Source: Paraphysomonas bandaiensis (taxonomy: Eukaryota; Protista; Chrysophyceae). Taken from it: DNA of 64,000 bases. Within the stretch, counting starts at the first letter, position 1. The number at the start of each line of letters is the position of its first letter. Both the position numbers and the translations under genes were made by a program. Where the stretch lies: contig CBFFRP010000380.1 in assembly GCA_965644295.1 (NCBI GenBank), positions 1 to 64,000 on the forward strand, read 5' to 3'. Below, piece by piece: positions 1 to 64,000 of the stretch. The notes beneath the pieces are model-generated. The model was not told the DNA's origin. It saw nothing but the letters and a program-made list of their open reading frames with translations, and searched no databases.

Positions 1-3000
1 GTCGAGGACAAAGACGTATTCTTATGCTGATATTGAAAATTGATCTTGCATACTATGGATGAGGTTACTTGAGATAACTCCCCAACAGCTATGTAAGATA
101 CAACCTCCTCGGTCAAATGAATATTTTCTTCTGTTGTGCACTGATCCTCTTGTAGTGATATTTGAAAAAATGTAGATGTCATATTCCAAGCACGAACACT
201 CGTTGAAGCTGCCATGCTTATCGCGGATGATACCATTCCAAACACAGACACAGGATACTCATATGAGCCGTCAAAAAGTATAGTTGTGGATGCACTTGTC
301 GCAGAGTCAAATTGCCCCATTTCAAATGAAATGCGTTCACTGCAATTCAGAACTCCACTTCCGTCGAATGCCATGTAGGCAAGTGTCTCAGCAAGCGACA
401 TGTTGTAATAGGACAAATCATCAGAGTCGTGGGGAACTAACACAAATCTAGAAAACCCAAGACCATGGACTAATGCCCGCACAGTCAAAAAGCGATCATA
501 CACAAGACTCTGAATTTGATTAATTGCACCAACTAATGTGCCATCCTCGAAGCGACATGACTTCGTTAATGTCTCACAACCCACAGGATAGTTAAACCGG
601 ATAAAATTATACAGCTCATTGCTATTGTCTACTCGCGTGATATCACCACTTCCAACCATGAAATAATATCCGGAAATATTGAAAGCACCTTTCTCCACAA
701 CCATCCAAGACACTTCGAGAGTATCGCTAAGAGACCTTGGTATAAACCATTCTTTCGAACAATAACTATCATTGGCATGATATAACTTCACGTCGAAAGA
801 AACACGACCCATAGATGTAGCACTTCTCACTCTTGACACCAAGGGAGATTGATTACTTTCTTCGGATGGAATGCTTACAAATACAACTGCATCCTGGAAT
901 GAAGCGAACTCAGTAGAAACACTTTCCCAATACTGGTCAGAAACATTCACTCGACCCACTTCCATCCATATCTCAGTCACGAATGATTTGGATACCATAT
1001 CAATCACATCACCTACAAAACACATCACTGTTACAATTAAAGTACAGATATGATATCATCACGTACCAATTGTGCCCGTAGGGCTCATCGACATCGATGG
1101 TGCAACAGTAGGAACCCCAGTAGGCAAAATGCTAGTAGGAAAATATGTAGGCTTTGTAGTTGGAAGTGAGCTTGGCACCAATGTTGGTGTTGGTGATGAC
1201 ACCTCACTTGGAGGCACAGACGACAAGAAGTCAGTCGGTTGTAAACTCGGCGGTGATGTCGAGGACAAAGACGTATTCTTATGCTGATATTGAAAATTGA
1301 TCTTGCATACTATGGATGAGGTTACTTGAGATAACTCCCCAACAGCTATGTAAGATACAACCTCCTCGGTCAAATGAATATTTTCTTCTGTTGTGCACTG
1401 ATCCTCTTGTAGTGATATTTGAAAAAATGTAGATGTCATATTCCAAGCACGAACACTCGTTGAAGCTGCCATGCTTATCGCGGATGATACCATTCCAAAC
1501 ACAGACACAGGATACTCATATGAGCCGTCAAAAAGTATAGTTGTGGATGCACTTGTCGCAGAGTCAAATTGCCCCATTTCAAATGAAATGCGTTCACTGC
1601 AATCCAGAACTCCACTTCCGTCGAATGCCATGTAGGCAAGTGTCTCAGCAAGCGACATGTTGTAATAGGACAAATCATCAGAGTCGTGGGGAACTAACAC
1701 AAATCTAGAAAACCCAAGACCATGGACTAATGCCCGCACAGTCAAAAAGCGATCATACACAAGACTCTGAATTTGATTAATTGCACCAACTAATGTGCCA
1801 TCCTCGAAGCGACATGACTTCGTTAATGTCTCACAACCCACAGGATAGTTAAACCGGATAAAATTATACAGCTCATTGCTATTGTCTACTCGCGTGATAT
1901 CACCACTTCCAACCATGAAATAATATCCGGAAATATTGAAAGCACCTTTCTCCGCAACCATCCAAGACACTTCGAGAGTATCGCTAAGAGACCTTGGTAT
2001 AAACCATTCTTTCGAACAATAACTATCATTGGCATGATATAACTTCACGTCGAAAGAAACACGACCCATAGATGTAGCACTTCTCACTCTTGACACCAAG
2101 GGAGATTGATTACTTTCTTCGGATGGAATGCTTACAAATACAACTGCATCCTGGAATGAAGCGAACTCAGTAGAAACACTTTCCCAATACTGGTCAGAAA
2201 CATTCACTCGACCCACTTCCATCCATATCTCAGTCACGAATGATTTGGATACCATATCAATCACATCACCTACAAAACACATCACTGTTACAATTAAAGT
2301 ACAGATATGATATCATCACGTACCAATTGTGCCCGTAGGGCTCATCGACATCGATGGTGCAACAGTAGGAACCCCAGTAGGCAAAATGCTAGTAGGAAAA
2401 TATGTAGGCTTTGTAGTTGGAAGTGAGCTTGGCACCAATGTTGGTGTTGGTGATGACACCTCACTTGGAGGCACAGACGACAAGAAGTCAGTCGGTTGTA
2501 AACTCGGCGGTGATGTCGAGGACAAAGACGTATTCTTATGCTGATATTGAAAATTGATCTTGCATACTATGGATGAGGTTACTTGAGATAACTCCCCAAC
2601 AGCTATGTAAGATACAACCTCCTCGGTCAAATGAATATTTTCTTCTGTTGTGCACTGATCCTCTTGTAGTGATATTTGAAAAAATGTAGATGTCATATTC
2701 CAAGCACGAACACTCGTTGAAGCTGCCATGCTTATCGCGGACGATACCATTCCAAACACAGACACAGGATACTCATATGAGCCGTCAAAAAGTATAGTTG
2801 TGGATGCACTTGTCGCAGAGTCAAATTGCCCCATTTCAAATGAAATGCGTTCACTGCAATCCAGAACTCCACTTCCGTCGAATGCCATGTAGGCAAGTGT
2901 CTCAGCAAGCGACATGTTGTAATAGGACAAATCATCAGAGTCGTGGGGAACTAACACAAATCTAGAAAACCCAAGACCATGGACTAATGCCCGCACAGTC

Positions 3001-6000
3001 AAAAAGCGATCATACACAAGACTCTGAATTTGATTAATTGCACCAACTAATGTGCCATCCTCGAAGCGACATGACTTCGTTAATGTCTCACAACCCACAG
3101 GATAGTTAAACCGGATAAAATTATACAGCTCATTGCTATTGTCTACTCGCGTGATATCACCACTTCCAACCATGAAATAATATCCGGAAATATTGAAAGC
3201 ACCTTTCTCCACAACCATCCAAGACACTTCGAGAGTATCGCTAAGAGACCTTGGTATAAACCATTCTTTCGAACAATAACTATCATTGGCATGATATAAC
3301 TTCACGTCGAAAGAAACACGACCCATAGATGTAGCACTTCTCACTCTTGACACCAAGGGAGATTGATTACTTTCTTCGGATGGAATGCTTACAAATACAA
3401 CTGCATCCTGGAATGAAGCGAACTCAGTAGAAACACTTTCCCAATACTGGTCAGAAACATTCACTCGACCCACTTCCATCCATATCTCAGTCACGAATGA
3501 TTTGGATACCATATCAATCACATCACCTACAAAACACATCACTGTTACAATTAAAGTACAGATATGATATCATCACGTACCAATTGTGCCCGTAGGGCTC
3601 ATCGACATCGATGGTGCAACAGTAGGAACCCCAGTAGGCAAAATGCTAGTAGGAAAATATGTAGGCTTTGTAGTTGGAAGTGAGCTTGGCACCAATGTTG
3701 GTGTTGGTGATGACACCTCACTTGGAGGCACAGACGACAAGAAGTCAGTCGGTTGTAAACTCGGCGGTGATGTCGAGGACAAAGACGTATTCTTATGCTG
3801 ATATTGAAAATTGATCTTGCATACTATGGATGAGGTTACTTGAGATAACTCCCCAACAGCTATGTAAGATACAACCTCCTCGGTCAAATGAATATTTTCT
3901 TCTGTTGTGCACTGATCCTCTTGTAGTGATATTTGAAAAAATGTAGATGTCATATTCCAAGCACGAACACTCGTTGAAGCTGCCATGCTTATCGCGGATG
4001 ATACCATTCCAAACACAGACACAGGATACTCATATGAGCCGTCAAAAAGTATAGTTGTGGATGCACTTGTCGCAGAGTCAAATTGCCCCATTTCAAATGA
4101 AATGCGTTCACTGCAATCCAGAACTCCACTTCCGTCGAATGCCATGTAGGCAAGTGTCTCAGCAAGCGACATGTTGTAATAGGACAAATCATCAGAGTCG
4201 TGGGGAACTAACACAAATCTAGAAAACCCAAGACCATGGACTAATGCCCGCACAGTCAAAAAGCGATCATACACAAGACTCTGAATTTGATTAATTGCAC
4301 CAACTAATGTGCCATCCTCGAAGCGACATGACTTCGTTAATGTCTCACAACCCACAGGATAGTTAAACCGGATAAAATTATACAGCTCATTGCTATTGTC
4401 TACTCGCGTGATATCACCACTTCCAACCATGAAATAATATCCGGAAATATTGAAAGCACCTTTCTCCACAACCATCCAAGACACTTCGAGAGTATCGCTA
4501 AGAGACCTTGGTATAAACCATTCTTTCGAACAATAACTATCATTGGCATGATATAACTTCACGTCGAAAGAAACACGACCCATAGATGTAGCACTTCTCA
4601 CTCTTGACACCAAGGGAGATTGATTACTTTCTTCGGATGGAATGCTTACAAATACAACTGCATCCTGGAATGAAGCGAACTCAGTAGAAACACTTTCCCA
4701 ATACTGGTCAGAAACATTCACTCGACCCACTTCCATCCATATCTCAGTCACGAATGATTTGGATACCATATCAATCACATCACCTACAAAACACATCACT
4801 GTTACAATTAAAGTACATATATGATATCATCACGTACCAATTGTGCCCGTAGGGCTCATCGACATCGATGGTGCAGCAGTAGGAACCCCAGTAGGCAAAA
4901 TGCTAGTAGGAAAATATGTAGGCTTTGTAGTTGGAAGTGAGCTTGGCACCAATGTTGGTGTTGGTGATGACACCTCACTTGGAGGCACAGACGACAAGAA
5001 GTCAGTCGGTTGTAAACTCGGCGGTGATGTCGAGGACAAAGACGTATTCTTATGCTGATATTGAAAATTGATCTTGCATACTATGGATGAGGTTACTTGA
5101 GATAACTCCCCAACAGCTATGTAAGATACAACCTCCTCGGTCAAATGAATATTTTCTTCTGTTGTGCACTGATCCTCTTGTAGTGATATTTGAAAAAATG
5201 TAGATGTCATATTCCAAGCACGAACACTCGTTGAAGCTGCCATGCTTATCGCGGACGATACCATTCCAAACACAGACACAGGATACTCATATGAGCCGTC
5301 AAAAAGTATAGTTGTGGATGCACTTGTCGCAGAGTCAAATTGCCCCATTTCAAATGAAATGCGTTCACTGCAATCCAGAACTCCACTTCCGTCGAATGCC
5401 ATGTAGGCAAGTGTCTCAGCAAGCGACATGTTGTAATAGGACAAATCATCAGAGTCGTGGGGAACTAACACAAATCTAGAAAACCCAAGACCATGGACTA
5501 ATGCCCGCACAGTCAAAAAGCGATCATACACAAGACTCTGAATTTGATTAATTGCACCAACTAATGTGCCATCCTCGAAGCGACATGACTTCGTTAATGT
5601 CTCACAACCCACAGGATAGTTAAACCGGATAAAATTATACAGCTCATTGCTATTGTCTACTCGCGTGATATCACCACTTCCAACCATGAAATAATATCCG
5701 GAAATATTGAAAGCACCTTTCTCCACAACCATCCAAGACACTTCGAGAGTATCGCTAAGAGACCTTGGTATAAACCATTCTTTCGAACAATAACTATCAT
5801 TGGCATGATATAACTTCACGTCGAAAGAAACACGACCCATAGATGTAGCACTTCTCACTCTTGACACCAAGGGAGATTGATTACTTTCTTCGGATGGAAT
5901 GCTTACAAATACAACTGCATCCTGGAATGAAGCGAACTCAGTAGAAACACTTTCCCAATACTGGTCAGAAACATTCACTCGACCCACTTCCATCCATATC

Positions 6001-8164
6001 TCAGTCACGAATGATTTGGATACCATATCAATCACATCACCTACAAAACACATCACTGTTACAATTAAAGTACATATATGATATCATCACGTACCAATTG
6101 TGCCCGTAGGGCTCATCGACATCGATGGTGCAACAGTAGGAACCCCAGTAGGCAAAATGCTAGTAGGAAAATATGTAGGCTTTGTAGTTGGAAGTGAGCT
6201 TGGCACCAATGTTGGTGTTGGTGATGACACCTCACTTGGAGGCACAGACGACAAGAAGTCAGTCGGTTGTAAACTCGGCGGTGATGTCGAGGACAAAGAC
6301 GTATTCTTATGCTGATATTGAAAATTGATCTTGCATACTATGGATGAGGTTACTTGAGATAACTCCCCAACAGCTATGTAAGATACAACCTCCTCGGTCA
6401 AATGAATATTTTCTTCTGTTGTGCACTGATCCTCTTGTAGTGATATTTGAAAAAATGTAGATGTCATATTCCAAGCACGAACACTCGTTGAAGCTGCCAT
6501 GCTTATCGCGGATGATACCATTCCAAACACAGACACAGGATACTCATATGAGCCGTCAAAAAGTATAGTTGTGGATGCACTTGTCGCAGAGTCAAATTGC
6601 CCCATTTCAAATGAAATGCGTTCACTGCAATCCAGAACTCCACTTCCGTCGAATGCCATGTAGGCAAGTGTCTCAGCAAGCGACATGTTGTAATAGGACA
6701 AATCATCAGAGTCGTGGGGAACTAACACAAATCTAGAAAACCCAAGACCATGGACTAATGCCCGCACAGTCAAAAAGCGATCATACACAAGACTCTGAAT
6801 TTGATTAATTGCACCAACTAATGTGCCATCCTCGAAGCGACATGACTTCGTTAATGTCTCACAACCCACAGGATAGTTAAACCGGATAAAATTATACAGC
6901 TCATTGCTATTGTCTACTCGCGTGATATCACCACTTCCAACCATGAAATAATATCCGGAAATATTGAAAGCACCTTTCTCCACAACCATCCAAGACACTT
7001 CGAGAGTATCGCTAAGAGACCTTGGTATAAACCATTCTTTCGAACAATAACTATCATTGGCATGATATAACTTCACGTCGAAAGAAACACGACCCATAGA
7101 TGTAGCACTTCTCACTCTTGACACCAAGGGAGATTGATTACTTTCTTCGGATGGAATGCTTACAAATACAACTGCATCCTGGAATGAAGCGAACTCAGTA
7201 GAAACACTTTCCCAATACTGGTCAGAAACATTCACTCGACCCACTTCCATCCATATCTCAGTCACGAATGATTTGGATACCATATCAATTACATCACCTA
7301 CAAAACACATCACTGTTACAATTAAAGTACAGATATGATATCATCACGTACCAATTGTGCCCGTAGGGCTCATCGACATCGATGCGTTCACTGCAATCCA
7401 GAACTCCACTTCCGTCGAATGCCATGTAGGCAAGTGTCTCAGCAAGCGACATGTTGTAATAGGACAAATCATCAGAGTCGTGGGGAACTAACACAAATCT
7501 AGAAAACCCAAGACCATGGACTAATGCCCGCACAGTCAAAAAGCGATCATACACAAGACTCTGAATTTGATTAATTGCACCAACTAATGTGCCATCCTCG
7601 AAGCGACATGACTTCGTTAATGTCTCACAACCCACAGGATAGTTAAACCGGATAAAATTATACAGCTCATTGCTATTGTCTACTCGCGTGATATCACCAC
7701 TTCCAACCATGAAATAATATCCGGAAATATTGAAAGCACCTTTCTCCACAACCATCCAAGACACTTCGAGAGTATCGCTAAGAGACCTTGGTATAAACCA
7801 TTCTTTCGAACAATAACTATCATTGGCATGATATAACTTCACGTCGAAAGAAACACGACCCATAGATGTAGCACTTCTCACTCTTGACACCAAGGGAGAT
7901 TGATTACTTTCTTCGGATGGAATGCTTACAAATACAACTGCATCCTGGAATGAAGCGAACTCAGTAGAAACACTTTCCCAATACTGGTCAGAAACATTCA
8001 CTCGACCCACTTCCATCCATATCTCAGTCACGAATGATTTGGATACCATATCAATTACATCACCTACAAAACACATCACTGTTACAATTAAAGTACAGAT
8101 ATGATATCATCACGTACCAATTGTGCCCGTAGGGCTCATCGACATCGATGGTGCAGCAGTAGGA
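1..8164. repeat. Tandem array of 1257-bp units (about 5.8 full-length units in the window plus one 766-bp deleted unit), >99% identical
   Basis: ORFs recur every 1257 bp (1059, 2316, 3573, 4830, 6087). Only scattered SNPs were seen (347, 1954, 2742/5256, 4818/6075, 4876, 7290/8056). Confidence 0.98.
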
Positions 8165-9540
8165 GTCCTTGTTGGTACTTTAGTTGGTAGGACTGTTGGT
8201 TTCGCAGTAGGCTCCACAGATGGTGGTATCGTAGGTTCACTAGTTGGTGTCAACGTAGCTGTAGGGAAACTTGTAGGTAATCCAGTGGGGAGTGAAGTCT
8301 TTCTCGATGGTGTAGCTGTGGGAACTACGGTAGGATTGAAAGACGATGATGGAGTACTTGTTGGGCATTCACTGGGAAAATATGTCGGCTCTTGTGTTGG
8401 TATTGATGTAGGCGGCAGAGTTAGTGAATTGTATAGAGCTGCACACTTTGTACACGACTTGGAGTTGTGCTCGCCCACGACTAGTATGAAAACAACCTCA
8501 GACGTAGTGTGTAAAGTTTCTTCGTCCACACACTGATCTTCTTGGGTGATAATTCCGGAACCCACAACTGTGCGAGAAAATGTCCTAAGACCAGTGCTGT
8601 CGGTTAAACTAGTCGCACTGCCTATAGTTCCAAAAATACCAGGCAGGGATGTGAGTGTGAGATTAAATTTAATCCAGTGAGCTACATCATTTACAGCAGG
8701 GATAACTTGTGCCTCAAGCGCTAGTCCACCACTGCAAGCTGCAACGAAATGCGATTTGAATGAAAGGTACGCTAGTGTTTCACTGAGATTATTCATCGAA
8801 TAATAAGATGCATCCTGGGAATCGTGAGGTTGTAAAACCGCTCGAAAAAATCGCAAGTTAGCCACCTTGGTACGCGGAATAAGAAGTCGATTGTAGACCA
8901 CTGTTTGGAGTTGGAGTATAATACCGACAGTTGAATCAGGTGCGTAGGCACAGTTTTCAGAATTAGATTCACAGCCAGTTGGGAAATTAAATCGAACAAA
9001 ATTATTAGGATTTGAAATATCATCGTCTTCACGAGTTATCGGGCCATTCCCTACGACGAACATACTCCCAGATATATTGTACACACCATTTTCCGATACA
9101 ATCCAAGAAAGAAATACTGAAGGTGATATTGCCTGTGGAATATACCACTCCTTCGAACAAAAGCTGTCGTTTGCTTGATACAACCGAGTTTCGAAGGATA
9201 CAAGACCCGACGACACTACAACATTTCGAACACGAGCAATGACTGGGAAGCCATCAGTTGATACATTCCCACCAATACTTGGTAGACTAACAAAAACACT
9301 TGCGTTTGAAAAAATATCTGCAGAAGTTGAAACTTGTATCCACCTTTGATCATCAGCATTCGTGACGCCAGCTTCAATCCAGGGTGATGTCAACACTGTT
9401 TTCGCTCTCATATCTATTGGGTCGAGAGAAGTAAAATTATCACAATGTTCTGGAAATTCTTGAGCAGAAATAGAATGGACAAATTCAAATGGTCCAAAAT
9501 ATAATAAAAATATACTTTTTACAATAACATCTGGTGACAT
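1..9540 (-). CDS. Giant secreted/surface repeat protein: signal-peptide exon (9540-8118) plus tandem 1203-nt exons, each a ~340-aa triple beta-rich (H-type-lectin-like) module with a Pro/Thr/Ser stalk; runs off the window edge
   Basis: ATG at 9540 gives MSPDVIVKSIFLLYFGPFEFVHSISAQ (signal-like). Identical 54-nt introns GTACGT...TTTTGTAG lie at 8117-8064, 7351-7298, 6094-6041, 4837-4784, 3580-3527, 2323-2270 and 1066-1013. Splicing joins ...GTI-G-DVIDM in frame. The exon at 8063-7352 is frameshifted by a deletion. Confidence 0.75.
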
Positions 9541-10374
9541 GTTTCGCAAATATGCAAATATTGAACTCAAAGATCACTGGAGTTTAGCACTACGATACTG
9601 TCGTTTAGAACCCGGATATCTGATATCATATCTAACTCAATGTTGTTACACACACGAGACAGAGCTATATTTAAGGAGCTGAAAGGTGAGGATAGGAAAT
9701 AGAAAACACTATCCGACAATCAACATAATTTGTAGCAATACTGTAATGACGGGTGTTTAGATTCATCTAAAGAGGCTGAATTATACACACATGAGGAATA
9801 ATCTGACATGTAATGCCATGATTATATACTTGATGGTTGCGTTGTAATATACATGCCTGATAGATCGTATAATATACAGGGGGATTCAACATATCAGAAG
9901 AGCGGTTTTGAACCTTCAAGATCCCAAATCCCACCCAATAAAATCACACACATCTGCCTCCAGATGAGTGAGTAGTATCTGTATCTGTGTTGGTGATGAT
10001 GGAGATGAGATCTACAGATGTAGAGTACCGTATACAGTATATACTGCTGTATATAGCAGAAAGTTGGACAAAAAACTTCAATTATTGCAGATGTTTTTTT
10101 GCCGGTATCTGTATCATACAATTTAGCTGCAGTATGGAGTACGTACATTGTACAGTACTTGCCGTGCACACATATAGTCTGTTGTCAAGACATATACAAT
10201 ATACCGCCGTATACCCTATATACTGCCTCCTACTCCATTGCTGTTAGACTATACATGCATAGTTGTATTGCAACAATGAACGTCTCTGTTATATAATTGG
10301 CGAAAGAAAAAGAATCAATACTACTTATTCTCACCCCTATCGTTGCTCACTCGTTATATTATATTGATTTCAAC

Positions 10375-11698
10375 ATGGCTCGGAAACTGGATGAATCGGA
10401 AAAAAAACAAATGAATCTAGATACTCTTCAAAAAGAAGATCCCGATATTACTGATATACTGGGTAACGCCTCGCACACTGCGATATATCGCTTCAACAAT
10501 GGATCATGTCAGTGGGAAAGGGTGGGCGTTGAAGGAGCTGCTTTTGTTGTAGCAGCTTCAGTGCGTCCCCTATTTAGGCTAGTCGTCTTTAATAAATTAG
10601 GTGAAATATGGTAGAATATGAGGTTCGATTGTGCTGAGATAATTTTATAGATGTCAATAGCTACAATTTGGACTTGTCAGAAGTGAATAAAGTGAAACTT
10701 CAACCACCGTATTTAATGCTGCGGCTAAACAATGAGGTAAGGGATTGGCAATCTATATCTCCGTGTTAAGAAAGATATAGTCCGACGAACACCATTCAAT
10801 AATGGGCCTGTGGTTTCATGAGAACTCTGATAGGAATGCTGTCATGGAAGCTATTCAAAGGTTAGTAAAATATTTAAAGTATAATGGTACAATGGACACA
10901 TAACGTTTCATACACGATAGTATTTTATATCTTTGGTGCACCTTATGAACCTTTGACCTTTTCGTTGCAACACAGCTGCATGAATCGCGCTCGTGAATCA
11001 AGATCCGCACCGTCACAGAACCCTGTGGCTGCATCGAAGTCGAATCAGCTACTGCATGCTATTTCACCTAGAAAGGAGACTAAGTCAGCTCCTCCGGAGA
11101 AACGAGGTTGGGCTCACACATTTCGTACGCTATCTGACTGAACTCATTATTGCTTTCATTATGTATATGTAACAATATATGACTCATTGTGTCATTTTAG
11201 TTGACATCCCAAAAAGTGACCCCGCAGATGCCGATGATTTCTTGAGAGGCCTCTCGGAACGAACAACATCATTTCACACCTCAACTCACGTGAATGGCAA
11301 ACCCAAATCGAATGCAGGTGATAGACTTCTCGCGCCGATTGTAGTCCTGTTTAGACTAAAATTTTGATAACTATGCAGATACCAGTGAGAGTAGTATTCC
11401 ATCCTCCATCTCCTCTCACAATGTGGTGAAGGCATCAGATAAATCCAAGGCGATATTGTCTGCCCTGACTTCGAAGTCTGCTCAAGCGATTGGAAGTGCA
11501 TCAACCGGTGACGGCTTTCTGACGGACAAAGAAATAACAGCTGTTTCTGAGAAGAAATCAATCCTTGTGTTGTCGACTATTGAAAGCAAGCAAGTGGATG
11601 TCAAACCGACATCTAAAAACACAAGTCAGGTGTTACTTATTGCCCCATCTGACCTGACCGGAAGGAAGCGAGAAATTCCAAAGCTTTCAGCGTTGTAA
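10375..11698 (+). CDS. DCP1: mRNA-decapping enzyme subunit 1 (EVH1 domain), multi-exon
   Basis: MNLDTLQKEDPDITDILGNASHTAIYRF...WERVGVEGAAFVV...FRLVVFNKL, then PPYLMLR and IMGLWF in later short exons: typical Dcp1 N-terminus followed by a low-complexity tail. Confidence 0.88.
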
Positions 11699-13106
11699 TA
11701 TAATAGTGTTATAATGAAATTGTTGCCTTATGGTTGCGTGTAGTGTTCCGTGCAACGATTTGCCAATAGTACACATTGTATAGGCCACAACTCAAGTGTA
11801 AATCATACACGAAAGCCTTTTGAAATGGTTGCCAGCTCCTAGCTGGTACTCAATATAGAGTGAATAGTTTTAACGTAGATACTATATCTTAATATGACTT
11901 TTCATTGAGTCTGAAAGAAAAGCATAATTCAACCTCGTCATAAATTTATGAAACTTAGTTCACCAATGATTCAACTGCCTCGTCAAAACATACTCTACCT
12001 ATCAATCGATGAATACCAGCTAAACTTACGTATAATTCACTAGACTTCAGCTTGCAATCAAATGTAAATTGGGCGTTTTTTTTCCATACCACAACGTCAT
12101 TTATCCCATATATGTTAACGTTCCTATTATTTAAAGAGATTAGGAGTTCTATTAAAGTAATTCAGTACAGAGAAGAAGATACTGTTGAGAGAGAACATAG
12201 GGCCGACAGACTTAGCTGAACAACATACTCCCTGCCCATATTGATGTCCTCCACTATTGTGAAGACTAAATGGTCCACCTAAGAAACGATGCATTGGTTT
12301 GATAATTGGAATTCACTGCCATGATAGCTATTTGTGAGCACAACCTATAACTCGGTTGTTTTGATGAGATCAACCCCAGAATTCATAGTGACGAGACATT
12401 TCAAACATTTCCACTTGCGGTAAGGAATATCTCTCTGCTGAAACGTGGTTACCATCAGAATATTGATGCAATCAAGTAATTATTGTTGCAATTAGTAAAT
12501 CTATGGTTAGATTTAATCAAAACAGAATCTCGTATTTGAGTTTAGGTTGATTATAGCAAAGGGGCATGTAAGTATCTGACCCATTTCACAGAGTAAGAAC
12601 GTCTAGCAAATAAGTATATCTGTATTTGAGTAAAAATCAATCACTACAACTTTACTACGCTTCCTTATACTCTTTATACCGCCTGACCTTCACAGCATAT
12701 ACAAGTATCTATGCAAGATAACGATAGAGTAGTATTCACAGGGACAACTTTTTCTTTCATTATTCGAGGCATAACTGAAATGAAAAGTTAGATCATATAT
12801 GATACTTGCTGGTTGAATAGGCAGGTGTAAGACACAACAGTGAATGCACTGTGTACTATATACGCAAAGATTGACTTGACCAAGAGTTTGCCAATCATAT
12901 TATATTATATATTCCTAAAATCTTGGGTTTTCAGTTTTTTTCCCCAGGTTTTAGGAGATATCCTGATATCCTCCACATCACAATTTCCACAAACCACTCG
13001 AAAACCTCAAGAATGTTCCAACGTGTCCGAAGTTGCAGCCGTTAAGCTCCTCTCAGTGTCCATGAAAGCATAATTTCCACAACTCCCGGATATATAGAGT
13101 AATACC

Positions 13107-14393
13107 ATGGAGGGCGACTGTGTTAATATCTCTACGGATAGCCGTGATGCATCCGACTGCGACGATTGCGAGAGGAAGCTGTGTTACATCGTCAGGATTA
13201 AATCGAAGCTTCCAATTCCAAATGCAGACAATATCGTATTGGCTGAGATTAACGGTATCAGCTGGCAGTGTATTATCAAGAAAGATGAATTCCAAGAAGG
13301 TGATCTGGCCATATACTACGCCATTGACAGTGTGCCAGACTTCTCGGATCCGAACACTGCATTAGTAAAATCCAGAGGCAACAGAATCAAGACCATCAAA
13401 TTGAGGTATGATGCGTTATTTCGACTTATCTTCAATTCTGATGGTAGAATGTAATATAGAGGGGTGATTTCGCAGGGACTACTTGCTCCCCTATCTTGGC
13501 TCGCAGATAGGGGTCACTCCATAGACTCTCTCTCCGAGGGTGAAGACGTCACTGACCGAATGGGGGTTACCAAGTATATACATGAGGAAGAAGAAGCCCA
13601 ATATGATCCTTACTTTAACCCTGATCAGCTTTCCTCCAGCCTTGGAATGCGAACACCATTCCCTGCAGGTCTTCATTGTGAACCTACATATGATGCATGT
13701 ATAATCCATTGTTCTCTCACTCATGCATAGGGGTGCCCAAGACAAATGAAAATCGCTTACAAGAAAACCCTCGCGTGCTCGAATATATAGAAGGGAGGAA
13801 TATTGTCATCACTCGCAAGGAAGACGGGTGCTCTGCTACGTACGTACTTCGTAACGACGAGTTCAGCATATGTGGTCGAAACTTTACATTGCTGAATTTG
13901 ACCGCACAATCCCAGCACTACTTTGAGATTGAGGATAGATATAATATTCAGTCAGGAATGAAAAAATTAGGACGAGAGCTGGCTATTCAAGGAGAGATTG
14001 TAGGGCCTAAAATTAATGGCAATAGGATGAAGTTGTCCGGGAATGATTTCAGGGTATTTAACATTAAGGACCTCGTGACGGAGTGCTATCTTTCCTGGGA
14101 GGAGGTCGAAAGTGTGTGCGCATCTTTGGGTCTACATACGGTTCCCGTCATATACAAAGGTACAAACTTATTTGTGTACATGTATTGCAATATAGCGTGG
14201 TAAATATGCGATGTACGCAGGTATTTCTTCAAACCTGGATCTTACCGTTGAGGGTATGTTGCGCGTAGCCGACGAGCAGCGCTATGCAAAGAACTTAATC
14301 GCTGAAGGAATAGTAGTTAAGACCAATGATGGTGGGAGAAGATGCAGCTTTAAGGTCATATCCAACAAATACCTCCTGAAGTATGATAGATAA
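13107..14393 (+). CDS. ATP-dependent RNA ligase, Rnl2-like DRB0094 family; 4 exons
   Basis: N-terminal PIPNADNI...WQCIIKKDEFQEGDLAIYYAIDS and KLRGVISQGL, followed by nucleotidyltransferase motifs TRKEDG, QGEIVG, FRVFNI, EGIVVK and FKVISNKYLLK. Introns 13406-13459, 13669-13730 and 14160-14220 restore the frame. Confidence 0.88.
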
Positions 14394-14814
14394 CGGTCTA
14401 TTCACTATTCACTGAGTCAATGTGATGTTACGTATTTAATACACTTATGTGCTCTATGCAATGTGATATAGAAGCACAACTATATTGCTTTTTGGAGTAT
14501 CTTAGCAATGATAAGCCATAAATATTTTCTATTTGAGTTTCAGTTGCTGGGCAGCAATGCTATAACCTGTAAGTAAGCATACACGTAGAACAGTAGCAGA
14601 TGTCTGTGTTGGAATACGTATGGTTCTCTAAGATAGTACTGTAGAATACGTTAAATACAATGTGAGAAAACAGTAATACGTAGTCAAAGATACACTATAT
14701 AGCTATAACTGTGAAACTGAAGTATTGTATCATGACGAATCAAGACACTGCAGTTGAGCAGTGGTTGACACGAACGAAATATTTTCGTGTTGTTCACATG
14801 TTTTATATGACAAC

Positions 14815-15027
14815 GGGAAATATTATTCAACCTAGTCAAATTGGTTGAATTACCTAGTCACGCTATTTTTGGTGGAATAACCTAGTCAAAGTAATAAATG
14901 ACTCAACCTAGTCAACTTTGGTATTCAACCTAGTCGTTCTTGTATCCATTGATTACACACTGTGACTGTCTAAGATACCATCTCACACCACACAATATAT
15001 TAGTGACTAGGTTCAATAATAGATCCC
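14815..15027. mobile_element. 213-bp Mutator-like MITE
   Basis: Imperfect TIRs GGGAAATATTATTCAACCTAGTCA / TGACTAGGTTCAATAATAGATCCC; perfect 10-bp TSD ATATGACAAC (14805-14814, 15028-15037); subterminal CCTAGTCA repeats. Confidence 0.85.
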
Positions 15028-15473
15028 ATATGACAACACACTCCATTGTGTATGAAATTTAAGAAAGAGTCTATCTAGTTTAATGATTTTATCCAATAAA
15101 CTTCTCTTAACGATTTTAAATGTAAAAATGACAAATAGTCAATAGGCCGAAGGGGAACAAGTAAAGTTCATTTACGATATATTTAACCAACACTTGTCGT
15201 TATGTCGATGCAGCTGACAACTCCTGACACACCGGCACCATGCTATCAAATACCATATTGAACTTTGTGAAGAGGCAGTAGGGAAAATAAAGTACTCAAA
15301 TATTAAAGAAATACATTGCCCTGCTCTAGTGCTTGAATTGATCACTACGTAGGCATGTTAGCAGAGGAAATGTTGATTCTAAACTCACATATCACAAACG
15401 TGTTTCTGATTAGTTTCAAATGAAAACCATTAAATACGTAAATAAGTAACCATAAAATGCTAATTTACACACA

Positions 15474-18400
15474 TCACAAATCAGCTCTAACCGCACTTTT
15501 AAACCTTCCTGACAATGAAAATCTAGACATAACTTTCCCTGGAGACTTGGAATTTTTCCTGTCATTTCCATGAATTGGAGACTTCGGAACTCTGGTCGTC
15601 ACTGCAGCACTGCTTTCATATCTTCTATTCCCTGGTGAGCTGATTACGCTGGCTATATTATGAGGAGGTGGTGGCAAAGAGTTATTGTGGCTATCGACCC
15701 CGTAGGTAGGTCTCTTTAAATAGGAATTTTCCGGCCTCCTCGCAGTGCTAGATTCGTCCTTATGTCTTGGTTGACGCAAGAGCGCGGGTGAAGTCCCTCG
15801 TACAGGAGTAAAGTTAGCTAATTTACGGCTCGCCTCGAGCATTTGGGCTGCGGGGTCTTCTGTGCTCTTTGATGATGGTCTCGTCGAGTGTTCAGCTAAG
15901 TTAGCGTGCTGCGGCCGATTACCAGACCGATTGTTGGGCGACGGAACATAAGAAGTGTTTTTCGCACCCGTGCGACGATCCATTGTGCTTCTAGAAGTGT
16001 GGGATGGGGACAGCCTGGATGTATAGCCAGCGGAACTCACACGACTCGTTCTCCCACTTTCAACTTTCCCTATACTCCCTCGAATGGGATGCACATCATC
16101 GATGCGGTGTTGATTCTCCCCAGGAGGCACCGAGTCATTTACAGAATGCCTCGTTCCACCACTGCCTCTGATAGGTGTAATGTTGCCAAAGGTCGGCTGA
16201 TGGACGCTCGAGCCAGTATCGTAGTCCGGGCGATAAGGGGTATCTTTATTATCCGCAGCGTCCAACTCAATTACCTAAAATATACCAGATGAGCCATGTT
16301 GAGGAATACATCACACGTATCAAACTCATGGTACGAAGAACATCAAATAACGTAAAACATTCACTTGCAATACCTTCGTAAAATCTTCTATAGCTTTGTC
16401 AAACTGACCCAGTTTATCAAGAGAAATCCCTCTATTATGATACGCATGTGAATTAGAAGGGTCTAACCCTATAACAGCAGTGTAGTCCTCGACGGCATCC
16501 GCATAACGCCCTAGCTTTGCAAGACAGTACGCCCTATTGTTATAGCCCCGTACAGAGGATGGTTGCACACTAATCGCTTGTGAATAATCCGCAATCGCCT
16601 TTGAGAAGTCATCTAATTTTCTCCAACAGTACCCTCGGTGGTTTAGCGCAGAGACAAGGAGAGTGGAGAGTTCTTCGCTGAGAGCTGTGTCCCCACCCCC
16701 TCCCTCCTTTCGAATAAACTCAATAGCTAACGTGAAGTCTTGAGCTGCCTCGTCATATGACTCAGCTGACTTGTAATAGAGTGCTCTAGTGTTATACAGA
16801 CTTGATAAAGGAAGCGACACGGCTGTGTCTGGCAGATTCTGCATATCTCGTTCTTGTGCAAGGTCGATTGCAAGTGTGGCATCTCTGATCGCACTGCCCA
16901 CATCACCCATGTCTTCGTACACCTTGGCCCGGGCGTGGATCACTCCTATAGCATCCTCACGACGCGACCCTGAGCTTTGATCTCTTGCCATGCTTTTACC
17001 ATCAGGATAGAGTACGTCAAGTACTGCAGAGAAGGCGCGCACTGCTTGATGAAGGTTTCTATGCCCTCCGGTATTGTGAAGTACGTGTGCTTTACACGTT
17101 AGGCAAGGAATGTGGTGAGGATGGGCGGCAAGAACAGCGTCGTAGTCCTCGAGTGCGTCCTGATTACGACCTATTTTCTCATAGCACAAACCACGACTGT
17201 GCCTTGCCTTCACATGGGTAGGGTCGATCTCCAGACACGTTGTATAGGCCTGTATCGCTTCTTCTATGTTACCCATCTTCCGTAAGCACAACGCGAGGTT
17301 ATGCATAAAGTCCATATTTCGTGGTTGCAAAGCTATTGCATGCCGGAAATCTTTACATGCTTCCTCGTAGTACCCTTGCCGGTCGTGAGAGATGCCCCGG
17401 TTGTAATAAGCAAATGGATTTTCTGGTTCAACCGCCAATGCTCGGGTGTAATCCTCAACTGCATCATTATACCTCCCAACCTTATCATATGCAAACGCTC
17501 GGTTAAATAGTGCCTTGAAGTGCCTTGGGTCTATTTGTATGGCGCGAGAATATTCCACTATAGCGCGGGCAAAATCTCCTTTTTTGCGGTGCTCATAACC
17601 AGCTCTGTGATGCTCCTCCGCGTCAGCACCTGCCGGTGGACGAGGCGAGTTATTGACAGTACGAGATGGGTGTGTATTCGATCCAGCAGAAGATGTACTG
17701 GAGTTTTGCCTACTATGGGATGCATAGTCTGACCGCTGAGGCAGCAGCATGCTCGTGTCAGTCTCCTTCTCTTGCCCTTATCAAACACGAACAATCAAGC
17801 TATGAGGCCATAATCCGAAAGAAATCAAACAGCTACCTGTAGAATCTTTGGTGTGAGAGGTTCTTATCGGCGACATCCCTCCGTTTACATCCGGCCTTGA
17901 AGTAGATCCCATCTTGAACTCATGAGTTGGACTTCCACCCTCTGTCGAGGGAGACATGCCAGTCGCTCTTTCACTGGCACCGCCACTCGACAGCCAACGT
18001 TTCTCGGGGCTCTTTTCGCGATAAGAACTCTGGCTCTGGTCCTTTAGAAGTGCCACATTATAATCCTCAATAGCTGCAGAAAATTGACCTAAAAGTAGCT
18101 TTTTTAACGTCTGAATCATGCCGCGTATGAAACAGACGTTACCTATTGTATTGTAGCAAGCAGCACGTGCAAACAGAGCGTTCACATGATCTGGATTGCG
18201 CGAAAGCACCGTGGTAAAGTCATCAATGGCTCGATCTTGATGGCCCAGTTTCGTGTATGCCATACCTAGATTTGAGTTAGTTGCAAATCAGTTAAAGTTA
18301 GGGTAAATATGACGACCTCTACTATAGTACATGTCTACAGACCCCTGTGGATCAATATTCAACAGCATTGTAAAGTCATTTGCAGCATCCTGGTACTGCT

Positions 18401-18655
18401 GCATTTTTAAAAGAGTGCTTCCCCTAAGAAGAAGTGCCTTCTTGTTGTGTGGATCATTCTACCAAGCAAATTTATTCAGTTCTAAAGTCCACATCAATGA
18501 ATGTATACCTGTAATGACTTTGTACACGTTGCGACAATTTTATCTAAATCGGCATTCTTTTTAAAGTAATATGTTCGATTCGGATGAGACCCAGCTTCTT
18601 CATCAACTCCAAGAAAATCTTTTCGTTTCAATAATAATCCTTTTCTAACATCCAT
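15474..18655 (-). CDS. Multi-TPR protein with Ser/Pro/Arg-rich C-terminal tail; multi-exon
   Basis: Many TPR units (ALFNRAFAYDKVGRYNDAVEDY, AYYNRGISHD, AYHNRGISLDKLGQFDKAIEDF) across ORFs 17781-18263, 16326-17750 and 15474-16265. Probable start MDVRKGLLLKRKDFL at 18655. Confidence 0.85.
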
Positions 18656-19998
18656 TGCAAGTATATATGAACAACTGATCTATCGAATCAATAAGTTAGA
18701 CACAATAGCCGACAGTGACACACATTGGACGTATATGTAGTCCTCTGTTTCCAGATTCCCACTAGTTTGAGTAGGAAACTTCAATATAGTGGATGAAAAC
18801 TCTAATGTTGTTGTTGTTCGCTATAGTTTCCAGTGGATCTGATCTCAGATATACACTATATATGCTGGATAGGGCAAGGGCCTATGAATAAAATACATAC
18901 ACCACTATGTACATGTACATACTAACCTTCTCATTGTATACGTAGAATTGGTATAGTGGAGTAGTGTATTTGCACTTCTGTAGTCTATTATTTCCAACGT
19001 ACAGTTTCTGAACAGCAATTTGCCCTTAAAAACATCATAAAATACTGCTGATTTCCTAAAATCCGGCTATTTCTAGATTTCTAATAATTATCAATCAATA
19101 TCCTCATATACAATGAACTGTTGGGCACTTTAATATGAACAGCTATTGAATATATATCGCGAATCATGTTATACACTTCCCAAACATTGCAGGTTCTGCA
19201 GATTGAAAGCTAGTCTGCAAAAAATGAATATGCAGAACCTGCAAAGGAAGAAATGACCTCATCCAACACAACTACATCTCTGGTGATGTGATCGTAACCA
19301 CTTTCTTACACCAATACAAAAGATTAATAACAACGTGTAAGCATATCGACCAGAGTGCTACGTTAGCATCAGTATTCGTACAAAATGAAATATATATAAT
19401 ATACTATGCAGCAATCCATGGAACCGATCTGGATTACACCTATGTGTTAAGGCAACAGAGAGGGAAACGAAACCTACTCGTCAAGATAAATGGCGATTAG
19501 TGACTGGTTATCAGTCATCTGTACTCTCTACCTATATATACTACATAACCCAGTGTGACTTATATGTGCCGATGTGGACAATCGTATTGTTGAAAACATG
19601 GAGTGCACAGTTATACACTAGAGCTATTGCTAAGTATCATAGAGTATCTTTATAAGCCAACACAAAATTTGTTATTTCTCCAACTACTGATGACCATGCA
19701 ATAATTAAAGGTCATTGTTGTTGTAAGGGAGCACTTTGCTGGCGCAACTACCTTTTCCTGCACTGTTTGTCAAAGTGTCGAAACTGTAAAAAATTCAAAT
19801 ATCCGTCAATAGATCTACAGTAAAGGGATTGATTATATCATTCACAATAAACATGATTACAACGTAATAATTGACATAAAAGCAAAGTCAACAACATAGA
19901 GTTTTGACTACTTCCTATCTCCAGTTATAAAACCTAACTGTGGTAAATATTAAATATCAACACGGTGTGTATCGAAAAGTTAATACACAGAATAAAGT

Positions 19999-20153
19999 TT
20001 AATCGTGTAAAACATCCGAAACTAGGGGTTCTTTAAGAGAAATATCAGGCTCAACAATAGAGTTTCCTTTGGAGTGGTCTTTAACCATCCCATAGCTGCG
20101 GGGCGGTACCATTCCCCTAACCGTAGCAGGTATCCATATCATATGCAACACTA
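19999..20153 (-). pseudogene. Detached 3' end of the membrane-protein gene interrupted by the copia element
   Basis: Removing the element and one CTATC copy gives the in-frame ...LAFVPIVVLHMIWIPATVRGMVPPRSYGMVKDHSKGNSIVEPDISLKEPLVSDVLHD* (stop 19999-20001). Confidence 0.85.
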
Positions 20154-20158
20154 CTATC

Positions 20159-20423
20159 TATTAGGATTCAGCTTAATATATGATTGTATCTGTGAGTTAT
20201 AATGTTCAATGAAATACACCATGAACTGAATTAGAGAGAGTATCTGTCGAAGATACGTGATCGTCATCATAACGTCGTCATTATCAGTTACACTTCTAAC
20301 TATTCCGTTGTGCATGATAGTACGTTCTATATTGTTATTCATAATTTTCACTCTATCGTGTTCATTACTTACACTCTAATAATCACAACATTGTTTTACT
20401 ATTATAAAGATCAATTCTTTATT
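20159..20423 (+). repeat. 5' LTR
   Basis: Identical by eye to 25633-25897; starts TATTAGG, ends CTTTATT. Confidence 0.95.
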
Positions 20424-20433
20424 TGGTAGCGAG
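20424..20433 (+). promoter_or_regulatory. Primer-binding site, probably for initiator tRNA-Met
   Basis: TGG-T-A-GCGAG directly after the LTR. It is complementary to CCA, discriminator A73 and U72, the iMet signature; the tRNA identity is inferred. Confidence 0.65.
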
Positions 20434-23400
20434 ATGTCAGTTCAAGTTACAAGTTACGACTCAACCGACTCGGATTCGACAACCGACAAGCGAAAGGACT
20501 CAATGCCAAAATTCGATGCGAAGAACTTCTCCAGGTGGCAGAAGAAGTGCCGTGCATGGTTCTATCGCAAGCCTAAGATCGTTTATACTCTACAGAACGA
20601 TCATCCAATTGAGCCTGAAGCAGGAGAAAACTCAGATGACGAGGACTACCAGTATCGACTCGAACAGTATCAGGATGCGAAACGATATTATGATGAAGGT
20701 AATAACTACCTATGGTCAGTCATTGCAAGCTCTATCATTGGTCAGAATGAAGAGGCTGAAGGGATTTTGGAGAACGTCCCCGATGGAGACGGTAAAACCG
20801 CCTGGACGGACTTGCTCAACCACTTCAAAGAAAAAAACGACTAACGATGTAATCACCGATCTGATTGGCCAGTTTCAGAGCATAAAAATCAAAAAAGGTC
20901 AGTCGATAATCAACTTTCTTGACGCTGTCGAAAAGCTCCGAAACAAGCTGATTAATTATGGTCATCGGATAAGTGACCAAGATCTCATATCACGCATTCG
21001 ACAAGGCCTGGTATCCAAAGAAAATATGACGTATCGTGAACTGGCGATCAACCTGCAGATGCACCCTATCGATGACTACAAAACACTCATACGCAGACTA
21101 CGCGGATTAGGAAGCTCGTCTGTTGGAATGCTCTTGTCAAGCAACGAAGAAACAAAAACCGACAGTATTCAGCTTGCAGCCTCAAAACCCCCGTTTTCCC
21201 GAAATAAAGTGAATTCTAAACGCAAAAAGGGGACATCTTTCAGAAACCGTTCCAATAAACCGAAACATGACAAGAGAGCTGACAAGGACATTAAGTGTTT
21301 CCGATGCGATGGAAAAGGACACATCGCTTCAGAATGCAAACACTCATGGGAAAGGATCCAACAAATGAAGAGTTCCTCTGGAAACAAATCAACCAGTAGG
21401 AAATTCAAAAAAGTTAGATTCCAGACCCACCAGAGCACTGAAAACGACGACTCCGACCAGTTTGCAGATTATGAAGACAGTGGTCCATTACAACAGAAAG
21501 GACGAGACTTCGGAGGAGTCGGATATCCAACAAACGACGAAACAAACTTCGTTTTTGATCAAGAAGCCGGAATGGGAACCCTTGATTCTGGCTGCACAGT
21601 CTCCATTACACCTGAAGCCGGATACATCACCAATTATGAGGAATGCCTCACCGACATTCAAACAGCTAAGTCAGGATCGACTATGACCTCTTCAGGACAT
21701 GGAAGACTTGGTATTATCCCCAAGTGCAAGCACGTGGACCATGCTTCAAGGACACTCGTGTCCATCAGCCAATTAGATGACCTAGGGTATAAAATCTTGT
21801 TCGGAAACCAATCAGTTGAGATATATAAAGATGAAATACTGCTATCAAAGGGTAAGAGAGTTGGAGGCCTATATGAAATTCCGTTAACAGACCTCGGTAC
21901 TCCTATTGACGTATCCCACCTTGCTTCAACTGCTTCAGGCCCACTCGCAACTCTAGCACATAAGAGATTGGCACATTCTTCAATTGGACTCATACAGAAA
22001 GCTGTACAGTCAAAATTAGTAACGGGTATTAAGTTAACGAAGTCGGAGATGAATGCTACTTCTTTACCGGGTGGCCTATGTGATGGTTGTGCTAGTGGTA
22101 AATCTCATCGCCGAAAACATAGACACGCTATCAGACAAATGCTGCTCAAGCGTGTAAGAAGAGCAAATGAGCTGGGGGAGCTAGTAGTAGCCGATTTTTC
22201 TGGACCCCATGCACCAGAGGCAATCATTACTGGCAACCGTTACATACTCGGGATGACAGATGTAGCTTCCAGACACCAATGGGACTCCTACGGACCAACG
22301 AGAGATGAAGATTTCGTCATCCAATCCATCCAGAAAGTTGTCATGTATCTACATAGTAAAGGCAAACGACTACAACATTATCATGCGGATGGGGGGAAGG
22401 AGCTGGTATCAAGAAAAGTTCTAGAGTATCTTCAATCAATAGGGGCTACATGGACTTTCAACTCCCCGTATACCCCCGAGGATAACCCATTCCAAGAGCG
22501 ATCATGGCGGACAACTAAAGAACGAGCACTCAGCAGCCTTATCGACTCTGGACTCCCACCGAATTTCTGGGAACAAGCCTCAAGGGCGACAATACACATC
22601 AAGAACAGGTTACCGTGTCAAACAGCTAAAGGATTTATGTCCCCACTCCAATTCATCGAAAACGAAATACCAGACTTGAGTTATGCCAGAATATGGGGAT
22701 GTAAATGCTTTGTGAATATCGATTCCAGTCTCCGAAAGAACAACTGGGACAGACATAGCTGGCCTGGGTATTTTATGGGCTATCGAGAGGATGGTCCTGG
22801 ATATATAGTCTTTGTTCCCGCATTAAGAGATTTTGTTATATCAGGACATGTATTTTTCAACGAATGTGTTCCACCAGCGGATAAGAGATATTTTAAGGAG
22901 ATAAATGAGATCTTCAGGGAGAATGAGACCACCAGGACAGTAGAAAGTTTCAAATATCTCATAGGTCTAGCTCATGTAGATCCAGACGATGGATTAACAT
23001 ATGTAACGACTCAAATAAAGCTCAGAAAAGGATTAATCGCAGCGTATCGTGGTCTAGTGGACGACAGCGGTGACAAGACACGACTCATCCAGCTCGAAGA
23101 CCCCATTCATGCTGCAGACGTCGAAAGATATACTGAAGACTACATTGAACTCAAAGCAGTTGGTCTCAAATGTAATACTTCTCGATCGAAAAATCCAATA
23201 CATAAATCCAGCAAATCAGATCGAGACCCCGATACGGTTAATGGATCTCCAGCGCCAGGCGCTACTTCCAGGGGGAGTGGCGTGAATCTAAGACATCATG
23301 ATGCCGCGCAGGAGAGAATCAGCAGCCATCGGTGTGAACCTACCCACTCCGATGCAAAGATAGCGAAGACTCGCCCTCCGAAAAAATTCAATGGGAATCT

Positions 23401-25429
23401 AGTGCCGAATCCGGCACCACACGGTCAAGTGGATCGTGTGCGTCAGCGTGTGGCCAAACGCTGCAACAAGCCTGCTGATTCATCGGGAGATTGGAAAAAT
23501 CAGGGTACACCTGAAGGGCCAAGTAAGGTCCGTGCTACAGCAAAACAACAATTTTTAGCTGGTAGAAAGAGTGTTCTCCGAAGCAGGAGAATGGCCAGGA
23601 AACGGGTAATTGTAAATATACACAAACTAGGTGATGGTGTATATACATGTGATGTAAATGCTAAACATGTAGTAAATCATATGGCACATGACACACAATG
23701 TATATCAAAATTACATACAAACAATATTGATATTGTTATGCATGCTATCAGTAATTGCGATGACATTGACGAGCTAACCGATACACCAAAGAGTGTTCAA
23801 GATGCTATTTCAGGTAAATATAAACAGCAGTGGATCGATGCTATCAATAGAGAAATATCCACTCTTCAGAGGAAAGGGTGCTGGAGATACACTGCGTTAC
23901 CACCTGGAGCAAGAGCCATAAAGGGGAAACTCATATTCAAAATAAAAAGAAAACAGAATGATATCAAATTCAAGGCTCGACTAGTCGCACAGGGTTTTAC
24001 TCAAATCCAAGGCATCGATTACAATGATACATACAGCCCCGTCGCGAAGGCTACATCACTACGTACAATTATTGCCCTTTCGACTATTATGAAACTCAAA
24101 TTGCACCAAATCGATTTCACAACTGCGTACATCAATGCTGACCTCGAAGAGGACATATACATGCATCCCCCTCCTGGCATGGACGTCCCTGACGGAAAAG
24201 TCCTCAAACTGATGAAAAGCATCTATGGTCTAAAGCAAGCAGGTCTTAACTGGTATAAGTGCTGTACAAATTTTATGCTAGATATGGGTTTCACCAGACT
24301 AATATCTGACCCGTGTATATTCAAAAAGCAGATTAATGGCAGGATTATGCTAATAGCCATGTATGTGGACGATATTATTATAGCATCTACATCCGACACT
24401 GATATCCAACAATTCAAAGACCATTTATCCAAAAAGTTCGAAATTACGGATCTCGGACTCCTAGATTATTACTTGGGCATCTCCATTCATCAAGATTTTG
24501 ACAAAAATATCACAACTCTCAGTCAGGAGCAATATGTCAGAAAACTACTGGACAAATTCAACATGTCCGACAGTAAACCCATGTCAACACCTATGTTACT
24601 GTCTTTCAACTATGATTTACATGAATACAATCATCTTTCAGAGTCAAATCAAAGTTATGTTCAGAATTTCCCCTACAAGGAGCTCATAGGTTCCCTGATG
24701 TATCTAGCTGTATGCACTCGACCGGATATCGCCTATGCAGTCAATACTCTTGCCAGATTTTCTGATATGCCTAATCTAACTACCTGTAATGCTGCGTTAC
24801 ATGTTCTTAGGTATCTCAAAGGCACTGCTAAGCAAGGATTGATATATTCTGGATCCCACATAACATTATCAGGATACTGCGATAGCGATTGGGCACGGTG
24901 TCACCTCACTCGACGGTCCACTACAGCTTTTACATTCTTCATAGGTAATTGTCTTATATCATGGCAATCTCGATTACAGACAACTGTGGCATTGTCATCT
25001 ACTGAAGCTGAGTATATGGCCTTATCGTCAGCAGCTCAGGAAGCATTATGGCTACGCTCTTTATTATCAGAAATTGGTTTCAAACTTCCATTCTCAACAA
25101 CTATTTGGTGCGATAATAAAGGGGCAGTCCAATTATGCTACAATCCTACTCATCATCGTCGTACGAAACATATTGCGATACGGTATCATTTCATTCGAGA
25201 AAATATTGCCGAAAACCAATTGACTGTTGACCATATTCCCACCACGTCAATGTTAGCCGATCTTCTCACGAAACCACTAGGCGCAACTAATTTTCTTCAA
25301 TTGCGAACTACATTGATGGGGGGAGCTGGGTTCGACATCCCATCCAGCAACAACAGAAAGCGATCAACAATATCAGAGACCCCTAAATCACAATTAACAA
25401 GCCACAAGCGACCTAGGTGGCTAGTTTGA
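20434..25429 (+). CDS. Copia Gag-Pol polyprotein with one frame break at the A7 run (20831-20837)
   Basis: Gag N-terminus at 20434-20844. In the long frame: zinc knuckle CFRCDGKGHIASEC, protease LDSGCT, HKRLAH..CDGC, integrase ADFSGP/HADGGKE/FQERSWR, RT YVDD, RNase H CDSDW/EAEY/CDN/ADLLTK. Confidence 0.93.
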
Positions 25430-25632
25430 GTTACACGGAGTTTTTACCATTTTTTTTTACTTTTATTCAATACATCATGATGCTGGACTAGAAGGATGGT
25501 CTCACAATACAGCATCTCTGCAGTTCGCTTGTTATTGGATAGTGACTGCTACTCTGGTTTTTACTCTCAGTGTGCACAAGTTCATATTCTCTCTATTATC
25601 TACGGTTCACTGATTATTTCATTGAGGGGGCG

Positions 25633-25897
25633 TATTAGGATTCAGCTTAATATATGATTGTATCTGTGAGTTATAATGTTCAATGAAATACACCATGAAC
25701 TGAATTAGAGAGAGTATCTGTCGAAGATACGTGATCGTCATCATAACGTCGTCATTATCAGTTACACTTCTAACTATTCCGTTGTGCATGATAGTACGTT
25801 CTATATTGTTATTCATAATTTTCACTCTATCGTGTTCATTACTTACACTCTAATAATCACAACATTGTTTTACTATTATAAAGATCAATTCTTTATT
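25633..25897 (+). repeat. 3' LTR
   Basis: Follows the PPT; identical to the 5' LTR; followed by TSD CTATC. Confidence 0.95.
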
Positions 25898-26825
25898 CTA
25901 TCGGCACGAAAGCCAGCACAAGCATCCAGGAAGCATACCAACGACTTGTGATGCGGGCTTCCAAACTGAAGTTGAGAAGTCCAATGGGGTCATCGTGGTT
26001 AGGTGTCAGGAAGAACTCTCCTGCTGCCCATGCACTGGCCGAGCAGAGCCACACCAGTTGTGCGAGATAGTGAGCGTGATCGACAAGCATTTTTCGATCC
26101 CATAGTGTAATCCACACGAAATCAATTGATAGAAGAAATGTGGGAACAAAGAAGATGACTACCATAGAGGGTACCCACCAGTTCCATCCAGTATCCTTCA
26201 GTAACCAGAACAGAGAATGAATGTTCTCGTACTCTTTCCAGCTCTGGAAGTAGAATGGAAATCTCCACGTCACCTTTTCGGATTGGTAGACATCTATCTT
26301 TAGGCAATACGACACATAGTTAGCAAGTCTCAATGGCTTCATAACAATGTAGTACAGGGATACCCATATAGATGCGGCAATAAAAATGTAGCCTGACTGA
26401 ATCGTCCTTGCATCATACGTACTTTCCTTATTTGGAAACCTGTAGTCGTGTAATTCTCCATCCATCCATAAGTAATGTCCTAGAAGCCACATAAATACTG
26501 TGCTGTTGAACCACGCATCGTCAAGATTTCGATTGAGAGCGGATTTTGTGAAGAAATACAATTGCCACAAGAGGGCAGCACCTCCCACAATATGGGCTAC
26601 CCAATACCAATTCTGAGCCCATGCCAAGTCTTTTATAATCCACAAATAAATGTGAAAGTTGCTTTGGCCGTTGTCGGACACATAATATCCCATAGACCAA
26701 GGAATATCTGGTAGGCTGGACCAGCACAATCCTCTATCTGGACATTTGCTTAGTCTTTCTGTGCGCTGTAACTCTTCTGCAGACCGTCTTCGTGGTGATG
26801 ATTTAGGAGATGGAGTGTACACCAT
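25893..26825 (-). CDS. Multi-pass membrane protein with an internal duplication, truncated by the copia insertion
   Basis: Two related halves (NFHIYLWIIKDLAW / NIHSLFWLLKDTGW) and many hydrophobic helices. The ORF stops 3 nt inside the LTR; its true end lies at 20153-19999. Confidence 0.8.
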   Translation of the reverse strand: MVYTPSPKSSPRRRSAEELQRTERLSKCPDRGLCWSSLPDIPWSMGYYVSDNGQSNFHIYLWIIKDLAWAQNWYWVAHIVGGAALLWQLYFFTKSALNRNLDDAWFNSTVFMWLLGHYLWMDGELHDYRFPNKESTYDARTIQSGYIFIAASIWVSLYYIVMKPLRLANYVSYCLKIDVYQSEKVTWRFPFYFQSWKEYENIHSLFWLLKDTGWNWWVPSMVVIFFVPTFLLSIDFVWITLWDRKMLVDHAHYLAQLVWLCSASAWAAGEFFLTPNHDDPIGLLNFSLEARITSRWYASWMLVLAFVPIE

Positions 26826-27344
26826 TACTCTTTCAATACTCAACAACTAAATTCTACATGACTCGATGAATTTCTCTTTCGTAGAGTTGTCCCATTCAAT
26901 ATTACAATAGCTTCCTTCCAAGCATTATGCATACAATTCTATAGGTATGCGTGATCCCATACTATTAATACCACTTCTTCAGTAGATAGAACACAGACGT
27001 ATGTATCTACAGTCTATAGTATCATATTGACGTACATTCTGCACTTTCCTCATATTCTATTCATACTTCTGTATTCCTCCGTATACGGTATGTATACTCT
27101 ATGAAGTGAGTCAAGGGGTAAGATATTCAGATATTCATATGAAGTCAAGTGTATATGGTATATAGCAACCTCTCAGTGGCCGTGCATCTATAGTGAATGC
27201 CTTAATCCCCACACACTGCAGATAGTTCAGCTACTGAAACATACACTATAAGCCACATTAATATTAATGTGTATACATCTATATCATGTCTCATCATGGT
27301 CATGCATAATCACCTCACTATTCATGCGGTAAATTATCAGCAAT

Positions 27345-29240
27345 ATGTCATCATTCAAACACTCGTATATTATCCTTACGATTATTATGATGTTGATGTT
27401 AATGTATATGTGGCACCCGTGTTGGACATCATCTTCGCAAAGTTTAACGAGTACGCAACAAACTGAAAGCATAGGTACTGGTGAGAATGTACAACAAAGA
27501 AAAGATCTTATATATATTTATGATTGGCCTGATGCTATCATAAACTCTTGGCCTGACAAGAATGCTACCTTTCTGGACGAGTTCACACCTGACTTTTATA
27601 GAAACCACGGGGCAGGAAAGCTGTTGAATCAATCAACAGGACTTTACAGAACCTTCCAATATGGTAGCATTCGTTGAAACTTTGATATTTGATATTGTTG
27701 ACTTATCATAGGGTTGTTTCTCTTATTTTATTATCGGCTACTCCAGAGTCCATTGCGTACTCATGACCCGAATATGGCTACTTCGTTTTTTATCCCCTAC
27801 GATATTGGAATTGATGCAAGCTACAATAAAGTATATTCCTATGAAAATCATTGCATTACCTAATATATCGTTTTCAAGGATGGGAAACTTCGGCGCACAA
27901 ACTGTCCTCGATCTGACGAGGTCAAGGGTTTAATCTCTTTATTTTGTTTTCTGTTAACCTCTATCTCAGGTTTCCAGACTGCTCTTTGCCAGTCCGTATT
28001 TCAGTAAGCGTGGCGGACACGATCATTTTCTCTTGCACAGCATTAATCAGCCGATGCGCTTCTTCAACAATCAGCCCGCATGTTACGACTTTCTCACTAG
28101 AATCTGCACGAATTGTACGAAGCTTTCCATTGATTCGTACCCCAAGGTATTTTCACGATATCATTTAGTTTGGGTGAGTTGAGTAACGAGGAGTCGTAAT
28201 GTGTAGGGATATGATAGGACGTCGTATATGCCGAACTGGCATTCGATTCCCTTCCCATCCAACTATCATTGGTCCAGTTTTGTAACTCATCCACCGTGGG
28301 CGGATTTTTCCCGACCTCGACCCTATGCCGTCTCGTATATAGGATCTATGTCATCCCACCTCAAGAAATCCAGGTGAGGGCTGTGTGTTAAATTAATACT
28401 TTGTATTACCACTCACGTGTTAGACCCTAATCATATGATCTTATATATGCGATCTAGTAGCCTATTAGAAGGCGAACTTTCTACAGCCGTTGTTGTTGCG
28501 CGTATCTCATATCTTGTGTAGGACTCTGCGGGAGATACTTCGGAGGGAATGCCGTGAAAGTGAATATAGGTACGCTGGTCTATGCCGTTGGTACGATCTT
28601 TCCCACCATGGCTCAAGTGCTGACGCGCTTTCACCAAATCATACTTCGCAATCAAATATGTGGAGGGCTGCCGAGGATAGCACTTTCTGTATTACTCCTC
28701 CTGGAGATTTTCCTACTCGAAAAGGCAAGTTCTTCAGACACAGTATTTACAGCAGTAGGAATGCCTTATCATATCTAATTTATCGCAGGTTTTTTTGATT
28801 CTTTACTGGCTGGGTGTATTCCAGTTGTTTTCGCGCCGTTGTCCGCACATAGGCAATGGCCCTGGCACTTGGGCCTCTCCAGTACCTTTGCTGTGACGGT
28901 TTATGTATCAGGACAACGCGTGCTAGACCAGTCATTAAACACTGTGCAATATTTGATTGATAAACACCTCTTTGAGAAAGATGAGGTCTATATGAAAAGA
29001 CGAGCAATTGCTGACTTGGCGTTCGGGTTGCAGTACAGCATGCCTGAGAGGGGAATGAACAATACAGAATTCTCTCGAAACGATGCATTCGATATAACGA
29101 TAGAAAATATACTGCAGTTACATCGTGTAGCTGAGAGACGATGGGAACAGTCTATTGAAATTGGTGATCATATTGATCGTGGATTGGTTCCTTACGACAT
29201 TTCTTTTTCGTACAACATTCATAAAAATGACATTAGATAG
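27345..29240 (+). CDS. Exostosin-family (GT47) glycosyltransferase, type II membrane, multi-exon
   Basis: N-terminal TM; [74 protein letters not shown]. Confidence 0.88.
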
Positions 29241-29706
29241 TGTAATGCTGTATACTTGACTGAGTAGGAGCATGCCATATTTTGGCTGCAACTTCAATGT
29301 CTTCATGAGAAAACTCTAGGATGCAAAAATATGAGAAGAGCAACTGTGGAACTGTGGTGCAGCAGCATATCCAATATGCGATTCGTGGCATATCACGTTG
29401 ATATCACGTCATGTTTGTTACAACTGACCGACATAGAAATAGATACATAATATCTGCAGCTCGTAGAAAATTTAGTGATGCAATATGTGTCACAGATTGA
29501 ATTTTTAAATGATATGAGACCCGCTTGTTTGAATAGACATTTTTTAGAATTTTTAGTCACAGTATGATATCTGTGGATTTCAATGTGACAGTGATAGAAA
29601 TTAAATAAGTGTATTTGTTTCCGTCATATCTCCAATCTCCGATATGTGTAGTAACGGAGTGGAAATTTAAAGCATATATCCTAGTTTAGTATTTTGAATT
29701 TTGAAT

Positions 29707-31613
29707 GGGATCTATTATTGGGCCTAGTCAATTTTGTGTAATTTCCTAGTCACACCAAAATTGGTGTTAACACTTAGTCAAGTGGTTGAAAGACCAAATC
29801 GTTGATTAACTCCTATTATCAGTTTACAAGCACACTGGGGTGACTACAAGGTGTTTATGGTATTCACCTAGTCACAAATAAAAATTGCATTCAAGAATGC
29901 GAGCTTACTCTATCCACCTATCATCATTAATGAATGCATATATTGTATACAAGAAGTCGATCGCATCCTTGGAAAAAATAACTACACTGTCTGTACAATT
30001 GCGATTGACAGTGCCATCGAACGCTTACTAACTGCTGGATTATGGCACTGGCGTATGCACAGTACAAGGCGGCCATACTACTCTAGCCCACTCCTTACTA
30101 ATTTCCAGGATCTCTGCGACCTAAGGACACTTGAGAACTACACTTCAACCAGAGATCAACGCTACGGACACAATCCTGATCGAGCGCCTGGCTACTGGAC
30201 CAATAGCGGAGTACACCTCCCGCGCAAACTAGCTCAAGCGGATGGCAGTGCATCCAAAGACAAACTCAGCTCAAATCTACGCCAAAGAATACTCAACACG
30301 GCACTGACATGGGACAAATCTTTCTGCATAGGGAGGAACCGGGCCAAAACCAAACAGGGGCTTGACCTGACCAAAGCCGCATGCTCTGACTGCGGGTTTC
30401 GACTAGATTCCCTAAAACATATGTGCCTCGACTGCACACATGAATCCATCACCCAAATAAGGGAAACTGCATTTCAATCGCATAAAAATGTGCTCCACGA
30501 AATACAGAGAACTCAGACCTTACCCAACTGGATCACATCTGCACTACGGAGACTCTCCAGCAGAGCCTGGAATCCCTCCATCCCACAGGTCGAGAGATAC
30601 TGGACTGGAACCATCACAGCAGCCCAACTGGAAACGGTCTTCGGAGATGCCATACACAACCACCTGACGGCACACAGTCTACGGAACCTAGAAACAGCGG
30701 TTATTAATCTCCTGCAACCGCTTTACATTGCAGCGAAGCTTATGTTACAGGATCGCGGTTGTCGCTATATCACCATGTCCAAAAGGCCGCCCAGGCTACT
30801 CCCGAGACCCCGTCCGAAACGCAGTCAGTCAAGACAACGTCCGAGAGTCCTTCGCTTACTAGGGGTCCAACGACGACCCCCCACAGCGTATCCGACTCCA
30901 GACACACGTGCACACCTCACAGGTCCTACCCGACAGAGCACTGGACTGCCCAGACCTCCACAACGCCGACGGCTTCGACAACTCTATCTACACCCGCGGC
31001 CCCACAGGAGCACAGTAACACAGACTACAAACCCTACCCCTCCTCCCAACAATCCCCACCACCCTCAACCCACACATCTGGAACTAGGTGCACTCAAGAC
31101 CCTAATTCAGAACGCTGAGCCCCCTCCAAAACCAATGGAGACCCATCCCAAAGGGAGACCCCCAGATCAATAGCGCCGGTGAGTCCACGGACACACCATA
31201 AAGGCGAATTTCATATCACACAAAAAGAACGGAAGTGGTTGCACCTTGGTGCTTGCGGCGACGCACAAGCAGCTTTCGTAGCGTTAAATAGTAGGATAAA
31301 AGAGTTTGTATTGATTAGTTACGGGTAGTGGTCTAACTAGTATGACTAGCATTCTTCTAGCCACTAATTGATGCAAGGTCTCAACGCCTATTGCTAAATA
31401 ATCAGACATTCACTATATATTGTATACATGCAGCACATCACATTTCAACGTCTTAGACAGTCACAGTCAGTCACGTCACAGTACATAAGAACGACTAGGT
31501 TTAATACCAGAGCTGACTAGGTTGAGTCATTTCTTACTTTGACTAGGTTATTCCACCAATTTTGGTATGACTAGATTTTTCTACCAAATAGGCTACGTTG
31601 AATAATTTTTCCC
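29707..31613. mobile_element. Mutator-like non-autonomous element (about 430 bp when empty) carrying a nested LINE
   Basis: Ends GGGATCTATTATT... / ...AATAATTTTTCCC match the MITE at 14815-15027 in opposite orientation; 9-bp TSD ATTTTGAAT / ATTCTGAAT (1 mismatch). Confidence 0.8.
29952..31414 (+). mobile_element. 5'-truncated non-LTR retrotransposon (ORF2 C-terminus plus 3' UTR)
   Basis: Frame open from 29953 to 31173 with a CCHC finger CSDCGFRLDSLKHMCLDC; perfect 14-bp TSD ATATATTGTATACA (29938-29951, 31415-31428). Confidence 0.85.
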
Positions 31614-32145
31614 ATTCTGAATTGTGCTACAATGCTTATCGTTTATCACAAGAACACGTACAAGAGGCAGTATATGGAGCATCTATTGCAAGTATAATAA
31701 GCTTACAGTCTATAAGAACATCGTAAGAACATTAAATTTTATAGTTTATATCATAACAGTATATCGTATGAAGTATACGACCAATGTTTCGTAGAGTTCA
31801 TTTCCGATGGAGCTATCGTCACATATTATATACAGTGATGAAATTCAACTTACTAAGTACACTAGAAACGGCAAGGCTGACACATTACACATATATATTA
31901 TGACAGCAATATATATTTATGGCATCTTAGAACGCTTTCACTTTTGATTGCAGTGTGCCACCTAGACTCGTACCAAAGAAGTAGAAAACTGACACTTGTA
32001 TTGGTTGTTATGATTATTATATCTAAACACCAAATTCTCATGACGACAGACTTTAACCAACATTATATATCAGCGGTTGATCATTTGTCATGTGAGGTAT
32101 ATCGACTACTTAGAAATATATACGCCTTATTTATTCGACATGCCA

Positions 32146-32480
32146 CTATGTATTAATTCCTTGTACAACCTGGACACATCGATTACAACAAAATGTACAT
32201 CATCGTATTATAGCTAACCTTTTGAGCGGACTTCAAGCTGTCAATAAACGATTTCAGTTCTTCTGCAGACAACTCTATCAGTTGATTCTCACTTTTCCCA
32301 TTAGCATCCACAGTTTCAACGTTGAACATCAACACAGGTTTGCGCAGGCCACTAATTTTGTCTGATGATAAAACAAGCTAGTCGTAACAGTTATATTAAA
32401 TCAAATAAAATATTTATGGATATGCTTACACGAAGGGACCAGTCGAAGTCTTTAAGCTGTGAATATGATATAGCAGACAT
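32146..32480 (-). CDS. COMM-domain protein (COMMD8-like), 77 aa, 3 exons; absent from the ORF track
   Basis: Exons 32480-32430, 32377-32219 and 32169-32146 with GT-AG introns give MSAISYSQLKDFDWSLR-LVLSSDKISGLRKPVLMFNVETVDANGKSENQLIELSAEELKSFIDSLKSAQK-VVQGINT*. Confidence 0.85.
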
Positions 32481-32841
32481 AATTACTCCAATATGAAATA
32501 ATAAACCACTACACTAAGAGTGTGGAAATGACCCTCAAGTTTAATGAATAATAGGTGCTAGTTGCTAGAATGCTTTATTACTTGCTGACAATAACTCCAA
32601 CTTGTAGTTATGTTAACTAAGTGGACAAGCATATGATCTAGCACCCATGACACATACATAGACATACAGCCTACACTCTCTAAATTACATGAAATACAGA
32701 CTGTATTCCTTGTATTTTCCTACCTTCCTACCTACCTTCCTACCTACGACATATATATATATATACATACATACATACCTACATACACTCCAGCAGCAGC
32801 ACATGGATATCATATCCCTCAATAGCCGACAGGACAATTCA

Positions 32842-32860
32842 CCTAACCCTAACCCTAACC
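32842..32860 (+). repeat. Short interstitial telomere-like repeat (CCCTAA)x3
   Basis: CCTAACCCTAACCCTAACC in the divergent intergenic region. Confidence 0.6.
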
Positions 32861-32933
32861 AAGGTTAAAATAAAATTAAACTTACCTTGGAGTAGCGTAT
32901 ATCACTAATTGTGATTTTGTTAAACTTAATTTT

Positions 32934-34589
32934 ATGTCTTATCTAACTCTATACACGTCGTTTGCACTGCCACTACTCGCTGCTGCCCAATCATATGGCA
33001 ACATAACGTATGATCCTCTTACTATTGTTCGTGGTATGTGATTATTATTAAATATTATTGTATGAGATAATTTGTTGCAGGTGTACATAATGTTCCTCAT
33101 TTAGATCGCAACTTGCAGCCATCCAGTAAAGATTTTGACATTGATTTGGATATCAGCGGAAATACTTATGAAGAGTCTGTTCTGGTGCTCCCCATTCTAT
33201 TTACATGCATATTATTCCTAGGATTTACTATGTTCGAATTATGTCTCTGCTGTCGCATGTGTTGCAAGACCTGTAGGTGCCTTGAGGACCAGGGGGCACC
33301 ATTGAGAAACACCATTACTACTCTCTCGAAGTGGAATGCAGCCGTTGCTAGCTCTAGGGGTAGTCTTATTCGGCAGTTCTTTGCGTTTGCAATCCTCACC
33401 CTCATTGCGTGCCAAGGAATGTTATGGTGCTCTCACTACTATGTTCAGGGAGCCAGTCGCTCTGTGGACGCAGTCGACGCACTGAAGGATACCTCAGTGA
33501 ATCTGGAAAACAGTGGTGACTACTTAGAGAATTCTGGAGACATTATTATTAGTTTAGTGACTGATTCACTCCCTAGTTGCCCCGAAGCTAGTGATATTTT
33601 AGAGTACACGGACGACTATGAGCAATATATTGAGGACTACAACGACATCATTGAACCTATTCCCGGTGATCTCGACGATCTTGAGGCATTTATGCGAAAG
33701 TACGGTGTGGTTTATGTACGTAGAGCCGTATGGTTTGTGTATGGGGCATTTCTTGCATTCGTAGTAGCTTTCTTGTGTGTATACACTACAAAGAGCAAGA
33801 CTCTCATGAGAATTATCATTGCGGTTGGACTTATTCTGCTACACGTGCTGCTCATTCTGTGGTGTTTGTTTGCAATCACGATGGTACGTTCCTCTCCCTT
33901 ACGGTCTATGCTATGTTGCACTGAAATAATTCTAATATTACAACGTCATTTATTTCTGATCTCTTCGTTTGCAGATCGTGCTGGCAGACTTTTGCATGGC
34001 CCCGACTGACAACATGATATCTGTGTGTCCTGGGAGTGCGGAAACCGTAGCAGAGTACTACGGCACCTGTAACGGAACCAACCCTTTTGATGATTCTCTC
34101 GACTCTGCATATGACGCAATGGATTCGATTACTGAGGGATTAGACTACCTCACCCAATCAGGAGGTCCTTGTGAGGGCAATCCTTACTTGTTGCAATGTT
34201 ACCCAAATGTCGATGACATTAATGGTAATCTTACCTTCATCGAAGGAGAGATAACCTGTGAGCCCATGCAGCGGCAGTGGGCAAAATTATTCAACGACTC
34301 CGTTTGTGACGGATACTTTACAGCCGTGTTTATTACGTTTTTTACGCTGCTTTTAATTATATTGTGCCTTTTTTCTCTGCTGATCGTGGCTAGTCTACTT
34401 TATCAATATTTCGGAGAGCTCTGGGAGGTAAGTGATGAAAGTATGGTGGAAATCACTTCTACCGAGTCCAATGATAATCCAGTATGGAATAGCACATCGA
34501 CAAGGAGTAACGACTTGAAAACCTCTGATCTAATATTCGCTGAGCCAGATGCGCCTCCTATAGCTTCTGAACATGATACGTGGGTATAA
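32934..34589 (+). CDS. Tweety (TTYH)-like multi-pass membrane protein, 3 exons
   Basis: Start MSYLTLYTSFALPLLAAAQ; TM followed by a Cys-rich CLCCRMCC; ADFCMAP...YYGTCNGTNPF; Cys-containing second loop; final TM. Confidence 0.72.
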
Positions 34590-34910
34590 TCAGCATATAT
34601 TTTGTAGATGCGTATATTTCGAGGTACATTTGATTTGATCCAGGGTCAAAGCCAGCCTCGTGATATTATTCTTGAACTGATTTATCTTGCTGTTGCCGTT
34701 GTGAATGTATTATTTGTCAAGCAATACGCTGTAGTAACTTACGCACGATGCGATAGGGCAAAAGTTTGGTATGCACTTGCTGCTACTATGTGTCTAATCG
34801 CACTCGCTCTTCCCTGGTGCTCGTTAACAATAAGTCAAACTGTTGTTAGTCATTTAAATTATTGAAATAATAAAAGCAGTATGGCATACTCTACTGAATG
34901 CTTCAAAAAT

Positions 34911-35820
34911 AACTCTGATATCGCACTATATAACGCTACAAAGCTGCTTATGCATCATCGCAAGCGCCAAGGAGCAACCACTTTTGCTCTATCACTGAAA
35001 GTAAACACAGTGAGCAAGCAGAATGTTGATATACCTGACATCTGCTGACTTCAGGAGTTTTGAGTCTTTAAGATTGAACAGCCTGGATGCATGACTTCAG
35101 CAGGCAGCCCAATACCCCGAAAGTCCTTGAGATTGGCCCATTCCAGGATGCATGTTTATTCGTCAGGGCCCAAAGACGTCTACACAAGTAACACTGATTG
35201 GTGTCCCTTGCCCTCAACAAAGTCGGACTTGCACCTTTTCGTGGCGTTTTGGGGGATAAGTTCCTGGAAACTAACGTGAGCTGCATATATAGTCAGCAGA
35301 TAATATTCTGCCTATGTATAGCCAAGCGCCTGTGTGGTACAAGGAGGAACACTAATTAGTGTCGTCACTTGTGTAGACGTCTTTGGGTCATGACTAATAT
35401 ACAGGCATCAGGAATCCTGGAATGGGCCCACCTCAATTGCATCCGGGTAATTGGGCTGCCTATTGAAGTCAAGTATCCGGGCTGTTCACCTCTTAAGGAC
35501 AGAAAGCGGAAGTGGATACCCCTTGTGGTGCTTGTGGTGACACACAAGCAGCTTTTGTAGTGCTAAATAGTAGATATCAGAGTTAAGCACTAGTTAGTTA
35601 AATTGTTTTTGCTACATTAGTTCTGACTCTTACACGCCTGTTGCTAGTAATCAAACATTTCACAAGTACTGTGTCCCTTGTATCACGGAAGCATTTGGTT
35701 ATGAATGGACAGAATATTATCTGCTGACTATATATGCGACTTACGTTACTTTTCCGGAGAAATATCTCCGGTATTTATCCCCCAGAACACCACAAAAATG
35801 TGCGAGTTCGACTTTGTTAA
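34911..35820 (-). mobile_element. SINE-like element (minus strand) interrupted by a second copy
   Basis: 34911-35210 plus 35681-35820 together are colinear with the copy at 49421-49897. Confidence 0.75.
35211..35670 (+). mobile_element. SINE-like element, 460 bp, nested copy
   Basis: Flanked by 10-bp TSD GTGTCCCTTG (35201-35210, 35671-35680); 3' part homologous to the LINE 3' UTR at 31230-31414. Confidence 0.8.
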
Positions 35821-36010
35821 GTGCACTACACTTTAATGGTAAAGCAGTATTGTGAATTTGTGACATATTATGTGTTGCCAGAGTATATATAATTAGAAAT
35901 AAGGATTGCGCTGCATTTGTGGGTAGCAATATGTTGTTAGAAGCTGAGTAACACAGATACTCACAAAGAACACAAGCCGTGCGCATATTTCCGCTACGTT
36001 TCAGATAGAT

Positions 36011-36420
36011 CAGGGCCAGGTAACCATGAAAGGCCCATTAAAGGTAGTCCACTTCCCGGCAATTATTAATTATAATGCCATTAATGGTAAATGTCCCGGC
36101 AATTATAATGGCCATTTATGTCATTAATACCTAACTAGAGATAATACCGCTCCCTGAATTGCTGATTTAGTTGAATAATAGTATACGAACCGTAACCACA
36201 CACATCATCATTCTTTACGCTCTCCACTTGCACATCAGGATCATCTTGCAGGGCTTCATGGAGGGTATAAACACCCAACAACATGCAATTGGCTTGTAGG
36301 AATAGCAACGATTCTAGACTATGTGGATTCATGCTTCTACGCTCAGGTGTCATAATCAATTTTGCACGAGACTAAAGAGCCTCTCAACAACACTCAATTG
36401 TGCTTCGATATGAAGCTTGC
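36011..36420 (-). mobile_element. hAT-like transposon 3' remnant
   Basis: Frameshifted VERLFSLV / MTPERRSMNPHSLESLLFLQAN (hAT C-terminal dimerization region); terminus CAGGGCCAGGTAACC; second copy at 50066-50410. Confidence 0.7.
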
Positions 36421-36685
36421 AGTGGTAGTTGGACTGATAGGTACCAAGTCGAGCTCTCTTGGTGACCTCTGATATAATATATCTTCGCTCAGTGACCGTA
36501 GCGTCCACTATTGCTAATGAACATGAGAACCGTCTATTCAACGCATACGGTATAAGCCATACACTTCATGACATTGAAACGAAAATTTTATAGGAGTTAC
36601 AGATTAGTATACACCGCTACCATGTGATACGAATAGAAATTCTGTGCAATCATTAGAGAACAATATCTTAAAACATTCTACCATC

Positions 36686-38116
36686 TTACAAAAAGTGTCT
36701 CACAAGGCGATAAGTGAGAGAGAGTTTATTCAGGGTGTTGTGTTTCCTCAGCTGAGTATCTGGCACTTTTGAGGATAAATACGGGATATATTTAATGAAA
36801 AGAGAAAGCGAAAATATGCACGTCAAATACTCCCATACTTGCATCAGGCGATCCTCACGAGTTGCGCCGACTGGGACGTGCTTATTTCGTACCATGTATA
36901 CAGACACAGCATAAAGCCACCAGAGGGCGGGTGTTGAGCATAGAACAAAGAGAGGAATCATCACAGAAATATCGAAAAGCTCTTTGAATACGACTACACA
37001 AACCTGAACCATTAGAAAAAAAATGAGTTCGGTGTATATGAGTAGAACCGCCGCTGGTCTGAAGACAAAATTGAGCAGAAGGTAGAGTCCTGTGTCGAGT
37101 ACATAAGCAACACGAGCATGGGTTAGTGCTGCAATGTCGAAGCCCAGAAACCGGTGCATGGTTATTCTTCGCGGGGTATGGTAGGGATGATTGGGATACT
37201 TCGGCAGCATGTAGGGAAGGTTCTTGTCATTTCCGCTACTCCTTCTTCCATCAACGGGAGAGCATTTACCCTCACGCTCATCAAGCCACCGCCATGTGTC
37301 ATTATACCCGAGTTCATATAGCCAATCTACCGTTCCCTCGCAGGACGGCGGAAGAAGCGACCACCATATTGGAACGTATCTTGAAGGTTTGATATCCGTA
37401 TTCGCGAAGTAAAGTGGGGACACAGTGATGGAATTTTCGTCAAAAGTGGGATTGTACACGGAATAACAGCCGTCAAGAAGCCAACTACCTCGGTGCCACA
37501 CCGGGGGGGCAAAGGGCCACGCAGCAGATGAAGCGAGTAGACATTGCTTCAAGTCGTGCGGAGAGTCGTAAGATTTGGCTCGACACTCAGTCATAAAGGG
37601 AAGCTCCGTGTAAGCTACGACTAAATTACCTTCAGGAATATCAGAGCAGCCTTTCAAATCAATTGCGTAATCGAGACACTCAGATACATACTGTGCAATT
37701 TTGAAAATGCCAAAGAGAGACTTATACGCTCGACTAACACATTCATCCTTGCAAAACTGCTTCGCTTTCTCAAAATCTCCGTCAAGTATCATTCCCGCTG
37801 CAGTTAGGGCACCAGCTACATACATAATATCAATTTCCGCTGCAGTATACTGAGCTCTGCATACCTGAGCACCCTGAACATTTAATATTTTTGTTGTAGC
37901 CCCTATCTTTTAAACATTGCCCAACACCAAACATATACAAAAATAGCCATCCTCCACTGGAGAAACTTATAGTTTCAAAGGGCTTTATAGTCGTTTGTTT
38001 TTGTTCTGTGTGATCAGATATCTGCACAGAATAAAACATATGAGGATGTATATCTAAACACATCAGATGAATACCTTGGTTGATGGTGTATCACTTACTA
38101 CAGACTGACGTGCCAT
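36686..38116 (-). CDS. Patatin-like phospholipase/lipase (PNPLA) with C-terminal TM segments
   Basis: ISFSSGGWLFLYMFGV glycine-rich loop; GCSAG nucleophile motif completed across an intron; LLASSA..F; LLDGCY. Confidence 0.85.
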
Positions 38117-38723
38117 GTTTGAGATAGTGTCCACTGCTGTATATAGTCTCAACTACTCTCTATGTATACACAGAGAAATTCTAATGGAAAACGCTAATAG
38201 CACACATGTGTCATATGTCCAATACAAGTACTATTACCACACCATGTGATGCTGTTTTATATGTCTGAATGAGATCATAGAAAGAATGGAGGTGAGTGTA
38301 GTTCAAATTCCATAGCAAACAATTCCATATATATGTTCTATAAGTATGTAATTCTATAGAGGTGTATGGTGTATGGTGTACGGCGGTGTACGGGGTCAAT
38401 GTATGTGTTCTATAAACTAAACTGTAGCCGGATATATGTACGCAGTTGGTAGAGTATACAGTACTGCTGCTGGTCCTTTCTGACCATATGGTGGGATGGG
38501 AATATCGAACTCGAAGAGTGAGCTCAAGATGACGCTCACCAAATCCAGGTAGAGAATATACATATACATATATCTATATATCAAGGAGGTATACTTGCTA
38601 CAGCAGTAGAGTTATCTGTGTCGCTTGTTAGTCCTCCTCTAGAACAAGAGTGCCATAATATATGAATCATATAATTTGATCACGTGAAAAATTGCACTCT
38701 GAAAGATATTGTGGAAGACATTC

Positions 38724-41700
38724 ATGTTACGTTTGTTGTTAGTGTTTAGTATTATTGTCGCTACAGCGGCTGTGTGTTGTCCTCCTAACTTTTATCCTTA
38801 TAACACTAATGACTACTGTTATTATATTACTGGTTCACCACGAACATATCAGGAAGTCCATACTTTATGTAGCCAACGCGGAGGCTACATGGTATCTATT
38901 GGAACTTGGGAAGAGCAAAGCGCATTGATTAGTGCTTTGAATTGCTTTCATAACAGGCAAGATGTTTACATTGGTGCCACTGATATCAATGCTGAAGCCA
39001 CCTGGATATGGGATAATGGGGAACCAGTAGCGCCCTATGTCAATTGGGATGGTGGCTCAGCGCCGAGTAATGCTGCGAAGGATTGTGCTTATATTCCAAG
39101 CACGCAACAGGCTTGGAATGACGTAGATTGCACTGAACGCAAAGCTTATGTATGTGAGGCTGATCCGCTTGTATCCTGTGTTTCTTCTCCAACGCCGTCC
39201 CCAACAGTTCAATGTCCTAGTGGTTTTTCACCGTATGGGAATTTTTGTTATTTTTTTGCTTCTAGTTTTAAAAAGTATTCCGAAGTGGCGAATGCCTGCC
39301 AAAATTTGGGTGGTTATGTACTCTCCATCAATTCGGCGGAGGAGCAGGAGCAGCTTGTACTGGCGTTGGAGGGACAAGGCACATGTAACAGTTATCGATC
39401 AAAGTTTTATATTGGGTATTCGGATGCTGCTGCTATTGGCACGTGGATGTGAGTACTTGTCACATAGTCATATTCTTACAATATTTCTAATCAATTAACT
39501 GTCAATTTTACCATGTGTCGTTTACAGATGGGATGATGGAACAGGAAGTGGTTCTTTTTCATTTTGGAAAGATGGCACTGACTTGTCTGTTAACGGTAAT
39601 TATGATTGCGCCGTATTCCGCAGCGACAATACCTGGGAAATTGAAAACTGTAATACATATTTACAATTTTCCTGTGAAGCAGATCCCCTTGTGATTGCTA
39701 CATCGAGTCCGACACTATCTCCTACAAGGTTCCCAACTACAAACCCTACTGGAAACCCTACCGAAAATCCCACGTTATCACCTACTCGTGAACCGACACT
39801 ACTTCCAACTCGCGCACCTACCGTGTCTCCAACATGTAATCCTTCCTCTATTCCTACCAACATTCCTACCTCCCTTCCTACTCACACTCCTTCGTATACA
39901 CCTACCTCTCTCCCTACTCACACTCCTTCGTATACACCTACCTCTCTTCCTTCCCACACTCCGTCCTCTACACCTACCACTCTTCCATCCAGCACTCCCA
40001 CTTATACACCTTCCTCTCTTCCTTCCCGCACTCCGTCCTCTACTCCTTCCTCTCTTCCTACTCACATCCCGTCCTCTACTCCTTCCTCTCTACCATCCTA
40101 CACCCCGTCCTCTACTCCTTCCTCCCTTCCTACTCACACTCCCTCCTCAACTCCTACTACTCTTCCTTCCCACACTCCGTCCTCTACACCTTCCTCTCTT
40201 CCTACTCACACTCCGTCCTCTACACCTACCACTCTTCCATCCAGCACTCCCACTTATACACCTACCTCTCTTCCTTCCCACACTCCGTCCTCTACACCTA
40301 CCACTATTCCTACTCACACTCCCTCCTCTACACCTTCCTCTCTTCCTTCCCGCACTCCGTCCTCTACTCCTTCCTCTCTACCATCCTACACCCCGTCCTC
40401 TACTCCTTCCTCCCTTCCTACTCACACTCCGTCCTCTACCCCTACCACTATTCCTACTCACACTCCGTCCTCTACTCCTTCCTCTCTACCATCCCACACC
40501 CCGTCCTCTACTCCTTCCTCCCTTCCTACTCACACTCCGTCCTCTACACCTACCACTCTTCCTACTCACACTCCCTCCTCTACTCCTTCCTCTCTTCCTT
40601 CCCGCACCCCGTCCTCTACTCCTTCCTCTCTTCCTACTCACACTCCGTCCTCTACTCCTTCCTCTCTACCATCCCACACCCCGTCCTCTACTCCTTCCTC
40701 CCTTCCTACTTACACTCCCTCTTCAACTCCTACTACTCTTCCTTCCCACACTCCGTCCTCTACACCTTCCTCTCTTCCTTCCCACACTCCGTCCTCTACA
40801 CCTACCACTCTTCCATCCAGCACTCCCACATATACACCTACCTCTCTTCCTTCCCACACTCCCTCCTCTACCCCTACCACTATTCCAACTGACACTCCCA
40901 CATACACACCTACTTCCCTACCTTCCCGCACTCCCTCCTCTACTCCTAGCACTCTTCCAACCAGCTTACCCTCTTCACCTCCTACCTCTCTTCCTACCCA
41001 CAGTCCGTCCTCTACACCTACTACTCTTCCTACCCACAGTCCGTCCTCTACACCTACCTCTCTTCCTACCCACAGTCCGTCCTCTACCCCTACCTCCCTT
41101 CCAACTGATACTCCCACATGTACACCTACCTTTTTTCCTACCCACACCCCGTCCTCTACTCCTACCACTCTTCCATCGAGCTTACCCTCTTTGCCTCCTA
41201 CCTCTCTTCCTACTCTTACTCCTAGCTCCCTTCCAACTGACACTCCCACATATACACCAATCACTATTCCTACCCTCACTCCCTCTTCTATTCTTACCCA
41301 CACTCCGTCCTATAGTCCTGCCTTAATTCCATCTCAGTCCCCTTCTTATGTTCCTACTCCATCCTCACTTCCATCTCGTTTTCCGTCAAATGGTTCAACA
41401 TCTACTCCAGCTGATACACCGACAGCTGTACCTACCTATATTCGACTTAATTCACCTTCATATATTCCAACCTCTACTCAATCTGATGCGCCGATTTCCA
41501 AACCAACGTTTCTTCCATCTGATGAACCAACTATTATTCCAACTCGTTTACCATATTCTCCTTCTGATACAACTGTCGTTCCAACACATATGCTTACTGA
41601 ATATCCTACATACGTACCTAATATATTTCCAACATCGATTCCTAGTTTTCAAGCCGCTTCTCCCTCCTCATTTTCCCCTACAGCTATACCCTCCATGGGT

Positions 41701-44700
41701 GGACCTTCTGAATCAACTTTGTCTCTGTTTCCGTCAACAACTTCATCATCCTCAAACAGCCCTCTCACAATATTGCCGACGATACTTCCAACTTCAATGC
41801 CATCTCTGTTGTTTGCACCTGGTATTACTGTAAGAAATTGGACTTCAACCAAGTCCACTGTGTCGATCACGGCCTCATTATCCCAGACCGGCTCCTTGTA
41901 CTGCGCGGCGTATTTGAATAGTTTCACGCCACACACAACCAGCGATATTATAGTGAAGAATATTTTCGTTGTTTTTGCATCGGAGAGGCAGCTGCGCACG
42001 CTGACCATTTATGACCTTCAACCTTCAACATTGCATAATTTGTATTGCGTTGCAAGGAGTATGCACGGTGTGACAACGCGCTACGAGGATATGATTTTAA
42101 ATAAGATTTCTGTAGAAACGAGTTGCTGCAAGCAAGTTATTGTTTCTCTCAGTGGTATATCTTTCCTCGAGAATACTGATGTCGAAAATGTTATTTCTTT
42201 GACGTCGACTGCTGCACCGATGGCATATTTAACTGTAGCTCTATCCGCACAATATGAGAGTACTTCAAACTCGTCCATCCTGAGTGTAGCCCCTTTTTTT
42301 CCTAGCACCGTCACAATCAGTCCGAAATCCTGGAAAGTGGGTCAGGGAATAGCGCTTGTTAGCAGCAGTGCAGGTGCATACTCCATAGCCGCATCGCTTA
42401 GTGGCCCCGATGCGAAAGATTTCGAGGTCGTGTTTTCAACGGCTGATACATTAACTTTGCTAACGTCAACAGAAGGCATGAAGCCGCCCGTGTTGAAAAC
42501 TGTACAGTTTTCAGGGGATGGTCGTACGTTGAATGCAAGATTTGATTCTCCAACAGACAAGGCCTACAGAACGAATGATTTCGCTTGTTCTCATGTGTTT
42601 GAATTTACTGGTAGTGATGATTCCAAATGTGAATGGGTGAGTCCCGTTGCAGTCGTCATTACTCTTGGGGGATCAAGTCGCGTTGGTGTTGGAAGCTATG
42701 TATCTGTTGTGGATGGAGTAGTTCGTGCTCAATGCTCATTGTCGTTAAGTGAGTGCCTGGAATGGGCCACTGTTAAATCGACGCGTGTCCCCGTATTAGC
42801 CCCGGAGTCCCCATTGTCCCCTGTAGTGGCAATATCTGGCCCCACGGTAGTTGGACCATGTGATACTCCTGTTCTGGACTCCACATCATCAAGTGGGTCA
42901 GGCGGACGACCCTGGAATTCTTTCTCTGTCTCTGTAACCAGCCAGAATGCGGAATCTGCACGGAAAGCTGAAGTATTCTTTGACACGAGTTATCGCCTCA
43001 ATCCCCCGACCCCAATCCCGTTAGGAACTTTACAGCCTGGATTTCTTTATGATTTTCACGTATCCATCTGTAACTTTCTCGGCGCATGTTCGCAAGCTGT
43101 TCACCGCCTGGAAGTTACACTACATTCTGTTCCTGTGGTGACTATTGTAGGCCAGCAAGTGCGATCTGTAGCGACTGGAAACCCTCTCCTTCTGAAGTCA
43201 CAGGCTTATATATCACATTGTAATGGGACGGTCTCGTACTCAGGCCTCAGGTATTCGTGGTCTGTATACAAAGACGATGTGCTGGACAGCTCTATTCAAT
43301 CACTTACTGTTGATAGCTCCAAGTTCAAGGTGCAACCGTATTCCCTTCAACCGAACTCGCTGTATGCTTTCACTGTTGCTGTATCTAGTACGTTAACACC
43401 ATTGTCCTCGAAGGCGACTGTAACGATCTTAGTACCTCAATCTGATTTAGTTGCTATGATATCGGGTGGATCTGAGCAGTCAGTTCGACAAGGCGAGTCG
43501 ATAATACTTGATGCTTTCGATAGCTATGATATGGATAATGAAAATCGAACTTCTGACGGTTTAAGCTATACGTGGGAATGCAAACAGCTCAAGCCAATGT
43601 TGTCCCCGTTCTGTCTCATTGGGTTGGATATCGTCAATGATTATGTTATCATTTCTGCCAACTCCTCCTCAGTATTAGGGTCTGTTAACGTAATCACTTT
43701 AACTATTTCTGATTCTACCAGAGAGGCTAGAGATTCGGTATACGTAACCGTGTCTGACGCTGCTGCACCTGTAGTGACGGTATCTGCGAAGAACAAATCT
43801 CCAAAACTGAATCCGTCGAACGATATTATCATCTTTGGCACTGTTGAGGTACCGGTCACGACTGCGGTGATGTGGTCTGTTGATGATGATGCAATTGATC
43901 TATCGTCCTTTGCACGGACGAAGATCAGGAAAACACTGCAAAGAGGCATTCACAGTTTTAACCTTGTAGTTGCTGGTTCGTCGCTGAGGGGAAAGCGGAC
44001 TCCATATACGTTTTCGCTATTGGCTTCTGGCACGAAAGCGTCTATCGCTGTCGTTGTTAACACTGCCCCCCTACCTGGAGTCTTTGAAGTCAGTCCTGGA
44101 AATGGCACTGCGTTGAATACTATGTTTTCTTTCTCTGCATCTCAATGGGCAGATGACGACGTTCCTCTGTCGTATGAGTTTGGTTTTTCTACAACAGAGA
44201 TTGGGACGAATGTCATAAAAGGTAGATCCGAAGCTGCTTTCTGCTCGTCTTATCTACCAGTGGGAAGAGCAACATCTGGATACACCGTGGTATGTTCTGC
44301 TCGTGTTTTTGATGCTTTGAGCGCCTACACCAAGGCAGAATCGTCTATTATAGTTAATGAGATTGCTTTTTCGGATGAGAGCCTTCGTTTGAAGATTTCG
44401 GAACAGTTGGCTTTAGGTGAATGGGATATCGACATTATGAAAGGAACTGTTGCAATTGCTAGCTCGATGCTGAACACAAGAGACTGTAGTTCAACTCCTG
44501 ACTGCGTGGAGTTGCATCGTGAAGAGTGCAGTTATACGAAAAACACTTGTGGGGAGTGCTTTGCTGGTTTCATAGGTGTCGAGGGTGATGACAACTCCCT
44601 CTGTATAAATGAGACAGAGTTTTTATCCGGTTCCAATCTCAGTTGTATGAGTGACAGTGATTGTGGAGGTTGGGACTACTGTGGTATTACCAATGAGTGT

Positions 44701-47700
44701 ATCCGAAAATCAAAGGCATGCAATTTCAACTGCTCTGATAATGGGGTGTGTGTTCTGAGGAAAGTTGATTCTGGCAAAGAAACTGACTATTGTGCGTATG
44801 GGGACAGCGCATGTGAAGCTCAGTGCGAGTGTTTCAATGGATATATGGGAAGTGTATGCGATATTAGTTCTGAGGATATGAATCTTAAACAGGAGATGAG
44901 GACACAACTTATTCGTGGTTTGGAATATGTGGTGCAGTTGGATGATCCCAGTACCGACAGCATTGAGTCCTGGTTGTGGAGCTTGACGGCGCTCACGGAG
45001 TCCCCGGAAGAACTTAATCATGAAGGCACTGGTACTGTACTTTCCATTGCGACCTCTTTGATTACCATGGTCGCAGACTATGACTTATCTTACCATAGTA
45101 TGTTGGATATTTTCGGTCCTGTGAATACTGCGTTATTAGCATCGGCTGATTCCTCGCAGAAAAATGCTACTAGGCGAAAGCTAGTGGAATTGTATGACAC
45201 TGTGGCTGTTTTGGATGCAGTTGGTGCATATGTGGCGTCAGGTATGGTGGACGGGGAAGATTCATTCGACACCATTAACACAGCAGTTCGACTAACCTCT
45301 CAAGTTCTCACACCTGAAATTGACATGCTGAATTCCCTATCTATTCCCCTGACAAATACGGAAGTGCTAAGCAACACCGTTCCATCAACTTGCACCTTCG
45401 GTAATATTTCGGGTTTAACACATCGAGTTGTAGCCATGTCACTAAAGGCTAAGCTGTATGATGAGGCTGTGGACTTCACTTCCAATACTATGCGCATTAA
45501 GTTTGTAGGGAAGTCAACAGACGACATTCCCACCATGACATTTAATATTCGAAATTGGGATTCCGAAAGGTATGACCCTCTTTCGGAAAGTCTGACCGTA
45601 AACACGACGTGCGAAGATGGTGACAACTCAAGATACTACCACTCGTGTTTAGGTGGACCGGATGGAAATATTACTGTGACGCATACATGCAATGGAACTA
45701 CCGCTACAATCCAAACTCGATGTCCAAGAATTTCTTCAGTGCCAGGCTGCCGCGTCCTCAGTGGTTTCGATTTTAACTGCTCTGTACAGTCGTATACGGA
45801 GCATTCTACGACTTGTGTGTGTACCAAGCTGGATGACGAAGGCCGTAGACTTTCGGCTAAAACCGCAGATGTTGTTGAAAATTCTGGAGCCTTGGAAGTA
45901 GTCGCTGTGTCGACCATCCTTGTTGAAGATTTCGTGACGACGATAACAGATGGTGGACATATAAACTCTGTAAACGATGTTGAAGACACTATGATAATAA
46001 TACTGTTGTATGGCGTAATGTGGGCCACAGGACTATTAGGAGTTTTCACCTGTTCTTTGAAACAGCTCCGTAACAATGCCAAGACATCGACTTCAGCTAA
46101 GAATAAGATTGAAAAGAAAAAAGATCTTGCGAAGAGTACGAGGTCTAAAGAAGATATTAACGCCTACTTAGTGGCTTATGTGAATGAAATTTTTCCTGCC
46201 GTGTTTCAGTCCAACTCCACCTTAAGCCGCCTGGTAGCCGAAATACGGAAGCATCACCGCTACATATTAATATTCACAGCAACTGGTCCCAATGCAGAGA
46301 GTATCAGAATGTTGACTTGTATGCACCTTCTCACAATTCAGAGTATGCTCATGTTTATGCTAGCTCTTTGCTATGATCTTCAGGTACAAGATGTGGTACG
46401 ATGTATATGTTTTCCGTTACCATAACTTTGTTCACAGTATCCGGAAGATGATGGCACATGTGGTGCGTATGAAACAGAAAAGGCATGTTTATCTGAGAAA
46501 TCTCCTTTCGATGTGTCGAAATCTCTTTGCTCGTGGAGTTGGATTGAAGATGTCCACGGAGACGGGTTCGTGTGCGTGTACGATGAAGGTACTCAAACGT
46601 TAACTGTTCAGGTCTGTATTACGACTGATTTTTCGTAATTCTAACTATAATTCCAGTCTGTGGTGATAATATCGATTGTCATCGCCATGTTTACAGGTAA
46701 CAAAGATTTCGCTCACTATTTCTCAACTCACCAAAAATTACAGCACCTGTGAACTTGCTTGTAGACTTTTTGTTTATCGATGTGCTCTCCGCGCCTACGG
46801 TGGATTCGCTGAAGATGAAGAACGAAGTCAGTGCCCTATCCAATATGGCCCGGCGAGCTTCGATGGTTGGTGCGAACGTCGGTAGACGCCTTTCCACCGT
46901 TGGGAAGCGTGTAGCGCAAGTATCTGGCGACACTGTTAAGCGGGTGACTCAAAGGAATTCTTTCGTCCGCAATACCTTACGCATTGAAACTACGCGTCAA
47001 GTTCCAGATATTACTGCGGAAGCACAAGCTTTAGCTACCGTGTCTGCTGCCGAAGTTATGTCTGACGCGCGGAGAGATCATGATCAGAATTTAAGCCTAC
47101 GCAAGGAGCAGCGAAGTAAATCATCTGTTTGGAAACAAAGAATGTTGCTTGAAGAAAAGAGGAAAAAATCTATGAAATCTTCCCAGAGGAAGAAGGACGG
47201 TAAATCATATGCTGTCCCATTGCCCGATGAAGTAACACACCATGATTTGTTCTTGGAGCTTTGTGTCGATATAACAGAACAGCGACGACTGCTTAAACGT
47301 TCGCAACAGGAATCATTTGACAGTATGTGGGGGTAAGTAGATAGAATGAGCTTATGCTTTGTCCAACACGATTCTTTAGAATTGATCCCACAGGAGAGTT
47401 CTGCAGAAGGCAAAGCAATTTTTTATGTGGTGTTAGTTATTTCTCCGCTGAAAACGTAATTAAGAAAGAGCTCGCCTTTGTTCGAGAAGAATCGAACGCG
47501 AAGTTCAAGAAGTTGCGACTTGCTTCGGATGTTCATATTGGGCTGGAGATACTTCACCTCTTTTGTTTGGACTTGCTGGGTAGAAACACGCCTGTTGCAC
47601 GCATATTTCAAATTAAAGCAGAAGAAGAGTAAGTGCCGGTTGCTTTAGTTATTTTCTGTCGTGATTTCTATGTAGCTTTCGACATGCGATGGTTGTGACG

Positions 47701-49196
47701 AAAACTGCTAAAAGGATGGCGTGGTTAACAGTAGTTGTGTTGAACTTGTTTTTCGTTTATTTCTCAATGCTTCGTGGACTGGAGAGGGGACTTGCTTGGC
47801 AACAAACGTACCTGACCGCTTGTATAATTCGTAAGTGCAATATGATTGCATTATGTGCGATGCGCTCATAAGTTTTAATGCACAGAATTCATCATCGAAA
47901 TATTCTTTTACGGTAACCGAATATGTAGTCCTATATAACACTGTCATCTATGTTATATGTGTAGAAACCACTGAATGTGCGTTCGTACATTTCTTGATTC
48001 CTGACCTCGCGAGAAATGAAGTGCGCAGTGCAGCCTTCACTATGCACCAGGTTGTGCTTCAGAGTTGTGTTTTTCGTAGCTTACTTTGTTTTGAGTAGGC
48101 TATTCAGAAAATATGCTGGACAGGGTCGCAGATGACTCCGACTATTCTTGATGCCCCTAGATATTTTTTTGTATCCACTAATGTGGCACAAAAATTCCCG
48201 CATTTGCTGGAGAGTATTATTGTTCAATCGTATCACAGCTATCTGCCTGGAGAGATTGGCAACAAATGGAAGTTTATGCCGGCATCTGGTTTATTTGGTT
48301 GGAGATATTCCAGTCGAAGTCGTGTTGTAAAATTTTCATTAACAAACGTTCTCGTCCGACTTTTGCAACACCTTGGCGGTACCTCTCCCACAGCACAGCG
48401 CGTGTTGATTCATCTCATGCAGCCCCTGGCGGTGAGTGGGCTTTTCGTTTTGTGGGTCGTGTTATGGAAGCATCCTCTTTGGTCCATTGTTTTTGGAGTA
48501 TTAATCGTGTATAAGACTGTATCATTCCTCAAAGATTACCATGAGCGTCGTGAAGGCGAAAGTATTATGCCTTTAGCATCATTGCCTTCGCGAGTGACTT
48601 CTGGGAGTGACACACTGGAGAGTATGAAGAATGAGCTGTCGCCGAAGTCTTCCATTGGAGGCACTGATGAACCTCATGGCGCACTGGAAGAAAGCTGTCG
48701 TGTACCAGACGAACCTGTCGAACACGACTACAGATCGATTGAGACAACGGGAAATGATGCGCGTACTGAAGATTATGGTGAGCGCACAGTTTCTGCGGCT
48801 GTGTTACATCATTTAAATAGCGCGAACGATAACTTTGATGCTGAAGAATGTTTCTCGGATGGCGATTGTGCGTCTATCATATCGCGTGAAGACATGAGTA
48901 GCCATTCGTTTGATAGTATAGAGGATTCTGTTGAATTTGACTCAAAGGAGTGGGAGTGTGATATTTCCGTCCGGCAACATTCGAACATTTTGTCAAGAGA
49001 AAAAGGATTATTGACCTCCAATTTGCCTACAGATAACTTGGAGGAGTGTAAAGCCGCGTTGAATAATTGTTCACTGAGTTGCTCGTCAGGTACAGGGAGT
49101 GTGGCGACAGCAAATTCTATCCAGCTCTCTGACTATTCTGACGTTGACTCGGATGGGTATGATGAATTCGATACTGCGTTGTGCGACTCGCTGTAA
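38724..49196 (+). CDS. Very large surface receptor-like protein: signal peptide, 2 C-type lectin domains, mucin stalk, REJ/PKD-like region, EGF-like region, GPS-like motif, multiple TMs; multi-exon
   Basis: CTL motifs (CYY..., YIGATD..W.W.NG, DCA...WND..C...YVCE). REJ-like SGSGGRPW, ISGGSEQ..LDA.DSYD.D, YTWEC, NTAPLPG.FEVSP..G.ALNT.F...ASQW.DDDVPLSYEF. Cys-rich block, CSVQSYTEHSTTCVC, then TM helices in downstream exons. Confidence 0.85.
39853..41350 (+). repeat. Coding minisatellite (12/36-bp periodicity) encoding a PSSTPSSLPTHT-type mucin stalk
   Basis: Highly C/T-rich tandem units; Pro every fourth residue. Confidence 0.92.
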
Positions 49197-49420
49197 CTCG
49201 GCTCCATTTCATCATGTGGAATTTATTGCTGACAAACTTGATGTATCTTTATAATCAAGTATTGTACTCCTATAGTGTGTAATATATATATTTATGATCC
49301 CATGATGCCATGCATATTTTATAAGTGGTTGATGAGTCAAAGAATTTAGTTCAACCGCATTCTATCTGGTGATTGCATCATTTTATATGAAAGATTATAA
49401 TATTTAACTACTATCAGGGG

Positions 49421-49897
49421 TAGTAGTGAATGTCTTGTTATAAGCAATACGTGTTTAAGATTCCGAACTAATTTAGCATTGCAATTTAACTAGTGCTTGA
49501 CTCTGATATTCTACTATTTAACGCTACGGAAGCTGTTTGTGCCGTGTGCGTCACCGCAAGCACGAAGGTGTAACCACTTTGGCTCTATCACTCAAAGTGA
49601 ACGCAGTGAGCAAGAAAAATGTTGATATACCTGACATCTGCTGAGTTCAGGAGTTTTAAGTCCTTAAGGTTGAACAGCGAGGAGCTTGTCTTCACCGGTT
49701 ACCTGTTTATTCATCAAGGCCCAAATACACAGGTTACACTAATTAGTGTCCCTTGTACCACACAAGCATTCGGCTATAAGTGGGCAGAACGTTTTCTGCT
49801 GATTATATATGCGGCTCACGTTTGTTTCACAGAAATATCTCCGGTACTTGTCCCCCAGAACACCACAAAAAGGTGCGAGTTCGACTTTCTTGTGAGG
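49421..49897 (-). mobile_element. SINE-like element, near full length
   Basis: Same head (CCCTCACAAGAAAGTCGAACTCGCACC) and LINE-like tail ending GACATTCACTACTAC on the minus strand. Confidence 0.75.
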
Positions 49898-50065
49898 GAA
49901 TTATCATGATGTACATTGCTGCATTGATGACGCATGCACAAGACTTATTCCACAAGTAGTGGTTGGTGATTAAAACATCTTATTTAGCTAATCTGCTTCC
50001 TACATATGAGTTGTATTGTTTTCTCTCTGCGGTTATAAAACCAAAGTTTCATATGGCCAGTATAT

Positions 50066-50410
50066 CAGGGCCTGGTAACCATTAATGGTTGTCCAGTTCC
50101 CGAAAATTATAATGGCCATTACTACCTACTAAGTAGATATACCGCTCATAACAGATAGTGTGGCGGTCCCTTAATTGCTAAAATTTAGTTAAATAGCAGG
50201 CTACGAAATGTAACTACGTCTCGCTCTCCACTGGCACATCAGGATCATATTGCAGGGCTTCATGGAGGGTATAAGCATCCAACAGCATGCAATTGGCTTG
50301 TAGGAATAGCAACGAGTCTAGACTATATGTGGATTCATGTTTCTACGCTCAGGTGCCATAATCAATTTTGCACGAGACTAAAGAGCCTCTCAACAACACT
50401 CAATTGGTGA
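50066..50410 (-). mobile_element. hAT-like transposon 3' remnant (second copy)
   Basis: Near-identical to 36011-36410, including the terminus CAGGGCCTGGTAACC and the VERLFS region. Confidence 0.7.
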
Positions 50411-50559
50411 CCTTGGCGCTGTCCAGAACATGCTGTGCTAAATCAGTTATTTCAGTCTCGTCCTCGTTATTTCTGTCGGATGCACTAACATCAATGGATG
50501 AATCCAATTGCAGATGTCTAACTGCTCTTCTCTCATTACCTGTCTACTCTTTATCCTAA

Positions 50560-50697
50560 AGTCAGCAGTTGTCAGGAATATCAACATTTTTCTTGCTCAC
50601 GGCGTTTGCTTTGAGTGATAGAGCCAAAGTGGTTACACCTTCGTGCTTGAGGTGACGCACGAGCAGCTTTCGTAGCATTAAATAGTATAATATCAGT
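50560..50697 (+). mobile_element. SINE-like fragment (3' half)
   Basis: GTCAGG.ATATCAACATTTTTCTTGCTCAC...AAAGTGGTTACACCTTCGTGCTTG...TAAATAGTA matches the family. Confidence 0.65.
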
Positions 50698-50719
50698 TCC
50701 ACGATGCAACAGTTCCTTG

Positions 50720-51010
50720 TGCGGTATTTAACCAGGGGTAGTCCATTCTACAAGAAGAAGTGACTGTGTATTCAATAATTCAGAGTGAGTATCAAGCCAT
50801 GTATGCTGGTATGTGCAGGAACTGGTGTTGCTTCGTTTTTTTTTGGCCACACTGTGATTTCGACTGTGTACACCCACTCCATTGCCCTAGATAGCCGGAG
50901 TGCTCGTGACTTGCGCTGAATACGGTATTCCATAAGCGTTCAAAACATATCGATACTATATCATATTGGAATAGATGCTCTAAATGCGAATATATTTACA
51001 AAATATTATG
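50720..51010 (+). pseudogene. Decayed copia RNase H fragment (different family from 20159-25897)
   Basis: Frameshifted SEYQAMYAGM..QELV.LR..PTP..DS.SARDL..VFHKRSKHIDT. Confidence 0.7.
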
Positions 51011-51358
51011 AAATTTTGTATGGTGTGATTATGAAAAAAGTATAGAAAGAGATGTCTGAGGTGTGAGGATTAGAAGCAGTCAGCGGAGGTCGTCAGAGAA
51101 TATTCGCGTAAACGACGTGGAAGGAAGGTCATAACAGTTGTGACAGTTTGGTGAGACTAGTTAAAATATCGACGTTTTATGGCCACCAGTTTGTCCTAGA
51201 TGGTATCTTTTAGTTATGTCTCTTGTTTTGAAGAATCTACTGTTAATGTTTTTATCAATTGCAATATCGAGCAATTGCATTTTTATTAAGTGATTGAATT
51301 ATAACCGCTTTACTATTAAGAAGGAATGCAGTGGTTGTAAACAGCAGTACTACATGAA

Positions 51359-52125
51359 CTCCCACAAGAAAGTCGAACTCGCACCTTTTTGTGGTGTTCT
51401 GGGGGATAATTACCGGAGATATTTCTCCAGGGAAACTAACGTGAGCCACATATATACTCAGCAGAAAAGTTCTGCCCATTCATAGCCAAATACTTGTGTA
51501 GACATCTTTTTTGAGCTTTGACAAGTAACACCCATCCGAGAATGGGACCACCTCAAGGCGCCTGGGGTATTGGGCTGCTTGCTGAAGACAAGCTCCTCGC
51601 TGTTCCACCTTAAGGACTCAAAACTTCTGAAGTCAACAGATGTCAGGTATATCAACATTTTCTTGCTCACTGCTTTTGCTTTGAGTGATAGAGCGAAAGT
51701 GATAGGATATCAGAGTTATTATTAATATTGTACTGTAACTTGTATTTGTATCTGCGAGGTTAAATATAAAGAATAATAGTTGTTATTAGAAGTATATATT
51801 GCGTTAAAAAAGTAGCCCCTGCTACTCTGTTTTGTAATATCACATTCTCATATAGTTGCATTTTTGCCTCTCTTAAACGCCTATTGCAAACAATAAGACT
51901 AGCACTACCATTACATACATAAACTAGCAAATGATGTGTTACAAATTATTTTAGTGAAAGTGGCATACTTTGACTGTATATGATCTAGATTATATATAAG
52001 ATCTGGTAATATCGTAGCGCTAAATAGTAGGATATCAGAGTTACGCACTAGTTAGTTAAATTGTTTTACTACTCCAGATCTGCCTCCTACATGCCTAATG
52101 CTAATAATAAGACATTCACTACTAC
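51359..52125 (+). mobile_element. SINE-like copy (51359-~51717) plus separate tail fragments (~51870-51910, ~52011-52125)
   Basis: Same head and body as the other copies; the last fragment ends GACATTCACTACTAC. Confidence 0.7.
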
Positions 52126-52532
52126 GATCTGTTGATTGGTAGCAGTGACGATGTAATTTCATTGAGTGTAGTATGTAAAACTATTCTACGCATGCCAGGC
52201 TGATATAAAGTTTAACCATTCTGATGTCGATATAAGTACTTTACTATTTAAAGCTCTACTTCTACTGCATTGATCAAGTCGTGATACAAGCAGCAGGAAG
52301 CGTACACGATTCAATACCTGTGTTGCTTGAAATACATGAATACCCATCTCTCCGTCGAGACTTGATGTCAATTTGAAAAAAACGCATTTCGTTCACCTCA
52401 ACCACAACAACCGTCATTGGCATGTGTAGTACTATCTTTCTATATTTATTAAGTCAATCAATCACCTTGAGTACTCTTTTCTATATTTATATATCTTTTA
52501 TAGTGTAATATAACGCCCACATGTAGCGTTTC

Positions 52533-55114
52533 CTAATTTTTTCCATCAAACGATACCTCATCTTTCCTGCGGGAAGAGAAGGGTAACACCATGAATAAAA
52601 AGAACAAAGAGCCAATAAACTGGACTATAGTTGGAAAGAATATCATAAGCATTACGGCGAACTGGGCATCGTCACCCAACTGTGTACAAAACACATATGT
52701 AAGGACACAGTTAACGGTCACTAAGGCAACATTGAAATACTTCACGCTACATTTCATGCTGTTTTCTCGGCTGGAGTCGATTGCACCGTCCCGAGCAGTT
52801 TCTCTGTTTCCCCATGTTGTGTCCCACAATCGCGCAAAAGCGTATGATGGTATATATACCAGGAAAAAGGCTGAGAGTAATAAGAACCAAGGCAAGTAGC
52901 ATAAGTAAAGAACAGCCGAGGTCATACTCTGTGCACTCCCAATAATGATAGGACCAATCACAGTGAGGGCCACCACAATGTGTATAGCACCCATGCTGGC
53001 AGCTGCCGAGGCGATGACGGCAATGTATACCGGAAGTACAGCTATCATGCCAAATAGAGCAACCAGCACACAAACACCTTCGTGAATTCTCCCTTTCTGC
53101 AAATAACGCATCACACAAATTACGGGAAAACTTTTTAAAAGGCTTTAACTGACCTCAGCAGTATAAGAAAGAAAAACCCACATCACATATACTGTGCTCG
53201 TAATCATGACTACAACAGTTGATACATCGATACACCCGACACCCTCTAGGTTGATCACCTCCTCCCTTCCCCATGAAAGGAGGGTAGTAAAGCGACTACC
53301 ACTGTACAGGCTTCGTTGCAGGGCCGCATTAAAAACAGCTGGCGATAAAAGTGCAAGAATAAATTGAAAAAGGTTCAGCCCCCACAAGAGATTCACCAGT
53401 CGAGGATTCTTTCCAGCTTTATATGTATCGAAGAAGCCGCCAAATACCCGTAGTCTGGCACGCTTAGAAGTGAAAAAATAAAGAAGACTTGCCACAGTTC
53501 CATTTATCCATCTACGTCTACAGTTTGAAGAGAAATTAATGCATACACAGAAAAAGGAATTGGATGTAGCTTGCACACCTCTGAGTAAGAAGAGAACTGA
53601 AGCAAACTTCCGGCTCATAGTAAAAGGTAGATCCAGGTATCCACTGAAGAAATATTTCTCACACACAAGCATACACACATAAAATCACCAACCTTTGTTC
53701 CAAATCCAGTGGAAAATACAGATACAAAGGAGAGAACTCTGTCCTCCGCGAGTCTCATATTCACCCTCAAAAACTCCGTCAGTGAGACAGATGAACTTTG
53801 CTGTGCAGGAGGAGTGGCGGCAACAGATGACCGCATTACCAGCGCATCTATGTCGATATCGTCATCGTCTTCTGACTCACTTCGTGTGCACGAGCGGGCG
53901 TGGATAGGAGAGACGGAGGGAATTGGGCTTGGCATGCTACTTGACTCTGAACTAAAGCTATTTCGTGACCGACGGTAGCCCACTGGCAAAGGTCTCTCTT
54001 TGATATAATTTTCGCCCGGAGTTTCCGAATCCTCATTAAAAAGTAAATCAAAATACTCTTCAACAACTCGATTGGCTCTCATTTTAGGCCAGTCAAGTAG
54101 CTGACAAGGTCCTGGGAGGACAGGAAGAGCTTCAACAAGATTGAACATAGATGACGTCAAGATCAATGAGGCCTCATACTCAAAGCCTTGTAGTGGTGCT
54201 GGGGAGAGAAGAAAGGATGCCCAACACTTCCAACAGGGCTTCGAGCCGATACCTTGATGTCTGTTATGTGAGCGTAAAAATGGGAGTTTTGTGAGCTCAC
54301 AAGGATGAAAATTCGTGCATGGGGTTTCTACTCTTTGACGAGCGGTAACACCGATGAGATCTTGACGACAGCGAATAGCATACACAAGGCGAGCCAGGCA
54401 CGTCTCTTTGTAGGTAGTGCTACAATCAGTGAGAAAAACAAGAGAAGCATTTAAGCCTGCACATATGCCTTGAAAGAACCAATGATGAGAGTTGTGTTTT
54501 CTATGGTTGTTTCTCTTAATTATTGGAACCAATTGGAAGTGAAGATAAGACTGGGCACTCGATTCTCTTGTTGACATTTCAATATCATGCTTGGATCCGC
54601 TCAATGAGTCTGTTCTTCGCGATGGAATGTCGCCGGTACGCAAAGTATCCCAGCAGTAGTACCACCATCGAGATGAGCATACACGCACTTCACATTTAGT
54701 TGATTCACTTGAACCATTCATGTCATCCAATACATTCTCAAAATCATGTGTAAGCCAAGTTGTTACACTTGGATGCATTGCACTCACACCATCAAATACA
54801 GGTACAATAATAGGTACAAGATCATGAAAATCATCCTTTAATTTCCTTCCAAGATCATCATTATTAAATCTTGTTTTATTTTTCATAAAATCAACATTTT
54901 CCATAATGGATGCAATAGTTTTCATAAGATCGTATGAGGTTTCGTTGTAGCATGGTATACATATACATAAAAATTTCTTATTATCGTGTTGTGATTTTAT
55001 GATTTTACAAATTTTTTTACATACTTGACCTAAACATTCTTTACCCAATACATCTTCATAGGAGAAGTCCTCGATATCGATCGGACGATCGAGAGGACCT
55101 AATACACCATCCAT
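52533..55114 (-). CDS. CHS: Chitin synthase (GT2), multi-exon
   Basis: ICIPCYNE, RKHNSHHWFF, FLTDCST, LQGFEY, VLPGPC, LAEDRVL; QR|RRWINGT completed across an intron; C-terminal TMs and WDTTWGNR. Confidence 0.92.
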
Positions 55115-55150
55115 CAGAGAGAAGATATTATATGAGTAGATATTGCAGAG

Positions 55151-55596
55151 GTATGTATGTATGTATGTATGTATGTATGTATGTATGTATGTATGTATGT
55201 ATGTATGTATGTATGTATGTATGTATGTATGTATGTATGTATGTATGTATGTATGTATGTATGTATGTATGTATGTATGTATGTATGTATGTATGTATGT
55301 ATGTATGTATGTATGTATGTATGTATGTATGTATGTATGTATGTATGTATGTATGTATGTATGTATGTATGTATGTATGTATGTATGTATGTATGTATGT
55401 ATGCATGTATGTATGTATGTATGTATGTATGTATGTATGTATGTATGTATGTATGTATGTATGTATGTATGTATGTATGTATGTATGTATGTATGTATGT
55501 ATGTATGTATGTATGTATGTATGTATGTATGTATGTATGTATGTATGTATGTATGTATGCATGTATGTATGTATGTATGTATGTATGTATGTATGT
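55151..55596. repeat. (GTAT)n microsatellite, about 111 units
   Basis: Pure array except two GCAT variants near 55404 and 55560. Confidence 0.99.
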
Positions 55597-55649
55597 TGAC
55601 TCAAATCCTCTCATCAAAATATTTCATAACACTCTCCCATAAGACATAC

Positions 55650-57365
55650 ATGATGGAGCCCGACCCACCAAGCGATACTTCATGGGTCCCTACCCCTGTA
55701 TCATGGCCTCGAGAACGAGGGGTGAATCTGGAAGATCATGGCCGGACAGCAGTGTCAGAGAGCAGACATGACTATGTCGACAAGCACCTTAAGTGGCTAT
55801 ATGATAACGGGACCATTTTAAGTACATCTATTAAATTAGTCATTGATGAAAATGGTAGTTCGAAGTTTCTTGCTAGTCGGTTTATCCCATCTGCCACTAT
55901 AGTCCTTCAAGTACCCTCTTCTCTGGACATATCAATGGCATCACTGCTTAAGGAGATATCACCACAAGAGAAGTGGATTGATTGCTTACGATCGAGTCGA
56001 GATAATTATCTAAGAGGGAAAAATGTAGTGTCCAAATTTCATATTGAAGCGGTAGCAAGTGATATAGAGTTCGCTGTAGCAATAATTGGAGCTCTCCATA
56101 AAATCAGAACTTCCACAACTCGGAGTTTCACATTGAAGTTATTCGAAAAGTATTGGCAATCTTTGCCATTCTCTTTTGATAATGTTTTGTTTTCGTGGTC
56201 GGAGAGTGACCTGGACATAATGAAATGCACATCATTTTACAAGAATTGTTATCACAACATAAAATCGCTGACTGTAGAGCTCTTCGAGAATGTTGTTCAT
56301 CCGTTTATTAATGAGCACCCGTCTTTGTTTGGTGACGATGTGGATCTCACTTATTTTGTGAAGGTAATAGATGCCATCAAGTCTCGCAGCTTTATTGGTC
56401 ATAAGTTTCACCCTATTGTCGACCTCATGAATGGCTTACCCTGTCAGAAGCATAACTGCTTTACGTACAGCACTGTGTTGGGCAATTCATACGTTCAGGT
56501 GGCACAGACATCCCGAGATATAAATGCAAACGAGGAAATATTCTTATCGTATGCGCAAAAAGGCAACAGTGACTATCTGCTTTCGTACGATCATATACCA
56601 CTGCAAAGAGATGTTGTACTCGACAATGATAACACAGCTTTCTATATGAACTTCGGCGATTTCGTGGAGTCAGAACTTCAAAACGCATGTCCCTCCAACT
56701 CCAGTATTCGCACCCAGGTATCGACGTTTATCAAGAACACTGTGCGCATCCCGGATTTCATGGGGCTCCAGCTGCAAGCCATTCGATCGGACCAGAGATA
56801 TATAGAGAGCATCAAGTTATGTCTGAGCGTGCTGCTGATAGACGAGAAATGTTGGGCGAGTCAGAACGCAGCCGATATTGAGGCTTCTAGGACAGGAAAG
56901 CCCGAAGCTTTGATTCGCCTGTTTATAAAGTTCATAGAACGAAACGTGACTGTGATACCACTGTCCACCCTCCGTCAAACCCTGTTTAGTGTGTCTGATG
57001 GGGACCCTGGTTCTAGGCACACTCTCTCTGCCGTCCTCCTGTACATATCTGAAATGGTTATTGTGGACACTCTTTGTACGCATATGACCAACCTCTTTCC
57101 ACCTGGTTTCTTGCCCTCTGCCCTTTGGCTTATGGGACACCTCATGTGCACTGCCGAACTGACTGCACTACTGGACGAGTATGTGGCCCACATAGCTTCC
57201 TCCCGTCCACCTGCTATTCTATGTGCCCGGTGCGGATCATCCGATTCATCTTGCATGAAGTGTAGTCGATGTAAGGCAGTGTATTACTGCAATCGAGAAT
57301 GTCAGTCGAAGCATTGGGCGTATCACAAGAAGCACTGTTCCGCTGTATGCATGCCAAGCAAGTGA
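55650..57365 (+). CDS. SET-domain (RuBisCO LSMT/SETD3-like) protein with C-terminal MYND zinc finger, intronless
   Basis: YWQSLP...WSESDL, SRSF..PIVDLMN, RDINANEEIFLSY, LLSY; MYND CARC..CSRCKAVYYCNRECQSKHWAYHKKHC. The N-terminal YVCM repeat in the ORF track is the microsatellite. Confidence 0.85.
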   Translation: MMEPDPPSDTSWVPTPVSWPRERGVNLEDHGRTAVSESRHDYVDKHLKWLYDNGTILSTSIKLVIDENGSSKFLASRFIPSATIVLQVPSSLDISMASLLKEISPQEKWIDCLRSSRDNYLRGKNVVSKFHIEAVASDIEFAVAIIGALHKIRTSTTRSFTLKLFEKYWQSLPFSFDNVLFSWSESDLDIMKCTSFYKNCYHNIKSLTVELFENVVHPFINEHPSLFGDDVDLTYFVKVIDAIKSRSFIGHKFHPIVDLMNGLPCQKHNCFTYSTVLGNSYVQVAQTSRDINANEEIFLSYAQKGNSDYLLSYDHIPLQRDVVLDNDNTAFYMNFGDFVESELQNACPSNSSIRTQVSTFIKNTVRIPDFMGLQLQAIRSDQRYIESIKLCLSVLLIDEKCWASQNAADIEASRTGKPEALIRLFIKFIERNVTVIPLSTLRQTLFSVSDGDPGSRHTLSAVLLYISEMVIVDTLCTHMTNLFPPGFLPSALWLMGHLMCTAELTALLDEYVAHIASSRPPAILCARCGSSDSSCMKCSRCKAVYYCNRECQSKHWAYHKKHCSAVCMPSK

Positions 57366-59340
57366 CGCTCTGCTGTTTTTTGACATCAACCTGATCATCT
57401 GGTATTGGATTCGATGCAGTTGCTAATGAGTCTGTGTGGGTTGTAGCTCAGGATTTAGTCAACTCATCATAAATAATTGCATAATTATCAACTATGGTAG
57501 ATATTTTTTGCTTCCATCTACTTCCACAATTGGTACTTGTTACACCTTGTGACAATGACAATGCATTGTTAATGTGCGACTATGACAGATAAGACTACTA
57601 GCAGGAAAATGAAGTCACACGTACTGAACACTTGCCGAAACAAAGAAATCATGAATTAAGATATTTCTAAAAACACAGACGAATCGTTAGATTAAGTGGT
57701 GTTTCCACTACAATCGCTATATATTAATTTTTTCTTAAAATCTAATAACAAATAATGTTGTAATTAAAGGATTCTGGTTGATATCGGCCGTCAATAGTGG
57801 TGTTGTTGTCAATACATTGACGAGGTAACTGAATCAGTGGTGCCAAGGTCCAGTTATTTTTCATGTTTTCCGGAACGATGATTAAGGTAAAAGAGCTTGA
57901 TCATAATATTGCATTTCACAAAAGACTCAAGTATTGCCATTTTAATCTGATCTTTTGTTTTCATAGTTCAAGAACTTTCCTGATAATGGTTTCGCTACCG
58001 TTTCAGTGCCGCATCACACACTCCACGACGACGACGAAAAATATTGTTGTGGTGTGTATGTCATCCTGTTGAGGCCCTCTTTCCCGCTAATCGTCATTTT
58101 ATTTGTTGAGGGCCTCTATAGCTATTGGAGGCATTAACTCATAGAACAAAGCCGAAGTAAGGCACCGTCTGGCACTAGCTGCTGCGGGTCTTGTTCATGA
58201 CGTGAACGGCATTCATGAAGATCCACAGCGGGTAGAGTGACCCAATGTGGTCCACCACTATTCGCGATACGAAGACAGAAAGCATATGCTCATTATTTGG
58301 TTGTCCTATCGGATGGATGATTGTATAATGAAAGGCTCAGTCCTTGCATTATTTCTTGATCTCGAACCATACACTATAGAGATTGATTTGATTATTATGC
58401 CTCATGCTTATTAGTTTTGTCCTAGCACAGCGCTAGAAAGTACTGACCATAGATAATTGTTCACCTCGTTGTAGTAGTAGCGTAAGTGTTCAACGCATAT
58501 ATTGCGCCAATACTAGTTGTCTTCGTCGGATTCAAAAAGAACAGGTTGGTCTGGCATAGTGCTTATAAGGATGCTTACAACATTTTGCAAAGTCACTATT
58601 ATTTATTCTTTATTTATTACATTGAGCGTTTAGCACTAAGAGGAAGCATGATGTCTTTTCGTGAATCCGAAGAGTTGGAGTTGGTTATATCGTAACTTGT
58701 AAATTCAGAAGTTATCCGCTATTAAACAAAAACTGTATGCAACCAAAGGTAGTTGATGTTGGGTTTGTAATAATTATTATTGCTCTAAGAGTGAAGCCTT
58801 TGTAGTAAGAACAAGGCCTACCATTAAATATCATTATACAAATCACGAAAACTCATCATATACAAGCATATATTGTGCAGGCGCAGATCTTATATATAGC
58901 CAGCAGCCAGCTATATTTCATTTGACTAATATTTCAATATGTACGTATCGTGTTCACTTATGTGGTGTGTCATATGGTCTACGTAAGTAGTGATTCTTAG
59001 TAGATAGACTGAAGTGTCGTCAGTAATCAATGGACAAAAGTTGTAATGCACGACGGTTACTATTTCGGTCAAAGAGCTATGTTTACTTATTTGTCTTCCT
59101 TGATAAAGTTAGTCATGTCAATTACTAGATGATGAAATCCTTCATCTTCAAGTATTGGCATGCTTCTATGAATATGAAATATGATATACATAACACTCCA
59201 AACTAACGTCAGTCAATAATGCACAAGTTTTTCAGTACTTATTTACAACTATCAAGTCATTAATTGTCAAACTAAACATATATTGAGTAAACTTTTATAT
59301 TGCACAATAAACTCTACGTCTGCACAAAGCAGAACAATAT

Positions 59341-62300
59341 TCAGGGACCTGGAGGTATGTTTTTTAACATGTCCCGAGCTTCTAGCAGGATAGCTCTGAC
59401 TTTGTCTGCATCAACTAGTGCAGGTGTAAACCTTATTTCGATAGTATTTTCCGTACATTCAGTCTCTGGTAGCGATTTCACTTGAAATATGAGTTTACAC
59501 CCAGTCGATAGATAGGACATGCCAAGCGATTGCTGAAGAGTGGAGAGTACAGACCGCCCTGGCGTATGGGTAGTACTTGGAGATGCGACAGCCTCTCTAC
59601 TCGGCGCATTCTTGGTTGGTGTTTCTGTTTTGTCCGCTTCTGCTCCTTTGGCGGGACCGCATAAGGAGGCACTCTCTAGGTCTTTCAAGGGGTAAAGTTC
59701 TCTTCGCCTGGTGCCACCCATTACACCTCGGGAGGCTACGCCGATCCAATTCCCAGTCAGATAAAGAAAACCTGGCATTCCTACCACATCTGCGGGAGAA
59801 TAACATACCAGACAAGCGCAATAATAGAGTACGATCTCCTCTGACAGTGCTGGAGAATTTAAATTCACTTCCGCAATTAAATCCTTTGTTTTAACTTCGG
59901 TTTTGTTTATAGTGCTATCTTGAGAAGGTAATTCCTCGATCGCAGCACTTTCTCCCTTACTGGATTCAGGCGGAGTACTAACACCAGACACGGAAGCCTT
60001 CTTTCCTCCAAACCATCCAGAAAACCATGAACCTTGCCCACCTGCCCCACTGTCATTAGTAGCACGAGGGCTAGAAGAGGAAGACACGACTGATTCCTGT
60101 TGCTTGTCGGAGTGTCTGGATATCGCAGTTCCCATAGTTCCTACAGGAAGTACACCAGCAAATGTGGTGTGGAAAGATCGCGACAGCGCTGACGCCTGTA
60201 GGGTTATCAGTATATGTATATGTCTCTTTGTGTACATTATGTACCTTTGCTTGTGGGCTGTGGAGAAGGTGTACCAACAAAGCCCGTCGGCGGTTGCATA
60301 TGTTCTGAACAGTTTCCACAGTCACCTCGTTGCGACAGCTGAGTCTATCAGTGAGCTCCTCATCACACCTTATCATTGTCAAACCTATTAGAACGTACTC
60401 CACACGGAATTGCAGTACTATACCTCTTTTGGTACATATTGCTGATGTCTTCCATCTCCAACAGACAACGCCCGATGCCTCCGCCAATGAACTCAAAGTC
60501 CTTTTGGCCCCTGCGCCCACTGGTAATGGCCGCATCTATATCGACTTCTCCGTCTATATCTATTCCATCGCTATCTCCCATACTACTCGTGGCCTCGATA
60601 TCACTGTCATCGTGAAAGAGTGGGGGTTCCATCCCGATATCATTGCTTAACAGCTGCGGGCTTGGTGTCTGAATATGACTATCCTTCAACTGGACGTTAG
60701 AAACTGAGGCAAAAACTTCCACATCAGGTGGAGGAATATCAGTTGAGAGAGATGGGTGGGTGGGTAGCGGGTCTCCCTTGGATGGAAGAGGCACTCCGTG
60801 TTGCCTATGACACCGTCACAATTATTACCAAAATCAACTACACATACTTGTATATCGACGCCAAAGTTGTCTTCATTGCTTCACATCGCTCCTCAACCCC
60901 AGCTATATGGGCCTGCATCTCATCCGCTCCCTTGCGTATACTGGCCCACATGAGGTCTCTAAGTAGTCCCTCTACGAGCGAGACATAATGTGGATCTAAA
61001 GGGATTGTAACAGCAGACCCCTTGAGACTGTACAAGCAGCTCAGTGACAGCAGGTACCGAGTAAAAACTCGCTGAAAAGCAGAACAACACAGAGATAGTA
61101 TTACGCAGACTTCATAGCTGGAGGTAGTTACGCACCTGGAAGACAGATATAATATGAGCAGGCGGAGGAGCCTCAGTAGCAACAGGAGAGAAGCGTGTGA
61201 GGGGAAGTGCGGCTGCGGAGTGTAAGAGAGAAGGGGGAGACGTAGTTGCGGTGAATACTTTGTGTTTTCCTTTACTGGTATTGCTATTCGGAGTACTTGT
61301 AGGGGCAGCACCGCGGCGTAAGGGGACCGGTGTGAGGCGAACAAACTGACATACCAACACGCGTTGCTTGAGAGCTCTAGACAAACATACCTGCGATACA
61401 ATACATACTAGCGCATCACAATAATAGAACTATGGACAGCAAGTATATACCTGCACATCTATGGCATCCCAGCCGGTGGGCTCATCAGCGGCCTCTACCC
61501 GCCTTGCTGGCTTTTGTTGTCTACATCTTACCACAGCGTGTCCACTACAACCGTCAGTGCCATGAGGACGCACTCGTTTGACTTGCCCTCTTGTTGTTTC
61601 CCCCACTTCCTCGTCGTCATCTGGGTGGGAAACCTCTTCAAACCTGCAGCCACCATATATGACTTGACGTGTTCAACACACCGCAAACACAACAAAAACA
61701 ACAAACACCGTAAACAGAATAGAAGACACTGATGACAGTATAATGTATTATAAAAACATCGAAGAGGAATCCATGACTGCAAAAAGCATTCGGCTACTAT
61801 ACATTTCAACACGGCAGCAACTAAGGCTTAACGCAACAGTAACACACAGTCGTAAAGGTATGGTACACTTGTGCTATAAATGAATCTCCAGATACCATAC
61901 TAGTGTTGCCATTTTTTAGAACAGCATTACACAATAAAGTAGATCGTACAGAACTATGTACTGTACGACAGTTAACTTTCTCACCTTAGCCTCTCCACAC
62001 TCGCCACCTTGGCCACTCCAGCTATAATGACTTTAAGTGGAGTGTCAGGGCGGAGAATTACCTCTAGTATATGCACAATACTGGCAGTATGACCCACTAA
62101 GCTGTGTGAACCTAGACCCGATAACGCAGGTCGTAAACCGAAGTAGCTACTGAGGATATCCTGTGCCTTGTCGCCTTCATCGACAGGCAACAGAGACCAA
62201 TCGGAATAGTCACCCAGTATGTGCCCATCCACGGGTAGAACAGGAGTAGACGTGGGAAGTGATTCCTGTACGCTCATTGTATTAAGACTCCCTCCAAAGC

Positions 62301-64000
62301 TACTTGGTTCTGCCACCCTTTCTACAACAATATATCAATAATTTATCGACATAAAAGGCATTATCAAACCTGCTGGGGAGGGCTTACAATGAGGAGAACT
62401 CACCAAAGACTCTATGCTCAATGATGACAACTCTTCCAGTAACACAGATGTCGATTGATAAAGCTACATATCAACTGTTACCAGATAGTAATGATACACA
62501 TGTCTCCATCACCATCATCTCATCATCAGATAGCCCATCATTATCATCACTATCAGAGGTCTCCACAGTATACTCCATACTCATATCTTCAGATACTTTC
62601 ATCTATTAACACATCAATCTATTGATTATATTCATATATAGCCATATATACCATAGCTGTATCGAGCTCTTGCTCAAGCTCATGTGTGAGCTCCGCCAGA
62701 CGATGAATCTTATCACACATACATTATTATCATTCGATTATATTCACATAATAATCACCTCAACTGGCTCTTCCATGGGTGATCACAATGGCATGTCTGA
62801 GTGGTTATTTCATATATAGGAGGATGCCAAGCTCTTAGCAAGGAATTATAGAGTACTCTATACATACACAGCATACAGCAGTACACACATACATCACAGC
62901 AGGACATACAGCAGTACACACATACATATCACACAGTTGGACATACAGCAGTACACACATACATCACAGCAGGACATACAGCAGTACACACATACATATC
63001 ACACAGTTGGACATACAGCAGTACACACATACATATCACACAGTTGGACATACAGCAGTTTAGTATAGAGATGATGCATTGTGTACAGCAACATACAGTA
63101 CCTGACTACTTCTAACACAAGTATAGAAAGAACAATGCAGCAGTACATATTCATGCTGTGGTTGCTATCTATATACAGCAGTTGAAAAATACGAGAGTGT
63201 ATTTCAGTATCATATCAGTTGCGGAATCATGGGAATGACATTAACATTAAGTTACATGAGAATTATATCATTATACCACTCTATAAGCGCCTGTCAAGAG
63301 TAATTTATCATTAGACAAGAGAGACCATTGTCGAAGTCAGGTTGGATGCATCAAAATAGCTGTTACGAATGAATGTGGAAGAGTTCTAGCTCTAATTTAA
63401 TCTCGTGCGCTCTATTAGAGTCATGTGAATAAGCTATGCTATTAGACACCTTCCAATGGATGATCCTTGAGAATAGATATAGAAAATCACTATTGTATAT
63501 TGACTGAGTGAGGAGAATACTGAAGTTCATAACTGCTAACAGACGTGATCAGTGATAATATAACTAAGTCGATTCCAGGTAATTAATTAATGAAATAATT
63601 AATTAATGTAACAACTAGTCGTCTATATACTATCATACGAAACACGTGGTAAAAGAATATTGGTAATTTGACCTTCTGTGCACATGAGATTATGATACCC
63701 TAATAATGAAAATTTTCGATCGCTTATAACCAATCTCTTGTGCTAGTCTTCGTTTCCCTATTTATGACTATGTAGCTTCTAGAGTATATAAATTGACTTC
63801 GGATGTTGTTACCTGAAGAAGGGGTGTCGTTAGCGGATATAACCGGAGGAGGTGGTAGATCATGAGTAGATGCTGCGTTCTGAACCTTAGAGGGCGAAAC
63901 ACGTACCGGAGTTGAGGTCGCTCTACTTCTTGGGGGTAGTTTTATAGACTTACAGTAGGTGGCTTTCACCTGCAACATGGCTTGCATAGATTCGATATCT
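59341..64000 (-). CDS. Multi-exon protein of unknown function with a C-terminal GRAM/PH-like domain; 5' end probably beyond the window
   Basis: Chain of minus-strand exons with GT-AG borders (e.g. 61981-62316, 60363-60794, 59341-60237; small in-phase exons near 62760-62860 and 63100-63170). YYCAC...MPGFLYLTGNWIGV...YPLKDL is GRAM-like. Exon model incomplete. Confidence 0.55.
62872..63059. repeat. Intronic minisatellite, 33/37-bp units in A-B-A-B-B order
   Basis: CATACAGCAGTACACACATACATCACAGCAGGA alternates with CATACAGCAGTACACACATACATATCACACAGTTGGA. Confidence 0.9.

What the first reader, a model, noticed from the sequence alone, without database searches (positions are those of the whole stretch)
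1..9540. The 1257-bp tandem ORFs are symmetric exons of one expandable giant surface protein, not separate genes
Seen: every unit boundary on the minus strand reads ATT G|GTACGTGATGA...TGTTTTGTAG|GT GAT GTG, a 54-nt GT-AG intron. Exons are 1203 nt (401 codons), phase 1-1, and only the divergent first exon (9540-8118) has a signal-like N-terminus. Inference: one gene encodes beads-on-a-string modules (globular module plus Pro/Thr stalk). Module number could change without frameshift, either by unequal crossover at DNA level or by exon skipping at RNA level, giving a length-variable adhesin/lectin system in a protist.
Basis: partly seen in the sequence, partly recalled or inferred. Interest (0 to 1): 0.8.

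Follow-up and report, generated by a model that had tools for sequence, protein, structure and literature searches.

The report
Tandem lectin-module exons, one gene
A marine alga (probably a diatom) carries a head-to-tail array of almost identical 1.2-kb exons, each separated by the same 54-base intron, that are spliced into one very long message for a beads-on-a-string, lectin-like secreted or surface protein; in this assembly the second exon has a frame-breaking deletion.

Summary
On the minus strand a divergent first exon (9540-8118) is followed by seven repeat exons. They are separated by seven copies of one 54-nt GT..AG spacer, in phase 1. Five exons are 1203 nt and 99.8% identical. The exception is exon 2 (8063-7352), which is 712 nt. 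A 491-nt deletion shifts its frame, so the fully spliced message stops at codon 712.

Contigs of three probable RNA runs remove exactly 8117-8064 and close into a cycle of 1203 nt. A DNA run and two ocean metagenome contigs keep the intron and cycle at 1257 nt. Unit-to-unit splicing is therefore shown, provided those runs are RNA. The link from exon 1 to the array is inferred.

The module belongs to an unannotated family of 485 relatives. Most have a signal peptide, one module, a Pro/Thr stalk and a C-terminal membrane anchor. Some have 2, 3, 5 or 8 modules in one intronless reading frame. Fold and profile evidence point to H-type-lectin-like beta-sandwiches.

The gene's 3' end lies outside the window. 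Copy-number variation is only hinted at. This is a new variant of a known kind, of moderate interest. The scan had already noted the exon 2 deletion on this same window.

The parts
9541..9832 (-). probable 5' untranslated region
   Evidence: Contigs of run X5 cover up to 9832 and no further. DNA run X9 continues upstream.
8118..9540 (-). Exon 1: signal-like N-terminus, a divergent module (44.7% identical to the repeat module) and a 103-aa Pro/Thr/Ser stalk. Its last 38 nt are identical to the unit tails.
8064..8117 (-). Intron 1, 54 nt, GT..AG, phase 1
   Evidence: Skipped exactly in contigs of X5, X11 and X13; retained in DNA run X9.
7352..8063 (-). Exon 2, 712 nt: a repeat unit with a 491-nt frame-shifting deletion (unit positions 683-1173)
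   Evidence: The deletion junction was not seen in any of the four runs laid. Its ORF is not on record.
7298..7351 (-). Intron 2
6095..7297 (-). Exon 3, 1203 nt (329-aa globular module plus 71-aa stalk)
6041..6094 (-). Intron 3 (C>A variant)
4838..6040 (-). Exon 4, 1203 nt
4784..4837 (-). Intron 4 (C>A variant)
3581..4783 (-). Exon 5, 1203 nt
3527..3580 (-). Intron 5
2324..3526 (-). Exon 6, 1203 nt (the unit used for searches and for the model)
2270..2323 (-). Intron 6
1067..2269 (-). Exon 7, 1203 nt
1013..1066 (-). Intron 7
1..1012 (-). Exon 8, partial: the array runs off the window

Best explanation
The region is the 5' part of one gene on the minus strand. Exon 1 supplies the start codon, a signal peptide, an old paralogous module and a stalk. 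It is followed by a young tandem array. Each 1257-bp DNA unit is one 1203-nt phase 1-1 exon plus one 54-nt spliceosomal intron. The intron lies inside the duplicated unit, so it was copied along with it. Splicing strings the exons into one reading frame. Each exon adds a roughly 330-aa cysteine-containing globular module, built of H-type-lectin-like beta-sandwiches, and a roughly 70-aa Pro/Thr/Ser stalk that is probably O-glycosylated and extended.

By analogy with relatives, the product is a secreted or type I membrane-anchored multivalent glycan-binding protein, whose reach and avidity scale with module number. Unequal crossover or gene conversion keeps the units near-identical and can change their number in frame. 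In the haplotype assembled here, exon 2 carries a 491-nt deletion. That allele stops at codon 712 unless exon 2 is skipped or the deletion is an assembly fault.

Shown: the anatomy, removal of the intron between units, and multi-module relatives. Inferred: the link from exon 1 to the array, anchoring, sugar binding and copy-number change.
For: Anatomy.

Splicing: X5, X11 and X13 each have a contig that skips exactly 54 nt with GT..AG ends. The X11 contig is 1233 nt, which is 1203+30. The X5 and X13 contigs of 1054 and 209 nt overlap by 30 nt at both ends and close a 1203-nt cycle. The X9 DNA contig is 1287 nt, which is 1257+30, and keeps the intron. These three runs behave like RNA: they have no cover upstream of 9832, very uneven depth, and a 1780-nt paralogue contig of identical length in all three.

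The tandem DNA unit with its intron also occurs in Tara and another metagenome (L008, L009; lag-1257 overlap without mismatch).

Units lack a hydrophobic N-terminus.

Relatives: 485 hits. P0037 has 8 modules that are 97-99.6% identical in one 12.3-kb intronless ORF, then a long stalk, LRR, a membrane segment and a tail. P0038 has 5 modules, P0039 has 3. Most long relatives have one C-terminal hydrophobic segment.

Fold: the model has pLDDT 75.7. It matches an Atlas cluster of bacterial proteins, 11% of whose members carry Pfam H_lectin, at TM 0.71/0.86 over 310 residues. The feature search gives 0.96 to H_lectin clusters. PDB matches include pyocin fibre foot, gp53, discoidin I and Helix pomatia agglutinin at Z 3.8-5.2. 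Proteins found by the family profile carry Pfam H_lectin above threshold.
Against: Exon 2 is out of frame, so as assembled the long protein cannot be made.

All runs laid were contigs labelled 'RNA?' by guess, and the tool marked X11 'probably DNA'.

With 31-mer contigs and a 38-nt shared tail, splicing of exon 1 itself onto the array cannot be told from unit-to-unit splicing. A minor intron-retaining branch could have been dropped.

The 3' end, and with it any anchor, is outside the window.

Pfam H_lectin does not hit the module itself. No PDB sequence match was found. PDB fold Z scores are modest.
Confidence: 0.78

Rival explanations
1. The three runs with the joined form are DNA. Their strain has an intronless array like the relatives P0037 and P0038, so the 54 nt would be a strain-specific insertion whose splicing is not shown.
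For: The tool labels the kind as a guess and marks X11 'probably DNA'. Intronless multi-module ORFs exist in relatives.
Against: All three runs lack cover upstream of 9832, while DNA run X9 has it. Depth differs about 10-fold between neighbouring contigs. A 1780-nt contig of identical length recurs in all three. Two metagenomes, run X9 and the window all carry the intron at 99.8% identity. Each spacer has GT..AG ends and an in-frame stop.
Confidence: 0.07
2. The locus in this strain is a dead or truncated allele. The 491-nt deletion in exon 2 is real, and the message ends at codon 712 (exon 1 plus two thirds of a module) and is probably degraded. The array downstream is untranslated here.
For: The frame shift and the stop directly after the exon 2/3 junction. 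The 3-nt microhomology at the breakpoints is typical of a genuine deletion.
Against: No contig in four other runs shows the deletion junction; all continue into the full unit. The short ORF is not on record anywhere. The downstream units are intact and nearly identical, with no other lesions. Skipping exon 2 restores an open frame of 2816 codons. A second haplotype may be intact.
Confidence: 0.35
3. Each unit is a separate gene of 407 codons that starts at the ATG inside the spacer, as prokaryote-style gene callers annotate it (P0001).
For: An in-frame ATG lies 16 nt before the acceptor. The ORFs were called as such in metagenome assemblies.
Against: There is no signal peptide, whereas all full-length relatives have one. 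Only 54 nt separate the units, leaving no room for a promoter or terminator. The spliced cycle in RNA contigs removes that ATG.
Confidence: 0.02

Closest known systems
Unnamed multi-module relatives from marine metagenomes (P0037 with 8 modules, P0038 with 5, P0039 with 3)
   Same: Same module family, 35-45% identical. Same beads-on-a-string layout of module plus Pro/Thr stalk. Modules within one protein are near-identical (97-100% in P0037 and P0038). N-terminal signal peptide.
   Different: Their arrays are single uninterrupted ORFs. Here every unit carries a 54-nt intron and the first module is an old paralogue. P0037 shows the C-terminal stalk, LRR and membrane anchor that cannot be seen here.
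H-type lectins (Pfam PF09458: Helix pomatia agglutinin, discoidin I C-domain, SLL-2) and the related foot domains of R-type pyocin and phage tail fibres
   Same: Small beta-sandwich fold for residues 114-216 and 217-311 (Z 3.8-5.5, rmsd 1.9-3.1 A, about 80-93 residues). The whole module matches predicted bacterial proteins, part of which are annotated H_lectin. The family profile finds proteins that carry PF09458.
   Different: The Pfam model does not hit the module. Known H-type lectins are homotrimers of one domain (my own knowledge), whereas here several sandwiches sit in one chain. Sugar binding is untested.
Copy-variable coding arrays made of whole exons, such as the kringle IV-2 repeat of human LPA (my own knowledge, not checked here)
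   Same: Near-identical tandem DNA units that each contain complete exon(s) and intron(s) and stay in frame, so protein length follows copy number.
   Different: The unit here is one exon with a 54-nt mini-intron. The organism is an alga. Polymorphism is not yet demonstrated.
Giant repetitive Pro/Thr/Ser-rich adhesive and mucin-like proteins of diatoms (CaTrailin4 at 894 kDa, CaFAP1; bioRxiv 10.1101/2023.03.06.531300)
   Same: Very large secreted diatom proteins in which Pro/Thr/Ser-rich stretches alternate with cysteine-containing domains and tandem repeats.
   Different: Different domains (choice-of-anchor A, other repeats). No sequence relation was found and no exon-cassette structure is reported.

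Membership tests
Spliceosomal GT-AG intron | GT..AG termini and precise removal from RNA | tested here: met
   All 7 copies have GT..AG termini. An exact 54-nt skip is seen in contigs of X5, X11 and X13 and not in DNA run X9. Caveat: the RNA label of these runs is a guess.
Spliceosomal GT-AG intron | Reading through is not possible (in-frame stop), while removal restores the frame | tested here: met
   Unspliced reading stops at codon 476. Spliced exons 3-8 stay open.
Unnamed signal peptide, module, Pro/Thr stalk (and anchor) family of marine protists | Significant profile match and conserved residues (six Cys, NDS.C and EDQC motifs) | tested here: met
   E-values from 1e-83 down to 1e-21. There are 23 invariant columns and 485 relatives.
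Unnamed signal peptide, module, Pro/Thr stalk (and anchor) family of marine protists | C-terminal membrane anchor after the stalk | not testable with these tools
   The 3' end lies beyond position 1 of the window. Most long relatives have one C-terminal hydrophobic segment.
H-type lectin (PF09458) | Match to the Pfam model above its gathering score | tested here: not met
   No hit at E up to 1 for the unit, for exon 1 or for 15 relatives.
H-type lectin (PF09458) | H-type beta-sandwich fold | tested here: met
   PDB matches at Z 3.8-5.2 to discoidin I, HPA, SLL-2, pyocin foot and gp53. Atlas match at TM 0.71/0.86 to a cluster in which 11% of members carry H_lectin. Scores are modest for PDB and good for the Atlas.
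H-type lectin (PF09458) | Sequence link through intermediates | tested here: met
   P0152, P0174, P0175, P0180 and P0181 match the family profile (E 1e-16 to 1e-23, summed over repeats) and carry PF09458 at 30-140 bits. In P0175, P0180 and P0181 the best-scoring Pfam stretch lies within or overlaps a profile-aligned stretch.
H-type lectin (PF09458) | Binding of GalNAc-type sugars at a site between three domains | not testable with these tools
   Needs a binding assay or a solved structure.
Copy-variable exon-cassette array | Different unit numbers in different individuals or strains | tested here: inconclusive
   The window holds at least 7 repeat exons. The contig depth ratio of unit to exon 1 is about 3.8 in DNA run X9 and about 10 in X5 and X11. 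The tool warns that contig depth is not a copy number.

The most novel reading that the evidence does not exclude
Identical symmetric exons let the cell tune protein length at the RNA level. Skipping any number of the 1203-nt exons stays in frame. The out-of-phase exon 2 would act as a gate: included, it gives a 712-aa product or decay; skipped, it gives the giant protein. Retention of intron 1 gives a 476-aa single-module secreted form like most relatives. One locus would then produce a ladder of lectin valencies.
Probability: 0.1. Interest if true: 0.8.

Novelty: new variant of a known kind. Interest (0 to 1): 0.5.

Why it matters
It corrects the annotation. Gene callers split this locus into 407-codon orphan ORFs, and they do so in ocean metagenomes too.

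It defines an unannotated, widespread family of marine protist surface proteins built from H-type-lectin-like modules on Pro/Thr stalks. In at least three lineages the module has recently multiplied to 5-8 or more near-identical copies.

Such multivalent lectins are candidates for cell-cell, cell-bacterium or cell-polysaccharide contacts in phytoplankton.

The exon-plus-mini-intron cassette shows how an intron is multiplied passively by tandem duplication. It also gives a clean system for studying copy-number-driven protein length variation. None of this overturns current ideas.

Tried and rejected
- **JGI metagenome scan.** One scan for the 18-nt donor flank gave six chance hits in bacterial genes and nothing related.
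- **Exact look-ups.** The exon 1 product and the short exon 2 ORF are not on record.
- **Foldseek against PDB with the whole model.** Nothing at E below 0.001. Only a local 86-residue match to the pyocin fibre.
- **Profile against PDB sequences.** No match.
- **Internal repeat test.** hhalign of the three sub-domains was not significant; the best pair gave P 0.009.
- **Pfam on the module and 16 relatives.** No real family.
- **Papers.** Nothing on diatom H-type lectins or tandem exon duplication in diatoms.
- **Earlier notes of the scan.** Searching them for the neighbouring window or for the organism gave no lead on the 3' end or the species.
- **Species.** Not identified, because run names are coded. 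A diatom is suggested only by the nearest eukaryotic Atlas cluster (Bacillariophyta) and by the marine and MMETSP sources.
Full report
**1. What is in the sequence**

ORF listing and direct reading of the minus strand show five identical-length ORFs of 408 codons, one shorter ORF and one divergent ORF of 486 codons between 1 and 9570.

A script located seven copies of a 54-nt spacer that begins GTACGT and ends TTGTAG. They lie at 8117-8064, 7351-7298, 6094-6041, 4837-4784, 3580-3527, 2323-2270 and 1066-1013. A search allowing 3 mismatches finds these seven and nothing else in the window, with none expected by chance. Two copies carry one C>A change.

The stretches between spacers are:
- 712 nt (8063-7352);
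- five of 1203 nt each;
- a partial 1012 nt that runs off the window at position 1.

The full units differ from each other at 1-3 positions out of 1257.

Exon 1 runs from the first in-frame ATG at 9540 to 8118. It is 1423 nt, so it ends in phase 1. The 1203-nt exons are phase 1-1.

Each spacer contains an in-frame TGA, so unspliced reading ends after codon 476.

Only exon 1 has a hydrophobic N-terminus: Kyte-Doolittle 2.02 over 12 residues, against 0.74 for a unit start. That N-terminus aligns with the signal peptides of relatives.

The last 38 nt of exon 1 before the donor are identical to the unit tails. The duplicated or converted DNA unit therefore spans the intron, and the intron was multiplied passively with it.

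**2. The exception**

Exon 2 is a repeat unit with a 491-nt deletion. The common prefix is 682 nt, the common suffix 33 nt, and the microhomology 3 nt.

- With all exons joined, the frame shifts and a stop follows directly after the exon 2/3 junction, at codon 712.
- Leaving exon 2 out gives an open frame of 2816 codons up to the window edge.
I confirm the deletion and the frame shift. Its 'gate exon' reading is untested.

**3. Is the spacer spliced?**

One search for runs and one laying of four runs on 7200-10100 were allowed. All four runs are held as contigs.

*The three runs labelled 'RNA?' (X5, X11, X13, one species label).*
- Each has a contig that skips exactly 54 nt. With the cut shifted by 2, the ends are GT..AG on the minus strand, that is 8117-8064.
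- In X11 the contig is 1233 nt, which is 1203+30: a circular 31-mer path with the period of the spliced exon.
- In X5 and X13, contigs of 1054 and 209 nt overlap by 30 nt at both ends and close the same 1203-nt cycle.

*The DNA run X9.*
- It has a 1287-nt contig, which is 1257+30, running straight through the intron.

*Independent DNA evidence.*
- Two metagenome assemblies, one of them from Tara Oceans, hold contigs of 1312 and 1376 nt.
- These wrap around the 1257-bp unit with the intron. They have no mismatch in the overlap and differ from the window unit at 1-2 positions.
- The tandem DNA arrangement is therefore real and present in the sea, and the joined form has the period expected for exon-to-exon splicing.

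*Caveats.*
- The RNA label is a guess, and the tool marks X11 'probably DNA'.
- I read the three runs as RNA for three reasons (all). None of them covers anything upstream of 9832, while X9 does. Neighbouring contigs differ about 10-fold in depth. A 1780-nt contig of a paralogue recurs with identical length in all three.
- Exon 1 and the units share a 38-nt tail, so 31-mer contigs cannot show that exon 1 itself is spliced to the array. A minor intron-retaining branch could also have been dropped.
- The link from exon 1 to the array rests on anatomy. There are only 54 nt between exon 1 and the first unit, the donor and flank are the same, and the units have no start or signal peptide of their own.

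**4. The deletion in other data**

In all four runs the contigs pass unit position 682 into the full-length unit. No contig carries the deletion junction (loose ends at 7382). The short ORF is not on record.

Contigs drop rare variants, so this does not decide between a real allele and an assembly fault.

**5. What the protein is**

*No named family.* Pfam gives no family for the module, and only a weak PT-repeat hit in the stalk of exon 1.

*Close relatives.* The word-based search found 19 relatives at 29-47% identity. Most are 400-640 aa with a signal peptide, one module and a Pro/Thr stalk. They come from marine metagenomes and from MMETSP. The alignment shows 23 invariant positions, including six cysteines and the NDS.C and EDQC motifs.

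*Wider family.* A profile of the globular part, scored against 1.84 billion representatives, found 485 relatives. Among them are proteins with several modules:

| Protein | Length | Modules | Identity among its own modules | Gene structure |
|---|---|---|---|---|
| P0037 | 4092 aa | 8 | 97-99.6% (nt) | one intronless 12.3-kb ORF on a 40-kb metagenome contig |
| P0038 | 2255 aa | 5 | 98-100% (aa) | intronless ORF |
| P0039 | 1404 aa | 3 | 68-80% (aa) | intronless ORF |
| P0040 | 936 aa | 2 | 70% (aa) | not examined |
| P0041 | 6053 aa | 2 | 82% (aa) | not examined |

In P0037 the modules are followed by a roughly 440-aa Pro/Thr/Ser stalk, leucine-rich repeats, one membrane segment and an acidic tail.

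Most long relatives have one hydrophobic segment near the C-terminus.

The module of exon 1 is only 44.7% identical to the repeat module. That is as distant as the modules of other species. The array is therefore a recent expansion placed behind an old paralogue.

*Fold.*
- The AlphaFold model has pLDDT 75.7. It is all-beta for residues 1-329 and disordered in the stalk.
- Sub-domains 114-216 and 217-311 match the foot of R-type pyocin fibres, phage gp53, a phage tailspike C-domain, the H-type domain of discoidin I, Helix pomatia agglutinin and SLL-2 (Z 3.8-5.5, rmsd 1.9-3.1 A over about 80-93 residues).
- The whole module matches a cluster of 328-aa bacterial proteins at TM 0.71/0.86 over 310 residues. 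11% of that cluster's members carry Pfam H_lectin. Several further H_lectin-bearing clusters also match.
- A language-model feature search gives the same clusters at 0.96.
- Five proteins found by the family profile carry PF09458 above threshold. In three of them (P0175, P0180, P0181) the best-scoring Pfam stretch lies within or overlaps a profile-aligned stretch.
- The Pfam model does not hit the module itself, and sequence-level internal repeats are not detectable.

I therefore call the module H-type-lectin-like, not a proven member of that family.

*Composition.* The stalk is 62% Pro+Thr+Ser. The module has seven N-x-S/T sites.

**6. How it most likely works**

- Shown: the anatomy, intron removal between units, and multi-module relatives.
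- Inferred: one transcript from exon 1 through the array. It would encode a secreted or type I anchored protein in which lectin-like heads alternate with extended, probably glycosylated stalks.
- Many identical heads would give high-avidity binding to a repeated glycan. Stalks and unit number would set the reach.
- Near-identity of units in three lineages points to frequent unequal exchange or conversion, which can change unit number in frame.
- Contig depth ratios of unit to exon 1 are about 3.8 in DNA run X9 and about 10 in X5 and X11, against at least 7 repeat exons in the window. This hints at different numbers, but contig depth is not a copy number.

**7. Comparison and novelty**

The kind is known: modular lectin or mucin-like surface proteins, and copy-variable arrays of whole exons such as LPA kringle IV-2 (my own knowledge). 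Giant repetitive Pro/Thr/Ser-rich proteins are also described in diatoms (10.1101/2023.03.06.531300).

What is new is an unannotated family, its H-type-lectin-like module, and the fact that here each unit is a symmetric exon with its own mini-intron while relatives are intronless. No paper on this was found.

Surroundings are ordinary. A decapping-protein-like ORF and RNA-ligase-like ORFs lie upstream on the other strand, followed by a TPR gene.

I rate this a new variant of a known kind, interest 0.5.

Noticed in passing
window 38709-46425 (+): A second large surface-protein gene. It has two C-type lectin domains (Pfam, E 7e-27), a likely intron of about 80 nt near 39447-39527, a 36-nt-period Pro/Thr/Ser repeat of about 36 copies (39865-41174), then a 2280-codon ORF with Cys-rich regions and a C-terminal hydrophobic segment.
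   Followed up: partly
window 20423-25429 (+): An intact 1668-codon copia-type retrotransposon polyprotein (gag, protease, integrase, reverse transcriptase). It is also noted by the scan as s1-439379.
   Followed up: no
window 8516-8547: In the three probable RNA runs, a 1780-nt contig of a paralogue shares only these 32 nt (the EDQC motif region). Its depth is about 5-19 times that of exon 1. A single-module family member appears to be far more highly represented.
   Followed up: no
window 8110-8118 and each intron: The exon 1 ORF ends at a TGA inside intron 1. Retention of intron 1 would give a 476-aa protein with a signal peptide, one module and a stalk, which is the commonest architecture among relatives.
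   Followed up: partly
unit positions 987-1016 (e.g. window 2511-2540): In X5 and X13 the 1203-nt cycle of contigs is broken at a second branch point, at the start of the stalk. This may be where the last module leaves the array for the 3' part of the gene.
   Followed up: no
window 55151-55596: A (GTAT)n microsatellite of about 111 copies lying between the chitin-synthase-like ORF (53615-55114, minus strand) and the start of a SET/MYND-like ORF (55143-57365).
   Followed up: no
window 62872-63059: A tandem repeat of 37/70-nt period, 2.6-5.3 copies.
   Followed up: no
L001 (metagenome contig, gene 1631-13909): An eight-module relative (P0037) with modules 97-99.6% identical at DNA level, in a genome of 49% G+C. 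This shows a separate young expansion of the same module in another organism.
   Followed up: yes
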